A stretch of 54,258 nt of DNA, filler included, from Actinomycetota bacterium (GCA_009886115.1; 5 parts of 5 records of this genome joined end to end with filler, not necessarily neighbours in it), one strand, 5' to 3'. Numbered from the whole stretch's first letter, positions 1 to 54,258 are shown. Numbers and translations: made by a program. The notes: generated by a model from the letters alone, not told the origin.

Positions 1-1
1 T

Positions 2-2167
2 CGAGGCTCGAACGAACGACGAGCTCGTCGCCGGGCCGTGGAGGGTGTCGAGCTCACTGGCCAGATCGGCCATGGTGAAGTTTCGAAGTTGACCCCGGTC
101 GATGAGATGGCGAGCTTCTCGGAGCAGGTCTTCCAGCGCACGCAATGCGACGGCGGGATCCTGCGAGATGTTCTGGGGATGAAACCACAAGTGAAACACC
201 GAGTTCTCGCGCGACGCCTGATGGAGCCGTCGCTTGGCTTGGAACAACCACGGACGGAGGTTGGATCGGTCGGCCGGGTTGAACAAGAACGACTGGGGAA
301 TATTCCATACGTCACCCTCGAGCATGGGGAACGCGGCAGTTTTTTGGGTCGGTCGGAGTCGATCAACGATGCGCAGCACCCGATTCGCGAGCCGAGGGAG
401 CTCGGCGAAACGGTTGGGTGCACTGCCGCGGTAACAACGAAATCCGGCCGACCCGAGTTGGTCGACATGACCAATCGCGTTTCGCGGATACACGAACGAC
501 CGCAGCGACAATCCGCCGGCGCCGGCTGCTTCTTGGCAGGCGCGGAGGTCAGCAGAGAAGCTCTCGGCTGTACGCGCCGGATCGCCAGCGATCATGTGGG
601 CGAAGGAGTGAGAAGCCAGCTCCTGGTGTGTCGGACAGGCCCGGATCATCTGGACGACATCAGGGGCGTACCAGCCTGGCGACGAAGCGGCAGCAGTGCA
701 CGGGTCGTTGGCGAACCAGTCCTGCTTCATCCACTCGTAGCGCGGTCGCTCGACATCTGCGTGCTTGAGCCCGTCGATCGGAGCGCAGGCCTCGAGGAAC
801 AGATGACCAACGGTCGCCCACGTCGCCGAAATCTTGTACCGATCGAAGATTTCGAGTATCCGGGTAATGACCTGTCGCTCATCGCGGTTCTCGTAGCCAA
901 GGCCGAAATCCCCGTGATGGATGTAGCCCCATTCCATTTCGAGGTCGATGGAGATCACGAGCGTGCCGCGGCCGAGCACGACTTCGCCTGTGCCTCGGGC
1001 CGGCATCGGCGTTCGCGCTGAGCGTTGCCTCACCTCGGCAACCTCGGCGAGGTACTCGCACAGCGCGCTCGAGACGGCGTTTGCTTCGTACGACCCGAGT
1101 ACCCAGTCGCGGCCGGCTCGGCGTCGGGCCTCCGAGCCCGTCGCCGCCGAAGCCAGCTCCTCGGAGAGGGCGTCCCCCAGGGCCCGAATGTCGCCGACGC
1201 TGACCAGGCGCGCCAGGCGCCCGTCGTCGGTGCTCTCCCTGACGGCGGGGATGTCGAAGGCCACCACGGGTTTGCCGGCTGCCACAGCCTCGATCACAGC
1301 CGTGCCGAGCCCTTCGGAGAACGACGTGAACACGAAGAGGTCGCACGAGGCCAAGAGCACGGAGACATCGCTCCGGTAACCGAGGAGCACAACGGCGTCA
1401 ACGAGACCGAGTCGGTCGATCGTCGCCCGCATCGCGCCTGTCTCGCTGCCCTCCCGCCCGGCCACGGCGAGGACCGCGTTCGGTATCCGCTCCCGGACTG
1501 CGGCGAACGCTTCGATCAGCTCGACATGCCCCTTGCGCGACTCGTGCCGGGCCACGTTGACGAGGAGTGGGACTCGGTCCGGAAGGCCGAAGCGGGACCG
1601 GTCGGGAGCGCCTGACGACCCGAGGTCCAGTCCCCTGGGAATGATCCGGATCCGGTTGCCGCGCCCACCGGAGTCGACGAACGACGCTGCCGCGTGCCGT
1701 GAGATTGCCCGGTATCGAGCTCTCGACATCCGAGACAGCAGGCGAGAGATGCGATCGAGGACGGCCGCTCGGCGCTGGGCGCCTCCGGGTCGCTTGTCGC
1801 GGAGCTCGACGTCGGCGGACGACACGAGCGAAGACACCACGGGCGTCCGGGTCAGGATCGCCGCGATCTGACCGGCGGCATCGGCGTGGAACAGCGCCGT
1901 GTGGATCACGTCGGGCCGTTCCCTCCGGACGATCCGAGCCAGCCGCAGCCCAGCCAGCGGAAAGGTCCTCCCGGCGCTCGAAGCGCGCATCCCCAGGCAG
2001 CGCACGGGAATTCCCGCCGCCTGGAGGCGTGGAAGGAGGTCGTCGCGCTCGAACAGCGTGACGACCGACTGCTCAATGGTGTCGTCGAAGCGGGTGATCT
2101 CCTCGACGAATCGGTTCTCGGCTCCCCCGGCCGAGGCCAGGGAGTCGATGACGTGCAGGATGCGCAT
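2..2167 (-). CDS. GT4 glycosyltransferase fused in frame to a CE4/NodB-like polysaccharide deacetylase (3' end runs off the window)
   Basis: Manual translation from ATG 2167: MRILHVIDSLASAGGAE...RPDVIHT...VNVARHESRKG...DLFVFTSFSEGLGTAVIEAVAAGKPVV (GT4). It continues without a stop into ISIDLEMEWG...ATWATVGHL...HQELASHSFAH...SFVYPRN...VFHLWFHP (CE4). Absent from the ORF track because no stop occurs before the edge. Confidence 0.88.
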   Translation of the reverse strand, partial: MRILHVIDSLASAGGAENRFVEEITRFDDTIEQSVVTLFERDDLLPRLQAAGIPVRCLGMRASSAGRTFPLAGLRLARIVRRERPDVIHTALFHADAAGQIAAILTRTPVVSSLVSSADVELRDKRPGGAQRRAAVLDRISRLLSRMSRARYRAISRHAAASFVDSGGRGNRIRIIPRGLDLGSSGAPDRSRFGLPDRVPLLVNVARHESRKGHVELIEAFAAVRERIPNAVLAVAGREGSETGAMRATIDRLGLVDAVVLLGYRSDVSVLLASCDLFVFTSFSEGLGTAVIEAVAAGKPVVAFDIPAVRESTDDGRLARLVSVGDIRALGDALSEELASAATGSEARRRAGRDWVLGSYEANAVSSALCEYLAEVAEVRQRSARTPMPARGTGEVVLGRGTLVISIDLEMEWGYIHHGDFGLGYENRDERQVITRILEIFDRYKISATWATVGHLFLEACAPIDGLKHADVERPRYEWMKQDWFANDPCTAAASSPGWYAPDVVQMIRACPTHQELASHSFAHMIAGDPARTAESFSADLRACQEAAGAGGLSLRSFVYPRNAIGHVDQLGSAGFRCYRGSAPNRFAELPRLANRVLRIVDRLRPTQKTAAFPMLEGDVWNIPQSFLFNPADRSNLRPWLFQAKRRLHQASRENSVFHLWFHPQNISQDPAVALRALEDLLREARHLIDRGQLRNFTMADLASELDTLHGPATSSSFVRAS

Positions 2168-2218
2168 CAGTCGCCTCGGGTCAGGAGCTCGCGGGGGTGA
2201 GACGCCGGTCCCCTCGGC

Positions 2219-3556
2219 TCACAGGATCTCACCGGTGAAGTTGCGACCGCGCATCTTGCCCTTCGTGTCGAGCACGAGGGTGCCCTGCGCGCACAGCTCG
2301 TCGTAGGGGAAGCCGGGATGGTCGACGAGCACGATGACTAGGTCGGCCGCGGCGATCTCCTCCGAGGTGCACTCGACCAACGGGACGTCGATGCCGAGGT
2401 CGGTCTCGAGGGGAAGGTGGGGCTCGCACGCTCGCAGGTCGGCACCCAGCAGCAAGAGGCGTTCTGCGACGTGAATCGACGGCGACTCGCGCCAATCGGA
2501 GGTTCCTGCCTTGTAGGCCATGCCCAGCAAGAGGATCCGCGTGCCCTTGACTGCCAACGATCGCTGGTTGAGCATCGCGGTCACCCGGGTGGCGACGTAC
2601 TCGGGCATGTGCTCGTTGACGTCGTTGGCCAGCTCGACGAAGCGGAACGTGTGGCCCAGCCGGCGTCGCACACGCCACGCCAGGTACGACGGGTCGATCG
2701 GGAGGCAGTGCCCGCCGACGCCCGGCCCCGGCGTGAATCGCATGTAGCCGAAGGGCTTCGTCGATGCGGCGTCGATGGCGTTCCAGATGTCGACACCGAG
2801 ATCGCGGGCGAACATGGCGAGCTCGTTGACGAGCGCGATGTTCACGTGCCGGAAGGTGTTCTCGAGCAGCTTGACGAGCTCGGCCTCCCCGGTGGTCGCG
2901 ACGGGAACCGTGGTGTCGACCAGGGCCGAGTAGAAGGCGTCGACGCAGCGCAGCGATCCCTCGTCGATCCCCGAGACGACCTTGGGGGTGCTGACGAACG
3001 TGTACTTCGTGTTGCCCGGGTCGATGCGCTCGGGCGAGTACCCGAGCAGGAAGTCGCGCCCGGCCACGAGGCCCGATTCCTCGAGGATCGGCTTCACGAG
3101 CTCCTCGGTCGTCCCCGGGTAGGTGGTCGACTCGAGGATCACCAGCGAGCCGATCTTGAGCCAGTTCCGCAGGTCTCGGGCCGCGTCCTCGACATACGCC
3201 AGGTCGGGCATCCCTTCGCGGAGCGGCGTCGGGACGCTGATGACGGCGATGTCGAAGCCTCGGAGATCACGATGATCGCTCGTTGCCCGATACCCGCTGC
3301 GGACGGCCTGCGCGATCGTGGCGTCGGTCACATCCTCGACGTACGAGCGGCCCGAGCGCAGCGCAGCGATCTTGGCTTCCGACACGTCGAACCCCACCAC
3401 GGGGAACCCCACCTCGACGGCGCGCATCGCCATGGGCAAGCCCACGTAGCCCTGCCCGACGACGATGACCCGAGCCGACCGCTCCGTGATGCGGGCGAGC
3501 AACGAGTCGGCGACGTCGCCGGTGCTTGTGGACGGAGGGACCGAGAGGGTGGTCAT
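2219..3556 (-). CDS. Nucleotide-sugar dehydrogenase (UDP-GlcNAc/GalNAc 6-dehydrogenase, WecC/WbpO/TviB-like)
   Basis: VVGQGYVG Rossmann motif, LESTTYPGTT, YSPERIDPGN, KLLENTFRHVNIALVNE, catalytic GGHCLPIDP. Start could be 3604. Confidence 0.93.
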   Translation of the reverse strand: MTTLSVPPSTSTGDVADSLLARITERSARVIVVGQGYVGLPMAMRAVEVGFPVVGFDVSEAKIAALRSGRSYVEDVTDATIAQAVRSGYRATSDHRDLRGFDIAVISVPTPLREGMPDLAYVEDAARDLRNWLKIGSLVILESTTYPGTTEELVKPILEESGLVAGRDFLLGYSPERIDPGNTKYTFVSTPKVVSGIDEGSLRCVDAFYSALVDTTVPVATTGEAELVKLLENTFRHVNIALVNELAMFARDLGVDIWNAIDAASTKPFGYMRFTPGPGVGGHCLPIDPSYLAWRVRRRLGHTFRFVELANDVNEHMPEYVATRVTAMLNQRSLAVKGTRILLLGMAYKAGTSDWRESPSIHVAERLLLLGADLRACEPHLPLETDLGIDVPLVECTSEEIAAADLVIVLVDHPGFPYDELCAQGTLVLDTKGKMRGRNFTGEIL

Positions 3557-3659
3557 TCGGGAGCTCCTGGGTGCTGGGCGCGAGCGCCGCTGTCGTTCGG
3601 TCATGGTCGGCCGGGTGAAACCGTCGGGCGACCGCGCGTGGGCAGGGCGGACCCTGGAT

Positions 3660-4589
3660 TCACGAGCGGCTGACGAACCAGTCGACCGTTCTACGCAATC
3701 CGTCAGGGAATTTGATCTCGGCTCGGAATCCGAGGTCGCGCTCGGCGGCGCTGCAGTCGGCCTTGGAGTGCCTCACGTCGCCCGGGCGGCTCGCCGTGTG
3801 GATGGGATCGGGTGTCACTCCGAGCACCTCGCCGAGGATGGTAAGCAGGTCCATGAGGCTGTGCGCGGCGCCTCCTGCGATGTTGTAGGCCTTGCCCGTG
3901 CAGCCTGCGGCCGGAGCGGTGGCCGCCCTGACGTTCGCCGCCACCACGTCGGTGATGTAGGTGAAATCGCGCGACTGGAGCCCGTCGCCGTGCACCTCGG
4001 GCCGGTCGCCGCGCCGGAGCGCCTCGATGAACAGGGGGATCACGGCGGCGTACATGGAGTCGGGGCGCTGACGAGGGCCGTACACGTTGAAGTACCGCAA
4101 CGCCACCGTCTCGAGCCCGAAGAGCTCGCTGAACACCCGGGCGTAGTGCTCGCCGGTCAGCTTGCTCACGGCGTAGGGCGATCGGGGCACGAGCGGTGCC
4201 GACTCGGGGGTCGGCATGATCTCGGCGCCGCCGTAGACCGAGCTCGACGAGGCGGAGACGACCCGCCGCACACCCACCTCGCGCGCCGCCTGGAGGACGG
4301 CGAGGGTGCCCGCCACGTTGGCCCGGTCGGTGGCGAGCGGGTGCTCCACCGACCGGAACACGGCCCGGTGCGCGGCCTGGTGGATGATCACCTCGCACCC
4401 TCGGGCCGCCTCGCGCACCAACTCGTGATTGGCGATGTCGCCTTCGACCACCCGAGCTGCCGGGTGGACGTTCTCCCGGTAGCCGGAGCTGAAGTCGTCG
4501 AACACGACCACCGAGTGGCCGGTGTCGATCAGTGTGGCGGCGATGTTCGATCCAATGAATCCGGCACCGCCGGTGACGAGCACCTGCAT
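3660..4589 (-). CDS. NAD-dependent epimerase/dehydratase (UDP-GlcNAc 4-epimerase WbpP/TviC-like)
   Basis: TGGAGFIGS, SSSSVYG, YAVSK (YxxxK), LRYFNVYGPRQ, GDGLQSRDFTY. Confidence 0.92.
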   Translation of the reverse strand: MQVLVTGGAGFIGSNIAATLIDTGHSVVVFDDFSSGYRENVHPAARVVEGDIANHELVREAARGCEVIIHQAAHRAVFRSVEHPLATDRANVAGTLAVLQAAREVGVRRVVSASSSSVYGGAEIMPTPESAPLVPRSPYAVSKLTGEHYARVFSELFGLETVALRYFNVYGPRQRPDSMYAAVIPLFIEALRRGDRPEVHGDGLQSRDFTYITDVVAANVRAATAPAAGCTGKAYNIAGGAAHSLMDLLTILGEVLGVTPDPIHTASRPGDVRHSKADCSAAERDLGFRAEIKFPDGLRRTVDWFVSRS

Positions 4590-4849
4590 GGGTTGGGCTC
4601 CGAGAGCTGAGAGGGACGGCCGTTCAGGCCACTTGACGAATCCACGCTACCCGGCTCGCGAGGGGCCTCCGTCCGCGTCCTCGTCGGTGCCGCGACAAGG
4701 CCTAAAGCGCTGCTGGGAAGTGCCGATGGGACGGTGATGGGGCGGGACTGGGGGGTCGGTCGCGTCCGGTAGGCTGGCTGGCACTTGTCCGAAAGCACGT
4801 ACTTCGCCCCCGTTTCCCAGGGGGGCGGTCGATTCCGGGACGCACACGT

Positions 4850-6526
4850 ATGGGCCTCGAAGAATTCCTGTATGCGCTGAGACGGCACCGTCGAGTGCCG
4901 ATCGTCGTGTTCCTGCTGGGGATGCTGGCCATCACCTTCGTGCTGGCCACGCATGAGGAGAAGGCGCCCCGGTTCCGCTCCACGTTCCAGGTCGCGGTCA
5001 CCGACGTCACCGCGCCTCCGCCCGAGTTGTTGCTTCAGGTCGTCTCCGACGCGGCCGGGAACCTCACGTACGTGCTGTCCGACGTCGTCGAGAGCGCAGC
5101 CGGCCTCGAGGACGTCGACTACGTGCTCACGACCATCCGACGCCTGCCCAGCGGCGACGGCGAGGGCAGCGACACCGGGATCGACTTCCAGGTCGACGCC
5201 AACGACGCCGCGACCGCATTCGACGTGGCCACGCGCATCGGCAACGAGTACATCGAGCAGCGCACCGCGGCGCTGACCCTGGCGGTCGATCAGAGGGTCG
5301 CCGATGCGCTCACGGCGCTCGAGCGCATCGATGAGAGGATCGCCCAGCTGGAGGAAGACCGGCTCATGACGCTGGAGGACGTGCTCCGAAAGGACGATCG
5401 CGGCGACTTCGTCTACCCCCTCAACGAGCTCATCGCCGCGCCTGTGATCACCCCAGCCATACCGGATGATCCCGCGACAACGCGGGTGGAAGCCACGCCG
5501 GAAGTGATCGTCGGTCTGCCCCAATCCAGCGTCACCGGGAAACTGATCCTCCCCGAGGTTCGGGCGCTCTTCGAGGGTCTCAATGCGCTGCGAGCAGAGC
5601 AGTCGCTGGAGCTGGTCGCGGCGGACGGGGCTTCCATCATCGGCCCGCCCACCGACCAGCCCGGAGGCCAGACCGCGGCCATCCAGATCGACGAGTCCGA
5701 TGCGCTCTCGGTGTTCATCCCCATCGGGGCGTTGCTCGCACTGGCGATCGTCATCGGCATCGGCGGGGCGCTCATGCTGGCCAAGCTCGACCACTCGGTG
5801 ACCGAGCCGTCCGACGCGGCCCACGTGATGCACGCGCCGGTGCTGGGCATCATCACCAAGCGGCGCCGCACCGAACGGGCGCCGGTGGCGCTCGATCCCC
5901 GAGCGGGCAATCGGGTTCGGCAGTTCCGCTCGCTCGCAGCCACGATCGACGCCATGGGCACGATCCCCAAGCGGATCTTCGTCACCTCGCCCGAGCCGAC
6001 CGTCGAGATCGCCCGGGTGGGCACCAACCTGGCCGTCTGCCTCGCCGAGATGGGCCACACGGTCGTGCTCGTGTCCACCGACCCGGCGCAGCTCCTCCAG
6101 CTCGGGAACCTGGCCATGCCCAACGCCGAGGGGTACGCCGAGATCCTCGAGCAGGCCCGCATGGGTTCCATCAACGGTGAGGTCGGCGCGGCGCTCCAAC
6201 CGGCGCCCGGTCTGGCGTCGTTGTGGGTCCTACCGCCCGGCCTGTACCGCACCAACGCCCAACCCCGGGCCGTGGCGGCGTTGCTCAGGGCTCTCGAAGC
6301 TCCACCCGTCGCCGGTGGAATCCGTCCCGACGTGGCGATCGTGCTCGGGCACTCCATGGTCGACGACGCCGATGCCGCCGTGCTGGCCCGTGAGGCGGGT
6401 GCCGTGCTGTGGGTGCTCGAGAGCGGGATCACCGCCGAGGACTCGGCCGTGGCGGCCCACGAACGCCTCGCTCTCACCGGCGTCGACGCGCTCGGCGTGG
6501 CCGTCGTGATGTCGACGGGGGCCTGA
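4850..6526 (+). CDS. Wzz/Wzc-like polysaccharide co-polymerase with degenerate tyrosine-kinase domain
   Basis: Two TM segments flank a coiled-coil extracytoplasmic region; APVLGII and QFRSLAATI follow. The P-loop position reads FVTSPEPTVEIARVGTNLA, with no GK[ST]. Confidence 0.75.
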   Translation: MGLEEFLYALRRHRRVPIVVFLLGMLAITFVLATHEEKAPRFRSTFQVAVTDVTAPPPELLLQVVSDAAGNLTYVLSDVVESAAGLEDVDYVLTTIRRLPSGDGEGSDTGIDFQVDANDAATAFDVATRIGNEYIEQRTAALTLAVDQRVADALTALERIDERIAQLEEDRLMTLEDVLRKDDRGDFVYPLNELIAAPVITPAIPDDPATTRVEATPEVIVGLPQSSVTGKLILPEVRALFEGLNALRAEQSLELVAADGASIIGPPTDQPGGQTAAIQIDESDALSVFIPIGALLALAIVIGIGGALMLAKLDHSVTEPSDAAHVMHAPVLGIITKRRRTERAPVALDPRAGNRVRQFRSLAATIDAMGTIPKRIFVTSPEPTVEIARVGTNLAVCLAEMGHTVVLVSTDPAQLLQLGNLAMPNAEGYAEILEQARMGSINGEVGAALQPAPGLASLWVLPPGLYRTNAQPRAVAALLRALEAPPVAGGIRPDVAIVLGHSMVDDADAAVLAREAGAVLWVLESGITAEDSAVAAHERLALTGVDALGVAVVMSTGA

Positions 6527-6555
6527 CCGGCGCCGCTTCGCCCGCCACCCTCGCC

Positions 6556-7939
6556 ATGGCCACCGCCCGCGTGCCCGCACATGTCCTGCATGTCCTCCCG
6601 CTGGATCTCGCCCGAGGCGCCCAGACCTACGCGGCCGCCCTCCGCGACGAGCTGGACGGCGGTCCCGACGAGCACAGGACGTTGACGATCTTCAGGTCGA
6701 TGTCGGCGGTTCTCGATGCCGATGTCCGACTCGACGTCACGGGAGGCCGGGCGCGACGTTTGGGTCTGGATCCCCGAGCGGTTGTCGCGCTGGCTCGTTC
6801 GTTCCGGAGCCGAAGGCCCGATGTGGTGGTCGCTCACGGCGGCGAGCCGTTGAAGTATGCGGCCCTGGCCAAGCGGAGCGGCCAGCGGCTGGTGTACCTC
6901 AAGATCGGTGAGTCGAGCGGCGAGGTTCGTTCGCGGTTGCACCGCTTGGTGTATCTCGCCCTGGTCAGGCGGGTCGACCTCGTCGTGTGCGTCGCCGACG
7001 AGCTCGCGGACGAAGCGCGAGAGATGTTCGGCCTCGATGATGCCCGGGTACTCGTCATTCCCAACGGGCGCGATCCCGAGCGCTACCAACCGCGCGGTGA
7101 CAGCAGCGCGTCTGCTGGCGGTCTCGACCCGTCCGGCGAGCGGCCGACGGTGGTCTCCTGGGTCGGGAACCTGAACGAGGGCAAACGCCCCGACTGGTTC
7201 TTCGAAGCGGTGCGCCAGCTCCGCGCCGCTGGTCACTCCGACTTCGTGGCCCGCCTCGTCGGTGACGGTCCGATGGAGGCTCGGCTGCGGGAAGAGGCCG
7301 AGTCCGTGGGGATCGAGGTCCTGGGCCGCCGCTCCGATGTTCCCCAGCTCCTGGCCCAGAGCGACCTGTTCGTGTTCACCAGCTCTGGACTCAGCGAGGG
7401 CATGCCCGGTGTCCTGATCGAAGCCGGCATGTGCGGCCTCCCCGTGGTGACGACCGCGGTCTCCGGCGCTCGCACCGTCGTACGAGAGAGCGAGACGGGG
7501 TTCGTCGTGCCGGTCGACGATCTCGGGTCGCTCGTCGCCAGAGTGGCTGAGCTCCTGTCGGATCCCGTGCGGCGCCGGGCGATGGGGGCCCGGGCCCGCG
7601 TCCACTGCTTGAATCGCTTCACGCTCGAAGGCACGCTGCGGACGTGGCAGCAGACGTTTGACGCCCTCCTCGGGCGCGCCCCGACGGTTTCGGTCGACGG
7701 TACGAGATTGCCGTCCACGGAGGCTGTCGAAAACGTCGGTACCGGCGACCGCGACGGGGCGAGCAATCACCCGATCCAGGCGACCACCGTGCTCGCCTCG
7801 GCGGCCGTGGCGTTCCGCCGAACCCCAGGCGGCTCGGTGATCATCGCTCGCCCCGGACCCGGTCGCGAACCCGTCCGCCTCGACGCGACCGGCCCGCTCA
7901 TCTGGGATCTCATCGACGGTGAACGTTCGCTCGGGACGA
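6556..7939 (+). CDS. GT4 glycosyltransferase with C-terminal PqqD/RRE-like domain (truncated by contig end)
   Basis: VLHVLPLDLARGAQ, RPDVVVAHG, VIPNG, VGNLNEGKRP, SEGMPGVLIEAGMCGLPVV. The tail VRLDATGPLIWDLIDGERSL resembles the PqqD motif LNxTAxxIWxLxDGxRS. Confidence 0.82.
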
Positions 7940-8039
7940 NNNNNNNNNNNNNNNNNNNNNNNNNNNNNNNNNNNNNNNNNNNNTTAATTAATTAANNNNN
8001 NNNNNNNNNNNNNNNNNNNNNNNNNNNNNNNNNNNNNNN
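7940..8039. other. Artificial contig linker (N-run, TTAATTAATTAA, N-run)
   Basis: 100-nt spacer with stops in all frames; identical design at four sites. Confidence 0.98.
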
Positions 8040-10644
8040 CGAGCTCGTCGAGCGTCATCGCCTCACCACGACGTCGAGCTGCCGTGAGGTCACCCGAATA
8101 GGCGTCGACTGCGGCTTGGGCGTGGGCCCGGCACACCGTTTGGGGATACGTGGCTCCGATCCCGAGGGTCGCTGCGTGCCCGGCGGACGCCCCGAGAAGC
8201 ACCGCGGCGGCCTCGAAGTCACCGGATTGCGAGGCGAGGGCCGCGGCAACGAACACGCCATAGACCACGAACCGGACCTGGCCCTCACGGTGTGCCAGAC
8301 GGAGCAATTCGCACGCGTGGATGCGGGATCGAGCGACGTGGCCCCCCAGCGCATCGACCGCAACTGACATCGTGAGCGCGGCGGTGTACATGTTCGAGGT
8401 GGCCCGTCGGGACGCCGTCTCGACCATCGCACGCGATCGTTCGCTCGCTTCGTCGAGCCGACCGGCGAAGAACAGCACGTTGGCGTAGATCAACTCCGAG
8501 CCGATCACCCACGTGTCGTCGTCGCGGCGGTACTCGGTGGCCAGGCGTTCGTAGTGTTCGATCAGCTCGGCGGTGTCCCACGCACCGGCGAAGATGCCGC
8601 GTTGCGACTCGACCAGCCGCTGCACGTGCCGCGACCCCGTTGCGGTCGCGACCTCGAGCGCCTGTTGGTACCAGGAACAGAACGTGGCCGCGTCGCCGCG
8701 GTGCACCGCGACCATCATCAGCGCGTACGCCGGCCACGGGGCCGGCTCGAGGCCGGCGGCTTCGGCCAGCGCGATGGCCTCGACTGCGTGACGCTCCGCC
8801 GCTGTCACGTCCCCCGTGCTGGATTCGATGTGCGCAGCGCGGCCGAGCGCCGCGTAGCGGTGCGAGTCGGCCAGGTCCGGGTGGGTGAGCAGGTGGAGAA
8901 ACCATCTCGAGCCCTCACTCACACGGGCGTTGAGCCAGACGTAGTGGTCGATGGCCAGCACGCCGTCGGCGGCGTCGTCGACCCGGCCGGCGGCCAACAG
9001 GTAGGCGAACGCGCTGCGATAGTTGTCGAAATCGGAATCGATCGCGTCGTAGACCGCGTTCTCGGCCGCGTCGTCGGTGATCCGGCCGACCCGCGTGCCG
9101 CGAGCGCACCAATATGCGGCGTGACGATCGCGGACCTCGAGCGCGTCAGGCTGCTCGGCGAGACGATCGGCGGCGAACTGGCGCAACGTCTCCAACAGCC
9201 GGAACCGGGCGTTGCCCGCTCCCGCGCCCGCGACCACCATCGACTTGTCGACCAGATGACCCAACGCATCGAGCACCTCGAAGGCCTCGACCGTCCCACC
9301 CGCGGCGATCGCCTCCGCCGCGTCGAGATCGAAGCTCCCCGCCAACGTCGACAACCGCTGGAACACCGCCCGTTCGGTGTCGTCCAACAACTCATAGGAC
9401 CACGACACCGTCGCCTGCAACGTCCGGTGACGTTCCACCGCCGTCCGGCCACCGCCCGTGAGGAGGCGGAAGCGCTGATCGAGCCGCTCCGCGATCTGCG
9501 CCGGCGACATCATCCGAGCCCGCGCCGCCGCCAGCTCGATCGCCAACGGGATCCCATCCAACCGAACACAGATCTCCCCGATCGCCTGCCGTTGGCTGTC
9601 ATCGAGGGACGCGCCCGCCTGCGTGGCGCGTTCGATGAACAACTCCACCGCTTCGGCCAACGGCGGCACCGCCCGCACCCGCTCCGCCGCGATCCCCAAC
9701 GGCTCACGACTCGTCGCCAACACCCGCACCCCCGGCGCAGCCGACGCCAGCTGCTCGACAATGCGCGCCACCGCGCCCAGGACGTGTTCGCAATTGTCGA
9801 CGATCACCAACAACTGCTTCGCCCGCAACCGGCCCACCAACGTGATCGCCAACGCCTCCCCGGCCTGGGCCGCCACCCCCAACACCTCAGCGATCGTCGC
9901 CAACACCAACTCGTCATGCGCCAACGGCGCCAACTCCACCACCCACACCCCATCGGCGAACCGCGGCAACACCTCCGCGCCGACCGCCAACGCCAACCGG
10001 GTCTTACCGACCCCACCGACCCCGGTCAACGTCACCAACCGATGCTCACCCAACAACGCCGCGATCTCCGCGAGTTCCACCTCACGGCCTACGAACGACG
10101 ACAACTGCAACGACAAATTCGTCGACGCCGCCGTCAACGACCGCAAGGCCGCGAATTCCCCGCCGCCGACCTGCCACACCCGCTCCGCCCGGCTCAGGTC
10201 CCGCAGCCGGTGCTCGCCGAGATCACGTAGATCATCGCGGTCGCGGACGAGAGACGCTGTCGACTCGCTGCACACGATCTGGCCGCCGTGCGCCACCCCC
10301 ATCAGCCGTGCGCACCGATTCAACGTCGAGCCGAAATAGTCACCGTCACGGAGTTCCGCCTCACCCGTGTGCAACCCCATCCGCACCGGCAACACATCAA
10401 CCAGGCGCGCCTGCGTGTCCACCGCGGCGGCCACCGCGTCCGACGCGGACGCGAACACCGCAGCCACCCCATCACCCGTGTGCTTGAACAGATGACCGTG
10501 CCGCTTGTCGATCACGTCCCGCAGAATCTCGTCATGCTCGACCAGCAGGGCACGCATCGCCTCCGGTTCGTCCTGCCACCGGCGCGTCGAACCCTCAATG
10601 TCCGTGAACAAGAACGTGACCGTGCCGGTGGGAGGGCTCTGCAC
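8040..10644 (-). CDS. Class III adenylate/guanylate cyclase + STAND (NB-ARC-like) ATPase + TPR-like C-terminus (3' end lost in gap)
   Basis: FLFTDIEGST, KHTGDG, VRMGLHTGE...DYFGSTLNRCARL; Walker A GVGGVGKTRL; Walker B IVDNCEH; LDGIPLAIELAAAR. Start GTG 10644 assumed (ORF opens at 10740). Confidence 0.9.
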
Positions 10645-10749
10645 CGCAGCAGCCTCCCACGGCCAACGCGACGGCCGCACGATGAGCAGTCCCAGGACCG
10701 CGCCGACTTCGAAAACAGCGCCGACTGCCGCGACCGGCACTTCAAGACC

Positions 10750-10920
10750 CTACTGCCGCCTTTCAGCCCAGCCCGTGACCAGGGGAAACACTGCCAAGCG
10801 TGCGATCTCGTTCGCGGTGACGCCTTCGAGACCCCGTTCCGCGAACAGGCGCACCGCAATCGCCTCGACCTGGGCTACTCGTTGGACACGCCCGAGCTCG
10901 CGGGAGGTGAGTTGCCGGCT
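10750..10920 (-). pseudogene. TetR-family regulator N-terminal remnant
   Basis: Translates to RQLTSRELGRVQRVAQVEAIAVRLFAERGLEGVTANEIAR, then diverges and stops. There is an in-frame TGA upstream and no start codon. Confidence 0.55.
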
Positions 10921-11266
10921 GGCGACCGGGGATAGGGCCCCGCCTTGCCCGACGAGGGTTGGCTGTCGTCACCGATCGTCGATCGGTGTTCATGTCGCGC
11001 ACCGTTGCGGAGAACCTCCGGGTCGAGCGCGTTCAGCCCGATGATGCAATCGTGCTCTTCCCCGAGTGCGCCCGGGCGGTCGAGCAGGTCAGCTCCCGAA
11101 CATCGGTATCTCGGCCTTACACTTATCATCTTACGAGGATGAGACCGTCACCCCTTGAACTCGCCGTCGCTTGGAGGCCCCGATCTATTGAAGCTTCCGG
11201 ATCTCTTGAATAATCGGTGTTCTTCTGGTTGATATCGGGGGGTTACTGTCATACCCGGCTGGTATC

Positions 11267-12610
11267 ATGACGGTGATGGATACCGATCGGTTCGGGGATT
11301 GTGAGTTGGATGATCTGGCGGAGACACTGGGACAGCTCCAGGCGTTGATGACCGCAATCCACTCCGAGTACCTCGAGGTGATCGCCGTGCTCAACGAACG
11401 GAAAGGCCACCTGTACGACGGGATGCCCACCATGGCCACCTGGCTCGCCGCCCGGTTGAACCTGTCGTCGCCCACCGCACGACACCACGTCGACATCGCC
11501 CTGCGCGCTGACGAGATCCCGGCGTTGATGGACGCCTGGCGTGACGGTCGCCTCTCCTGGGACCAGCTCCTACTTCTGGCTCCGGTCGCGACTTCCGACA
11601 CCGACGCTGACCTGGCCGAGACCGCGCCGGGCTGGTCGTACAACCAGACGATGATGCGCGCCCGCGCGTTGCGGCCGGTCTCGGAGAAAGAAGCGTTCGA
11701 TCAGCATCGCGACCGGTTCGTGCAACTGCTCCGTCGCAAGGACTCGACCTTGCAGATCCGGGGACGTCTTGCTGGTGAGCAGGCCGAGATCGTCGAGACC
11801 GCCCTGAACAGGCTCGCCGACAGCCTCCAACCAACCGTGCTCCCCGAGGACACGCCCGAAGGCGGACCCGAACCGCGAGCCGCGCGGATGGCTGACGTGC
11901 TCGTGAACCTGTGCGCCGGTGATCCCCAGATCACCGTCCAGAACCCGGCCCGGCCTCTCGTGATCGTGCACGTCACCGCCGAGCAACTCGCCGACGAACC
12001 ACCCGTCACCCACACCAACCAGCACAGCAACGAGCACGACGAGCACAGCAGCGAGACGGGAGCCGACGTTCCGGGTGCCAGCGACTGCGGTGACGGTCGC
12101 GCTGCGGGTCGGGCTGGTGCACCGTTGGTTGGGCCGACGATCGGGGCTGGTTGGGCGATCGCCGGTGAGACCGCACGCCGCCTCGCATGTGATTGTCGTT
12201 GGCAGGTCGTTGCTGACGACCAGACCGGCCGGACGGTCGGGATCGGCCGTGAGTCACGCCGGATCCCACCGTGGATGGCCCGGATCGTCGATCATCGCGA
12301 TCAGCATCGTTGCCGATGGCCCAGATGCGACCGGACCGTCTGGCTCGAACATCACCACGTCGCCCATTGGGGTCATGACGGCCTCACCGAACCAGAAAAT
12401 CTTCTGAATCTCTGTTGGCATCATCACCATCTCGTCCACGAAGGCCGATGGCAGATCACATTCAATTCCAACACCAATATCGTCACGGTGATCCGGCCTG
12501 ACGGACGCGAGTATCGACCACCAGAACATCCGCCCGGGCTCACCGAGGAAACCCGTCAATGGCTCGCCGAGCTCAGCGGCGCTCCACCCGGCCGCACCAC
12601 CGCCGCCTAA
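11267..12610 (+). CDS. DUF222 + HNH endonuclease (REP13E12-type)
   Basis: MATWLAARLNLS, GRLSWDQ, ARRLACD, RDQHRCRWPRC...HHHVAHWGHDGLTEPENLLNLCWHHHHLVHEG. Confidence 0.9.
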   Translation: MTVMDTDRFGDCELDDLAETLGQLQALMTAIHSEYLEVIAVLNERKGHLYDGMPTMATWLAARLNLSSPTARHHVDIALRADEIPALMDAWRDGRLSWDQLLLLAPVATSDTDADLAETAPGWSYNQTMMRARALRPVSEKEAFDQHRDRFVQLLRRKDSTLQIRGRLAGEQAEIVETALNRLADSLQPTVLPEDTPEGGPEPRAARMADVLVNLCAGDPQITVQNPARPLVIVHVTAEQLADEPPVTHTNQHSNEHDEHSSETGADVPGASDCGDGRAAGRAGAPLVGPTIGAGWAIAGETARRLACDCRWQVVADDQTGRTVGIGRESRRIPPWMARIVDHRDQHRCRWPRCDRTVWLEHHHVAHWGHDGLTEPENLLNLCWHHHHLVHEGRWQITFNSNTNIVTVIRPDGREYRPPEHPPGLTEETRQWLAELSGAPPGRTTAA

Positions 12611-12818
12611 ACCCCCGTGAGACTGGACTTCGACGACGACGGCCCGTCTGCCTCGACCGGTACCGACGAGACGAGTGCGGCGACAACACTCCCAGCCACG
12701 ACGCTCCCGACAACGGCCACGACAGCCGGCTCGTCGCCCAGCAGCCTCGGCGACGGCTGCCACGTCCGTGACCGCGTGTGTTGTTGCGTCGTGGTCGGCT
12801 TGGCAGTGGCGGTAGCGG

Positions 12819-13109
12819 TCAGTCCTGGCGATGTAGGTCGAGGTTGAAGAACTCGAGCTGTCCCCCGGAGAGCGCGGCCATCTGCTCCGCGATCTTCGCA
12901 GTCGCGGGAAGGGCGTTGTTGCGCATGGCGTCCTCATAGCTGGGGAATTCGACGATCACCCAGTACTCGCCTGGCTTGTCGCGGTTCTCGCAGATGATGT
13001 CGCGCGTCACGGTGCGCTGACCTTCGGTGTCGCGGAGCCACTCTTCGTGAGCCGCCTCGAGGCCAGCGTAATCCGCCGTGGACATCTTGATGATCTGCAC
13101 AAAGCCCAT
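12819..13109 (-). CDS. Small hypothetical protein, probable dimeric alpha-beta barrel (ABM-like)
   Basis: MGFVQII...RDKPGEYWVIVEFPSYEDAMRNNALPAT...FFNLD. Confidence 0.7.
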   Translation of the reverse strand: MGFVQIIKMSTADYAGLEAAHEEWLRDTEGQRTVTRDIICENRDKPGEYWVIVEFPSYEDAMRNNALPATAKIAEQMAALSGGQLEFFNLDLHRQD

Positions 13110-13295
13110 CGAACCCCCAACCCCTCGGGTCATCGCTTGGTCACATTATGAACGAAGCGCCGACCCGTGTACACCCCCGAACTTGCCTGCCCCTCACACC
13201 CCGGTGGAACCCGCCCACCCGCGCCGAACGCACCAACCCCGCGACCCGTTCCGGACGCTGCGGACGCTGCGGCACCGTGAGCGTTCCACGTCGAG

Positions 13296-14801
13296 TCAGC
13301 GGAGCACGGTGGCCAGGGCGGCGTTGGCGGCGTGATGGCCGCACATGCCGTGGACGCCGGCACCGGGTGGGGCCGAGGCCGAGCACAGGAACAGGGCCGG
13401 GTCGGGGGTGCGATAGGAACGCAGGCCGAGCGTGGGGCGGAACACGAGCTGGAGGCCGGCATGCGAGCCGCCGGCGATGTCGCCGCCGACATAGTTCTCG
13501 TTGTGGTCCTCGAACCAGGCGGGATCGGCGACGTGGCGGGCGGCGACCACGTCACCGAACCCGGGGGCGAATCGTTCGATCTGGGCCTCGATCGCCGCCG
13601 TCACCGCGGCGGGGTCGCCCGAGAAGCCATGGGGCACATGGCAGTACGTCCACAGGACGTGCCGCCCGGCGGGAGCCCGGCTCGGATCGACGACGGTCGG
13701 CTGCGCCGCCAGCACGAAGGGGCGTTCGGCGCAGCGGCCGGCGGCCACCTCACGTTCGGCCAGGGCGACCTCGGCGATCGTGCCACCCAGGTGGAGCGTC
13801 CCGGCCCGGCGGGCGTCGGGATTCGTCCACGGCACCGGCTCGGTGAGCGCGTAGTCGACCTTGAAGGCGCCGGGCCCGTAGCGAAAACGCAGCAGGCGCC
13901 TGCGATACCGGGCCGGGAACCGGTCGCCACCGAGCGCAGCGAGCTGGCGAGGCGTCACATCCAGCAGCACGACCCGCGACGGCGGGAGCTCGCGCAGCGC
14001 ACCGACCCGGCGACCGACCTCGATGGTGCCGCCCAGCTCGATCAGGTCGGCCGCCAGGGCGTCGACCAACGCCTGGGAGCCGCCGCGCACGAACGGCCAG
14101 CCGGCGACGTGCGCCGACGCGGCCAGCATCACCCCGAACGACGACGTGAGCGGCCGCTCGAGGGGGAGGAAGGCATGCGCGGCGCATCCCGCGAACAGCG
14201 CGGCGGCCTCGTCGCCGTCGAAGCGCCGCGCGGTCGCCGTGGCCGGCAGCAGCGCCCGGGATCCGAAGCGGGCCATGGCGACCGGGTGCCGCGGTAGCCG
14301 CAGCACCGGGCCGAGCGCGTGCGGCGCGATGTGGGACCAGCCGTCGACGACCGGGGCGAAGAGGCGGCGCCACCTCCGACCGTCGTCACCCCCCGCCGAG
14401 TCGAGGCCGGCCACCGTGTCGTCGAGCGAGCGGTGCAGGAGCCCCGCCCGTCCCCCGTCGAGCGGATGGGCCAGCGGGATCTCGGGATGGACGAGCTCCA
14501 TGCCGTGCCGTACCAACGACTGCGACCGCGACGCGAAGAACGGTGACACCGCCGCGAGGGGGTGCACGGCCGAGCACACGTCGTGCCGGTATCCCGGAAG
14601 GGTCAGCTCGGCGGTGCGGGCTCCGCCGCCGACGGTCGCGGCCGCCTCGACGACGAGCACCGAGCGGCCGGCGGCAGCGAGGGTGACCGCGGCGGCGAGG
14701 CCGTTGGGCCCGGCACCCACCACGATCGCGTCGTACCCGGAGCCGCTGTTGAAGCTACCGCCCACGCCCACGCCCGTCCCTCGAGATCGCGACAAGGGCA
14801 C
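13296..14801 (-). CDS. Phytoene dehydrogenase-related FAD-dependent oxidoreductase
   Basis: DAIVVGAGPNGLAAA, GGGARTAELTLPG, HDVCSAVHP, LCSASAPPGAGVHGMCG; exact start uncertain. Confidence 0.9.
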   Translation of the reverse strand: MPLSRSRGTGVGVGGSFNSGSGYDAIVVGAGPNGLAAAVTLAAAGRSVLVVEAAATVGGGARTAELTLPGYRHDVCSAVHPLAAVSPFFASRSQSLVRHGMELVHPEIPLAHPLDGGRAGLLHRSLDDTVAGLDSAGGDDGRRWRRLFAPVVDGWSHIAPHALGPVLRLPRHPVAMARFGSRALLPATATARRFDGDEAAALFAGCAAHAFLPLERPLTSSFGVMLAASAHVAGWPFVRGGSQALVDALAADLIELGGTIEVGRRVGALRELPPSRVVLLDVTPRQLAALGGDRFPARYRRRLLRFRYGPGAFKVDYALTEPVPWTNPDARRAGTLHLGGTIAEVALAEREVAAGRCAERPFVLAAQPTVVDPSRAPAGRHVLWTYCHVPHGFSGDPAAVTAAIEAQIERFAPGFGDVVAARHVADPAWFEDHNENYVGGDIAGGSHAGLQLVFRPTLGLRSYRTPDPALFLCSASAPPGAGVHGMCGHHAANAALATVLR

Positions 14802-14802
14802 C

Positions 14803-15142
14803 TCAGCCGATCACGACGGTCGGTGGTCCGGCGAGGACGAAGGCGATGCCGGCCGGGTCGAGGAACGAGGCGACGTCGGGGTCGACGACCTCGCGGACCG
14901 ACGGGACGCCCAGCGACTCGATCCAGGCTTCGAGCGAGTGGAACCACTGCTGGGTCAGCCCGTCGTACTCGGCGCCGGGCAGATCGAGGGCGTGGTTCTG
15001 CTCGTAGCCCAACAGCGGGTCGCGCAGCTCGGCGATGTCCTGGAACAGGGGACCGTGGCGGTTGAGCCAGTGATCGTGGTACTCCTCCAGGCTCATCCCG
15101 GCCTTGCGGCGCAGGATGCACAGCATCGACATGCCGGCCTCG
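14803..15142 (-). CDS. EthD-family protein (5' end in gap)
   Basis: LRRKAGMSLEEYHDHWLNRHGPL, YEQNH, YDGLTQQWF. Confidence 0.8.
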
Positions 15143-15242
15143 NNNNNNNNNNNNNNNNNNNNNNNNNNNNNNNNNNNNNNNNNNNNTTAATTAATTAANN
15201 NNNNNNNNNNNNNNNNNNNNNNNNNNNNNNNNNNNNNNNNNN
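15143..15242. other. Artificial contig linker
   Basis: N-TTAATTAATTAA-N. Confidence 0.98.
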
Positions 15243-15243
15243 G

Positions 15244-15317
15244 CCACCCCCGGCCGAGCAAGAGTGAGTTGTCCCCCACATGAGGCGCTCTACTCACTCT
15301 TGGTCGAGCTGGGGTGG
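15244..15317. repeat. Long imperfect inverted repeat (REP/MITE-like) at contig start
   Basis: ccacccccggccgagcaagagtgagt pairs with actcactcttggtcgagctggggtgg. Confidence 0.65.
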
Positions 15318-15421
15318 TGACAACACCACCGGTGTGGGTGTGGTGGCTTCCTTGCGGCACCCGGCCGGGCGGCGTGTACTGATGCCGTGACGGCGATGAG
15401 TGCCATGAGAATCACCGGGCG

Positions 15422-17848
15422 ATGAGCGCCGTCTGGCTCTGGGTGCGCGCCGAGTGGCGCCGGCGGCTCGTGTCGCTGGCTGCGGTCGCGCTCCTCATCG
15501 CCGTCTCGGGTGGTGCGGTGTTGGCGGCTGTGGCTGGCGCTCGGCGGACCGACACGGCGTTCGCGCGGGGAGCGGCGGCCACGGCCGAACCCGACCTCGA
15601 GGTCAGCACGTTCGACTTCATCTCGACGCTGCCCGACGGCGCCTTCGCACGGATCGTCGCCGATCCCGACGTGGCATCGGCCCGTTCCTATGTGTTTCTC
15701 GGTCTGGCCCCCGACCCGTCGGACAGCTTCTTCTCGATCGGCATCGCTGAGAGAGCCGGCACATTCACCGGTGACGACGACGTGTTCATCGTCGACGGCC
15801 GCAACCTCGACGACGCCGCCGACGACGAGATCATCGTCAACGAGGCCATGGCCGATCAGCTCGGCAAGGGGCCCCGTGATCAGGTTGCACTGTGGTCGCA
15901 GACCGACGAGCAGTTCCAGATCCTTGCGGCCAACGAGTCGCGGGCACCCTCCGAGCAGGCCGACCCGGGCCCGCCGGCCGGGCCCCGCCCCACGGTCACC
16001 ATCGTGGGCGTCTTCCGTACGATCGAGGACGTCTCCGACAACCCCGACCCGTTCCTGGCGGTGGGCCCCGGATTCCTCGACGCGTACGCAGACGACATGT
16101 GGAATTGCGCGTGCGGGATCGGGGTGCGGGCGAGGCCGGGCGCAAGCGACGCGGTGATCGAGCGGCTCCAGGCCGCGTTCGGTGACAGCGTCAGCGTTCA
16201 GCCGGTCGAGGGCTTCGAGGCTCGGGTCGCCGACGCCATCGGCCTGCAGACCGGGGTTCTTCTGGTCACGGCGCTGGCCTGCGCGTTGGCCGGATCGGTC
16301 GTCGTCATCCAGGCGCTGGCGCGGCAGATGGCCCTGGCGGCGGCCGAACGCGAGGCGCGTCGCGCGCTCGGGATCACCCGCCGGCAGGAGGCCTGCGCCG
16401 GGCTGGCCCTGGTGGCCCCGGCACTCGTCGTCGGCGCCGTCGGCGCCGTCGCGATGGCCTGGCTGGCATCCGCGCTGCTCCCGGTGGGCCTGGCCGGTCG
16501 GGCCGAGCCGTACCCGGGCTTCGATCTCGACGGCTCGGTGCTCGTCCTTGGCGCGGCCGTCCTGTTGGCCAGTGCGGCGATCGTCAGCGTCGTCCTGGCG
16601 TCGTGGACGGCCCGGGCGCGCCGGTCTGGGCAGCGGGCTGCTCGGAGCCCGGCTCGCAGCTCGAGATGGCTCACCCGGCTGGCCGGCGGCTCACCGGCCC
16701 GTGTCGTCGGGCTGAACCTGGCCACCCGGCGCTCGGGTGGAGGTTCGGGTTCTCCCGTATTTGCCGGCGTGGTCGGGTTGGCCCTCGGGATCATCGGGAT
16801 GATCGCCGCCGGTCTCGTCGACGGTTCGATCGACCATGTGCTGGCTACCCCGCGCCTCTATGGCGCTGATTACGACGCGAAGATCAAGGACGAGCCGGGA
16901 TCGGTGCTCGACATCGACGCCATCGTGGCCGATCCCAGGTTCGATGCCGTCACCGCGACCCGAGCCACCGCGACCGGCGACAACGCGGCGAGCACGACCC
17001 TCATCGGCCCCGGTGGCGAGGCGACCGTCGAGGTCGATCCCGAGGTGTTCGTGTCGTACAAGGGCTCCATCGCTCCGGTCCTGCTCGAGGGTCGGGCCCC
17101 CAATGGTCCGGCCGAGGTCGCGCTCGGCCCCGGGCTGCTCGACGCGGTCGGCGCCACGATCGGCACGTCGGTCAAGCTCAGCGACGTGGGGGTGCTCGAC
17201 GCGGTCGTCGTCGACGCGGTCGTCGTCGGCGTGGTCGTGTCCCCGGGCAACGACAGCTCCGAGCGGGGTTTGGTGCTCGACGGGCCCGGGCTCGACCTCC
17301 TCGTCGGTGAGCTCCAGGAGCTCAGGTCCGTGCTGGTGCGCCTGGCCCCCGACGCCCGTGACGACGCGACACTGCAGGCGCTCGCAGACGAGTACCCGGG
17401 CTTCTCGGCGGGCGCCGAGACACCGGCCAACGTCGAGAACCTGCGCGAGCTCGGTGGCGTACCGGCGGCCCTGGCGATCTTCCTCGCCGGTATCGGCGCG
17501 GTGGCGCTCGTCTACGCCATGCACACCGCGACCCGGCAGCGACGCCGGGAGCTGGCGATCCACCGGGCCCTGGGTATCAGCCGGGCCCAGCTGAGTCGCG
17601 CGTTGGCCTGGCAGGCGGCGCTCGTCGCCGGGCTGGCGCTGGCGGTCGGCGTTCCCGTCGGCCTCGTTGCCGCCCGCATCGTCGTCTACGACCTGGCCGA
17701 GCGGGTCACCGTCGTTCCCTCCGTCTCAGCACCCGCCTGGGTCTGGCTGACGGTGCCCGCAGCGCTGGTGCTCGCCGCAGTGGCCACCCTCGGCCCGACC
17801 CACAGCGTCCGGCGGCTCCGCCCGTCCGACGTGCTGAGAGCCGAGTGA
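15422..17848 (+). CDS. FtsX/MacB-like ABC transporter permease
   Basis: Duplicated 4-TM architecture, AGARRTDTAF, RRRELAIHRALG, C-terminal LRPSDVLRAE. Confidence 0.88.
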   Translation: MSAVWLWVRAEWRRRLVSLAAVALLIAVSGGAVLAAVAGARRTDTAFARGAAATAEPDLEVSTFDFISTLPDGAFARIVADPDVASARSYVFLGLAPDPSDSFFSIGIAERAGTFTGDDDVFIVDGRNLDDAADDEIIVNEAMADQLGKGPRDQVALWSQTDEQFQILAANESRAPSEQADPGPPAGPRPTVTIVGVFRTIEDVSDNPDPFLAVGPGFLDAYADDMWNCACGIGVRARPGASDAVIERLQAAFGDSVSVQPVEGFEARVADAIGLQTGVLLVTALACALAGSVVVIQALARQMALAAAEREARRALGITRRQEACAGLALVAPALVVGAVGAVAMAWLASALLPVGLAGRAEPYPGFDLDGSVLVLGAAVLLASAAIVSVVLASWTARARRSGQRAARSPARSSRWLTRLAGGSPARVVGLNLATRRSGGGSGSPVFAGVVGLALGIIGMIAAGLVDGSIDHVLATPRLYGADYDAKIKDEPGSVLDIDAIVADPRFDAVTATRATATGDNAASTTLIGPGGEATVEVDPEVFVSYKGSIAPVLLEGRAPNGPAEVALGPGLLDAVGATIGTSVKLSDVGVLDAVVVDAVVVGVVVSPGNDSSERGLVLDGPGLDLLVGELQELRSVLVRLAPDARDDATLQALADEYPGFSAGAETPANVENLRELGGVPAALAIFLAGIGAVALVYAMHTATRQRRRELAIHRALGISRAQLSRALAWQAALVAGLALAVGVPVGLVAARIVVYDLAERVTVVPSVSAPAWVWLTVPAALVLAAVATLGPTHSVRRLRPSDVLRAE

Positions 17849-17880
17849 CGTATGAGGCCGACATGCTGGAGATGTGGTGA

Positions 17881-17944
17881 CCCCCCGGTTCTTTGTGGCT
17901 CGGACCGCGCCAGGAGTGACCCTGGCCACAAAGAACCCAGGGGG
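17881..17944. repeat. Intergenic inverted repeat (terminator or REP-like)
   Basis: ccccccggttctttgtggc ... gccacaaagaacccaggggg. Confidence 0.6.
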
Positions 17945-17961
17945 ATGACGGGGGCGACACC

Positions 17962-20031
17962 GTGACGGCCGGACCCGTGCTCGTCGTCGGCATCGCCGTG
18001 ACCGCCGCGTGGTTCATCACGGGGCTCGTGCTGTGGCGTCGTCGGAGCGCCGAGCCCATGGGGCGTCTGGTCGTCGTGCTCGCGCTCATCGCCGCCGTCG
18101 GGCTGGCGGCCCAGGCCTGGCGCGAGGCCGGCGATCCCGCGGGATCGGCCGCCGATCTCGCATCGGCCGTGGCCCGCATGGTCGCGGCCCTGATGGTCGC
18201 AGCCACGATGCACGTGATCCTGGCGCTCCCCGACGGCCGGCTCATGAGCCGGGCGCACCGCCTCCTGGTCGCGGTCGGCTACGTCGTCGCCACTGGCGTC
18301 GGAGTCGTCTCCGCCATCGCCGTCGCCGACGCATCGGAGTCGATCAGCCGGTGGCCGTTCGTCGTGCTCGCGATGGCGTTTGCCGCGGTTGCTCTGCCGG
18401 CCGCCAACGCCCGATACCGGGCCTCGAGCGCGCTCGACCGGCGGAGGCTCCAATGGGTGGGCTGGGGCATCGCCGTCGCCATCGAGATCTTGCTCGTGAC
18501 CGTGGCGCTGAGCCTGCTCGCCGACTGGCCCCACCACGTGCGGGGCATCGCCCTGGGCGCGAGCGGGCTCGTCGCACCGGCGCTCGTCGCCGGAACCAGC
18601 CCCCGGCTCGCTGGCCGGGTCGACCGTCTGCTCACCCACTCGGTGGCGCTGGCCGGTCTCACCGTGCTGGTGGTCGCCGGCTACGGACTCGTGCTCCTCG
18701 GGCTGGGCCGGCGTCCCGACGACGGTGAGCGCGGTCTCCTCCTGTTGTCGATGGTGGCTGCCGGGCTCATCGCGATGGCCTATCCCTGGGCCCGCTCCCG
18801 CCTGGAGGACGAGGCGAATCGCCTGGTGTACGGCGAAAGGATCGCGCCCGACGAGACGATCCGCACCTTCGGCTCGCGCCTCACCCGGGCCATTCCCATG
18901 GACGAGCTGCTCCTCCAGCTCGCGGAGTCGCTGCGCAAGACCCAGCTGTTGCGCTCGGCCGAGATCTGGACCGGAACCAGCGGCCGCTACGAGCTCGCGG
19001 CCGGTGTCCCCCACCGGAGCCCTCCTCAGTTGATCGTCGGCGAACGGGAGCTACCCGTCGTGGCCCGGGCTGGGGTGTCGGGCGGTACCTGGGTCGAGAT
19101 CTGGCTTCCAGCCCTCCTCGACCGCGAGGGCCGGGATTCCCAGACCATCCGGGTGGCCCCCATCGCCCACTCGGGCAAGCTGCTGGGCCTGATTGTGCTG
19201 GAGCGCCGCGCCGACGGCGAGCCGTTCGACGACGAGGGCGACCGGGTGCTCACCGAGCTGGCCCGCCAGGTGGGCCTGGCGCTGCACAACGTGCAGCTCG
19301 ACTCGGCGCTGCAGGCATCGCTCGAGGAGCTCAAGGAACGCAACGTGGAGCTGCGCGACTCGCGCAGCCGCATCGTGGCGGCCGGCGATGCCGAGCGCCG
19401 CAAGCTCGAGCGCAACCTGCACGACGGCGCCCAGCAGCACCTGGTGGCCATGGCGGTCAAGCTGCGGCTGGCCCACGACTCGATCGAAGATGGCGACACC
19501 GCCGACGCCATGGGCCTTATCGCCGAGCTGCGTTCCGACCTCACCGACGCGATCGCCGAGCTCCGGGCGTTGGCTCACGGGATCTTCCCGCCGTTGCTCA
19601 TGAGCGGCGGGCTGGCCGAGGCGCTCCCGGCCGCGGCCACCCGGGCGGCATTGGTCACCTCGGTCGAGCTCGACGGGATCGGCCGCTACCCGAGCGAGGT
19701 CGAGGCCGCGGTGTACTTCTGCTGCCTCGAAGCTCTGCAGAACGCCGGCAAGCACGCCGGCGCCGGCGCGACCGCCCAGGTGCGCGTCTGGGAGAACGGG
19801 AGCGGCGTGCTGTGCTTCGAGGTCGCCGACGACGGAGCCGGCTTCGCGCTCGATGGCCTCTCGCCATCAGGATCGTCAGGCTCGTCAACGGGTCCTGCTC
19901 CCGGTCGCGCCGGCCACGGCTTCGTCAACATGGCCGACCGCCTCGGCGTGTTCGACGGCACCCTCACGGTCTCGTCGGCACCAGGAGCGGGCACCCGCAT
20001 CGCCGGCTCGATCCCCCTCAGCCGCTCGTGA
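17962..20031 (+). CDS. Membrane sensor histidine kinase (multi-TM + GAF + HisKA_3 + HATPase)
   Basis: ERRKLERNLHDGAQQHL, EALQNAGKHA, EVADDGAGF, GHGFVNMADRL. Confidence 0.92.
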   Translation: MTAGPVLVVGIAVTAAWFITGLVLWRRRSAEPMGRLVVVLALIAAVGLAAQAWREAGDPAGSAADLASAVARMVAALMVAATMHVILALPDGRLMSRAHRLLVAVGYVVATGVGVVSAIAVADASESISRWPFVVLAMAFAAVALPAANARYRASSALDRRRLQWVGWGIAVAIEILLVTVALSLLADWPHHVRGIALGASGLVAPALVAGTSPRLAGRVDRLLTHSVALAGLTVLVVAGYGLVLLGLGRRPDDGERGLLLLSMVAAGLIAMAYPWARSRLEDEANRLVYGERIAPDETIRTFGSRLTRAIPMDELLLQLAESLRKTQLLRSAEIWTGTSGRYELAAGVPHRSPPQLIVGERELPVVARAGVSGGTWVEIWLPALLDREGRDSQTIRVAPIAHSGKLLGLIVLERRADGEPFDDEGDRVLTELARQVGLALHNVQLDSALQASLEELKERNVELRDSRSRIVAAGDAERRKLERNLHDGAQQHLVAMAVKLRLAHDSIEDGDTADAMGLIAELRSDLTDAIAELRALAHGIFPPLLMSGGLAEALPAAATRAALVTSVELDGIGRYPSEVEAAVYFCCLEALQNAGKHAGAGATAQVRVWENGSGVLCFEVADDGAGFALDGLSPSGSSGSSTGPAPGRAGHGFVNMADRLGVFDGTLTVSSAPGAGTRIAGSIPLSRS

Positions 20032-20047
20032 CCGACCCGCGCACGTT

Positions 20048-20097
20048 CCAACTGTCAGCGTCACGGTCCGGATACGGCCCGCCACGCTGACAGTTGG
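20048..20097. terminator. Hairpin between convergent genes (bidirectional terminator or REP)
   Basis: ccaactgtcagcgt ... acgctgacagttgg, 14-bp perfect stem. Confidence 0.65.
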
Positions 20098-20103
20098 TCG
20101 GGG

Positions 20104-20496
20104 TCACCAGGTGGGGTCGCCGCCGTCGGCCCAGAGGCGCCGGAGCACCCGGGGGCTGAGCTCGTCCTTGTTCACGTAGGCCTTGGCGCCACTGGTGCGG
20201 GCGCCGGGCGGTAGCTCGTCGAGCTGGTAGGTGGAAACGAGCACAACCATCGTGGAGGGGTCGGCCGCAGTGATCTGCCGTGTGGCTTCGATGCCATCGA
20301 TGCCACCCATGTTGATGTCCATGAGGACCAGGCCCGGTCGCAGGTCGCCGTGCAGGGCGATCGCCTCCTCGCCCGACTCGGCCTCGCCGATCAGGGTGAA
20401 GCCCGCGACCCGCGCGACCACAGCCCGAGCGGCGGCGCGGAACGGCGGTTGGTCGTCGACGATGAGGACACCGACGCTGACAGTGGGCTCGGACAC
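20104..20496 (-). CDS. Single-domain response regulator (receiver only)
   Basis: VLIVDDQ, VLMDINMGGIDG, VLVST, YVNK; GTG start assumed. Confidence 0.87.
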   Translation of the reverse strand: MSEPTVSVGVLIVDDQPPFRAAARAVVARVAGFTLIGEAESGEEAIALHGDLRPGLVLMDINMGGIDGIEATRQITAADPSTMVVLVSTYQLDELPPGARTSGAKAYVNKDELSPRVLRRLWADGGDPTW

Positions 20497-20539
20497 AGGC
20501 CCATGATCGCGCCCGTCACGACGGTTGAGAACCATGCTG

Positions 20540-20715
20540 TCACGACCCCGCCTGGGGGTGCTGGCCTCCCCCCTCGGCGAGGAACACCAGCACGGCCTTG
20601 ACTCGCCGGTTCACGTCGGGTTCCTCGACGGCGGCGATGAGGCGGTCGAGGTCTTCGGTGGAGGCGACCACCTCGCGACGATGAACCTGGGCCCGGTTCG
20701 GCTGGGATCACTCAC
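20540..20715 (-). pseudogene. Internally deleted NarL/LuxR-type response regulator relic
   Basis: EVVASTEDLDRLIAAVEE (receiver-like) is joined directly to PDVNRRVKAVLVFLA (typical C-terminus of actinobacterial NarL regulators). Confidence 0.55.
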
Positions 20716-20834
20716 AAGGGAGGGCTGGCACCCTTTCCCCAGCGGCGTCACCGGCGGATGCTCGTCATGCGTCCCCACCGGTGTGAGACCGGTGCCGACG
20801 GACCGATGAGTCGAGTCAACGAGGAGCGACTGCC

Positions 20835-21851
20835 ATGTGGGAGCGACGGAATGTAAGCGCGGTGGCCCTGGCCTTGATGTTGGTGGCCGGGGCGACGGCG
20901 TGCGGTGACGACGATGACGACAGCGCCGTCACCACAGAAGCAGCGACGGCGGCTGTCGAACCCGCAACGTCAACGTCGGCGTCGGAGCCGGCAGCGACGA
21001 CGACTGCGGGACCGGCGCCGACAACCGCGGCGGCGTCGGAGCCGGCAGCGACGACGATACCGCCGGCGGTGTCGGAGTCCGACCGGGTCTCGATCCGCGA
21101 CGTCCTCGACGCGAGCGTTGCGGCCGAGGCGGCCGGAGACGCGTCGGCGTTCGTGGCCCTGTGGACCGACCGGGGCCTCGAGCAGTACTCGGCCGACGGC
21201 TCAGGCCTGGGCACCCGGGAGGAGATCCTCGCCAACGGGATCGAGGGCGGGGAGGAGCCCCCTGAAACTGTCGGCGACCCGGCGGTGACCGTCACCGGCG
21301 ACGACGCGTCGGTCACCGTCGATGTCGTCTTCGGGATCGGCGTCTATCGGATCGGGTTCGCGCTGGTGCGCGACGGGGTGAGTTGGCTCATCGACGGCTT
21401 CGAGTTCCAGGGCGGCGCCCCGGCCCCTGAGGGGGTCCCGACGGTCGAGGTCACGGCCGTCGATTTCGCGTTCGGTTTCGACCGGGACGCGCTGGCGTCG
21501 GGAGAGTTCGCCCTGCTCTTCGACAACATCGGTTCGCAGCAGCACGAGATGGCGCTGTTCCGGGTCCCCGACGAGGCCACCGTCGCCGACGCGGGCGCGG
21601 CGCTGGCCGGCGTCGACGGCGGATCTTACGAGGGGGTGCCGGCCGGCTACGAGGTCGTCGACCACCTCACGTTCGCCGAGCCGGGTGAGAGCACCAACTT
21701 CACGTTCGCCGAGCCGTTGCCGGCCGGGCACTACGTGTTCGCCTGTTACATCCCCGTCGGAGGGTTCGACCTCGAGACCGGCGAACCGCTCGTCCCCGGC
21801 GCCGAACCGCACATTGCCCGGGGCATGATCGCCGACTTCACGGTCGGGTGA
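20835..21851 (+). CDS. Lipoprotein with NTF2/SnoaL-like domain and C-terminal cupredoxin domain
   Basis: Lipobox ATAC-GDD and Thr/Ala/Pro linker; candidate type-1 Cu ligands QHEM...FACYIP...PHIARGM. Confidence 0.75.
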   Translation: MWERRNVSAVALALMLVAGATACGDDDDDSAVTTEAATAAVEPATSTSASEPAATTTAGPAPTTAAASEPAATTIPPAVSESDRVSIRDVLDASVAAEAAGDASAFVALWTDRGLEQYSADGSGLGTREEILANGIEGGEEPPETVGDPAVTVTGDDASVTVDVVFGIGVYRIGFALVRDGVSWLIDGFEFQGGAPAPEGVPTVEVTAVDFAFGFDRDALASGEFALLFDNIGSQQHEMALFRVPDEATVADAGAALAGVDGGSYEGVPAGYEVVDHLTFAEPGESTNFTFAEPLPAGHYVFACYIPVGGFDLETGEPLVPGAEPHIARGMIADFTVG

Positions 21852-21891
21852 TGGTCGATACTGGGCTCATGCCCCGATCGCGATCGAGCCG

Positions 21892-24309
21892 TTGACCATG
21901 GCCGCCGTGGTCCTCTTCGTCCGCAGCCAGTGGCGCAGGCACTGGAGGAGCTATCTCGTCGTGGCCGGGGTGGCTGCCCTGGTCACGATGGTCGTGCTGT
22001 CTGCGGTCGCCGGGGCGCGGCGCAGCCCTGGCGCCTTCGACCGCCTGCGTGAGCGATCGAACGCGGCCGATGTCGCCGTCATCACCTTCGCGGACGTCGC
22101 GCCCGATGCCGAACGACTCGCCCGTATCGCAGCGGTTGACGGGGTGGCCGAGGTCGCTTGGCTGCAGGAGATGTTCGTGAGGCCCGCCGGCAGCGACCTG
22201 TTCCCCACCTACGACCTGGTGGTCCTGGCTGGCGAGATCGATCCGAGCGTCGCCGTGAGTGGCGCCCTGGTGATCGAGGGCCGTCGACCCGACCCCACTC
22301 GGGTCGACGAGGTCGCGATCAGCGAGAAGCTGGCCGACGAGCTCGGTCTCGTCGTCGGCGACACCGTCCCGCTGGAGTCGTTCAGCGAGAAGGAGCTCGC
22401 GCGGGCTGACGATGCGGGCGGGTTCGCCGTGCCCGACGGCCCGACGCTCCACGTCACCGTGGTCGGGATCGTCCGTAGCCCGTCCGACTTCGGCCGGTAC
22501 CGTGGGGTGCTCCGGCTCACGCCGGCGTTCGCCGACCGGTACGGCTCGGCCATCCGCACGTGGGGCCACGTCGAGATCCGGCTCGATGATTCGCAGCTCG
22601 TCGATGATCCCGTGCGGCTGGACTCGTTCACGGAGGCGATCGGGGTGCTGGTCTCCGACCTCTCCGGCGGCGATCACGAGTTCACTGCCTCGTATTTCGC
22701 CGACAGGGGCCAGACCAACGACGGCCTGGAGACCGTGGCGTCGGCCCTGTGGATCGTCGGTGCGATCGCCGCGGTCGCGGGGCTGATGGCCCTGGTCTTG
22801 CTCCTGTCCCGGACGAGTTCCCTCGTCGTGGCGGAGCAGCACGTCATGGCCGCGCTGGGGTGGACGCGTCGGCGCAACGCCATCGCGGTGGCCGCGGTGA
22901 TCGCACCGGCCATGGGCGCCGGCGCGCTGCTCGGCGCGGCGCTGAGCTTGTGGGCAGCCCCCAGGGCGCTGGTGGGCCTGGCCGGCCGGGCCGACCCCGA
23001 TCACGGCGCCATCAGGTTCGACGGGATCGTTGTCGTCGGAGGGGGCGTGTTCGCGGCGGCGCTCGGGTGTGTCGTCGCGGTCGCCGTGGGCGCACTCTCC
23101 ACGCGCTCGAAACGCTCGGGCCTCCGCCGTAGCGGCGGCCGGGCGCTGGTGGGCATGGGTCGGCCGCTGGCCGTCCGCCTCGGCGTTCGGCGGGTTCTGG
23201 CATCGGACCGCAGCCCCGACCGTCGATCGAATCGGGCTGCGGCGGTCGCGGTCGCAGTGGCCGCGGCCGGTGCTGTGGCTGCGCTCACGGTCGCCGCGTC
23301 GATCGTCCGGCTCCAGCACGATCCCCGCCTGGTCGGCGGTAGCGACCAGCGCGCCCTCGGTGGCGAGGCGATCGGGACCTTCGACCGGGTCCTCCCGCTA
23401 CTGGAGCGCGACGATCGGGTCCAGGATCTCGCGGCGATCCACATCGTGTTCGCCTTCGGCCCCACGGCCAGGCCTGGCACTGACGTCTCCGCCGTGGTCT
23501 TCGACGTGATCCGCGGTCATCTCGACACGAGCATCCTCTCCGGTCGGCTCCCCCAGCAGACAGACGAGGTGGCGTTCGGACCGGCCACCCTCGACGACCT
23601 CGGGGTCGAGGTGGGAGACGAGACCGAGCTCGCAGCCGACGGTCGGACGGCGTCGTATCGCATTGTTGGGGAGATGCTCTTCCCGACCGGTGACTTCGAG
23701 CACGATCGCGGGATCGCCATGACCGTCGGAGCAGCCGCCCGTCTGGTCGGCGATGTCCGCGATGTCGACGGCGTCCACCAGATCGTGTTCCAGTGGGCGC
23801 CCGCGGTCGACGCCGGGGCAGCCGATCAGGAGCTCGCCAACCTGGGGATTGCCATCTTCACCAACGGCAGCGCGGTCCTGCCCGGATCGGTCATCAACCT
23901 CGGCGACGTCGCGGGGCTCCCACGGTGGATGGCGCTCTTCCTTGCCACATTGGCGCTGGCGGCCCTGGCCCACGCCCTGGCCACCACTCGCCGATCAGCC
24001 GGACGCGAGCTCGCCGTGCTGCGCGCCCTCGGGCTCCGCCGCCGGGATGCACTCGTGACCATCCACGTGCAGGCCGTCTCCATCATCGTGCTCGGCTTGG
24101 TCGTCGGCTGCCCGGTAGGCCTGGTGCTGGGTCGGCTGGTGTGGGCCCCGATCGCAACGCAGGCGAACGTGATCGTCGACACCATCTGGCCCGGCGGTCA
24201 GATCGCGATCGCCGCCGGGGCGATGATCGTCACGGCGTCGGTGACCGCGCTGCTGCCGGCGTGGCGAGCTGCCCGCGCCAGCCTCGATCTGGCGCTGCGG
24301 GTGGAGTGA
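21892..24309 (+). CDS. FtsX/MacB-like ABC transporter permease (paralogue of 15422-17848)
   Basis: AGARRSPGAF, GRELAVLRALG, C-terminal ALRVE. Confidence 0.88.
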   Translation: MTMAAVVLFVRSQWRRHWRSYLVVAGVAALVTMVVLSAVAGARRSPGAFDRLRERSNAADVAVITFADVAPDAERLARIAAVDGVAEVAWLQEMFVRPAGSDLFPTYDLVVLAGEIDPSVAVSGALVIEGRRPDPTRVDEVAISEKLADELGLVVGDTVPLESFSEKELARADDAGGFAVPDGPTLHVTVVGIVRSPSDFGRYRGVLRLTPAFADRYGSAIRTWGHVEIRLDDSQLVDDPVRLDSFTEAIGVLVSDLSGGDHEFTASYFADRGQTNDGLETVASALWIVGAIAAVAGLMALVLLLSRTSSLVVAEQHVMAALGWTRRRNAIAVAAVIAPAMGAGALLGAALSLWAAPRALVGLAGRADPDHGAIRFDGIVVVGGGVFAAALGCVVAVAVGALSTRSKRSGLRRSGGRALVGMGRPLAVRLGVRRVLASDRSPDRRSNRAAAVAVAVAAAGAVAALTVAASIVRLQHDPRLVGGSDQRALGGEAIGTFDRVLPLLERDDRVQDLAAIHIVFAFGPTARPGTDVSAVVFDVIRGHLDTSILSGRLPQQTDEVAFGPATLDDLGVEVGDETELAADGRTASYRIVGEMLFPTGDFEHDRGIAMTVGAAARLVGDVRDVDGVHQIVFQWAPAVDAGAADQELANLGIAIFTNGSAVLPGSVINLGDVAGLPRWMALFLATLALAALAHALATTRRSAGRELAVLRALGLRRRDALVTIHVQAVSIIVLGLVVGCPVGLVLGRLVWAPIATQANVIVDTIWPGGQIAIAAGAMIVTASVTALLPAWRAARASLDLALRVE

Positions 24310-24325
24310 CGCGCGACGCGGTGAC

Positions 24326-24463
24326 CGGCACACTGCAGCGTCGAACGTGCTCGAACGGTGCGGGGACCTGAGGACCGTCGCCCGGATGCTCGGCCACCAG
24401 ACCGTCGTGACGACAGAGAGGTACACGAGCGGTGTCGATGTTGACCTTCGTCTCGGGATCTGA
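24326..24463 (+). pseudogene. Tyrosine recombinase C-terminal remnant
   Basis: RHTAASNVLERCGDLRTVARMLGHQTVVTTERYT: RH...LGH...T..Y box II, no upstream part. Confidence 0.75.
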
Positions 24464-24525
24464 CGCCACCCCAGCGAGCAGTGGGCAGTACGACGTCAGA
24501 GAGCACGTCCACGTGACCGATGCTC

Positions 24526-24583
24526 GTCGGGTCGGAGCGGGTCGGAGCGGGTCGGAGCGGGTCGGGTCGGAGCGGGTCGGAGC
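24526..24583. repeat. Short tandem repeat (GGGTCGGAGC-type 10-mer)
   Basis: gtcggagcgg repeated about five times. Confidence 0.8.
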
Positions 24584-24592
24584 AAACGGCGC

Positions 24593-25555
24593 TCAGGGGG
24601 CAGAGGGTACGAACGAGCCGGGAACGGTCGTGGCCGGACGGCCGGAGATCACGGCGAGCGCGTTGTCGATCGCGCCGGCCATCAGGCGGCGGCGGCCGGC
24701 GACCGTCGACGACGCGATGTGCGGCGTGACGATCACCCGAGGGTGGCCCAGCAGCGGATGCCCTACGGGGAGCGGCTCGGGGTCGGTGACGTCGAGGGCG
24801 GCGCCGGCAACCCGCCCCGAGTCGAGCGCCGCGAGCAGCGCGTCCTGGTCGATCAGGCTGCCGCGGGCGCAGTTCACGATGTACACGCCGGGCTTGACGT
24901 CGGCCAGGGTTGCGCCGCAGATCATCTGACGAGTCTCGGAGCCGGCCGGGGCGTGCAACGACAGCACGTCGGCCTGTGCCAGCACGTCGGGCAGCGCCAC
25001 GAGCTCGATGTCGACAAGCTCCGCGACCGGGTTGGCGCTCAGGTACGGGTCGTGGGCGACGATCCGCATCCCCAGGGCGCTCGCGGCCACGGCCACCCGC
25101 CGGGCGATACGACCCAACCCCACCAGGCCCAGCGTGCAACCGTCGAGCTCGAGAGCGGTGGCGGATCCACCGTCGAGGCCAGCCACAGCGCGGGCCGTCT
25201 TGGCCGGAAGGTCCTTGGTGATCGCCAGCATCAACGCCACGGCGTGCTCGGCCGTCGAGACGGTCGGTGCGTCCGGGGCGTTGCACACCACCACGCCGGC
25301 AGCCGCGGCCGCCGCAACGTCGATGTTGTCGTAGCCGATGCCCGAGCGGGAGATGACCCGGCACCGCAGCGCCGGTCGGAAGGCTTCGGCGTCCCAGAAG
25401 ATCACGGCCGAGGCGATGATCCCGTCAGCCTCACCGAGCTCGGCGAGGTCAGGCCCGACGAGGCGGGCCCGGCCCTCGATGAGATCCCGGTGCTCCTCGG
25501 CCAGCGGCCGGTCGAAGAACAGTGTGGGCAACGCAGCGTCCGACCCTGGCTCCAT
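24593..25555 (-). CDS. D-isomer 2-hydroxyacid dehydrogenase (SerA-like)
   Basis: RSGIGYDNID, GLVGLGRIA, IVNCARG, AALDVTDPEP, TPHIA. Confidence 0.9.
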   Translation of the reverse strand: MEPGSDAALPTLFFDRPLAEEHRDLIEGRARLVGPDLAELGEADGIIASAVIFWDAEAFRPALRCRVISRSGIGYDNIDVAAAAAAGVVVCNAPDAPTVSTAEHAVALMLAITKDLPAKTARAVAGLDGGSATALELDGCTLGLVGLGRIARRVAVAASALGMRIVAHDPYLSANPVAELVDIELVALPDVLAQADVLSLHAPAGSETRQMICGATLADVKPGVYIVNCARGSLIDQDALLAALDSGRVAGAALDVTDPEPLPVGHPLLGHPRVIVTPHIASSTVAGRRRLMAGAIDNALAVISGRPATTVPGSFVPSAP

Positions 25556-25799
25556 CGGGCCGAGGCTATCCCGACGCGCTCGCACCGCACCGGGCCGCGG
25601 CCGGATGGGCCGGAGCTCCCGCTCTTGCCTTCCCGGTAATCTCGGTCGATATTTTCGACCGGAGGGGCCCGGGCCCAGCCTGGGGGGACGGGCGGAGTCG
25701 CGATGGGCGCCAACTGGGAACAGCGGCTCGGGGTGTGGTGGATCGCCGAGGACCATCCCGATACCGTGGTGTCCCGGCCTCCCCCACCGGACCGCTCAC

Positions 25800-25965
25800 C
25801 TACGGAGAGCTCGCCGGTCGGGCCGGTCACACGTCGGTGTCGGTCGTGCTCGACCGGTACGGGCATCTGCTCCCCGGGACCGAGGAACGGGTCAACGACG
25901 CGCTCGACCGAATGGGCCGCGACGCCCGGGTCGAGACGGCGTCGGTGGTCCCGATCCGAAGGTGA
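25800..25965 (+). pseudogene. Integrase C-terminal remnant adjacent to tRNA-Val
   Basis: ELAGRAGHTSVSVVLDRYGHLLPG, followed by cgtggtaca direct repeats (25990-26009) that resemble arm-type sites. Confidence 0.75.
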
Positions 25966-26069
25966 TTCGCGAAGCTCTCCTCGGAGCCCCGTGGTACAGG
26001 CGTGGTACAAGAGACCTCGGACGCGAAGCAGCGAGGGCATACACCCTCGCTGACCTGCGCTGGAACCGG

Positions 26070-26141
26070 TGGGCGATACTGGTTTCGAACCAGTGGCCTC
26101 TGCCGTGTGAAGGCAGCGCTCTACCGCTGAGCTAATCGCCC
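26070..26141 (-). tRNA. tRNA-Val(CAC)
   Basis: GGGCGATTAGCTCAGCGGTAGAGCGCTGCCTT-CAC-ACGGCAGAGGCCACTGGTTCGAAACCAGTATCGCCCA forms a cloverleaf. Confidence 0.96.
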
Positions 26142-26270
26142 GGTTGGCGGTATCATACCCACGGCGACTCGGGGCCGGTCGTGTTGATCGCGACGATCGT
26201 CCGACGCTTGATCTGCGCTGCACCCCCCCCGTGGGGCATCATTGCAACCTTCCGGAGGAGGGTGACGGCC

Positions 26271-26462
26271 GTGGCGAGAAAAGGACGGGCGCGCCGGTTC
26301 CGCGAGGCGCGCGAACTCAAGCAGGGTTTGGCTGATCGGCCGATCGAGAGTCTGCTCGACAGCTCGGAGTACGTGACCATCTCCGAAGAGGAGTTCGAGG
26401 ACGAGTACGAGGACGACGGCGACTGGGATGATGACGACGACGAGGACGACGACGACGACTGA
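26271..26462 (+). CDS. Small protein with basic N-terminus and very acidic C-terminus
   Basis: GGAGGAGG upstream of GTG; ARKGRARRFREAR...EEEFEDEYEDDGDWDDDDDEDDDDD. Confidence 0.6.
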   Translation: MARKGRARRFREARELKQGLADRPIESLLDSSEYVTISEEEFEDEYEDDGDWDDDDDEDDDDD

Positions 26463-26585
26463 TCGTCTCGTCGCCACGACAACCTACGAGTCCCCGACGG
26501 CACGCCCATGGCGTGCCGTCGGTCGCGTTTGTCGGCGCTCAGCACATCAGCCCGGGCGCTCAGCCCTTCAGCTCAGCCCGGGACC

Positions 26586-29306
26586 TCACACCGAAGCGGG
26601 GTCGAGGGCGTCGGGGTCGATGTGGTAGCGGGCGCAGGCCTCGACCACCGCTTCGGGCTTGAGATCGCCCCGCTCGACGAGGCCGTGCAGCACACCGACC
26701 ACCACGTGGCCCGCGTCGACCTCGAAGTACCGGCGTAGCGCTGCACGGGCGTCCGAGAGGCCGTATCCGTCGGTGCCGAGCGAGAGATACGGCTGTGGAA
26801 CCCACCGGGCGATCTGGTCGGGCACGGCCTTCATGAAGTCGGTGATCGCCACCACCGGCCCCTCGCTGGCCGCGAGTTGCTGCGTCACCCACGGGACCTG
26901 CCGAACGGTCGTCGGATGCAGCCGGTTGTGCCGCTCGACCTGCAGTGCTTCGCGGCGGAGCATCTGGTACGACGTGGCGCTCCAGACCTCGGCGGCCACG
27001 TCGTGATGCTCGGCCAGGAGCGCCTGCGCTTCGAGCGCGGCTCGCATCCCCGTTCCCGAGGCCAGGATCGTGGCCGGATGCGTCGGCCCGGCGGGCGCCT
27101 CCCGGAACCGGTACAGCCCCTTGATCACACCGTTTTCGACCACCGCACGGGCCTCGGGGTCGGCGGGCAGTGCCGGCATCGGCATGTTCTCGTTGTAGAG
27201 GGTCAGGTAGTAGAAGGCCTCCTCGGCCGCGGGCCCGTACATGGCCTCGATGCCGTGGCGCACGATCAACGCCATCTCGTAGGCGAACGCGGGGTCGTAG
27301 GCGCGACAGTTCGGCACCGTCGAGGCCGTCAGCAGCGAATGCCCGTCGTTGTGCTGAAGGCCTTCGCCCTGCAGCGTCGTCCGCCCGGCCGTCGCGCCGC
27401 ACAGGAAGCCCCGGCCCCGGGAATCGCCGAACGACCAGATGAGATCGCCCACCCGCTGGAAGCCGAACATGGAGTAGAAGACGAAGAACGGGATCATCGG
27501 CTCGCCCCAGGTGGCATACGCCGTGCCCGCTGCCGTGAACGACGCCATCGAGCCGGCCTCGGTGATGCCTTCCTGGAGGATCTGACCCCGGCGGCTCTCG
27601 CGGTACGAAAGCATCAGGTTCGCGTCGACGGGCTCGTAGCGCTGCCCGAACGGGGCGTAGATCTGGACCTCCTGGAACAGCGCGTCCATCCCGAACGTGC
27701 GGCCCTCGTCGGGGATGATCGGCACGATCCGACTGCCAACGACCGGGTCACGGAGCAAGTTGCGCAGCAGGCGCGTGAAGGCCATGGTCGTCGACGCTTC
27801 GAGCTTCTCGCCGGTGCCCTTGGCGAACTCGGCGAACGGATCGGGAGCCTCGCCTGCGCCGGGCATCACGAAGACCCGCTTCGGACGGATGAGCCGGCTC
27901 GGGACCTCGCCCCGCAGGATGCGCCGGCGGCTCATCAGGTACTCGTACTCCTGCGATTCGAACCCGGGGTGGTAGTACGGCGGCAGCCCCGACTCGAGCT
28001 GCTCGTCGGGGATGTCGAGGCGGAGCCGGTCGCGGAAGGTCTTGAGCTCCTCCTCGTCCATCTTCTTGATCTGGTGGGTGGCGTTGCGGGCCTCGAAGTC
28101 GGCGCCCAGGGTCCAGCCCTTGATGGTGTGGGCGAGGATCACGGTGGGCGCGCCCTCGTGCTCGGCTGCCAGCTTGTAGGCGGCGTAGAGCTTGCGGTAG
28201 TCGTGGCCGCCACGGCGCAGGGTGCGCAGACCGTCGTCCGAGATGTGCTCGACCATCTTGCGCAGCCGCGGGTCGGGGCCGAAGAAGTGCTCCCGGATGT
28301 ACGCCCCGCTTTCGATGGTGTACCGCTGGAACTGACCGTCGACGGTGGTGTTCATCTGGTTGACCAGCGCGCCGTCGACATCGCGTGCCAGCAACGGGTC
28401 CCACTCCCGACCCCAGATGACCTTGATCACGTTCCAGCCGGCGCCCCGGAACAGCGCCTCGAGCTCCTGGATGATCTTGCCGTTGCCCCGTACCGGACCG
28501 TCGAGGCGTTGCAGGTTGCAGTTGACGACCCAGATCAGGTTGTCGAGCTGCTCCCGTCCGGCCAACGACAGCCCGGCCAACGATTCGGGCTCGTCCATCT
28601 CGCCGTCACCGACGAAGCACCACACCCGCGAGTGCGAGGTGTCGGTGATCTGCCGGTTGTGGAGGTAGCGGTTGAAGCGGGCCTGATAGATCGAGTTGAG
28701 CGGCCCCAGCCCCATGGAGACGGTCGGGAACTCCCAGAACTCGGGCATCCGTCGGGGATGGGGGTACGACGAGAGCCCGAGGCCGCCGACCTCACGGCGG
28801 TAGTGGTCGAGCTGGTCCTCGCTGAGGCGGCCTTCGAGATACGACCGGGCGTAGATGCCCGGCGCGGCATGACCCTGGACGAAGATCTGATCGCCCGCTC
28901 CCCCGTCGGCCTTGCCGTGGAAGAAGTGGTTGAAGCCGACCTCGTAGAGCGAGGCCGCGCTCTGGAAGGTCGACAGGTGCCCGCCCAGGCCGTCGAACTG
29001 ACGATTGGCCCGGGTGACCATGACCGCGGCGTTCCAGCGGATGCACGACCGGATGCGGCGCTCGAGCTCCTCGTCGCCGGGGAACCAGGGCTCTTCCTCG
29101 GGCGGGATGGTGTTGATGTAGTCGGTGGAGACCATCGCCGGAGCCACCACCCCGAGGGTGCGGGCCCGTTCCATGAGGCGCAGGAGGAGGTAGCGGGCCC
29201 GCGGCCGTCCTCGACCCTCGATGACCGAGTCGAGCGAGTCGACCCACTCCTTGGTCTCTTCCGGGTCGATGTCGGGCAGCGCGTGGGCGAATCCGTCGAT
29301 GATCAC
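26586..29306 (-). CDS. aceE: Pyruvate dehydrogenase E1, homodimeric type
   Basis: DIDPEETKEW, GGHLSTFQSAASLYEVGFNHFF, FWEFPTVSMGLGP, GDGEMDEPES, NCNLQRLDGPVRGNGKIIQELE. Confidence 0.98.
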   Translation of the reverse strand: MIIDGFAHALPDIDPEETKEWVDSLDSVIEGRGRPRARYLLLRLMERARTLGVVAPAMVSTDYINTIPPEEEPWFPGDEELERRIRSCIRWNAAVMVTRANRQFDGLGGHLSTFQSAASLYEVGFNHFFHGKADGGAGDQIFVQGHAAPGIYARSYLEGRLSEDQLDHYRREVGGLGLSSYPHPRRMPEFWEFPTVSMGLGPLNSIYQARFNRYLHNRQITDTSHSRVWCFVGDGEMDEPESLAGLSLAGREQLDNLIWVVNCNLQRLDGPVRGNGKIIQELEALFRGAGWNVIKVIWGREWDPLLARDVDGALVNQMNTTVDGQFQRYTIESGAYIREHFFGPDPRLRKMVEHISDDGLRTLRRGGHDYRKLYAAYKLAAEHEGAPTVILAHTIKGWTLGADFEARNATHQIKKMDEEELKTFRDRLRLDIPDEQLESGLPPYYHPGFESQEYEYLMSRRRILRGEVPSRLIRPKRVFVMPGAGEAPDPFAEFAKGTGEKLEASTTMAFTRLLRNLLRDPVVGSRIVPIIPDEGRTFGMDALFQEVQIYAPFGQRYEPVDANLMLSYRESRRGQILQEGITEAGSMASFTAAGTAYATWGEPMIPFFVFYSMFGFQRVGDLIWSFGDSRGRGFLCGATAGRTTLQGEGLQHNDGHSLLTASTVPNCRAYDPAFAYEMALIVRHGIEAMYGPAAEEAFYYLTLYNENMPMPALPADPEARAVVENGVIKGLYRFREAPAGPTHPATILASGTGMRAALEAQALLAEHHDVAAEVWSATSYQMLRREALQVERHNRLHPTTVRQVPWVTQQLAASEGPVVAITDFMKAVPDQIARWVPQPYLSLGTDGYGLSDARAALRRYFEVDAGHVVVGVLHGLVERGDLKPEAVVEACARYHIDPDALDPASV

Positions 29307-29429
29307 TGCCTGCCTCCTGCTCGGGCCGGGTCAACGGTCAGGTTAGGCCCGGCCGCCGGTCGATCCGTCCCGTCCTCGTTCGCGCCCGATCGACGGTCGC
29401 CATCGGATCGGCCGGCGTCGGATCGGCCG

Positions 29430-29816
29430 GTCGAGAACCTGAGCCGGATCCGCGAGCCCGAGCGGCTGGCCGGCTGGCTGGCCACGACCGCCCGCAACGA
29501 GTGTCTCCGTGGCCTGCGCAAGTCGGGACGCAGCGTTCCCACCGATGATGAAGGCACCTTCGATCGGGTCGAGGGTGATGATCTCGATGCCACGCTGATC
29601 GCCGGCGAACGCGACACGCTGGTGTGGCAGTCCTTCGCGACGATCTCATCGCGTTGTCAGACGTTGTTGCGACTCCTGACCGCCGATCCGCCCATCGCCT
29701 ACACCGACATCTCCGCCATGCTCGACATGCCGATCGGCAGCATCGGGCCGACCCGGTCCCGATGCCTCGACAAACTTCGGAGTGCGCTCACCGCTGTCGG
29801 TATCACGGGCGAGTGA
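29430..29816 (+). pseudogene. ECF sigma factor lacking its N-terminus
   Basis: VENLSRIREPERLAGWLATTARNECLR...YTDISAMLDMPIGSIGPTRSRCLDKLR; the first half of region 2 and a start codon are absent. Confidence 0.8.
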
Positions 29817-29844
29817 GCGGGCTCTTGAGCACGAGGAGGACATC

Positions 29845-30297
29845 ATGACTGCGATCGACGAGCATCCCGACCCCACACTCGACCTGCTGCGGGCCACAGC
29901 GTCGCGGGTCGATCCCGTGCCCGACGCCCTGGTGACGATGGCCAAAGAGTCGTTCACCTGGCGCACCATCGACGCCGAGCTGGCCGAGCTGGTGTTCGAC
30001 TCGCTCGTCGACGAGGTCGTGGGCGTGCGAGGTGCCGGCGGGCGCGAACAGGCTCGCTCGATGTCGTTCGAGACCGCCGGAGGGGCCATCGAGATCGAGG
30101 TCGATCGGGGCCGCCTGGTGGGGCAGGTGGCCCCCGCCGCGGCCGTGCTCGTCGAGCTCCGCCATCCCAGCGGCACCATCGCCGACCACAGCGATGTCGT
30201 GGGCCGCTTCCGATTCGACGGCGTCCCGACGGGACCGGTCCGCATCACCGTCAGCGGAGAAGGCCCCACGATCTCCACCGAGTGGTTCGTGATCTGA
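29845..30297 (+). CDS. ECF-associated protein with carboxypeptidase-regulatory-like fold (putative anti-sigma)
   Basis: RBS GAGGAGG; FTWRTIDAELAELVFDS...LVGQVAP...GRFRFDGVPTGPVR; directly after the ECF gene. Confidence 0.72.
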   Translation: MTAIDEHPDPTLDLLRATASRVDPVPDALVTMAKESFTWRTIDAELAELVFDSLVDEVVGVRGAGGREQARSMSFETAGGAIEIEVDRGRLVGQVAPAAAVLVELRHPSGTIADHSDVVGRFRFDGVPTGPVRITVSGEGPTISTEWFVI

Positions 30298-30700
30298 CGA
30301 TTCGAACGGTCGGCGGCACCATCGCCGTCGCGTGGCTGCCCTCGCCGGGCGTCCGAGCGAGCCGGACCCGCTGCTCGGCCGCGTCAGCCACAGGCGAGAT
30401 GCCCGGTCGGAGCGAGAGCTGAGAAGCCGGAGGCGAGAGACGTGGAGCCCGGGCAGACCGGTGGGGGAAGCCGGACATCGAGCTGCGGGCAGTGCAACCG
30501 CCCGGGCTCCACGACTGGGTGCGTGCCCGTCGGCGGAGGCCGATCGGGCCGCACTGGCGCTGTGGTGGGAGTCGAACCCACACCTCCCAGAGCCCAGCTC
30601 CGGTCGAGCCCCGCTCGCACAGCCATGTTGGGTGTCGCTGTGGGATTCATCGGCCGATTCGGAGGTCGCTGAAGGACTTTTCGCTCACGTACCATTTCGC

Positions 30701-31561
30701 ATGCCAATGACCGGGTCAGACCACGACGACTGGACCGAGCATCGGCTCACCGACGACGAGAGCCACCGCTTCGAGGTCGAGGGCTACCTCACGGTCCCCG
30801 GTGCGCTCACCGAGGCCACGGTCGCCGAACTCTCGGCGATCGCCGATCGCGAGCTCGATGCCTTCCGCAGCTCCGACGGTGTCGGGCCGCATCACGTGCT
30901 CAACCTGCACGACTGCGTCGGACGCGACCCGGTGTACCTCGACCTGATCGATTGGCCGGTCACGTTCCCGAAGGTGTTCGGCATCCTCGGCTGGCACATC
31001 CAGCTGTATCACACCCAGTTCATCGTCAGCCCGCCGACGCACCCCGCAGCCCGGGCCGGCGCCTACGGCTGGCATCAGGACAACAACCGCATGAACCGCG
31101 ATTTCGAGACCGTTGGTCCCCACCCGCGCGTCTCGCTGAAGGTGGCGTACTTCCTCAGCGACCTCCCCGACGACGGGATGGGCAACTTCTGCATCGTGCC
31201 GGGCAGCCACCTCAACCTTGCGGCACAACGAATCGGGGCCGACGGACGACCCGACGGAGCGATCGAGGTGAAGGCCGGCGCCGGCGACGCTCTGGTGTTC
31301 GACCGTCGCCTCTGGCATTCGGGGAGCACCAACCTCTCGCAGGTCACCCGCAAGGCGCTCTTCTACGGCTACAGCTACCGGTGGCTGCGGCCCAAGTCCT
31401 GTATGGATCACAGCGAGTTGTGGCCCAGCGTCGATCCGATCAGGCGGCAGCTCCTCGGCTGGTCGTCGAGCCAGAACGGATTCTTCGACCCGACCGACGA
31501 CGACGTGCCGCTCCGGACGTGGATTCGCGAGCACCTCGGCGCCGAAGCCGTCGCTCCCTGA
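30701..31561 (+). CDS. Phytanoyl-CoA dioxygenase (PhyH) family Fe(II)/2OG oxygenase
   Basis: FEVEGYLTVPGAL, WHQD, IVPGSH, AGDALVFDRRLWHSG. Confidence 0.9.
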   Translation: MPMTGSDHDDWTEHRLTDDESHRFEVEGYLTVPGALTEATVAELSAIADRELDAFRSSDGVGPHHVLNLHDCVGRDPVYLDLIDWPVTFPKVFGILGWHIQLYHTQFIVSPPTHPAARAGAYGWHQDNNRMNRDFETVGPHPRVSLKVAYFLSDLPDDGMGNFCIVPGSHLNLAAQRIGADGRPDGAIEVKAGAGDALVFDRRLWHSGSTNLSQVTRKALFYGYSYRWLRPKSCMDHSELWPSVDPIRRQLLGWSSSQNGFFDPTDDDVPLRTWIREHLGAEAVAP

Positions 31562-31574
31562 CGACCGATCCCTG

Positions 31575-31730
31575 AGTACGAGCGGCTGGCACCGACACCA
31601 GCTACCACATCGAGTGGGTCATGCAGCCGATGGGCGTGCGGGGCGTCTCGGTCGGCTCGTTGCGCGATGGCCGCATCACCGAGAACCGCGACTACTGGAA
31701 CGGGGCGCTGTTCACCGTCCCCGAATGGCC
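31575..31730 (+). pseudogene. SnoaL/NTF2-family C-terminal fragment
   Basis: SYHIEWVMQPMGVRGVSVGSLRDGRITENRDYWNG; in-frame stop just upstream. Confidence 0.55.
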
Positions 31731-31787
31731 CTCAGGCGCCCGGGCCCTCAGGCGCCCGGGCACCGGGCACCGGGCACCGGGCGCGCT

Positions 31788-31877
31788 GCAGGGGCACTCG
31801 AAAGTGCCCCTGCGCTGGGTGTTTCTCGGTGGGCGGTACAAGGATCGAACTTGTGGCCCCTTCCGTGTCGAGGAAGT
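31788..31877 (-). repeat. att-like 90-bp duplication of the tRNA-Val(GAC) 3' part plus downstream hairpin
   Basis: Matches 33527-33616 at 89 of 90 positions. Confidence 0.92.
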
Positions 31878-31889
31878 TTTCGCAGCTCC

Positions 31890-32357
31890 TCAGCCAGCGG
31901 CTACGACGCGCACCTGGAAGGTCGCGGCGTTCATCTTGAAGGTGCCACCAGCGGTGGTCGCGGCGGCGATGCTGAACGCCACGGTCCCGGTGCCGAGGCC
32001 CATACCTTTTACCCCGACCGATACCGGGGTTGTGCAGTTGCTGAACGTCACGGTGGTTGTGGTGGAGAACGCGATCCCGTCGTTCGACACCAGGGCCACG
32101 TTGGGCTTCTGCGACGTGGCGTTCACCACCAGGACCTCGCCGGAATCGATGTTGCAGCCCTTCTTCGAGTCGGCGGTCGCCTCGACAGAGAGGCTGACGG
32201 AGTCGTCAGCGCCGAGGTTCATGGTGACGACCTCGGCGATGGCGTCGACGGTGTCGTCTTCGTAATTGCGGACGGTGTCACCCCAGACGGCACTAGCGGT
32301 CGCGACCATCAGTGCGGCACTGCCGAGGGCGATGGAGCAACGGGTCGCGAGCCTCAT
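31890..32357 (-). CDS. Secreted beta-rich protein, possibly a truncated N-terminus of a larger surface protein
   Basis: AGGAGA RBS and signal peptide MRLATRCSIALGSAALMVATASAVWG; stops 12 bp before the att repeat. Confidence 0.65.
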   Translation of the reverse strand: MRLATRCSIALGSAALMVATASAVWGDTVRNYEDDTVDAIAEVVTMNLGADDSVSLSVEATADSKKGCNIDSGEVLVVNATSQKPNVALVSNDGIAFSTTTTVTFSNCTTPVSVGVKGMGLGTGTVAFSIAAATTAGGTFKMNAATFQVRVVAAG

Positions 32358-32366
32358 GGGTCTCCT

Positions 32367-32477
32367 CGTGCACTCGTGGTTGGACGAGCGTAACCGTGTT
32401 GCGCTGAGCGGAGGGTAGCACGTCCACGGTGGGACCTGAGCGTGCACTCGTGGTTGGTCGAGCGTAACCGTGTTGCG
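32367..32477. repeat. 37-bp direct repeat pair separated by a 37-bp spacer
   Basis: cgtgcactcgtggttgg(a/t)cgagcgtaaccgtgttgcg at 32367-32403 and 32441-32477. Confidence 0.9.
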
Positions 32478-32529
32478 TCTACCGGGGAGGCGAGCCCGTG
32501 GCCCCTGGGCCGGTCCCCTCACCGGAGCC

Positions 32530-32972
32530 TCAGCCGGTCATGGCGCCGCCGGGGAGGGCCGACGGGTCGCCGCCGAGGAAACCTTCCAGCGTGTGGTGCA
32601 TGTTGATGATGCGGATCTCCTCGCTCGGCACGACGAAGTGGGTGAGGCCGGGCTGGCGCACGCCGACCTGGGCGTGCTTCAACAACGCCAGATCCTGGTT
32701 GAGCACGGCGCCGAGGTCGGCCTGCTCGTACGGCACGGTCGCGTCGAAGGGGCGCGATCGGGTCTCGGGCTGCGCTCGAAATGCATGGCAACCAGCTCCG
32801 CCCGATCAGGGGCAGAGCCGGGCACGGCAACGAGCACCGAGACGAGGTCGGCCGAGACGAGCACGGTGGCGTTGGGGAACAGGCTGTACTGCTGCAGCGA
32901 CGTCACCTCCTCGGTCGAGAACCGTGAGAGATCGACGCTCCGGGTGGAGCGGTGGTGCTCGCGGATCTGCTC
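32530..32972 (-). pseudogene. Rieske ring-hydroxylating oxygenase alpha-subunit C-terminal fragment (frameshifted)
   Basis: QQYSLFPNATVL...PGSAPDRAEL, then in another frame LGAVLNQD...QVGVRQPG...EEIRIINMHHTLEGFL. Confidence 0.6.
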
Positions 32973-33243
32973 GGCGATCACGTACGCGCCGCTCGATTCG
33001 GCCGTCTGCACAACCTGTCCATCGGAGGTGATCGTGCACGTGATCGTGCCGTGGTCGCCCTCGTTCTGCGCCGAGAGGTAGACGAACTGGCCGGGCGCTA
33101 CGGTGAACGTATCGTCCCATGGGACGAGGTGCGTGCCCTGCTCGGTGCCGCCGGTCTCGTTCCTCATCGTGAGCGATGCCCGTGACGCCGTACCGTCGAT
33201 CCTGTAGACGACCGTCCTCGTGTCGTCGACGGGCACGACGTTC
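32973..33243 (-). pseudogene. MmpS-like domain fragment
   Basis: VVYRIDGTASRASLTM...LVPW...YLSAQNEGDHGTITCTITSDGQVV...SSGAYVIA; lacks the final Cys and a TM anchor. Confidence 0.55.
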
Positions 33244-33334
33244 TGCCGCCGCCGGCAGCGTCGCGCTTCCTGGGGTTGAGCCCCCAGCCAGCGCGCTGGC
33301 GGGCCCGCCGGGGCGGCGGCGCGACCCGGCGGGC

Positions 33335-33520
33335 TCATGACCCGGGCCGAGCGGTTTCCGCCTGAGTGTCGAGCCATGCTTCGACGTCGGACGCCCGGTA
33401 CCGGAGGTGCCGGCCGATCTTGAGCGGGGTCGGCCCGGTCCCCTGGTGCGACCAGGCGTAGATCGTCGCGATCGGGATCTTGAGCCACTGTTCGAGCTCG
33501 ACTGGCGTGAGGAGGTCGGG
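33335..33520 (-). pseudogene. Excisionase/AlpA-type HTH (start missing)
   Basis: LLTPVELEQWLKIPIATIYAWSHQGTGPTPLKIGRHLRYRASDVEAWL. Confidence 0.82.
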
Positions 33521-33526
33521 CGCGCG

Positions 33527-33552
33527 GCAGGGGCACTCGAAAGTGCCCCTGC
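33527..33552 (-). terminator. Hairpin downstream of tRNA-Val(GAC)
   Basis: gcaggggcac-tcgaaa-gtgcccctgc. Confidence 0.7.
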
Positions 33553-33568
33553 CCTGGGTGTTTCTCGG

Positions 33569-33640
33569 TGGGCGGTACAAGGATCGAACTTGTGGCCCCT
33601 TCCGTGTCGAGGAAGTGCTCTCCCGCTGAGCTAACCGCCC
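33569..33640 (-). tRNA. tRNA-Val(GAC)
   Basis: GGGCGGTTAGCTCAGCGGGAGAGCACTTCCTC-GAC-ACGGAAGGGGCCACAAGTTCGATCCTTGTACCGCCCA. Confidence 0.96.
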
Positions 33641-33707
33641 GAGTCGGGGTGGACTCTAGCAGCGGCCCCCGGGGCGTTCCGAGCCGGTCTTCCGTCTCGT
33701 ACGGGGC

Positions 33708-34316
33708 TCACTCCAGCTCGACGTCGACTCCGAAGAGCTCGAGGAGCTTGGCGGCGAGCTTGGCCTCATCGAGCTCACCGAAGTCGACCTCGGCGATGGT
33801 GCCGTCGGCGTTGTAGAACGCCGTGACCGGCAGGCCCCGGGCGCCGTACGAGCGGGCGAGGCCGTCCTCGTCGCGGCCGCCGGTGTCTCGGGCGAGCGGC
33901 CAGTCGGTGACACCCGACTCGGCGGCCAGCGGGTAGCCGTCGCCGGCGTCCTTCGAGTTGACCCCGATGAACACCACACGGCCCTTGGCGGCTTCGGAGA
34001 CCCGGTGGAAAGCCGGGAGCTCCTTCTTGCACGGCCCACACCACGAGGCGAAGAGGTTCACAACCAGCGGTGTGCCCCGGAAGTCGGCCAGACGCACCTG
34101 GGCATCGCCGCACAGGGCGGGCAGCACGAAGTCGTCCTTGTCGGTCGACAACACCCCCGTGGGTTCGGGCTGCGGGCAGTCGTCGTCGCTCACGATCACC
34201 GGACCAGATGAAGCCGCGTCATCGCCGCAGCCGGCGAGGCCGCCCACGAGACACGACACGACCACCAACGACCAGCAGAGCAACCTCGTGTGGGACCGCT
34301 CGCGGGTGTCAGCCAT
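33708..34316 (-). CDS. TlpA/ResA-like thiol-disulfide oxidoreductase lipoprotein
   Basis: Lipobox LAGC; VVNLFASWCGPCKKELP; GLPVT. Confidence 0.9.
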   Translation of the reverse strand: MADTRERSHTRLLCWSLVVVSCLVGGLAGCGDDAASSGPVIVSDDDCPQPEPTGVLSTDKDDFVLPALCGDAQVRLADFRGTPLVVNLFASWCGPCKKELPAFHRVSEAAKGRVVFIGVNSKDAGDGYPLAAESGVTDWPLARDTGGRDEDGLARSYGARGLPVTAFYNADGTIAEVDFGELDEAKLAAKLLELFGVDVELE

Positions 34317-34319
34317 GCT

Positions 34320-35237
34320 TCAGTCTCGCGAATCGCGACGCACCATGTGGTCCAACGCACCGTCGAGCTCGGGATGGGTGAAGGTCAAGCCGGAGTCGAC
34401 GAGCCGACGCCCATCGACCCGCTGGCTGGCGAGCAGCAACTCGTCGACGAGCTCGCGACCGAGTGCAGCCTTCACCAGGAACACCGGTGTGGGCAGGATC
34501 GTCGGTCGGTGCAGTGCCCGTCCGAGGCTGTCGGCGAAGTCCGCCTGGGTGACGGGGCCCGGCGCGGCGAGGTTCACCGGTCCCGAGACGTCACTGGCCG
34601 TGAGGAGGTGGATGATGGCCGCGACCTCGTCGTGGAGGGTGATCCAGCTCATCCACTGACGCCCGGTGCCGACCTTGCCGCCCAACCCCAGCTTGAACGG
34701 AAGGAGTTGCTTCTTGAGCGCACCACCGTTGATGCTCAGGACGATCCCGGTGCGCAACGCGACGGTGCGGATCCCGGCATCGACCGCGGGTCGGCTGGCC
34801 ACTTCCCACTTCCCGACCACTTCGGCAAGGAAGCCGGTGCCGATCGCCGAGCTCTCGGTGAGCAGCTCATCGCCCCGATCGCCGTAGAACCCGATGGCCG
34901 ATCCCGACAAGAGCACCGATGGCGGCGAAGCCAAGCCGGCGAGGGTGCGGGCCAAGAGATTGGTACCAGCGACGCGGCTGTCGAGGATGGATGCCTTGTG
35001 GGCGGGGGTCCAGCGCCGCTCGGCGATCCCGGCCCCCGCGAGGTGCACCACGCCGTCGAGCCCTTCGAGGCCGGCGGCGTCGATGACCCCGGTCGACGGG
35101 TCCCACGCCACGGTGCCGGTCTCGCTGGGCGGCACCACCCGACGCACCACTTTCACGACCTCGTGCCCCTGCGATACCAGGGTCTCGCAGAGTGCCCGTC
35201 CGATCAGCCCACTCGCTCCGGTGACCGCGATCTTCAT
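34320..35237 (-). CDS. TIGR01777-family (YfcH-like) NAD-dependent epimerase
   Basis: MKIAVTGASGLIG, VVHLAGAGIAERRWT, SGSAIGFYG, LRTGIVL, GRQWMSWI. Confidence 0.9.
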   Translation of the reverse strand: MKIAVTGASGLIGRALCETLVSQGHEVVKVVRRVVPPSETGTVAWDPSTGVIDAAGLEGLDGVVHLAGAGIAERRWTPAHKASILDSRVAGTNLLARTLAGLASPPSVLLSGSAIGFYGDRGDELLTESSAIGTGFLAEVVGKWEVASRPAVDAGIRTVALRTGIVLSINGGALKKQLLPFKLGLGGKVGTGRQWMSWITLHDEVAAIIHLLTASDVSGPVNLAAPGPVTQADFADSLGRALHRPTILPTPVFLVKAALGRELVDELLLASQRVDGRRLVDSGLTFTHPELDGALDHMVRRDSRD

Positions 35238-35379
35238 GCCGGCAACGTTACCGACCTCTCGGGACGATCCCCCAGCAGCCCGGAGGGCCCGCCGGGTGGA
35301 ACGGCCCAACCCCGTCCAGCCCCTGTCGCTCAGGTGGACCTGTTCCCCTTCAGCGACAGGTGCTCGCAGGGGTCGACCG

Positions 35380-37065
35380 TCAATCGGAGATCGCGTGGAA
35401 GCTGCCGCCCCGGGTGCCGAGGTAGATGCGGCCCTTCCACACGGCTGGGGTCGACTCGATGCAGCCGCCCAGGTTGATCCGCCACAGCTCGGGTGGGTCG
35501 ACGGTCGTGTCGGAGACGTCGTAGGCGTGCAGCACGCCGCTGCAGTCGCCCTGGATCAGCACGTCGTCGACGACCACCGGCGACTGCCATGTGGGGCCGG
35601 GGAGACGCTTTTCCCAGCGCACCTCGCCCGTGGCCCGGTCGATCCCGTACACGAGCCCGCTGTTGGTGGGCACGTACACCATGTCGCGATGCAGTGCCGG
35701 CGTGCCCCAGACCCCGTCCTTTTCGGTGTCCTGGTCGGCGAGCGACCACACGAGCGGATCGTCGGGTCGGCTGGGGTCGAGCTTCATGATCTGGCCGACC
35801 TCACGCCCTTGTGCGGTATGGCGTTCCCACTCCGAGCCCACGTAGAGGAAGCCGTCCTCGTCGACGACGACCGTGGCGTCGGTGTCTTCGCCCGTCCAGA
35901 AGCGAAAGACCCGGGTCGGAACCTGCCCGAACGTCGGCGATCCCTCGCGCAGCCCGCTCAGGTCCCAACCCTGCACCAGCCCGCCCGAGTTGGCGAAGTA
36001 CACGATGTCGTTCCACATGGCGACGGAGTTCTCGATCGACACTTCGCGATCGCCGATCGCCCGGAGCAGCTCCTCGTCCCAGCCCGGCGTGTTGAACACC
36101 AGCTCGGGGGCCACGGTGACCAGCCCGTCGATGCCGTAGCCCCGATTGAGCTTGACCACGTGGAATTGGCTGTTCTCGCCGCCAACGAAGAGATGGTCGC
36201 CGATGACCAGCCCCGATCCGTCCCAGTCGTTGTTCCACATGGTGGGCGAGACGTCGGTGGCCGAGAGCCGCCACAGCTCGGTGGGCTCGGGCCGGTCGAT
36301 CGCGATGACCCGGTAGTGGTTATCGCGCGAACCCGCGTACACCAAGGGGTAGCTGTCGGGATCGACGGTGACCGAGCCCTTGATGATGTCGCCCGTCGGG
36401 AAGTCGGGGATGATCCGCTCGCCCGTGGCCGCGTCGAGGAAGTGGACCGTGCGGTCGTAGGCGCCGAACACCACCCAGGTTCGGCCGTCGCGCTCGAACA
36501 CCGCGGGCTGGCCCGTCCAGCCGCTGCCGCACCAGGTGCGGGTCGTGCCGAACTCCGACGACTCGGAGCAGCCGATGGCGAACTTCCAGTCGACGACGGG
36601 ATCGCTGGGGACGGGGCCGGAGCCGTAGTAGGTGCGGGTGGGGTTCCCACGGAATGTCAACACGCCGGGAACCGTTGCGCTGTATGGCTCTCCAACCTGG
36701 GCCGGGTCGGACCACCCGTCGAAGGGCTCGGGAGCGAGCGTCGTGGTGGTCGCCTCCACGAGCGGGGCGACGGTCGCCGGAGCCGTCGAGACCGTGGTGG
36801 ACGGCGCCGAGAACGGCGTGGCCCCGGTGACCGTGCTGATCGACGGGTCGAGCGTGACCGCCGTGTCGAGCGCCGAGAGGCCGTTGTCATCGTCGCCGAT
36901 GGAGTGCCAGACCAGTCCCAGCACGAAGCCGGTCACCACCGCCAGCGCCATGGCGGCCCCGAACTGCCGCCGCCGGCGGCGCAGCCGAGCCCGGGCCTCG
37001 CTCCGGGCACCGGAACGGGTACGGGCTCGAGGCTCAGGTGGACGGTCGGAGGACGGAGGACCCAT
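35380..37065 (-). CDS. Membrane-anchored PQQ-like beta-propeller repeat protein
   Basis: TM helix, Thr-rich linker, TFRGNPTR, repeated W...S/TP..V motifs (GCIESTPAVW); start uncertain. Confidence 0.82.
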   Translation of the reverse strand: MGPPSSDRPPEPRARTRSGARSEARARLRRRRRQFGAAMALAVVTGFVLGLVWHSIGDDDNGLSALDTAVTLDPSISTVTGATPFSAPSTTVSTAPATVAPLVEATTTTLAPEPFDGWSDPAQVGEPYSATVPGVLTFRGNPTRTYYGSGPVPSDPVVDWKFAIGCSESSEFGTTRTWCGSGWTGQPAVFERDGRTWVVFGAYDRTVHFLDAATGERIIPDFPTGDIIKGSVTVDPDSYPLVYAGSRDNHYRVIAIDRPEPTELWRLSATDVSPTMWNNDWDGSGLVIGDHLFVGGENSQFHVVKLNRGYGIDGLVTVAPELVFNTPGWDEELLRAIGDREVSIENSVAMWNDIVYFANSGGLVQGWDLSGLREGSPTFGQVPTRVFRFWTGEDTDATVVVDEDGFLYVGSEWERHTAQGREVGQIMKLDPSRPDDPLVWSLADQDTEKDGVWGTPALHRDMVYVPTNSGLVYGIDRATGEVRWEKRLPGPTWQSPVVVDDVLIQGDCSGVLHAYDVSDTTVDPPELWRINLGGCIESTPAVWKGRIYLGTRGGSFHAISD

Positions 37066-37164
37066 GGGCGTTCCGACGGTACTCGCGGCCACCCCGCGAC
37101 CATGGGACGGCCACCGGGCCACCGGGCCACCGGAGGGTGGCCCTCCGGCGGGTGGCCCGCAGCG

Positions 37165-38868
37165 TCACGCCGGGGCGGGGAGGCCGGGCAGCCGGGCGAG
37201 CCAGGTGAGGACGTCTCGGCGCGTGACCGGGCCCCGCGGGAGCCAGGAATCGCGGATCGGTCCCATCGTCAGGAGTCCGGCGTGCTCGTCGCGGGCCCGC
37301 TGGAGCGCGTCGCCCGGCAGCACACAGCGCAGGGCGCCCGAGTCGAGCCCATAGAGGCGGGCTGCGTTGTCCCCCAGGATCTTGCGCTTGCGCCCCTCGG
37401 TCAGCTCGGGGTAGTCGAAGCGGTCCTGGAACTCGGGCGTGATCTGGAACGCCTTGAACGCCATGATCTGGGGCTGCGGCGATCCGAGCCAGATGGCGTC
37501 GGTACCCCACAGCACGTTGTCCTCGCCCACGTGGGCCATGAGCTTGCCGATGACGTGGGCCGCCTCGGTGGGCCGGCGGACCAGCTCCCGCCAGGTGGTT
37601 CCCAGCTCGGCGTACACGTTGGTGTTGGGCGCGATCGCATGATCCTGCAAGGCCTTCACGAGCGAGCTCACCCCGACCGCCGCCCGTCCGGCGTCGTAGG
37701 GGCCCTCGCTCACGTCGCGCTGCCACGCCGAGTGGTACACGACGAAGCTCAGGTCGGGATAGAGGCCGGCCACCGCAGCCAGGTCTCGGGGCCCGTTGTT
37801 GGCCAGGTCGAAGTTGAACAGGGGCAAGCCCTTGTGCACGCTGATCACCTTGACGCCGAGGCTCCGGGCGTGCTCGAGGAACGGCAACCCCACGTCGGGG
37901 CCGTCGAGGGCATACCCGCGACCGCCGGGGCCGTAGCCGGTGTAGGTCTTGAACCCCACGACCCGCCCCGTCTCGACGTTGGCGGTCATGGCGTCGAGGT
38001 GAACGCCGAGCAGCCCGAAATTCGGGGCCACGATGTGCTGCACCAGCACCCGGGGCTCGCCGCCGGCGCTCAGCGCGTCGACCAGCTCCCGTGTCCGCAG
38101 AGCTTCGGCGAAGGTGAGGGGGTCGATCTCAGGGGAGGCCGCGGGCACGTTCGAGAGGATGGCGACGGTCGTCTCGCTGCTCAGGAACATGTCTTCCAGG
38201 TACGCCAGCCGATCGAGGCATTCGAGCGGCTCGCCTTCGCCGCACCCGTTGGGAGCCAAGCGCCGCAAGGAGTTGGCGTGTCGGCTGTCGTTGCGCACCC
38301 ACGGCCCGTCGGGGATGACGTGGTGGGTGTGCACGTCGAGGATGAACGCCCCACCGAACGTGAGCGCCGCCGCGCAGGCCTCGACGTCCTCGGGCTCGGG
38401 CACCTCGAACACCCCACCGGGACCGGTGGTCGTGACCTGCGAGCTCGGTGTGCTCGGTGTGCTCGAAGCGGTCGGGGCCTCCGTGGTCGACGTCGACGTC
38501 GAGTTCCTGTTTCCGGGGTCGCCCGTCGAGGTGGATGTGGAGCGGGACGTGGTCGACGGACGGCCTGCGGTCGACGGGCTCGTCGGGCGCTGTGGTCCGG
38601 GAGCGGCGCGTCCACCGTCGCCATCGGTCGAACACGCGGCCAGGTTGATCGTGGCGAGGAGCCCGGCAACCCCGCTGGCGGTGTGCAGGAACCGCCGACG
38701 GTCGACACCGACCCGGTCGGCGGCCTCCGCGATGCGGGCGAGCGCGGCGTCGCGAATGGCCCGATCGCGTGCCGTCGCCGGCGGCGGCACGTCCTCACCG
38801 GCCGAGAGCGGCTGCGGCGGGATCGCCAGCACCGGTCGCCGATCGGGATCATGCCCGTGCCTGCTCAT
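37165..38868 (-). CDS. Amidohydrolase-family metallohydrolase with Tat/lipoprotein signal
   Basis: DRRRFL...LAAC, DVHTHH, VHKG, YHS, VLWGTDAIW, KILGDNAARLY. Confidence 0.85.
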   Translation of the reverse strand: MSRHGHDPDRRPVLAIPPQPLSAGEDVPPPATARDRAIRDAALARIAEAADRVGVDRRRFLHTASGVAGLLATINLAACSTDGDGGRAAPGPQRPTSPSTAGRPSTTSRSTSTSTGDPGNRNSTSTSTTEAPTASSTPSTPSSQVTTTGPGGVFEVPEPEDVEACAAALTFGGAFILDVHTHHVIPDGPWVRNDSRHANSLRRLAPNGCGEGEPLECLDRLAYLEDMFLSSETTVAILSNVPAASPEIDPLTFAEALRTRELVDALSAGGEPRVLVQHIVAPNFGLLGVHLDAMTANVETGRVVGFKTYTGYGPGGRGYALDGPDVGLPFLEHARSLGVKVISVHKGLPLFNFDLANNGPRDLAAVAGLYPDLSFVVYHSAWQRDVSEGPYDAGRAAVGVSSLVKALQDHAIAPNTNVYAELGTTWRELVRRPTEAAHVIGKLMAHVGEDNVLWGTDAIWLGSPQPQIMAFKAFQITPEFQDRFDYPELTEGRKRKILGDNAARLYGLDSGALRCVLPGDALQRARDEHAGLLTMGPIRDSWLPRGPVTRRDVLTWLARLPGLPAPA

Positions 38869-39012
38869 CCCTCGACCACCTCGCCCTTCACCTTCACCAC
38901 CTGATCGCGCACCGTACCGGATAGGTTCGTCACCATGATCGGCATAGACGATCGTCGACCCCGATCGGTTCGCACGCCGAGATTTCCAGCGGGAGACGAT
39001 GGAGCGGAGCTC

Positions 39013-39675
39013 ATGGCGCGATCGATCGAGGGTGCACTGGTCTCGGTGAACGTCGGCGAACCCCGCGACGTCGAGTGGTTCGGACGGACGGTCACCACGG
39101 CCATCTGGAAGCTGCCGGTCGGCGGACGGGTCGCCGTGCGGGGCGTCAACCTCGCTGGCGACGGCCAGGCCGACCTGCGGGTGCACGGCGGCCCCGACAA
39201 GGCCGTCTACGCCTATTCGATCGACGACTACCGGTGGTGGTCGGCCGAATTGGGACGGACGGTCGAGCCCGGCACGTTCGGCGAGAACCTCACCGTGGCC
39301 GGGATCGACCTCATGGCCTGTGTGATCGGCGAGCGCTGGACCGTCGGGACCACCGTGCTCGAAGTCGCCCAGCCGCGCCAGCCCTGCTTCAAGCTCGGGA
39401 TCAGGATGGGCGACGCTGGTTTCGTCGACCGGTTCGACGTCGCCGATCGCCTCGGTGCCTACCTCCGCATCGTCGCCGACGGTGACGTGGGCGCCGGCGA
39501 TTCGATCGCGATCGCCGGGCCGCCGGCGCACGGCCTGCGGATCGCCGACATCTCCGAAGCCCACCGCAGCGGCGATCCCGACCTTCTCGTGCGACTGCGC
39601 GACACCCCGGACGTCCCGCACGGTTGGCGAGATTGGGCCACGCGAGCCATCAACCGAACCGCCGCCCCCGGCTGA
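39013..39675 (+). CDS. MOSC-domain protein (YiiM-like)
   Basis: GDGQADLRVHGGPDKAVY, FGENLT, QPRQPCFKL. Confidence 0.92.
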   Translation: MARSIEGALVSVNVGEPRDVEWFGRTVTTAIWKLPVGGRVAVRGVNLAGDGQADLRVHGGPDKAVYAYSIDDYRWWSAELGRTVEPGTFGENLTVAGIDLMACVIGERWTVGTTVLEVAQPRQPCFKLGIRMGDAGFVDRFDVADRLGAYLRIVADGDVGAGDSIAIAGPPAHGLRIADISEAHRSGDPDLLVRLRDTPDVPHGWRDWATRAINRTAAPG

Positions 39676-39721
39676 CGCCGCCTGACCTCCCCTGGGTCCT
39701 GGCGTCACGGCGGGCAGGCTC

Positions 39722-41152
39722 GTGACCACGGAACGCACCGCTACACTCGACGGGCTCGACACTCGCTGTGACCTCGCCGCCGCACGGGTTCAGGCGAGCG
39801 AGAAGCCCCGAGCCGAGGGTGCGCTGCTTGTGATCATCGAGACGTCCAACGATCCCTCGCCGGTCACCGACCGTCCGCTGCCGGGTGCCCGAACCGGAGG
39901 CTGGACGCTGGCGGGACGGTACCGCCTCGACGAGCCCCTTGGTGCTGGGGCGATGGGCGAAGTGTGGGGTGGCCGCGATCTGTGGCTGCACCGCACGGTC
40001 GCCGTGAAGATGTTGCGCGGCGACGCGGCCGATCACGTCTCGACGGCGCTCCGGTTCTCGCACGAAGCCCGGGCCATGGCTCGGCTCAACCATCCCAACG
40101 TCGTCACCGTCCACGACTTCGGCGAGCACGAGGGCGAGCCGTACCTGGTGATGGAACGCCTTCCCGGCCGCAACCTCTCCGACGACCTGGGGAGCACGCC
40201 GCTCGACGAGGCCACGGTGTGCACCGTCGTTCGCGACGTGCTGGCCGGGCTCGGGGCCGCCCACGAAGCCGGGCTCATCCATCGCGACGTGAAGCCGGGG
40301 AACATCCTCTTCGCAGCCAGCGGCGTGGCGAAGCTGGCCGACTTCGGGATCGCCAAGGGCGCCGGCCAGGACCTCACCCGACCTGGGGAGTTCGTGGGTA
40401 CCTGGCAGTACATCGCGCCCGAGCTCATCGCCGGCCAGCCGGCCACAGTCCAGAGCGACCTCTACGCCATCGGCGTCATCATGTACTTCGCTCTCTCGGC
40501 CAAGCGTCCCTTCGCCGGCGATTCCCTGATCGAACTCGCCCGATCGATCACCCAGGCCTCACCCGTCCCGTTGGCGACCTTGCGGCCCGACCTCGATCAG
40601 GCCCTGATCGCCATCGTCGAACGAGCGATGCACCCGTCGCTCGAGCAGCGTTTCGCCGACGCCGCGTCGATGATCGAGGCTCTCGAGGCCGTCGAGGGCC
40701 TCGGGGTCGTCCCGGGTGCCTCGCCAGTAGGCGCCGTCGAGAGCCACACCGACACCGATGCCGCCGTCGACACCGAGAGCCCGGACGAGACCGCAGTCAA
40801 CACCGAGGCGGTCGTCGATGCGGTGTACTCCGAGGAAGCGACCGCGGCAACGAAGAACCGGCTCATCGCCGGCATTGGCGCCTTCGTGCTGGCGATCGTG
40901 ATCACCGGGATCGCCACGGGAGGCGACGACGCCTTCACCGCGACCCGGGCCGACGACACGTTCGGGACCCGCACCACGATCGCGTCGCCACAGGCCGAAC
41001 TGGGCGCCGCGCTCGATCGTCTCGAAGAGGCCGTGGCCGCAGCCGTCACGACAGCGGGCCCCGGGACCGGGACCGGAACCGGAACCGGAACCGGAACCGG
41101 AACCGGAACCGGAACCGGAACCGGAACCGGAACCGGAACCGGGACCGGAACC
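39722..41152 (+). CDS. Hanks-type Ser/Thr protein kinase with TM segment (3' end in gap)
   Basis: LGAGAMGEV, VAVK, HRDVKPGN, DFGIA, YIAPE; start uncertain. Confidence 0.92.
41063..41152 (+). repeat. (GGAACC)n coding microsatellite (Gly-Thr repeat) at the contig break
   Basis: About 15 GGRACC units. Confidence 0.9.
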
Positions 41153-41252
41153 NNNNNNNNNNNNNNNNNNNNNNNNNNNNNNNNNNNNNNNNNNNNTTAA
41201 TTAATTAANNNNNNNNNNNNNNNNNNNNNNNNNNNNNNNNNNNNNNNNNNNN
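41153..41252. other. Artificial contig linker
   Basis: N-TTAATTAATTAA-N. Confidence 0.98.
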
Positions 41253-41669
41253 GTGACGAGCAGCCATCAGCCGGGTCGACCAATGCGTCGAACCATCATC
41301 AGGCCGGTTCGTCTGCGTGTCAGCAACCACCGCCGCGACCGTGCCCTCCGGCAACCACGACCTCCGGCCCCGACCCGGAGCGATCCGCCCCACACCCTCG
41401 ACACCCTCTTCGACAAACCGACGACGCCACGCCCTCACCGACGTATCCGTCGTGCCACACCGACGCGCGACCTCGTTCGTCGGCACCCCATCCCCAGCCC
41501 ACAACAACGCCTTCGCCTGGACCACCTGACGGTACGGCAACGACCCCGACCGGGCCATCACATCCAACGCAGCACGCTCCTCGACCGACATCGGCAACGG
41601 CGCAGCAGTCAGAACAGGCATAAGAACATCATACCAGACTACCACAGCTATTTCAACGACACACCACTA
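41253..41669 (-). mobile_element. IS630-family element, left end and transposase N-terminus (CDS from 41621)
   Basis: EERAAL...AKALL...VRAWRRRF...GRGR...THWSTRLMA; the element boundary falls at CTAG (TA target) 41667-41670. Confidence 0.88.
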
Positions 41670-41736
41670 GACACGCACGGAGCCCAGCAGGGGAATTCCG
41701 TGAACAACCCGCCAGGGAATTACGTGAACGCCGACA
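41670..41736. mobile_element. Probable IS21-family terminal end
   Basis: Tandem gggaatt(c/a)cgtgaac repeats ending in ...gccgaCA, like the multi-repeat TG...CA ends of IS21. Confidence 0.55.
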
Positions 41737-42029
41737 CCAAGGCGATGTGCCTCGAAGTCAAGAGCAGCAGTGGCGAGGGGTTTCACTTGTCGACTGGCGA
41801 GTGGCGTCTCGCTCAACGGCTCCATGACGCGGGAGAAGGTGACCGCTACGCGGTGCTTGTCGTGCGGCGTAGCAAGCGTCGTGGCCTGCCCGCAGGAATG
41901 GACCTCCTCGTTGACCCAATAGGTCTGGTGGAGACCGGCCGACTCCGTCAGGATGTCGACGGCTACCAGATCGCCTATCGAGCCGGCGCCAGCGGCCCGA
42001 GCACGGAGGCCAGCGATGGCCACGCCTGA
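41737..42029 (+). pseudogene. DUF3883/NOV C-terminal PD-(D/E)XK nuclease remnant, interrupted by IS
   Basis: CLEVKSSSGEGFHLSTGEWRLA...YAVLVV...DP. Confidence 0.72.
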
Positions 42030-44007
42030 AGTGACGCAACCGACCCCGGCACCAGTCCTCCTTGGTTGGGGGCTCACGCCACCCGAGCGCCTTGAGCGCG
42101 CGATCCGCGGCCGCAGGTTGTCGTCATCCTCGATGTACGACCTGGTGGTTGAGGTGGCTGCCGGTATCTCGAGCAGGAGGGGTACGGAGACGCTTGAAGA
42201 GATGCTCTCCTCGCTCCGTGAGCCTCTTCGAGGCCTACGTCGTAGCTACCGAAGTGGCCGGGTCCTGATCGACTACGAGAAGGGATCGGAGCTGGCCTAC
42301 CTGCTCGCCTATGTGCCTCCATACATAAGAATGGCCGAGCAAGTGATTGCGCGCTCGCTGGTTCTCGATTCGATTGGCCCGATCCTCGACGTTGGTCTCG
42401 TCGGCGCAGGCCCCGCCCCCGAGGCCGTAGCCCTCATCAACCTGCTGATCGACGCGAAGGCGCAGGTCGACCGGTTGCGGCTGCATCTGTTCGACATCGC
42501 CACGGACGAATGGCGGATCGTTCGTGAGGCGCTCCTCGACGTGGGCTGCCGATGTCGATGGGACGGGTCCATCGAGGTCCAGCATCATTCGCTCGACCTC
42601 AGAACACCGGCGACCTTCAACGCTCACCGGAGCATTCTGCAGTCACTCGATTTCGTGATGGTGCAGAACTGCCTGAACGAGGACATTGTGCACCGGCCAG
42701 CAGCTGTCGAGAACCTTCTCGACCTCCTGTCGGCGATGCGTCCAGGATCAGTGCTCGCGATTGCAGACCAGCACAACTACGTGTCGGTTCGCGACCGCAT
42801 CCGAATGCTGGCCGATCAGGTCATTGACGAGGTGGAGACGCTCGGGAGGTTCGACGCGGCCATCAGGGTGAGGGTGACCGACCCGCTACCTCCAGTGCTC
42901 ACGAAACACCTCCTCACTGGCGAGGACGGCCTGATCCCGCGCAAGAACCTCGAGCTCGGCGTCCTGGTACTCCGAGTTCCAGCGAGCGGACCGTCACGAC
43001 CGGTACCTGAACCAGACGCAGCGCAGGAACCGGACAGGAGCGCGGCCCCGAAGCGGCCGCCTGGGTCCACGGCGGGGGCACCGGCTCGAGCTCGGCGAGT
43101 TCCGACTCCCGCGCCGAGGCGACTCCATTCGCCCGAGCGAACATTGGCCGGAATTCGGGTCATGGCCGACGCGAGGGAGAGAGCAGCGCTCAAGGGCGAG
43201 CGCTGCGTCCTCGACGAATTACGTAGAGCACGAAAGGCCGTTGCGGGGGTTGTCACCCGAGCCGAGACGGGAGGAGTGTTTGTTGACATCGCTGGCGTGG
43301 AGGTATTCATCCCCGCCGACCGGCTCGAGCTGGACGGACCCAGGGGCTCGCTTCGCTCCTATGTCGGGCAACGGCTGGCCGTCTTGCTTGAGGATGTCGG
43401 TGCTCAGCACGCACGCGGAAACCGAAGGGCACTCCTAGCAAGGCGACGGCTGCAGCTGCTCGCCGGTGTCGAGGTCGGCGATCGGCTGACGGGTCACGTG
43501 CGAGTCGTGCAGGACGGCCACGTGATCCTGGACGTCGACGGATTGGAGGCCGTTGTTCCGGTTCGAGAGCTCTCGCACGACTGGGTCGATCATCCGAGCG
43601 ATCTCATCGCGATGGGTGATGAACATGAAGTCGAGGTGATCGAGGTCGACCGTGGCCAAGGTCGCGTGTTGGCCTCTCTGGCCAGGTGTACCCCGGACCT
43701 CATCGCTGACTTCGCGGAATCCCATGACCGGGGCCAGCTCGTCCTTGGTGAAGTATCCGGCCTCGAGGACAGGTGGGCCGACGTGCGTATCGGTGACCTG
43801 CCAGCGCGTATTCACATCTCGCAGATCGCCCACGGCTGGATCACTCATCCGTCAGCTGTCCTTCAGGATGGCCAGGAGGTGTGGGCGGCCTTCGTCGGGG
43901 TGCATCATGGCAAGCGGGAGCGCCACATCCGGCTCTCGCTCACGGAGGTCCATGCCGCCAGCCCGGTAGCGCCGGACTTCGCTGACCTCTGGGAGGAGGC
44001 ACGATGA
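42016..44007 (+). CDS. Class I SAM-methyltransferase-like domain fused to three RpsA-like S1 domains
   Basis: GGAGG RBS; AYLLAYVPPY, motif I LVGAGPAPE, HLFD, DFVMVQNCLNE, MRPGSVLAIAD; Pro-rich linker; S1 repeats GGVFVDIAGVEVFIP, VPVRELSHDWVDHPSD...VEVIEVD, IHISQIAHGWITHPS. Confidence 0.82.
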   Translation: MATPEVTQPTPAPVLLGWGLTPPERLERAIRGRRLSSSSMYDLVVEVAAGISSRRGTETLEEMLSSLREPLRGLRRSYRSGRVLIDYEKGSELAYLLAYVPPYIRMAEQVIARSLVLDSIGPILDVGLVGAGPAPEAVALINLLIDAKAQVDRLRLHLFDIATDEWRIVREALLDVGCRCRWDGSIEVQHHSLDLRTPATFNAHRSILQSLDFVMVQNCLNEDIVHRPAAVENLLDLLSAMRPGSVLAIADQHNYVSVRDRIRMLADQVIDEVETLGRFDAAIRVRVTDPLPPVLTKHLLTGEDGLIPRKNLELGVLVLRVPASGPSRPVPEPDAAQEPDRSAAPKRPPGSTAGAPARARRVPTPAPRRLHSPERTLAGIRVMADARERAALKGERCVLDELRRARKAVAGVVTRAETGGVFVDIAGVEVFIPADRLELDGPRGSLRSYVGQRLAVLLEDVGAQHARGNRRALLARRRLQLLAGVEVGDRLTGHVRVVQDGHVILDVDGLEAVVPVRELSHDWVDHPSDLIAMGDEHEVEVIEVDRGQGRVLASLARCTPDLIADFAESHDRGQLVLGEVSGLEDRWADVRIGDLPARIHISQIAHGWITHPSAVLQDGQEVWAAFVGVHHGKRERHIRLSLTEVHAASPVAPDFADLWEEAR

Positions 44008-44048
44008 ACTGCGATGAGTACCAATCGCCACAGGGGGACCAGTCGTGA
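44004..44048 (+). CDS. 14-codon linker ORF (MNCDEYQSPQGDQS)
   Basis: GGAGGAGG RBS; ATGA overlap with the upstream stop and GTGA overlap with the alkB start. Confidence 0.45.
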   Translation: MNCDEYQSPQGDQS

Positions 44049-44674
44049 CCAGCGGCCAGGCCGGTCTCTTCGACGAGCCGCTGGCGGGCCCCGGCCTCGA
44101 TGTCTCCGTCGTGCGATCGGCATTCAGCTCCGAAGAGGCGAATCGAGCGTTCGAGCTACTGAGAGCCGAGGTCCCCTGGCAACAGGACGAGATCGTGATC
44201 TTCGGCAAGAAGACACCGTTGCCGAGGTTGACGGCGTGGTTCGGCGACGGAGGGTTCGAGTACACGTACTCGGGAATCACCATGCAGCCACATGCATGGA
44301 CGCCCATCCTGACGATAGTGAGGACGCGGGCTCAGGAGATCGCACAGGCCAGCTTCAACACCGTGCTGCTCAACCTCTACCGCGATGGTAGGGACGGCGT
44401 GGCGTGGCATGCGGACGATGAAGAGGATCTCGGTCCCGCCCCGGTGATCGCCTCCGTCAGCTTCGGCGCCACAAGGCGCTTCCAGTTTCGTCGCCGCGAC
44501 GATGCGGCCGTGAAGCGAGAGCTCGAGCTGTTCGACGGCGATGTCGTGATCATGCGAGGGCAGACCCAGGACCTTTGGGTCCACCAGGTGCCGAAGACAG
44601 CGAAGCCCGTTGGCGAGCGGATCAACCTCACGTTCCGAACGATCGTGCCCCACGCGGCTGCCGCAAGGGTGTGA
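44045..44674 (+). CDS. alkB: AlkB-family Fe(II)/2OG dioxygenase (ALKBH2/3-like)
   Basis: PRLTAWFGD, YTYSG, LLNLYRDGRDGVAWHADDE, WVHQVPK, RINLTFR. Confidence 0.93.
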   Translation: MTSGQAGLFDEPLAGPGLDVSVVRSAFSSEEANRAFELLRAEVPWQQDEIVIFGKKTPLPRLTAWFGDGGFEYTYSGITMQPHAWTPILTIVRTRAQEIAQASFNTVLLNLYRDGRDGVAWHADDEEDLGPAPVIASVSFGATRRFQFRRRDDAAVKRELELFDGDVVIMRGQTQDLWVHQVPKTAKPVGERINLTFRTIVPHAAAARV

Positions 44675-44893
44675 GCCGCAGCTTTGCCTCAGATCGGCGA
44701 AACGAACCCAATCTGTGCTGTGTCCGGTGGCCGCTCCGGTCAAACCCACGTCAAACGCACCGAGCCGGACGGGCTCGGATTCGGCGGACCTGGCGTTCCT
44801 TCAGCGCCCCCTGCACCGTCCTGACCAGCACGTTCGCGCTCTCGCCATCACCCACCCGCACAGCCCCCTCGGGCTCATAAGAGTTGCTTTCGT

Positions 44894-45289
44894 CTACAGC
44901 GCGATCGCGCGCAGCCCGGTGGTCGTGACGGCGTGCATCCACGGGCCCTCTGGTTCGGCGACGATGATCTGCTCGACGTGGGGCCAATGCTGTTCGAGGA
45001 TGGCGAGGCTGTCGAGGGTCGATTGGCTGCGCCGGCCGGTGAGCACGAACCCGCGCACGCGGTGTTCCATCCAGAGCCGCTTCTCGACGGGCCGGTAGCG
45101 GATCCGTTGGTCTCGGGTGATCACGACGAGACCGAGTGATGCGACGACGGGGAGCCATTCGTCGTCGAGTGCGCCCCTCGGGATCTCGGGGAGCTCGACA
45201 TGGCCGGGGTAGACGACGTCGTCGTGGATCTCGCGGAGCGCTTTGCCGAGGGCCAGGTCGTTCTCGTCGACGAAGAACCTGGCGGCCAC
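44894..45289 (-). CDS. PIN-like toxin (VapC45/Rv2019-like)
   Basis: RFFVDENDL, DDEWL, VITRDQRIRYRPVE. Confidence 0.85.
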   Translation of the reverse strand: MAARFFVDENDLALGKALREIHDDVVYPGHVELPEIPRGALDDEWLPVVASLGLVVITRDQRIRYRPVEKRLWMEHRVRGFVLTGRRSQSTLDSLAILEQHWPHVEQIIVAEPEGPWMHAVTTTGLRAIAL

Positions 45290-45295
45290 TGCCGG

Positions 45296-45990
45296 TTACG
45301 CGACCAGCGACCGGAGCTGTTCCTCGTACGCCACGGCCGAGCGGACAAGTTCTGGTGCGATCTCGTAGCCGTGCGCGATCTGATCGACGGTTTCGCCGGC
45401 GTCGAAGAGCTCCCAGAGCCGCTCGGTGGCGACACCGTCTACGGTCGGGCGTCCGAAGCGTACGAGAGGATCAATCACCACGGCGGAGGCTGGCCCGGCG
45501 GGGTGGAGTCGTCGGACGTCGCCATCGCCGGCGGGGTCGAACTCGACCTTGCGGAAGAACCGGTTGGCGACGTCGGTGAGCATGACCTGTTGGCCGGAGC
45601 GGATGACGATGGCGATCGCGGGCGGGAGATCGTTGCGTTCTTGGACTTCCAAGACCAGTTCTCGACCCATCACGTACGGCCGCGCGGTTGCGAGCGGGTA
45701 GGGCGTCGCGAACTCGCGGCGCAGCTCGTCAATCACCGGGCGCAGCCGCTGCAGCGGCACACCGCAGCGGCGGTACTCGCGCAGGTAGCCGAGTTCGACG
45801 AACTCGCCCCAGGTGACGATGTCGTCACCGGTTGATGCTTCGCGAATCACCGGCGCGTATCGGACGCCGCGTTGCTCGTAGCCGTCGAGCCAGGCGCGCG
45901 TGCGATCCGGCCGCAGCCCGAGCAGGCCTGCAGCCTCGGCGACCCCGTACACGGGGCGCTGAAGGATCGACACAGCGGGCGCAGTCACGA
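45296..45990 (-). CDS. DUF433 antitoxin with N-terminal HTH (VapB45/Rv2018-like)
   Basis: YGVAEAAGLL, VVIDPLVRFGRPTVDGVATE, AGETVDQIAHGY...AVAYE; start approximate. Confidence 0.87.
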
Positions 45991-46089
45991 CACCATCATG
46001 CCGTGCCGGCAAGCCCGCCGCCGACATCTTCGAGCCGCAAGCCGAGTGAACAGCGCCGACACCGAGCCCCGAATCCGCATCGTGTCCAG

Positions 46090-46400
46090 CGCGTGCCCGT
46101 GCTGACGCCGATGGCGACGGCAGCCACTGTCGTCGGCCGACTCCCGGCTGCGATGGCCGAGGTGCTCGCGGCGCTCGGGATCGACCCCCGATTCGTCGCG
46201 GCCGAGACGGCCGAGACGGCCGAGATGCGGCCGGCGATGCTGGCCAAGACGGCGAGTCGCCAGGTGTTGGGTGTCATGAACGAGTTCGCGTTCATGGCCG
46301 AGCACACGATCAGCACCGGCCGCTCGGACCCGACCGATCTGGTCGGGCTGTCGGTGTGGCTCGCTAACACGATCGTCGGGCCGATCGGCAGAGACGACGG
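46090..46400 (+). pseudogene. DUF6933-like fragment
   Basis: PVLTPMATAATVVGRLP...LAKTASRQVLGVMNEFAF; no intact N-terminus. Confidence 0.5.
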
Positions 46401-46500
46401 TTCCGCGCCATTCGGCGCCCCTTCGGAACCGGGTGGCCGCAGCCCTCGACGGCTGACCGCGTGCCCTCGCCGACCTCACCGGTGTATGAGTCTTGATCGA

Positions 46501-46833
46501 ATGAGTGGGCATCACAAGTGGTCCGATCTGCGCGACAAGATGATGGAGCGGCCAGGCGCGCGCGAGGCCGCCGAGAGGGCACGGGTCGGCTACGACGAGG
46601 AGGTTCGTCTGTACGAACTCCGCCATGCCGAAGCGCTGAGCCAGGTCGAGGTCGCCGGGCGTCTGGAGATCACCCAGAGTGCCGTGTCGAAGCTCGAACA
46701 CGCGGAGGATGTGCGGGTCTCGACGCTGCGGGACTACCTCGAAGCACTCGGCGCGCGGCTCGAGCTCGTCGCGGTGTTCGACGACGAGGGGCGGCGCGTG
46801 CCCGTGCACCTCGGTAAGGAACCAGCGGCGTGA
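46501..46833 (+). CDS. XRE-family HTH protein (HigA-like antitoxin, no toxin seen)
   Basis: LYELRHAEALSQVEVAGRLEITQSAVSKLE...VSTLRDYLEALGARLEL. Confidence 0.87.
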   Translation: MSGHHKWSDLRDKMMERPGAREAAERARVGYDEEVRLYELRHAEALSQVEVAGRLEITQSAVSKLEHAEDVRVSTLRDYLEALGARLELVAVFDDEGRRVPVHLGKEPAA

Positions 46834-47264
46834 ACACACGGCCGTGCACAACCTTGACGGACCGTATCGAACTCGGTCTCACCACGGGAGCCACAGCCCG
46901 CCAGTCCAACGAACACCTGCTCGACCCCCCGACCCCCGACAAATCCGGACCGAGCGGTGCCCTGGAAGGTTGTCGATCGCGTGTGATCGCGTCCGCAATG
47001 TGCCGTTCGAAAGCGCGAGCGCCGAAACTCGGTGGCCAGCCCGCTTCGGCGTGACACGGTGCGGCCTCCCAGTGCAGCGCCCGGTAGTCACGGAGCCGCG
47101 TAGGCGCCAGACGCGTCCAGGAGCCGGCAATTGCGAGCACAGTCGCCAGGGACGCGCCGCCCATATCGCGAGCGCCGTAACCGCGGACGCCGACGTCAAC
47201 AGGTCGCCCGGGTTCGGCCCGAGTCCGGGTGCTCGGACATCGCGGCGGGAGAGAACGCTGGGCG

Positions 47265-47660
47265 TCAGATGGTGACGAGGCGGACCGATGCGTCGAGCGT
47301 CTGGAGCAGGTGTCGGAGGTCGGTGGGGTCGGAGGTGACGAGGGCGGTCGGACCGGTTTGCGATCGAGCGGCGGCGATCAGCGCGACGGAAGCGTCGACG
47401 ATGTCGGCCGTGCCGGCGCGTCCGCACAACAAGCCGGTCGCGCGCGCCAGGGATCCCTCGAGCGGGATCTCGTCGCAGTGGACGAGCGCTCGTGCAAGGA
47501 GTGCTTGTCGGCTTCCGTCGCGCCATGCCTGTGCGACGACACCGGCGGGCACCGACACCGGCGCGAAGTTGTCGGCGGCGTTGCGGAGGATCGCCCAGAC
47601 AGAGCGGTCGTTGCGATCCAGCGCGATCAGCGCGCCGGTGTCGAGGACGAGTGCGGTCAT
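47265..47660 (-). CDS. PIN-domain (VapC-like) toxin
   Basis: LVLDTGALIA, VPAGVVAQAWR, DIVDASV, VTSDPTDL. Confidence 0.87.
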   Translation of the reverse strand: MTALVLDTGALIALDRNDRSVWAILRNAADNFAPVSVPAGVVAQAWRDGSRQALLARALVHCDEIPLEGSLARATGLLCGRAGTADIVDASVALIAAARSQTGPTALVTSDPTDLRHLLQTLDASVRLVTI

Positions 47661-47881
47661 CCGTCGACGAGGGCGCGTGCGGCTGCGAGCTCTTCGTCGC
47701 TGAACGCGCCATGCTCGCGTTCCCATGCGGCCACGACGTCGCGGAGGCCGCGGTTGGCGAGATGGCGGCGGGCGGCGTCGGCGAGCCAAGAGGACACGTT
47801 CTGCTCGTCGGCCTCGGCGGCTTCGCGGACGGCGACGGCGAGCTCTGATTCGATCGAGACGGTGAGTCGTTCGACGGTCAT
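47657..47881 (-). CDS. Ribbon-helix-helix antitoxin
   Basis: MTVERLTVSIESELAVAVREAA...VSSWLADAA...WEREHGAFSDEEL; ATGA overlap with the toxin. Confidence 0.85.
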   Translation of the reverse strand: MTVERLTVSIESELAVAVREAAEADEQNVSSWLADAARRHLANRGLRDVVAAWEREHGAFSDEELAAARALVDG

Positions 47882-48126
47882 GTCGCGATCATACTTCGTC
47901 ATACTCGGCGGCGCCACGCTCATCGCCCGAGTCTCAGCGTTGCAGCCAACACGCGGTTTGGGCCCCCGCCACCAAGGAAACAGCAGGTCAGGGCCTATCT
48001 TTCGGGATGGGTCCTGATTCGCGTCTACCGGGAAGATCTACCGATCCGGTAGACGTCTCGAGACCGTTTCCGCTGCCGAGGGGGTCCTGACCAGGGGCTT
48101 GGCGGTTTGGCGGGGCTGTGGTGCGT

Positions 48127-48450
48127 CTACCGGTTGATGAGGTTGGCGAAGCGTTGGGCGGCGTTGGCGTTCATGCCGGGGAGGATGTGTTGGTAGGGGT
48201 GCATCGTGAATGCCGGGTGGGCGTGACTGTCTCGACGCCGTGTCCGTCGTCGTGCTGGCGGGTTCGCCAATGCTCGAGGATCGTCTCGGTTGTCGGGTCG
48301 AGTTCGACGCAACGTCGGCTGGTGCGGGTTTTGGTGGCGAACTCGGCGGATCGTCCGGCGAGCGCTTGTCGTGATCGACTGATCGACAGGCGGTGGGTTT
48401 CAGGGTTCCAGTCGCCCCAGCGCAGGCCGGCGACCTCGATGCGGTGTCGA
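48127..48450 (-). pseudogene. Tyrosine integrase relic with internal deletion
   Basis: RIEVAGLRWGDW...TKTRTSRRCVELD...LEHWR, then frame-shifted HAHPAFTMHPYQHILPGM. Confidence 0.8.
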
Positions 48451-48596
48451 CGGGGCAACTCTCCGGCTCTGGGCATGCCCACACTCAATCGTCGTCCGGA
48501 CAACGTCCGGACAGTCCTGTCACTGCTTTGTCACTGCGACGTGATCCCACCGGGTCCTACGGGTACATACGAGATCGGCCCAGAGGGCCCATAAAC

Positions 48597-48696
48597 NNNN
48601 NNNNNNNNNNNNNNNNNNNNNNNNNNNNNNNNNNNNNNNNTTAATTAATTAANNNNNNNNNNNNNNNNNNNNNNNNNNNNNNNNNNNNNNNNNNNN
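48597..48696. other. Artificial contig linker
   Basis: N-TTAATTAATTAA-N. Confidence 0.98.
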
Positions 48697-48821
48697 CGGC
48701 CGCCCGAGCCAAGGCGCTCGTCGAGTTCGACCAGCGGCGCCAGATCGACCTGAGCCTGGCCACCTACGACCGGCTGCTCGCCCGGCGCGACCTCACCGCA
48801 CCCAAGCGCGACGGGATCGTC

Positions 48822-49562
48822 GTGCGCCCGGCTGGTCCTGCCGATGCTCCGGCAATCGCCGCGCTGCACGCAGCGCGGATCGGCGAAGGTTTCCTCGCCT
48901 CGCTCGGTGAGCCCTTCCTCAGGCGTCTGTACCGCCGGATCTCGCTGCACCCCGGATCGTGGGTGATGGTCGCCGAGCTCGACGGGACGGTCGTGGGCAT
49001 GGCTTCGGGCACCTTGGCCACACGGCGTCTCTACCGTTCGTTCATCCTCCGCGACGGGTTCGCCGCCGCCTGGACCGCTGCCCCGCGCCTGGCGCGATCG
49101 TGGCGGCTGGTGCTCGAGACGCTGCGCTATCCGGGGGCGGGGGAGCCGTCCCCGGGCGACGGATCGGTCCATGACGCGACGAGTGCGGGTACCGAAACCG
49201 GCCACGCCAGGCTGAGTCACGCCGGGGCGGTTCCGGAGTTGCCGCACGCCGAGATCCTCTCGGTCGCGGTCTCCGACGCCGCCGGCGGACGGGGCGTCGG
49301 CACCGCCGTGGTCGGCGCCGCGCTCGACGAGTTCCGACGGCGTCGTGTGGAAGCCGTGCGGGTGGTGACCGTCGTCGGCAACGACAGCGCCGTTCGCATG
49401 TACGAGCGGTGCGGGTTCGTCAAGCACTCCCGTACCGAGGTGCACGCGGGCATCGCCCAGGAGGTGCTCGTCTGGCGGGAGGCGGCACCGGCGTCGCCCG
49501 CCGCGTCCGCACCGTCCGCACCGTCCGCACCGGCAGCGCCGTCCGAGGACCTCGCCCGATGA
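48822..49562 (+). CDS. GNAT acetyltransferase (polysaccharide-locus type)
   Basis: GFLASLGEPFLRRLY, EILSVAVSDAAGGRGVG, NDSAVRMYERCGF; the start may lie upstream. Confidence 0.85.
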   Translation: MRPAGPADAPAIAALHAARIGEGFLASLGEPFLRRLYRRISLHPGSWVMVAELDGTVVGMASGTLATRRLYRSFILRDGFAAAWTAAPRLARSWRLVLETLRYPGAGEPSPGDGSVHDATSAGTETGHARLSHAGAVPELPHAEILSVAVSDAAGGRGVGTAVVGAALDEFRRRRVEAVRVVTVVGNDSAVRMYERCGFVKHSRTEVHAGIAQEVLVWREAAPASPAASAPSAPSAPAAPSEDLAR

Positions 49563-50497
49563 CCTACGTCGCGTTCGTCGCCTTCCTGGTCGCGGTGATC
49601 GCCACCCCGATTGCCGGGCGCGTGGCCCAGCGGGTGGGGATCGTCGACCATCCAGGTCCGCTCAAGGTTCATCAGAAGCCCGTGCCGTACCTCGGTGGCA
49701 TCGCTGTCTTCGCGGGGCTCGCGGTCTCCATGGGCGAGACCGACATCGCGCTCCTCGGTCCGCCGCTCGCCGCACTCGTGCTCGGCGTCGTCGACGATGC
49801 GACCGACCTCCCGCCCAAGTTGCGTCTGGCCGCCGAGGGGCTCATCGGCATCGGTGTGGCCCTCGCCGTTCCCCACCACGGCGTGCTCCCGTTCCTCGCC
49901 GCCGTGGGCGCCACGGTCGTGCTCATCAACGCCGTCAACCTGATCGACGGTCTCGACGGTCTCTCGTCGGGGGTCGCCCTCGCCGGAGCCGTCGGGTTCT
50001 GCTGGGTGCTCGAAGGCGAGGGACGGGCGTTGGCGCTGGGCCTCGCCGGGGCCCTCGTGGGGTTCCTCGTGTGGAACCGGCCTCCCGCTCGGATCTACCT
50101 GGGCGACGGTGGTGCCTATCTGCTGGGCACGACCCTGGCGGTGATGCTCGCCTCGAGCTGGACCCCCGATGGCGCCATCGGCCGGCCCGTCGCGTCGCTG
50201 CTGCTCGTGGCCGTGCCGGTGGTCGACACCACGGTGGCCATCGTGCGGCGCGTCCGCACGAGCGCCCCGTTGTTCGAAGGCGATCGGGGCCATGTGTACG
50301 ACCAGCTCGTCGACCGGGGCCGACGGGCACCGGTGGCGGTGCTCTGGTGCGTCGGTGCCGCAGCCGTCCTGGCGACGGTGGGATCGCTGGCGACCCGGCT
50401 CGACACGCCTGGCGCACTGGTCGTCACCGGACTGGCCGTGGTGGCGGTGCTCGCGGTCGTGGTGGTCGCCCGGTTCACGAGCCCGCCCGGGGGGTGA
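49559..50497 (+). CDS. WecA/MraY-family polyprenyl-phosphate HexNAc-1-phosphate transferase
   Basis: KVHQKPVPYLGG, LGVVDD, NAVNLIDGLDG, NRPPARIYLGDGG, GDRGH; ATGA overlap with GNAT. Confidence 0.92.
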   Translation: MTYVAFVAFLVAVIATPIAGRVAQRVGIVDHPGPLKVHQKPVPYLGGIAVFAGLAVSMGETDIALLGPPLAALVLGVVDDATDLPPKLRLAAEGLIGIGVALAVPHHGVLPFLAAVGATVVLINAVNLIDGLDGLSSGVALAGAVGFCWVLEGEGRALALGLAGALVGFLVWNRPPARIYLGDGGAYLLGTTLAVMLASSWTPDGAIGRPVASLLLVAVPVVDTTVAIVRRVRTSAPLFEGDRGHVYDQLVDRGRRAPVAVLWCVGAAAVLATVGSLATRLDTPGALVVTGLAVVAVLAVVVVARFTSPPGG

Positions 50498-50500
50498 GCC

Positions 50501-51700
50501 GTGCGTTGCTGGCAGCTCGACATCCTCGGCATCGGGGTCGATCTCGACGTCCGGGCCGCACCGGCGTTGCTCGATGTGCTCGACGACACGCTGGCCGACC
50601 TCCTCGACCGCCGGGCCGGGTCCGACGGCCTGCCGAGCGTCCGGCGGAGGCTGGTTCTCGACCTCGACGCGTCGACGCTCACCGACGGCGACAAGGTCGT
50701 GGCGACCGGGTTCGCGCCCGAGGATGCCCAGGAGTGGCTCTGGTGGCACCTGAACCGCATCGGAGCCACCCACCCTTCGCTCACCACGGTGCACGCCGGA
50801 GTGGTGGCGACGGACCGGGGGGCGGTGGTGATCCCCGGCTCGGCCGGCGCCGGGAAGTCGACCCTCACGGCCGCGCTCGTGGGTGCTGGATGGCGCTATC
50901 TCTCTGACGAGCTGGCCGCGCTGAGCCGAGGAGCAGCGCTCGTGCACGCCTACCGGCGGCCGCTGAGCCTGCACCCCACGTCGGCGCGACTGCTCCGCCT
51001 CGACGGGCCGGGCGCCAGCGAGGGGCACGACCGTCCCGAGTTCGTCGCGTCGCGCCGTCTCGTCCGACCCGGGGCCGACACCACGACGCACCGGGCGGCG
51101 CCACGGTCGGCGGTACCGGTCATGGTCGTGTTCCCCCGGTTCGGCGGATCGGAACGGGGGACGGGGCGCGACGTCGAGCCTCTCGGCCCGGCTGACACGT
51201 TGCTCGGGTTGATCGCCAACGGCTCGAACCTGGCGATCAACGGCCAACGAGCGTTCTCGACCCTGGCGGCCCTGGCGGGACGGGCACCCGGGTTCGTCGT
51301 CGACACCACCGATCTCCCTGGCGCGGTCGAGGCCGTCACCGAGCTGGCCGCTCGGGCCCAGGCTCCGGGCGGCCCCGAACTGATGGCACGGCCCTCGGCC
51401 TCGGTCGTCGAGGTCAGGCGGGGCCCCCTGCGATGCTCGGAGGTCCAGGCCCTGGCCTGGCCGCAGGACCGGGGCGACCTCGTGCTCTTCGACGCCGCCA
51501 CCGGCCTGACGCACCGCCTCAACGGACCCGCTGCCGAGGTGTGGCTCCGCTGCGACGGGAGCCGATCGGTCGGCCAGATCGCAGGCGAGCTGGGCGAGCA
51601 CTTTCACGGTGCCGACGTCGCGCTCCAGGCCGGGTCGGTGATCGATCGGCTGGTCGAGCTGGGTGCCGTCGAGCTCGACCACGTGCACCGGTCGGGATGA
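50501..51700 (+). CDS. HPr-kinase-related P-loop kinase fused to a C-terminal PqqD/RRE domain
   Basis: VHAGVV...GSAGAGKSTL...WRYLSDELA; C-terminal DLVLFDAATGLTHRLNGPAAEVWLRCDGSRSVGQIAGEL. Confidence 0.87.
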   Translation: MRCWQLDILGIGVDLDVRAAPALLDVLDDTLADLLDRRAGSDGLPSVRRRLVLDLDASTLTDGDKVVATGFAPEDAQEWLWWHLNRIGATHPSLTTVHAGVVATDRGAVVIPGSAGAGKSTLTAALVGAGWRYLSDELAALSRGAALVHAYRRPLSLHPTSARLLRLDGPGASEGHDRPEFVASRRLVRPGADTTTHRAAPRSAVPVMVVFPRFGGSERGTGRDVEPLGPADTLLGLIANGSNLAINGQRAFSTLAALAGRAPGFVVDTTDLPGAVEAVTELAARAQAPGGPELMARPSASVVEVRRGPLRCSEVQALAWPQDRGDLVLFDAATGLTHRLNGPAAEVWLRCDGSRSVGQIAGELGEHFHGADVALQAGSVIDRLVELGAVELDHVHRSG

Positions 51701-51981
51701 CCACGTTACGTAGCTGAACGCCGGCCCCCTGGGGTTTCCCCCCTCGGCCCGACTTCGCAACCAACTGGATTTGTCCGCCGGGATCGGGCAAAATCATTGA
51801 CACAGCGTGGTCGATCACGTCGCGCAGTGGTCGATTCGGCCGGCTGTGCGTGGGTTGTTCCACAGAGTGGGACGAGCGACGGCGACTGACCACAGCATCG
51901 TCACGGGAGTCGATACGCTCCCCTCGACGGGGGTCGCCAGCGAACGGTCCGATGGGTATCGGACACTTGGGAGAGCAGCGA

Positions 51982-54258
51982 ATGCGGGCATTGCGGACGT
52001 GGATTTCCCGACGGCGCGGGGTCGCAGCGCTCGTCGCTGTCGGTCTCGTCGCCAGCTCCGCCGCCGTCGCCATCCTGGCGCTGCCCGCCTCGGCCGCCCC
52101 CCCGACGGTGGTCGACGACACCTACGCCGTGGCCACGGGCGGCACCCTCGTCGTCAACGCGGCCGAGGGCGTGCTGGCCAACGACACCAACCCCGATTCG
52201 GGCGAGGGCGCACTCGTCGCCATCTGGGCGGCCCTGCCGATCACCACGGCCAACGGGGGCAAGGTCACCGCAGCTGGTGCGAACGGGTCGTTCACCTACG
52301 ACGGCACCGGCGTCGCCACCGCGACCGACTCGTTCGACTACGACGCCGACGACGGCCCCGGCGGAGACCCGCCGGTCACCGGCACGGTCACCATCGTGTT
52401 CGGCACCAACACCAAGCCCACGCTCTCGGCGGTGGCTGACCAGACCTGGGCCGTCGGCGGCGCTGTCTCGGCCACGCTGAACGTGACCGTGAGCGACCCC
52501 GACACGGCGCTCGGCTCGGTCACCGTGAGCGGGTCAGCGGTACCGATCGGGAACTTCACGGTCGGCCCTGTCACCGGTAGCGGGTCCACCCGAACCGTCA
52601 CGCTCACTCGCACTCCTGGTGCCAGCACCGGCCCCACCACCATCACGCTCGTCGCCGACGACCGCACCGGCCCCGGCCCCACAACCCAGGGCCCCCCCGA
52701 GACCTTCATCGTCACCGCCGGCCCCGGCAGCCCCCCGGTCATCACCGGCCTCCCCGCCACCAAGACTGTCTTCGAAGATCCCACGCAATCGCAGGTGAAG
52801 ACCGACTTCACGGTGACCGACGTCCCTGATCTGAACGCCCCAGCGTCGACTGTAGGCGTCTCGGCGACATCCTCGAACGTCGCGCTCGTGCCTGCGCTCG
52901 TCCCGACGATCCCCACGGTCCCTACAGGCACTGTTGGGTCGGCGTTCCCGAGCCCAAACGACGATGCCAACAGCACCGCTTTCGGAACGACCACGATCAC
53001 CGTACGGGCGACCGACCAGTCGGGAGCATTCACCGAGGACACATTTGACCTCACGGTCGCGGCGGTGAACGACCCTCCCGTCGCTCGTCCAGATGGTGTC
53101 AGTCCCGTTATCAACGTGCTGGAGGGAACTCCCGTCGATATTGACGTCCTACTCAACGACGATGACCTCGACGACGCGCCGAATCCACCTCCGCAATCCG
53201 GGTTACGCCTTGCAACCGGGAACGTCGGACTGAGCGTCACCCTGCAACCCGACAACGGCGCAGCAGTTGCGATTCTCCCGGCCGGGTCACCGGTCGGTAC
53301 TCGACCGATCATCCGTTACACCCCATCGGGAGAGTTCAGCGGAAGCGACACCTTCGAGTACAGGATTTGCGACATTGGGTTCCCGCTCCCGCGTGCCTGC
53401 GCCGTCGATATTCCAGTGACCGTGAATGTCATTGCCGTCGACGATCGTCCTATCGCGGTGCCTGATATGTATCCGGTTCCGAACCCCACGGGGTCGTTAA
53501 CCGTCCTGCCTACGAGCGGGCTGATCCAGAACGACACCGATATCGACGGCCCGCTGCCGCTGACTGTCCATCCGTTCCCGCTGCCAACTACGCAGCCACT
53601 CCCGGGGCAGCCCTACATCCTTGTGAGCCCCAGGGGCACGCTGACGCTCAGGACCGACGGATCGTTCACGTTCGCGCCCTCAGGTCTCGGTGGTGTGGCG
53701 AGCTTCGCCTACACGGCGTGCGGGCCCACCGGGCCACCCTTTGGCCCAACGGCTTGTAGCGCGTCTTCGACCGTGACATTCGATGTCGCCAATACCCCTC
53801 CTGTCGCCGCGGCCGACTCGTACACCACGCTCGAGGACACCGTTCTCGATGTCAACGGGTTCGATGGCTCGCCTCCCCTGTTGGTGGCAAACGACACTGA
53901 CGCCAACGGAGACGTCTTGTCGGCCAGCAGTTTCCCTGTCAACCCGACGATCTTCCCCCAGGGGACCCTGGCGGTGGCCCCGACCGGTCAGCTCACGTTC
54001 ACTCCGGCGTTGAACCAGACCGGGCTAGTGACATTCTTCTACACGGCGTTCGATGGGGTGGCCGCTTCACCGCGGGCCACCGTCGAGATCACCGTCTTTC
54101 CGGTGAACGATCCGCCGGTGGGTATCGCCGACACGGCGCTCAACCTGCTGGTGGGGCAGGCGTCGGCGATCGCCGTGCTGGCCAACGACTCCGATCCCGA
54201 CGGCGTCGCCGACACGCGCCACGTGGCTTCCTTCTCGCAGTCGGTCGAGGGCGGCACG
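51982..54258 (+). CDS. Large secreted protein with cadherin/Big_9 (tandem-95) Ig-like repeats (runs off the window)
   Basis: Manual translation: MRALRTWISRRRGVAALVAVG...PASA signal, then VDDTY...GVLANDT, VNDPPVA, VLLNDDD, FSGSDTFEY, NTPPVAAADSYTTLEDT. Not in the ORF track (no stop). Confidence 0.88.
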   Translation, partial: MRALRTWISRRRGVAALVAVGLVASSAAVAILALPASAAPPTVVDDTYAVATGGTLVVNAAEGVLANDTNPDSGEGALVAIWAALPITTANGGKVTAAGANGSFTYDGTGVATATDSFDYDADDGPGGDPPVTGTVTIVFGTNTKPTLSAVADQTWAVGGAVSATLNVTVSDPDTALGSVTVSGSAVPIGNFTVGPVTGSGSTRTVTLTRTPGASTGPTTITLVADDRTGPGPTTQGPPETFIVTAGPGSPPVITGLPATKTVFEDPTQSQVKTDFTVTDVPDLNAPASTVGVSATSSNVALVPALVPTIPTVPTGTVGSAFPSPNDDANSTAFGTTTITVRATDQSGAFTEDTFDLTVAAVNDPPVARPDGVSPVINVLEGTPVDIDVLLNDDDLDDAPNPPPQSGLRLATGNVGLSVTLQPDNGAAVAILPAGSPVGTRPIIRYTPSGEFSGSDTFEYRICDIGFPLPRACAVDIPVTVNVIAVDDRPIAVPDMYPVPNPTGSLTVLPTSGLIQNDTDIDGPLPLTVHPFPLPTTQPLPGQPYILVSPRGTLTLRTDGSFTFAPSGLGGVASFAYTACGPTGPPFGPTACSASSTVTFDVANTPPVAAADSYTTLEDTVLDVNGFDGSPPLLVANDTDANGDVLSASSFPVNPTIFPQGTLAVAPTGQLTFTPALNQTGLVTFFYTAFDGVAASPRATVEITVFPVNDPPVGIADTALNLLVGQASAIAVLANDSDPDGVADTRHVASFSQSVEGGT

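Follow-up and report, generated by a model that had tools for sequence, protein, structure and literature searches.

A candidate methyl writer/eraser cassette of a methyltransferase-fold S1 protein and an AlkB dioxygenase in an Actinomycetota bacterium

A 54,258-nucleotide stretch of Actinomycetota DNA (GCA_009886115.1; hereafter the window) carries two adjoining genes, one for a predicted methyltransferase-S1 protein (42016..44007, + strand) and one for an AlkB dioxygenase (44045..44674, + strand), the relatives of which recur as neighbours in numerous unrelated bacteria and plasmids. This recurrence, traced by sequence comparison, suggests that one gene writes methyl marks and the other, matched to it, erases them. 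The explanation that we prefer, and to which we give about an even chance, is a two-gene mobile writer/eraser cassette of predicted activity, possibly toxin–antitoxin-like or anti-phage. A search for a published description of a methyltransferase–AlkB cassette found none.

The larger gene is an open frame from the ATG at 42016 to the stop codon at 44007, encoding 663 aa as the sequence-only reading had proposed; its start is backed by the aligned N-termini of two relatives (P0002 and L001), and the protein is full length compared with two others (P0003 and P0004; 48-51% identity). It comprises a class I SAM-methyltransferase-fold domain delimited by AlphaFold2, Foldseek and conservation (residues ~37-322; 42124..42981, + strand), a Pro/Ala/Arg-rich linker, and three tandem S1 (OB-fold) RNA-binding domains (residues ~403-649; 43222..43962, + strand). 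The three S1 domains noticed earlier are recovered by Pfam as three stretches of PF00575 (2.3e-23; 82.8 bits, cut-off 22), and this region aligns with residues 86-308 of bS1 (phmmer, 1.8e-28). Residues 403-648 also match the ribosomal protein S1 models of NCBIfam, with every score far below its cut-off, and the protein is therefore not rpsA. The S1 domains had been taken for a core component of the system; most relatives, however, are proteins of ~300 aa that lack them.

AlphaFold2 models of the methyltransferase-like domain (pLDDT 79.9 and 87.4; pTM 0.80 and 0.85) have an N-terminal helical cap and a seven-strand Rossmann-like core. The Foldseek PDB matches listed (E 5e-8 to 2e-6, probability 1.00, TM-score at most 0.57) are all of the class I SAM-methyltransferase fold, and the cofactor motifs are conserved, which supports the fold assigned to this domain from sequence alone. 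The motifs then singled out (AYLLAYVPPY, GAGPAPE and QNCLNE) are all found in the translation. The key residues are G130, G132, P133 and E136 of motif I; D160 at the end of β2; W166; and Q217-N218-C219-L220-N221-E222 after β4, the placement of motifs on β1 and β2 being read from the predicted secondary structure of the model. Among 153 family representatives, D160, W166 and Q217 are invariant (153/153), as is E136 (152/152); G132 is found in 150/152 and G130 in 138/152. From the fold and these motifs we infer that the domain may bind SAM. The TM-scores are modest and small-molecule or natural-product methyltransferases account for many of the top matches, so the fold does not establish a nucleic-acid substrate.

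The 663-aa protein has no methyltransferase match in Pfam at E<=10 or in NCBIfam at E<=1, and a profile search against PDB sequences returned nothing. The suggested kinship with Rsm22 finds no support in Pfam, which gives no match to PF09243 even at E<=10. The family is previously unnamed and lacks a Pfam or NCBIfam family of its own. Its recurrent nearest neighbour in Pfam is PF11312 (Methyltransf_34, Bmt6-type), which aligns colinearly with 17 of 86 members and always below threshold: none of the 86 relatives reaches the cut-off (best 23.3 bits vs 26), and the window protein itself has no match. Atlas neighbours carry PF11312 on 14-39% of their members. One table in the available part of PMC5307852 links PF11312 to the 25S rRNA uracil-N3 methyltransferase (EC 2.1.1.312), and through this EC link to methylation of a base-pairing-face ring nitrogen of RNA. 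Members of the family are fused to the nucleic-acid-binding modules S1, TBP-TOTE and HTH_40; among 47 long forms, HSP70 is fused in 17, TPR in 6 and TBP-TOTE in 2. Fusion to TPR, OB (S1) and TBP-TOTE recalls the TOTE conflict systems (TPR, OB, TBP, effector), here considered as represented in part of the citing preprint PMC12458937, but of these components the window has OB (S1) alone and lacks TPR and TBP.

The second gene starts with GTG and encodes a 209-aa AlkB of the ALKBH2/3-like bacterial type, matching 2OG-FeII_Oxy_2 (PF13532; 1.6e-36, 126.8 bits, cut-off 31.2). In agreement with the sequence-only reading, its best relatives of solved structure are human ALKBH3 (5e-40) and ALKBH2 (8e-37). 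It looks like an ordinary member of this class (ALKBH2/3 and bacterial group 1B), with a full set of catalytic residues: the HxD…H iron ligands H122, D124 and H180 and the 2OG-binding arginines R192 and R198 are invariant across nine partner AlkBs. Identity between the window AlkB and those of loci L001-L009 that partner a methyltransferase is 41-71%, and partner AlkBs are no more similar to one another than to solo AlkBs (~45-53% in both cases); thus the AlkB looks generic. We place it in group 1B, as PMC2790896 defines that group, because it resembles ALKBH2/3. In the available part of that paper, the one group 1B protein assayed repaired methyl and etheno lesions and showed activity in every repair assay, alkB genes are generally not located beside alkylation-repair genes, and the word 'methyltransferase' has no occurrence; in contrast to that account, the window AlkB has a conserved methyltransferase-fold neighbour. 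It also matches the CRISPR ancillary protein CARF_2OG of PADLOC, but only across the 2OG half (2.3e-49), and there is no CARF domain in the window.

The association of the two genes was assessed in 19 loci, namely ten genome loci and eight plasmid records, all found via the methyltransferase domain, and the window. An AlkB gene (PF13532) lies directly beside the methyltransferase relative in 18 of them, adjoining and co-directional in 9/10 genome loci and 8/8 plasmid loci, which favours the functional link between methyltransferase and AlkB that had been predicted. The linked loci span seven phyla as well as cyanobacterial plasmids, the nine in genomes belonging to Gordonia, Nostoc, Mucilaginibacter, Cyclobacteriaceae, two Flavobacteriaceae, Methylophilaceae, Myxococcales and Nitrospirales, and they are scattered over the family tree (162 sequences). 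Most junctions are tight: the genes overlap by 4 nt or by 1 nt, or 3-37 nt lie between them. The overlapping junctions described earlier for the window exist upstream of the methyltransferase gene but not downstream of it, where 37 nt, including a GGGGGA ribosome-binding site, separate it from the AlkB gene. Two adjacent co-directional genes kept together in 18/19 loci is the arrangement of a DarTG-like toxin-antitoxin module. An all-against-all comparison of 15 loci yielded no third conserved gene; methyltransferase and AlkB alone are common to them. The neighbourhoods are otherwise unrelated between loci, some copies are plasmid-borne, and in most loci the GC3 of the cassette is unlike that of its neighbours (0.71-0.81 against 0.84-0.91 in the window).

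The two genes differ in their stability. The methyltransferase and AlkB proteins are 54% and 71% identical, respectively, between the window and L001, and 53% and 86% identical between P0005 and L001; these identities show that the methyltransferase evolves much faster than AlkB. Two Synechocystis plasmids retain AlkB next to internally deleted methyltransferase genes, and solo AlkBs account for 6/10 of the AlkB-first plasmid loci sampled. The sole family locus without AlkB (L010) encodes a methyltransferase that lacks its N-terminal half, including motif I. The one apparent methyltransferase-AlkB fusion, in P0005, resembles a read-through, and the end of its methyltransferase domain is missing.

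The genomic settings of the cassette are mixed. In the window its neighbours are the stump of a Tiamat gene, an IS630 fragment and a PIN_10/DUF433 pair; in Gordonia it is next to a GmrSD/HEC-05 gene (PADLOC, 1.8e-194); on pSYSA the strand that carries it also has cas1/cas2, 4.8 kb upstream; in Picosynechococcus it adjoins DUF1156/DUF499, PIN and HicB; and on Nostoc pNLP4 it adjoins a type I restriction-modification system. The expectation that homologues would neighbour AlkB, DUF3883 and defence genes holds for AlkB (9/10), but DUF3883 accompanies none of ten, and a scan of the nine genome loci with neighbours against PADLOC-DB v2 finds defence genes within 5 kb in just two, besides which there is one BrnT toxin. 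Most chromosomal neighbourhoods are housekeeping-like, with carB/greA in Nitrospirales and a TonB receptor or a succinate-dehydrogenase-type Fe-S protein in Flavobacteriaceae. A methylpurine DNA glycosylase gene directly 3' of the cassette in Mucilaginibacter (L003) fits a repair role. A search of the phage collection turned up no homologue. PADLOC-DB v2, which has no model for the methyltransferase, gives no match to the methyltransferase-S1 protein or to two relatives that stand alone.

If the pair is a writer/eraser cassette, the methyltransferase would act on single-stranded RNA, or possibly single-stranded DNA, and methylate bases at their base-pairing face, with m1A, m3C and m3U as candidate marks, and the cognate AlkB would erase these marks, limiting or resetting the damage. 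AlkB enzymes remove lesions of the class to which m1A, m3C and m3U belong. In the actinobacterial lineage of the window, the S1 domains would steer the writer to RNA. Such a writer/eraser pair would follow, by analogy, the logic of DarT/DarG, a toxin-antitoxin and anti-phage system of demonstrated toxicity and defence function in which ADP-ribosylation is reversed by a macrodomain. Both would be patchy, mobile two-gene cassettes with a writer acting on nucleic-acid bases and an adjoining remover, these roles being predicted for the window; unlike in DarT/DarG, the predicted chemistry is methylation reversed by an Fe/2OG dioxygenase, and the protein families are unrelated. The cassette is probably an addiction or conflict module rather than housekeeping repair. 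Points counted against the cassette include the TM-scores of at most 0.57, the many small-molecule or natural-product enzymes among the top structural matches, the sub-threshold PF11312 matches, the housekeeping neighbourhoods, the Mucilaginibacter glycosylase, the generic AlkB, the negative phage and PADLOC searches, and the read-through in P0005.

Three other accounts of the pair were weighed. A reactive methylating agent or product made by a small-molecule methyltransferase, with AlkB guarding the nucleic acids of the producer, would be compatible with the fact that SN2 methylating agents produce m1A/m3C lesions that AlkB repairs; small-molecule or natural-product methyltransferases that have an N-terminal helical cap (NNMT, OxaG, the citrinin CMeT domain, AtmM/RebM, SgvM and GtmA) are frequent among the best structural matches, and one family member has a weak NNMT_PNMT_TEMT match. 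Foldseek scores are nevertheless flat over methyltransferase classes, the fusions to S1, TBP-TOTE and HTH_40 point to nucleic acid, and no conserved biosynthetic genes lie near the two that the loci share; we regard self-protection as improbable. Somewhat better placed, although still unlikely, is a repair function in which the methyltransferase-fold protein is non-toxic and aids a repair AlkB, for example as a sensor of methyl damage or, bound to RNA or single-stranded DNA (through S1 in the window), as a guide that brings AlkB to damaged substrates. The AlkB belongs to the repair-type ALKBH2/3 class (group 1B in the available part of PMC2790896), solo and partner AlkBs resemble it equally, the L003 glycosylase gene is directly downstream, and chromosomal neighbourhoods are mostly housekeeping, 7/9 genome loci being without a PADLOC match. 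A scaffold would not be expected to keep the cofactor loop, the β2 aspartate and the invariant polar residues in ~150/153 members, a conservation that argues for catalysis; nor does a repair accessory sit well with the patchy distribution, atypical composition and plasmid location, with a methyltransferase that diverges fast beside a stable AlkB, or with loss of the methyltransferase while AlkB is kept, the reverse never being seen for intact copies. We also doubt that both proteins are writers in a two-step RNA modification, the methyltransferase methylating a specific tRNA or rRNA nucleoside and AlkB hydroxylating the product. The domain trio of eukaryotic ALKBH8 (RRM, AlkB and Trm9-type methyltransferase) is matched by an RNA-binding module (S1), an AlkB and a class I methyltransferase fold, the nearest sequence family is one of rRNA methyltransferases, and in the available part of PMC4051686 the two enzymes of ALKBH8 jointly build one tRNA modification, ALKBH8 enzymes being tRNA hydroxylases that act on mcm5U. 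The window, however, has separate genes, a methyltransferase of no known family and an AlkB closest to ALKBH3 and ALKBH2, whereas ALKBH8 resembles a separate bacterial group, 2A, according to PMC2790896; S1 is missing from most family members, and a sporadic, plasmid-borne, compositionally foreign and repeatedly deleted gene is unexpected for a housekeeping modification enzyme.

The sequence-only reading had instead joined a DUF3883 nuclease to the methyltransferase-S1 and AlkB genes as one operon, a three-gene system that we now regard as very improbable. The three frames are co-directional and the overlap described does exist: the DUF3883-like frame (41727..42029, + strand), covering the end of a NOV_C/DUF3883 PD-(D/E)xK domain, ends 14 nt into the methyltransferase gene that starts at 42016. 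By homology, however, this piece is not a gene itself but the dead C-terminal end, 85 residues long, of a Tiamat (TmtA)-like gene of ~1,900 aa. The segment 41727-41981 is 87% identical to residues 1806-1890 of P0154, a 1,891-aa protein that covers positions 19-1778 of the 1782 in the PADLOC TmtA profile (5.2e-96); 19 of 38 homologues measure 1,789-1,940 aa. The remnant itself matches TmtA at 4e-6 and Pfam NOV_C below threshold (16.3 bits, cut-off 22.1; E 0.011). The available part of the Tiamat preprint (10.64898/2026.09.30.754977) describes a stand-alone defence protein that unites an Hsp90-like ATPase, DUF3684 and, at its C-terminus, a DUF3883/NOV_C nuclease in one chain; it contains no occurrence of AlkB, and the frequent location of Tiamat genes beside DNA methyltransferases that it reports favours the three-gene system. 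Only ~85 residues of a ~1,890-aa gene are left here, beside the IS630 fragment, and no other TmtA parts occur elsewhere in the window, which thus does not qualify as Tiamat; with the ATPase and DUF3684 parts missing, the remnant is dead and outside the cassette. Moreover, none of ten related genome loci has a DUF3883/Tiamat match, and the closest relative with context has a GmrSD/HEC-05 protein upstream instead. The point at which the Tiamat gene was interrupted is marked by the N-terminal 130 aa of an IS630-family transposase (41253..41645, - strand; NCBIfam transpos_IS630 1.1e-12, Pfam HTH_32/HTH_29), which runs past the contig start and has a promoter-like site beside it (41656-41628, minus strand); a second copy of this fragment was looked for across the window and none was found.

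The window consists of five contigs separated by N44-TTAATTAATTAA-N44 linkers (7940-8039, 15143-15242, 41153-41252 and 48597-48696), so that the real context of the cassette is limited to the 7,344-bp contig at 41253-48596 and an island can be judged there only. Much of the rest of the island proposed earlier falls on unlinked contigs, and a Pfam scan of the 16 ORFs on this contig that begin with a start codon and reach 60 aa shows no counterpart of its integrase relic. What stands, besides the IS630 fragment, is a toxin-antitoxin-like pair convergent to the cassette (44894..46027, - strand), made up of a PIN_10 gene (44894-45289; 1.4e-15) and an HTH_66/DUF433 gene (45296-46027; HTH_66 7.2e-8, DUF433 3.8e-7); the same contig also carries a DUF6933/XRE ORF.

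The 663-aa protein encoded at window positions 42016-44007 on the plus strand belongs, through its N-terminal domain, to a large unnamed methyltransferase-fold family whose genes almost always lie directly adjacent to an ALKBH2/3-type AlkB gene, across phyla and plasmids. In the window, the 209-aa AlkB follows on the same strand (44045-44674), separated by a 37-nt spacer and with a GGGGGA ribosome-binding site before its GTG start. A word-indexed search with the N-terminal domain finds five close relatives only; a profile search finds at least 1,128 clusters (50% identity) at E<=1e-3 and 310 at <=1e-30, mostly stand-alone proteins of about 300 aa. A scan of species-representative genomes yielded ten loci with the domain, from Actinomycetota, Cyanobacteriota, Bacteroidota, Pseudomonadota, Myxococcota, Nitrospirota and Nitrospinota: AlkB is directly upstream on the same strand in seven; directly downstream, as in the window, in two (Gordonia and a Myxococcales methyltransferase-S1 form); and absent from the tenth, where the methyltransferase copy lacks its N-terminal half, including motif I. 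Plasmids carry the domain in eight cyanobacterial records, among them pSYSA of Synechocystis PCC 6803, where the partner (SGL_RS01090) of AlkB (SGL_RS01085) is a 'hypothetical protein' in RefSeq. The coupling of the two genes, proposed in the sequence-only reading, is therefore found in homologues at 9 of the 10 genome loci and in 8/8 plasmid records. Two more plasmids, found via AlkB, encode a distant methyltransferase relative (hmmsearch 1.7e-11 and 9.4e-10) immediately ahead of AlkB; because a search that starts from AlkB favours loci that have it, such loci are counted apart from the 19 found through the methyltransferase. Comparison of ORFs within 5 kb over 15 loci indicates that the methyltransferase and AlkB alone are common to them, with no third conserved gene within that distance, and the AlkB-linked loci are dispersed over the methyltransferase family tree. 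One relative of 529 aa (P0005) was considered as a 'Rosetta-stone' fusion of the two proteins and rejected: the last 25 or so residues of the methyltransferase domain are missing, followed by about 50 unrelated residues and a complete AlkB 86% identical to that of Gordonia, so that the protein, probably a frameshift or read-through, attests adjacency only.

No model in Pfam or NCBIfam recognises residues 1-345 of the 663-aa protein, lenient thresholds included; the methyltransferase domain has no match in PADLOC and no homologue in a phage collection, and its profile has no meaningful match among PDB sequences. Rsm22 was considered as its family and is ruled out, Pfam giving no match. The motifs quoted in the sequence-only reading are present in the translated ORF, and the class I SAM-methyltransferase fold that it proposed is upheld by Foldseek on an AlphaFold2 model (pLDDT 79.9 and pTM 0.80 with an 11-sequence alignment; 87.4 and 0.85 with 95 sequences). 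In the model, a four-helix N-terminal cap precedes the class I order β1-αA-β2-αB-β3-αC-β4-αD-β5-αE-β6-β7, and all PDB matches listed are class I methyltransferase folds (prob 1.00, E 5e-8 to 2e-6), at modest TM-scores (<=0.57; best TMq 0.45, for chain 7 of 8csp/8csr). The predicted fold class is thus clear. Over 153 family representatives, the cofactor residues are nearly invariant (G130 in 138/152, G132 in 150/152, E136 in 152/152 and D160 in 153/153), and an equally conserved second set (Y95, Y99, W166 and Q217-N-C-L-N-E222) probably forms the substrate site. An ESM-Atlas look-up with the domain points to PF11312, to which 17 of 86 stand-alone relatives have colinear sub-threshold matches (best 23.3 bits; cut-off 26) and which one table in PMC5307852 ties to the yeast 25S rRNA uracil-N3 methyltransferase; this resemblance may serve as a lead to the substrate, not as a family assignment. 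The three S1 domains, also noted from the sequence alone, are confirmed by Pfam (2.3e-23, residues ~403-649); the region aligns with domains of ribosomal protein bS1, far below rpsA cut-offs. In the tree, the S1-fused proteins and S1-less actinobacterial forms make up one clade, which argues that S1 is a lineage-specific addition.

The AlkB protein matches PF13532 at 1.6e-36, and its nearest solved structures are human ALKBH3 and ALKBH2; the residues that bind iron and 2-oxoglutarate do not vary between it and eight partner AlkBs. By the criteria that van den Born et al. (2009; PMC2790896) set, it is a member of the ALKBH2/3-like group 1B. It also matches the 2OG half of the PADLOC CARF_2OG model.

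Gene content points to an asymmetric dependency within the pair. Every intact methyltransferase gene seen has AlkB beside it; among ten plasmid loci sampled by way of AlkB, six have AlkB without the methyltransferase, and AlkB lies beside a methyltransferase gene with a deleted catalytic core on two Synechocystis plasmids (PCC 7338, L019 3119-3479; PCC 7339, L020 3053-3413), where profile positions ~1-57 and ~231-290 are left and the remaining pSYSA-like neighbourhood, including AlkB, is retained. The methyltransferase appears to diverge much faster than AlkB in two comparisons, with identities of 54% versus 71% between the window and Gordonia (L001) and 53% versus 86% between P0005 and Gordonia. 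In the window and at most loci, the third-position GC of the pair differs from that of its neighbours, and the neighbourhoods are unrelated from locus to locus: in the window, a Tiamat stump, an IS630 element and a PIN/DUF433 pair; on pSYSA, cas1/cas2, 4.8 kb upstream of the pair; in Picosynechococcus, DUF1156/DUF499, PIN and HicB; on Nostoc pNLP4, a type I restriction-modification system. Among 47 longer methyltransferase relatives, 17 have a C-terminal HSP70-like domain/ATPase (P0078, P0091, P0094 and 14 others), six a TPR fusion (P0053 and five others), two the TBP domain known from 'TOTE' conflict systems (P0108 and P0137) and one each S1, HTH_40 or pentapeptide repeats; for TOTE, the source is the preprint PMC12458937, which cites the review on these systems. 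On plasmids, the HSP70- and TBP-fused relatives have no full-length match.

The sequence-only reading had included a DUF3883 nuclease as a third gene of the system. The short coding remnant upstream of the methyltransferase gene (plus strand, ending at 42029) matches Pfam NOV_C weakly (E 0.011, 16.3 bits; cut-off 22.1) and a search for longer relatives finds 38 proteins, half of them (19) of 1,789-1,940 aa. The PADLOC TmtA model is matched from one end to the other, at profile positions 19-1778 of 1782, by the best of these, the 1,891-aa P0154 (5.2e-96), and the C-terminus of the same model is matched by the remnant at 4e-6. When P0154 is aligned to the whole window (tblastn), its residues 1806-1890 alone find a match, at 41727-41981 with 87% identity; thus the upstream 'gene' is the dead 3' end of a Tiamat gene, of which no other piece is found elsewhere in the window. 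That gene is broken between about 41657 and 41727, beside an IS630-family transposase gene of which the first 130 codons are present, running off the contig end (41253-41645, minus strand). With only this stump in the window and no relative of it at any of the ten related genome loci, the nuclease drops out as a member of the system. A preprint (bioRxiv 10.64898/2026.09.30.754977) presents Tiamat as an anti-phage protein that acts on its own and contains Hsp90-like ATPase, DUF3684 and DUF3883 domains; its text makes no mention of AlkB. In Gordonia, the position that the Tiamat stump has in the window is taken by a GmrSD-type endonuclease gene (L001 7592-9391; PADLOC HEC-05, 1.8e-194), with 55 nt between it and the methyltransferase gene downstream.

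The best-supported reading of the pair is a mobile two-gene writer/eraser cassette, in which the predicted methyltransferase would write methyl marks removable by a repair-type AlkB and, in the 663-aa protein, the S1 domains would steer the writer to single-stranded RNA. Such writer/eraser logic is known from DarTG, which the proposed toxin/AlkB pair would parallel with methylation as its chemistry. A toxin-antitoxin-like or conflict role for the cassette, to which we give about an even chance, is favoured by the dependency asymmetry (AlkB alone, intact methyltransferase with AlkB), by a distribution that is patchy, foreign in base composition and plasmid-borne, by the fast-evolving writer and by the conflict-type fusions. 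More tentatively, and with considerable doubt, the family of at least 1,128 clusters may consist of nucleic-acid-methylating toxins or effectors that mark RNA or single-stranded DNA with m1A, m3C or m3U lesions at the base-pairing face, with the dedicated ALKBH2/3-type AlkB as enzymatic antitoxin. Since erasure depends on iron, oxygen and 2-oxoglutarate, such a module could also tie the fate of the cell to its metabolic state or to phage takeover.

Most chromosomal loci of the pair have housekeeping-like surroundings, which counts against a defence setting, and PADLOC matches within 5 kb occur in L001 and L004 only. A methyltransferase that acts as a non-toxic repair accessory to AlkB is unlikely. 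In favour of this reading, the sole tested group 1B AlkB repaired lesions in all assays (PMC2790896), and in Mucilaginibacter a methylpurine-DNA glycosylase gene (L003 10922-11524; Pur_DNA_glyco, 1.9e-60) follows the AlkB-methyltransferase pair after a 9-nt spacer; this is the sole locus with another alkylation-repair gene. Against it stands the loss pattern, in which AlkB persists alone. Less probable still is a methyltransferase that acts on small molecules, with AlkB there to protect the producer itself, the Foldseek matches spanning small-molecule, protein and rRNA enzymes alike; equally improbable is an ALKBH8-like two-step RNA modification, which would suit the RNA-directed role proposed for S1 and would have to be carried out with an AlkB of the ALKBH2/3 type. 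The three-gene version including DUF3883 is essentially excluded.

All parts of the cassette come from known superfamilies. The methyltransferase family is without a Pfam, NCBIfam or PADLOC model and is 'hypothetical' in RefSeq, and full-text literature searches found no description of the methyltransferase-AlkB gene pair, widespread as it is. Bacterial AlkB has so far been regarded as a stand-alone repair enzyme, and the 2009 survey of bacterial AlkB proteins reported no informative alkB neighbours (PMC2790896). If the pair writes and erases toxic methyl marks, it would extend the biology of toxin-antitoxin systems and defence by a new chemistry, provide a natural bacterial case of enzymatically reversible RNA or single-stranded DNA base methylation and explain the mobility of some AlkB genes; if the toxin/antitoxin reading holds, many bacterial 'DNA-repair' AlkB genes would be immunity genes against the adjoining enzyme. 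Under the repair reading, too, AlkB would have a conserved partner, directly testable in Synechocystis PCC 6803 (plasmid pSYSA).

The window joins five contigs (1-7939, 8040-15142, 15243-41152, 41253-48596 and 48697-54258) through four N44-TTAATTAATTAA-N44 linkers, six-frame stop spacers at 7940-8039, 15143-15242, 41153-41252 and 48597-48696. Because the joins are artificial, gene order across the linkers has no meaning, and the valid physical context of the pair is the 7,344-bp contig 41253-48596 alone, whose GC content (0.662) is somewhat below that of the other four (0.683-0.702). Convergent with AlkB on this contig is a toxin-antitoxin-like pair identified by Pfam (44894-46027, minus strand), in which an HTH_66/DUF433 gene precedes a PIN_10 gene; a DUF433 gene is also found just upstream of AlkB on a Planktothrix plasmid (L012 4818-5102). 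In an ORF at 45832-46833 (plus strand), residues 95-184 partly match DUF6933 and residues 259-314, towards the C-terminus, an XRE-type HTH; since the 5' part of this ORF overlaps the opposite-strand DUF433 gene, it may represent two short genes or a relic. The integrase relic of the sequence-only reading does not appear among the start-codon ORFs scanned on this contig, scanning it for Rfam families and tRNAs gives no match, and there is no second IS copy in the window. The last ~1.7 kb (46880-48596) are without Pfam, Rfam or tRNA match and without clear codon-position GC signal. On the preceding contig, a long GGAACC/GGGACC hexanucleotide repeat (41060-41152) encodes the (Gly-Thr)n C-terminal tail of a Ser/Thr protein kinase (39722-41150), and contig 15243-41152 breaks inside this repeat.
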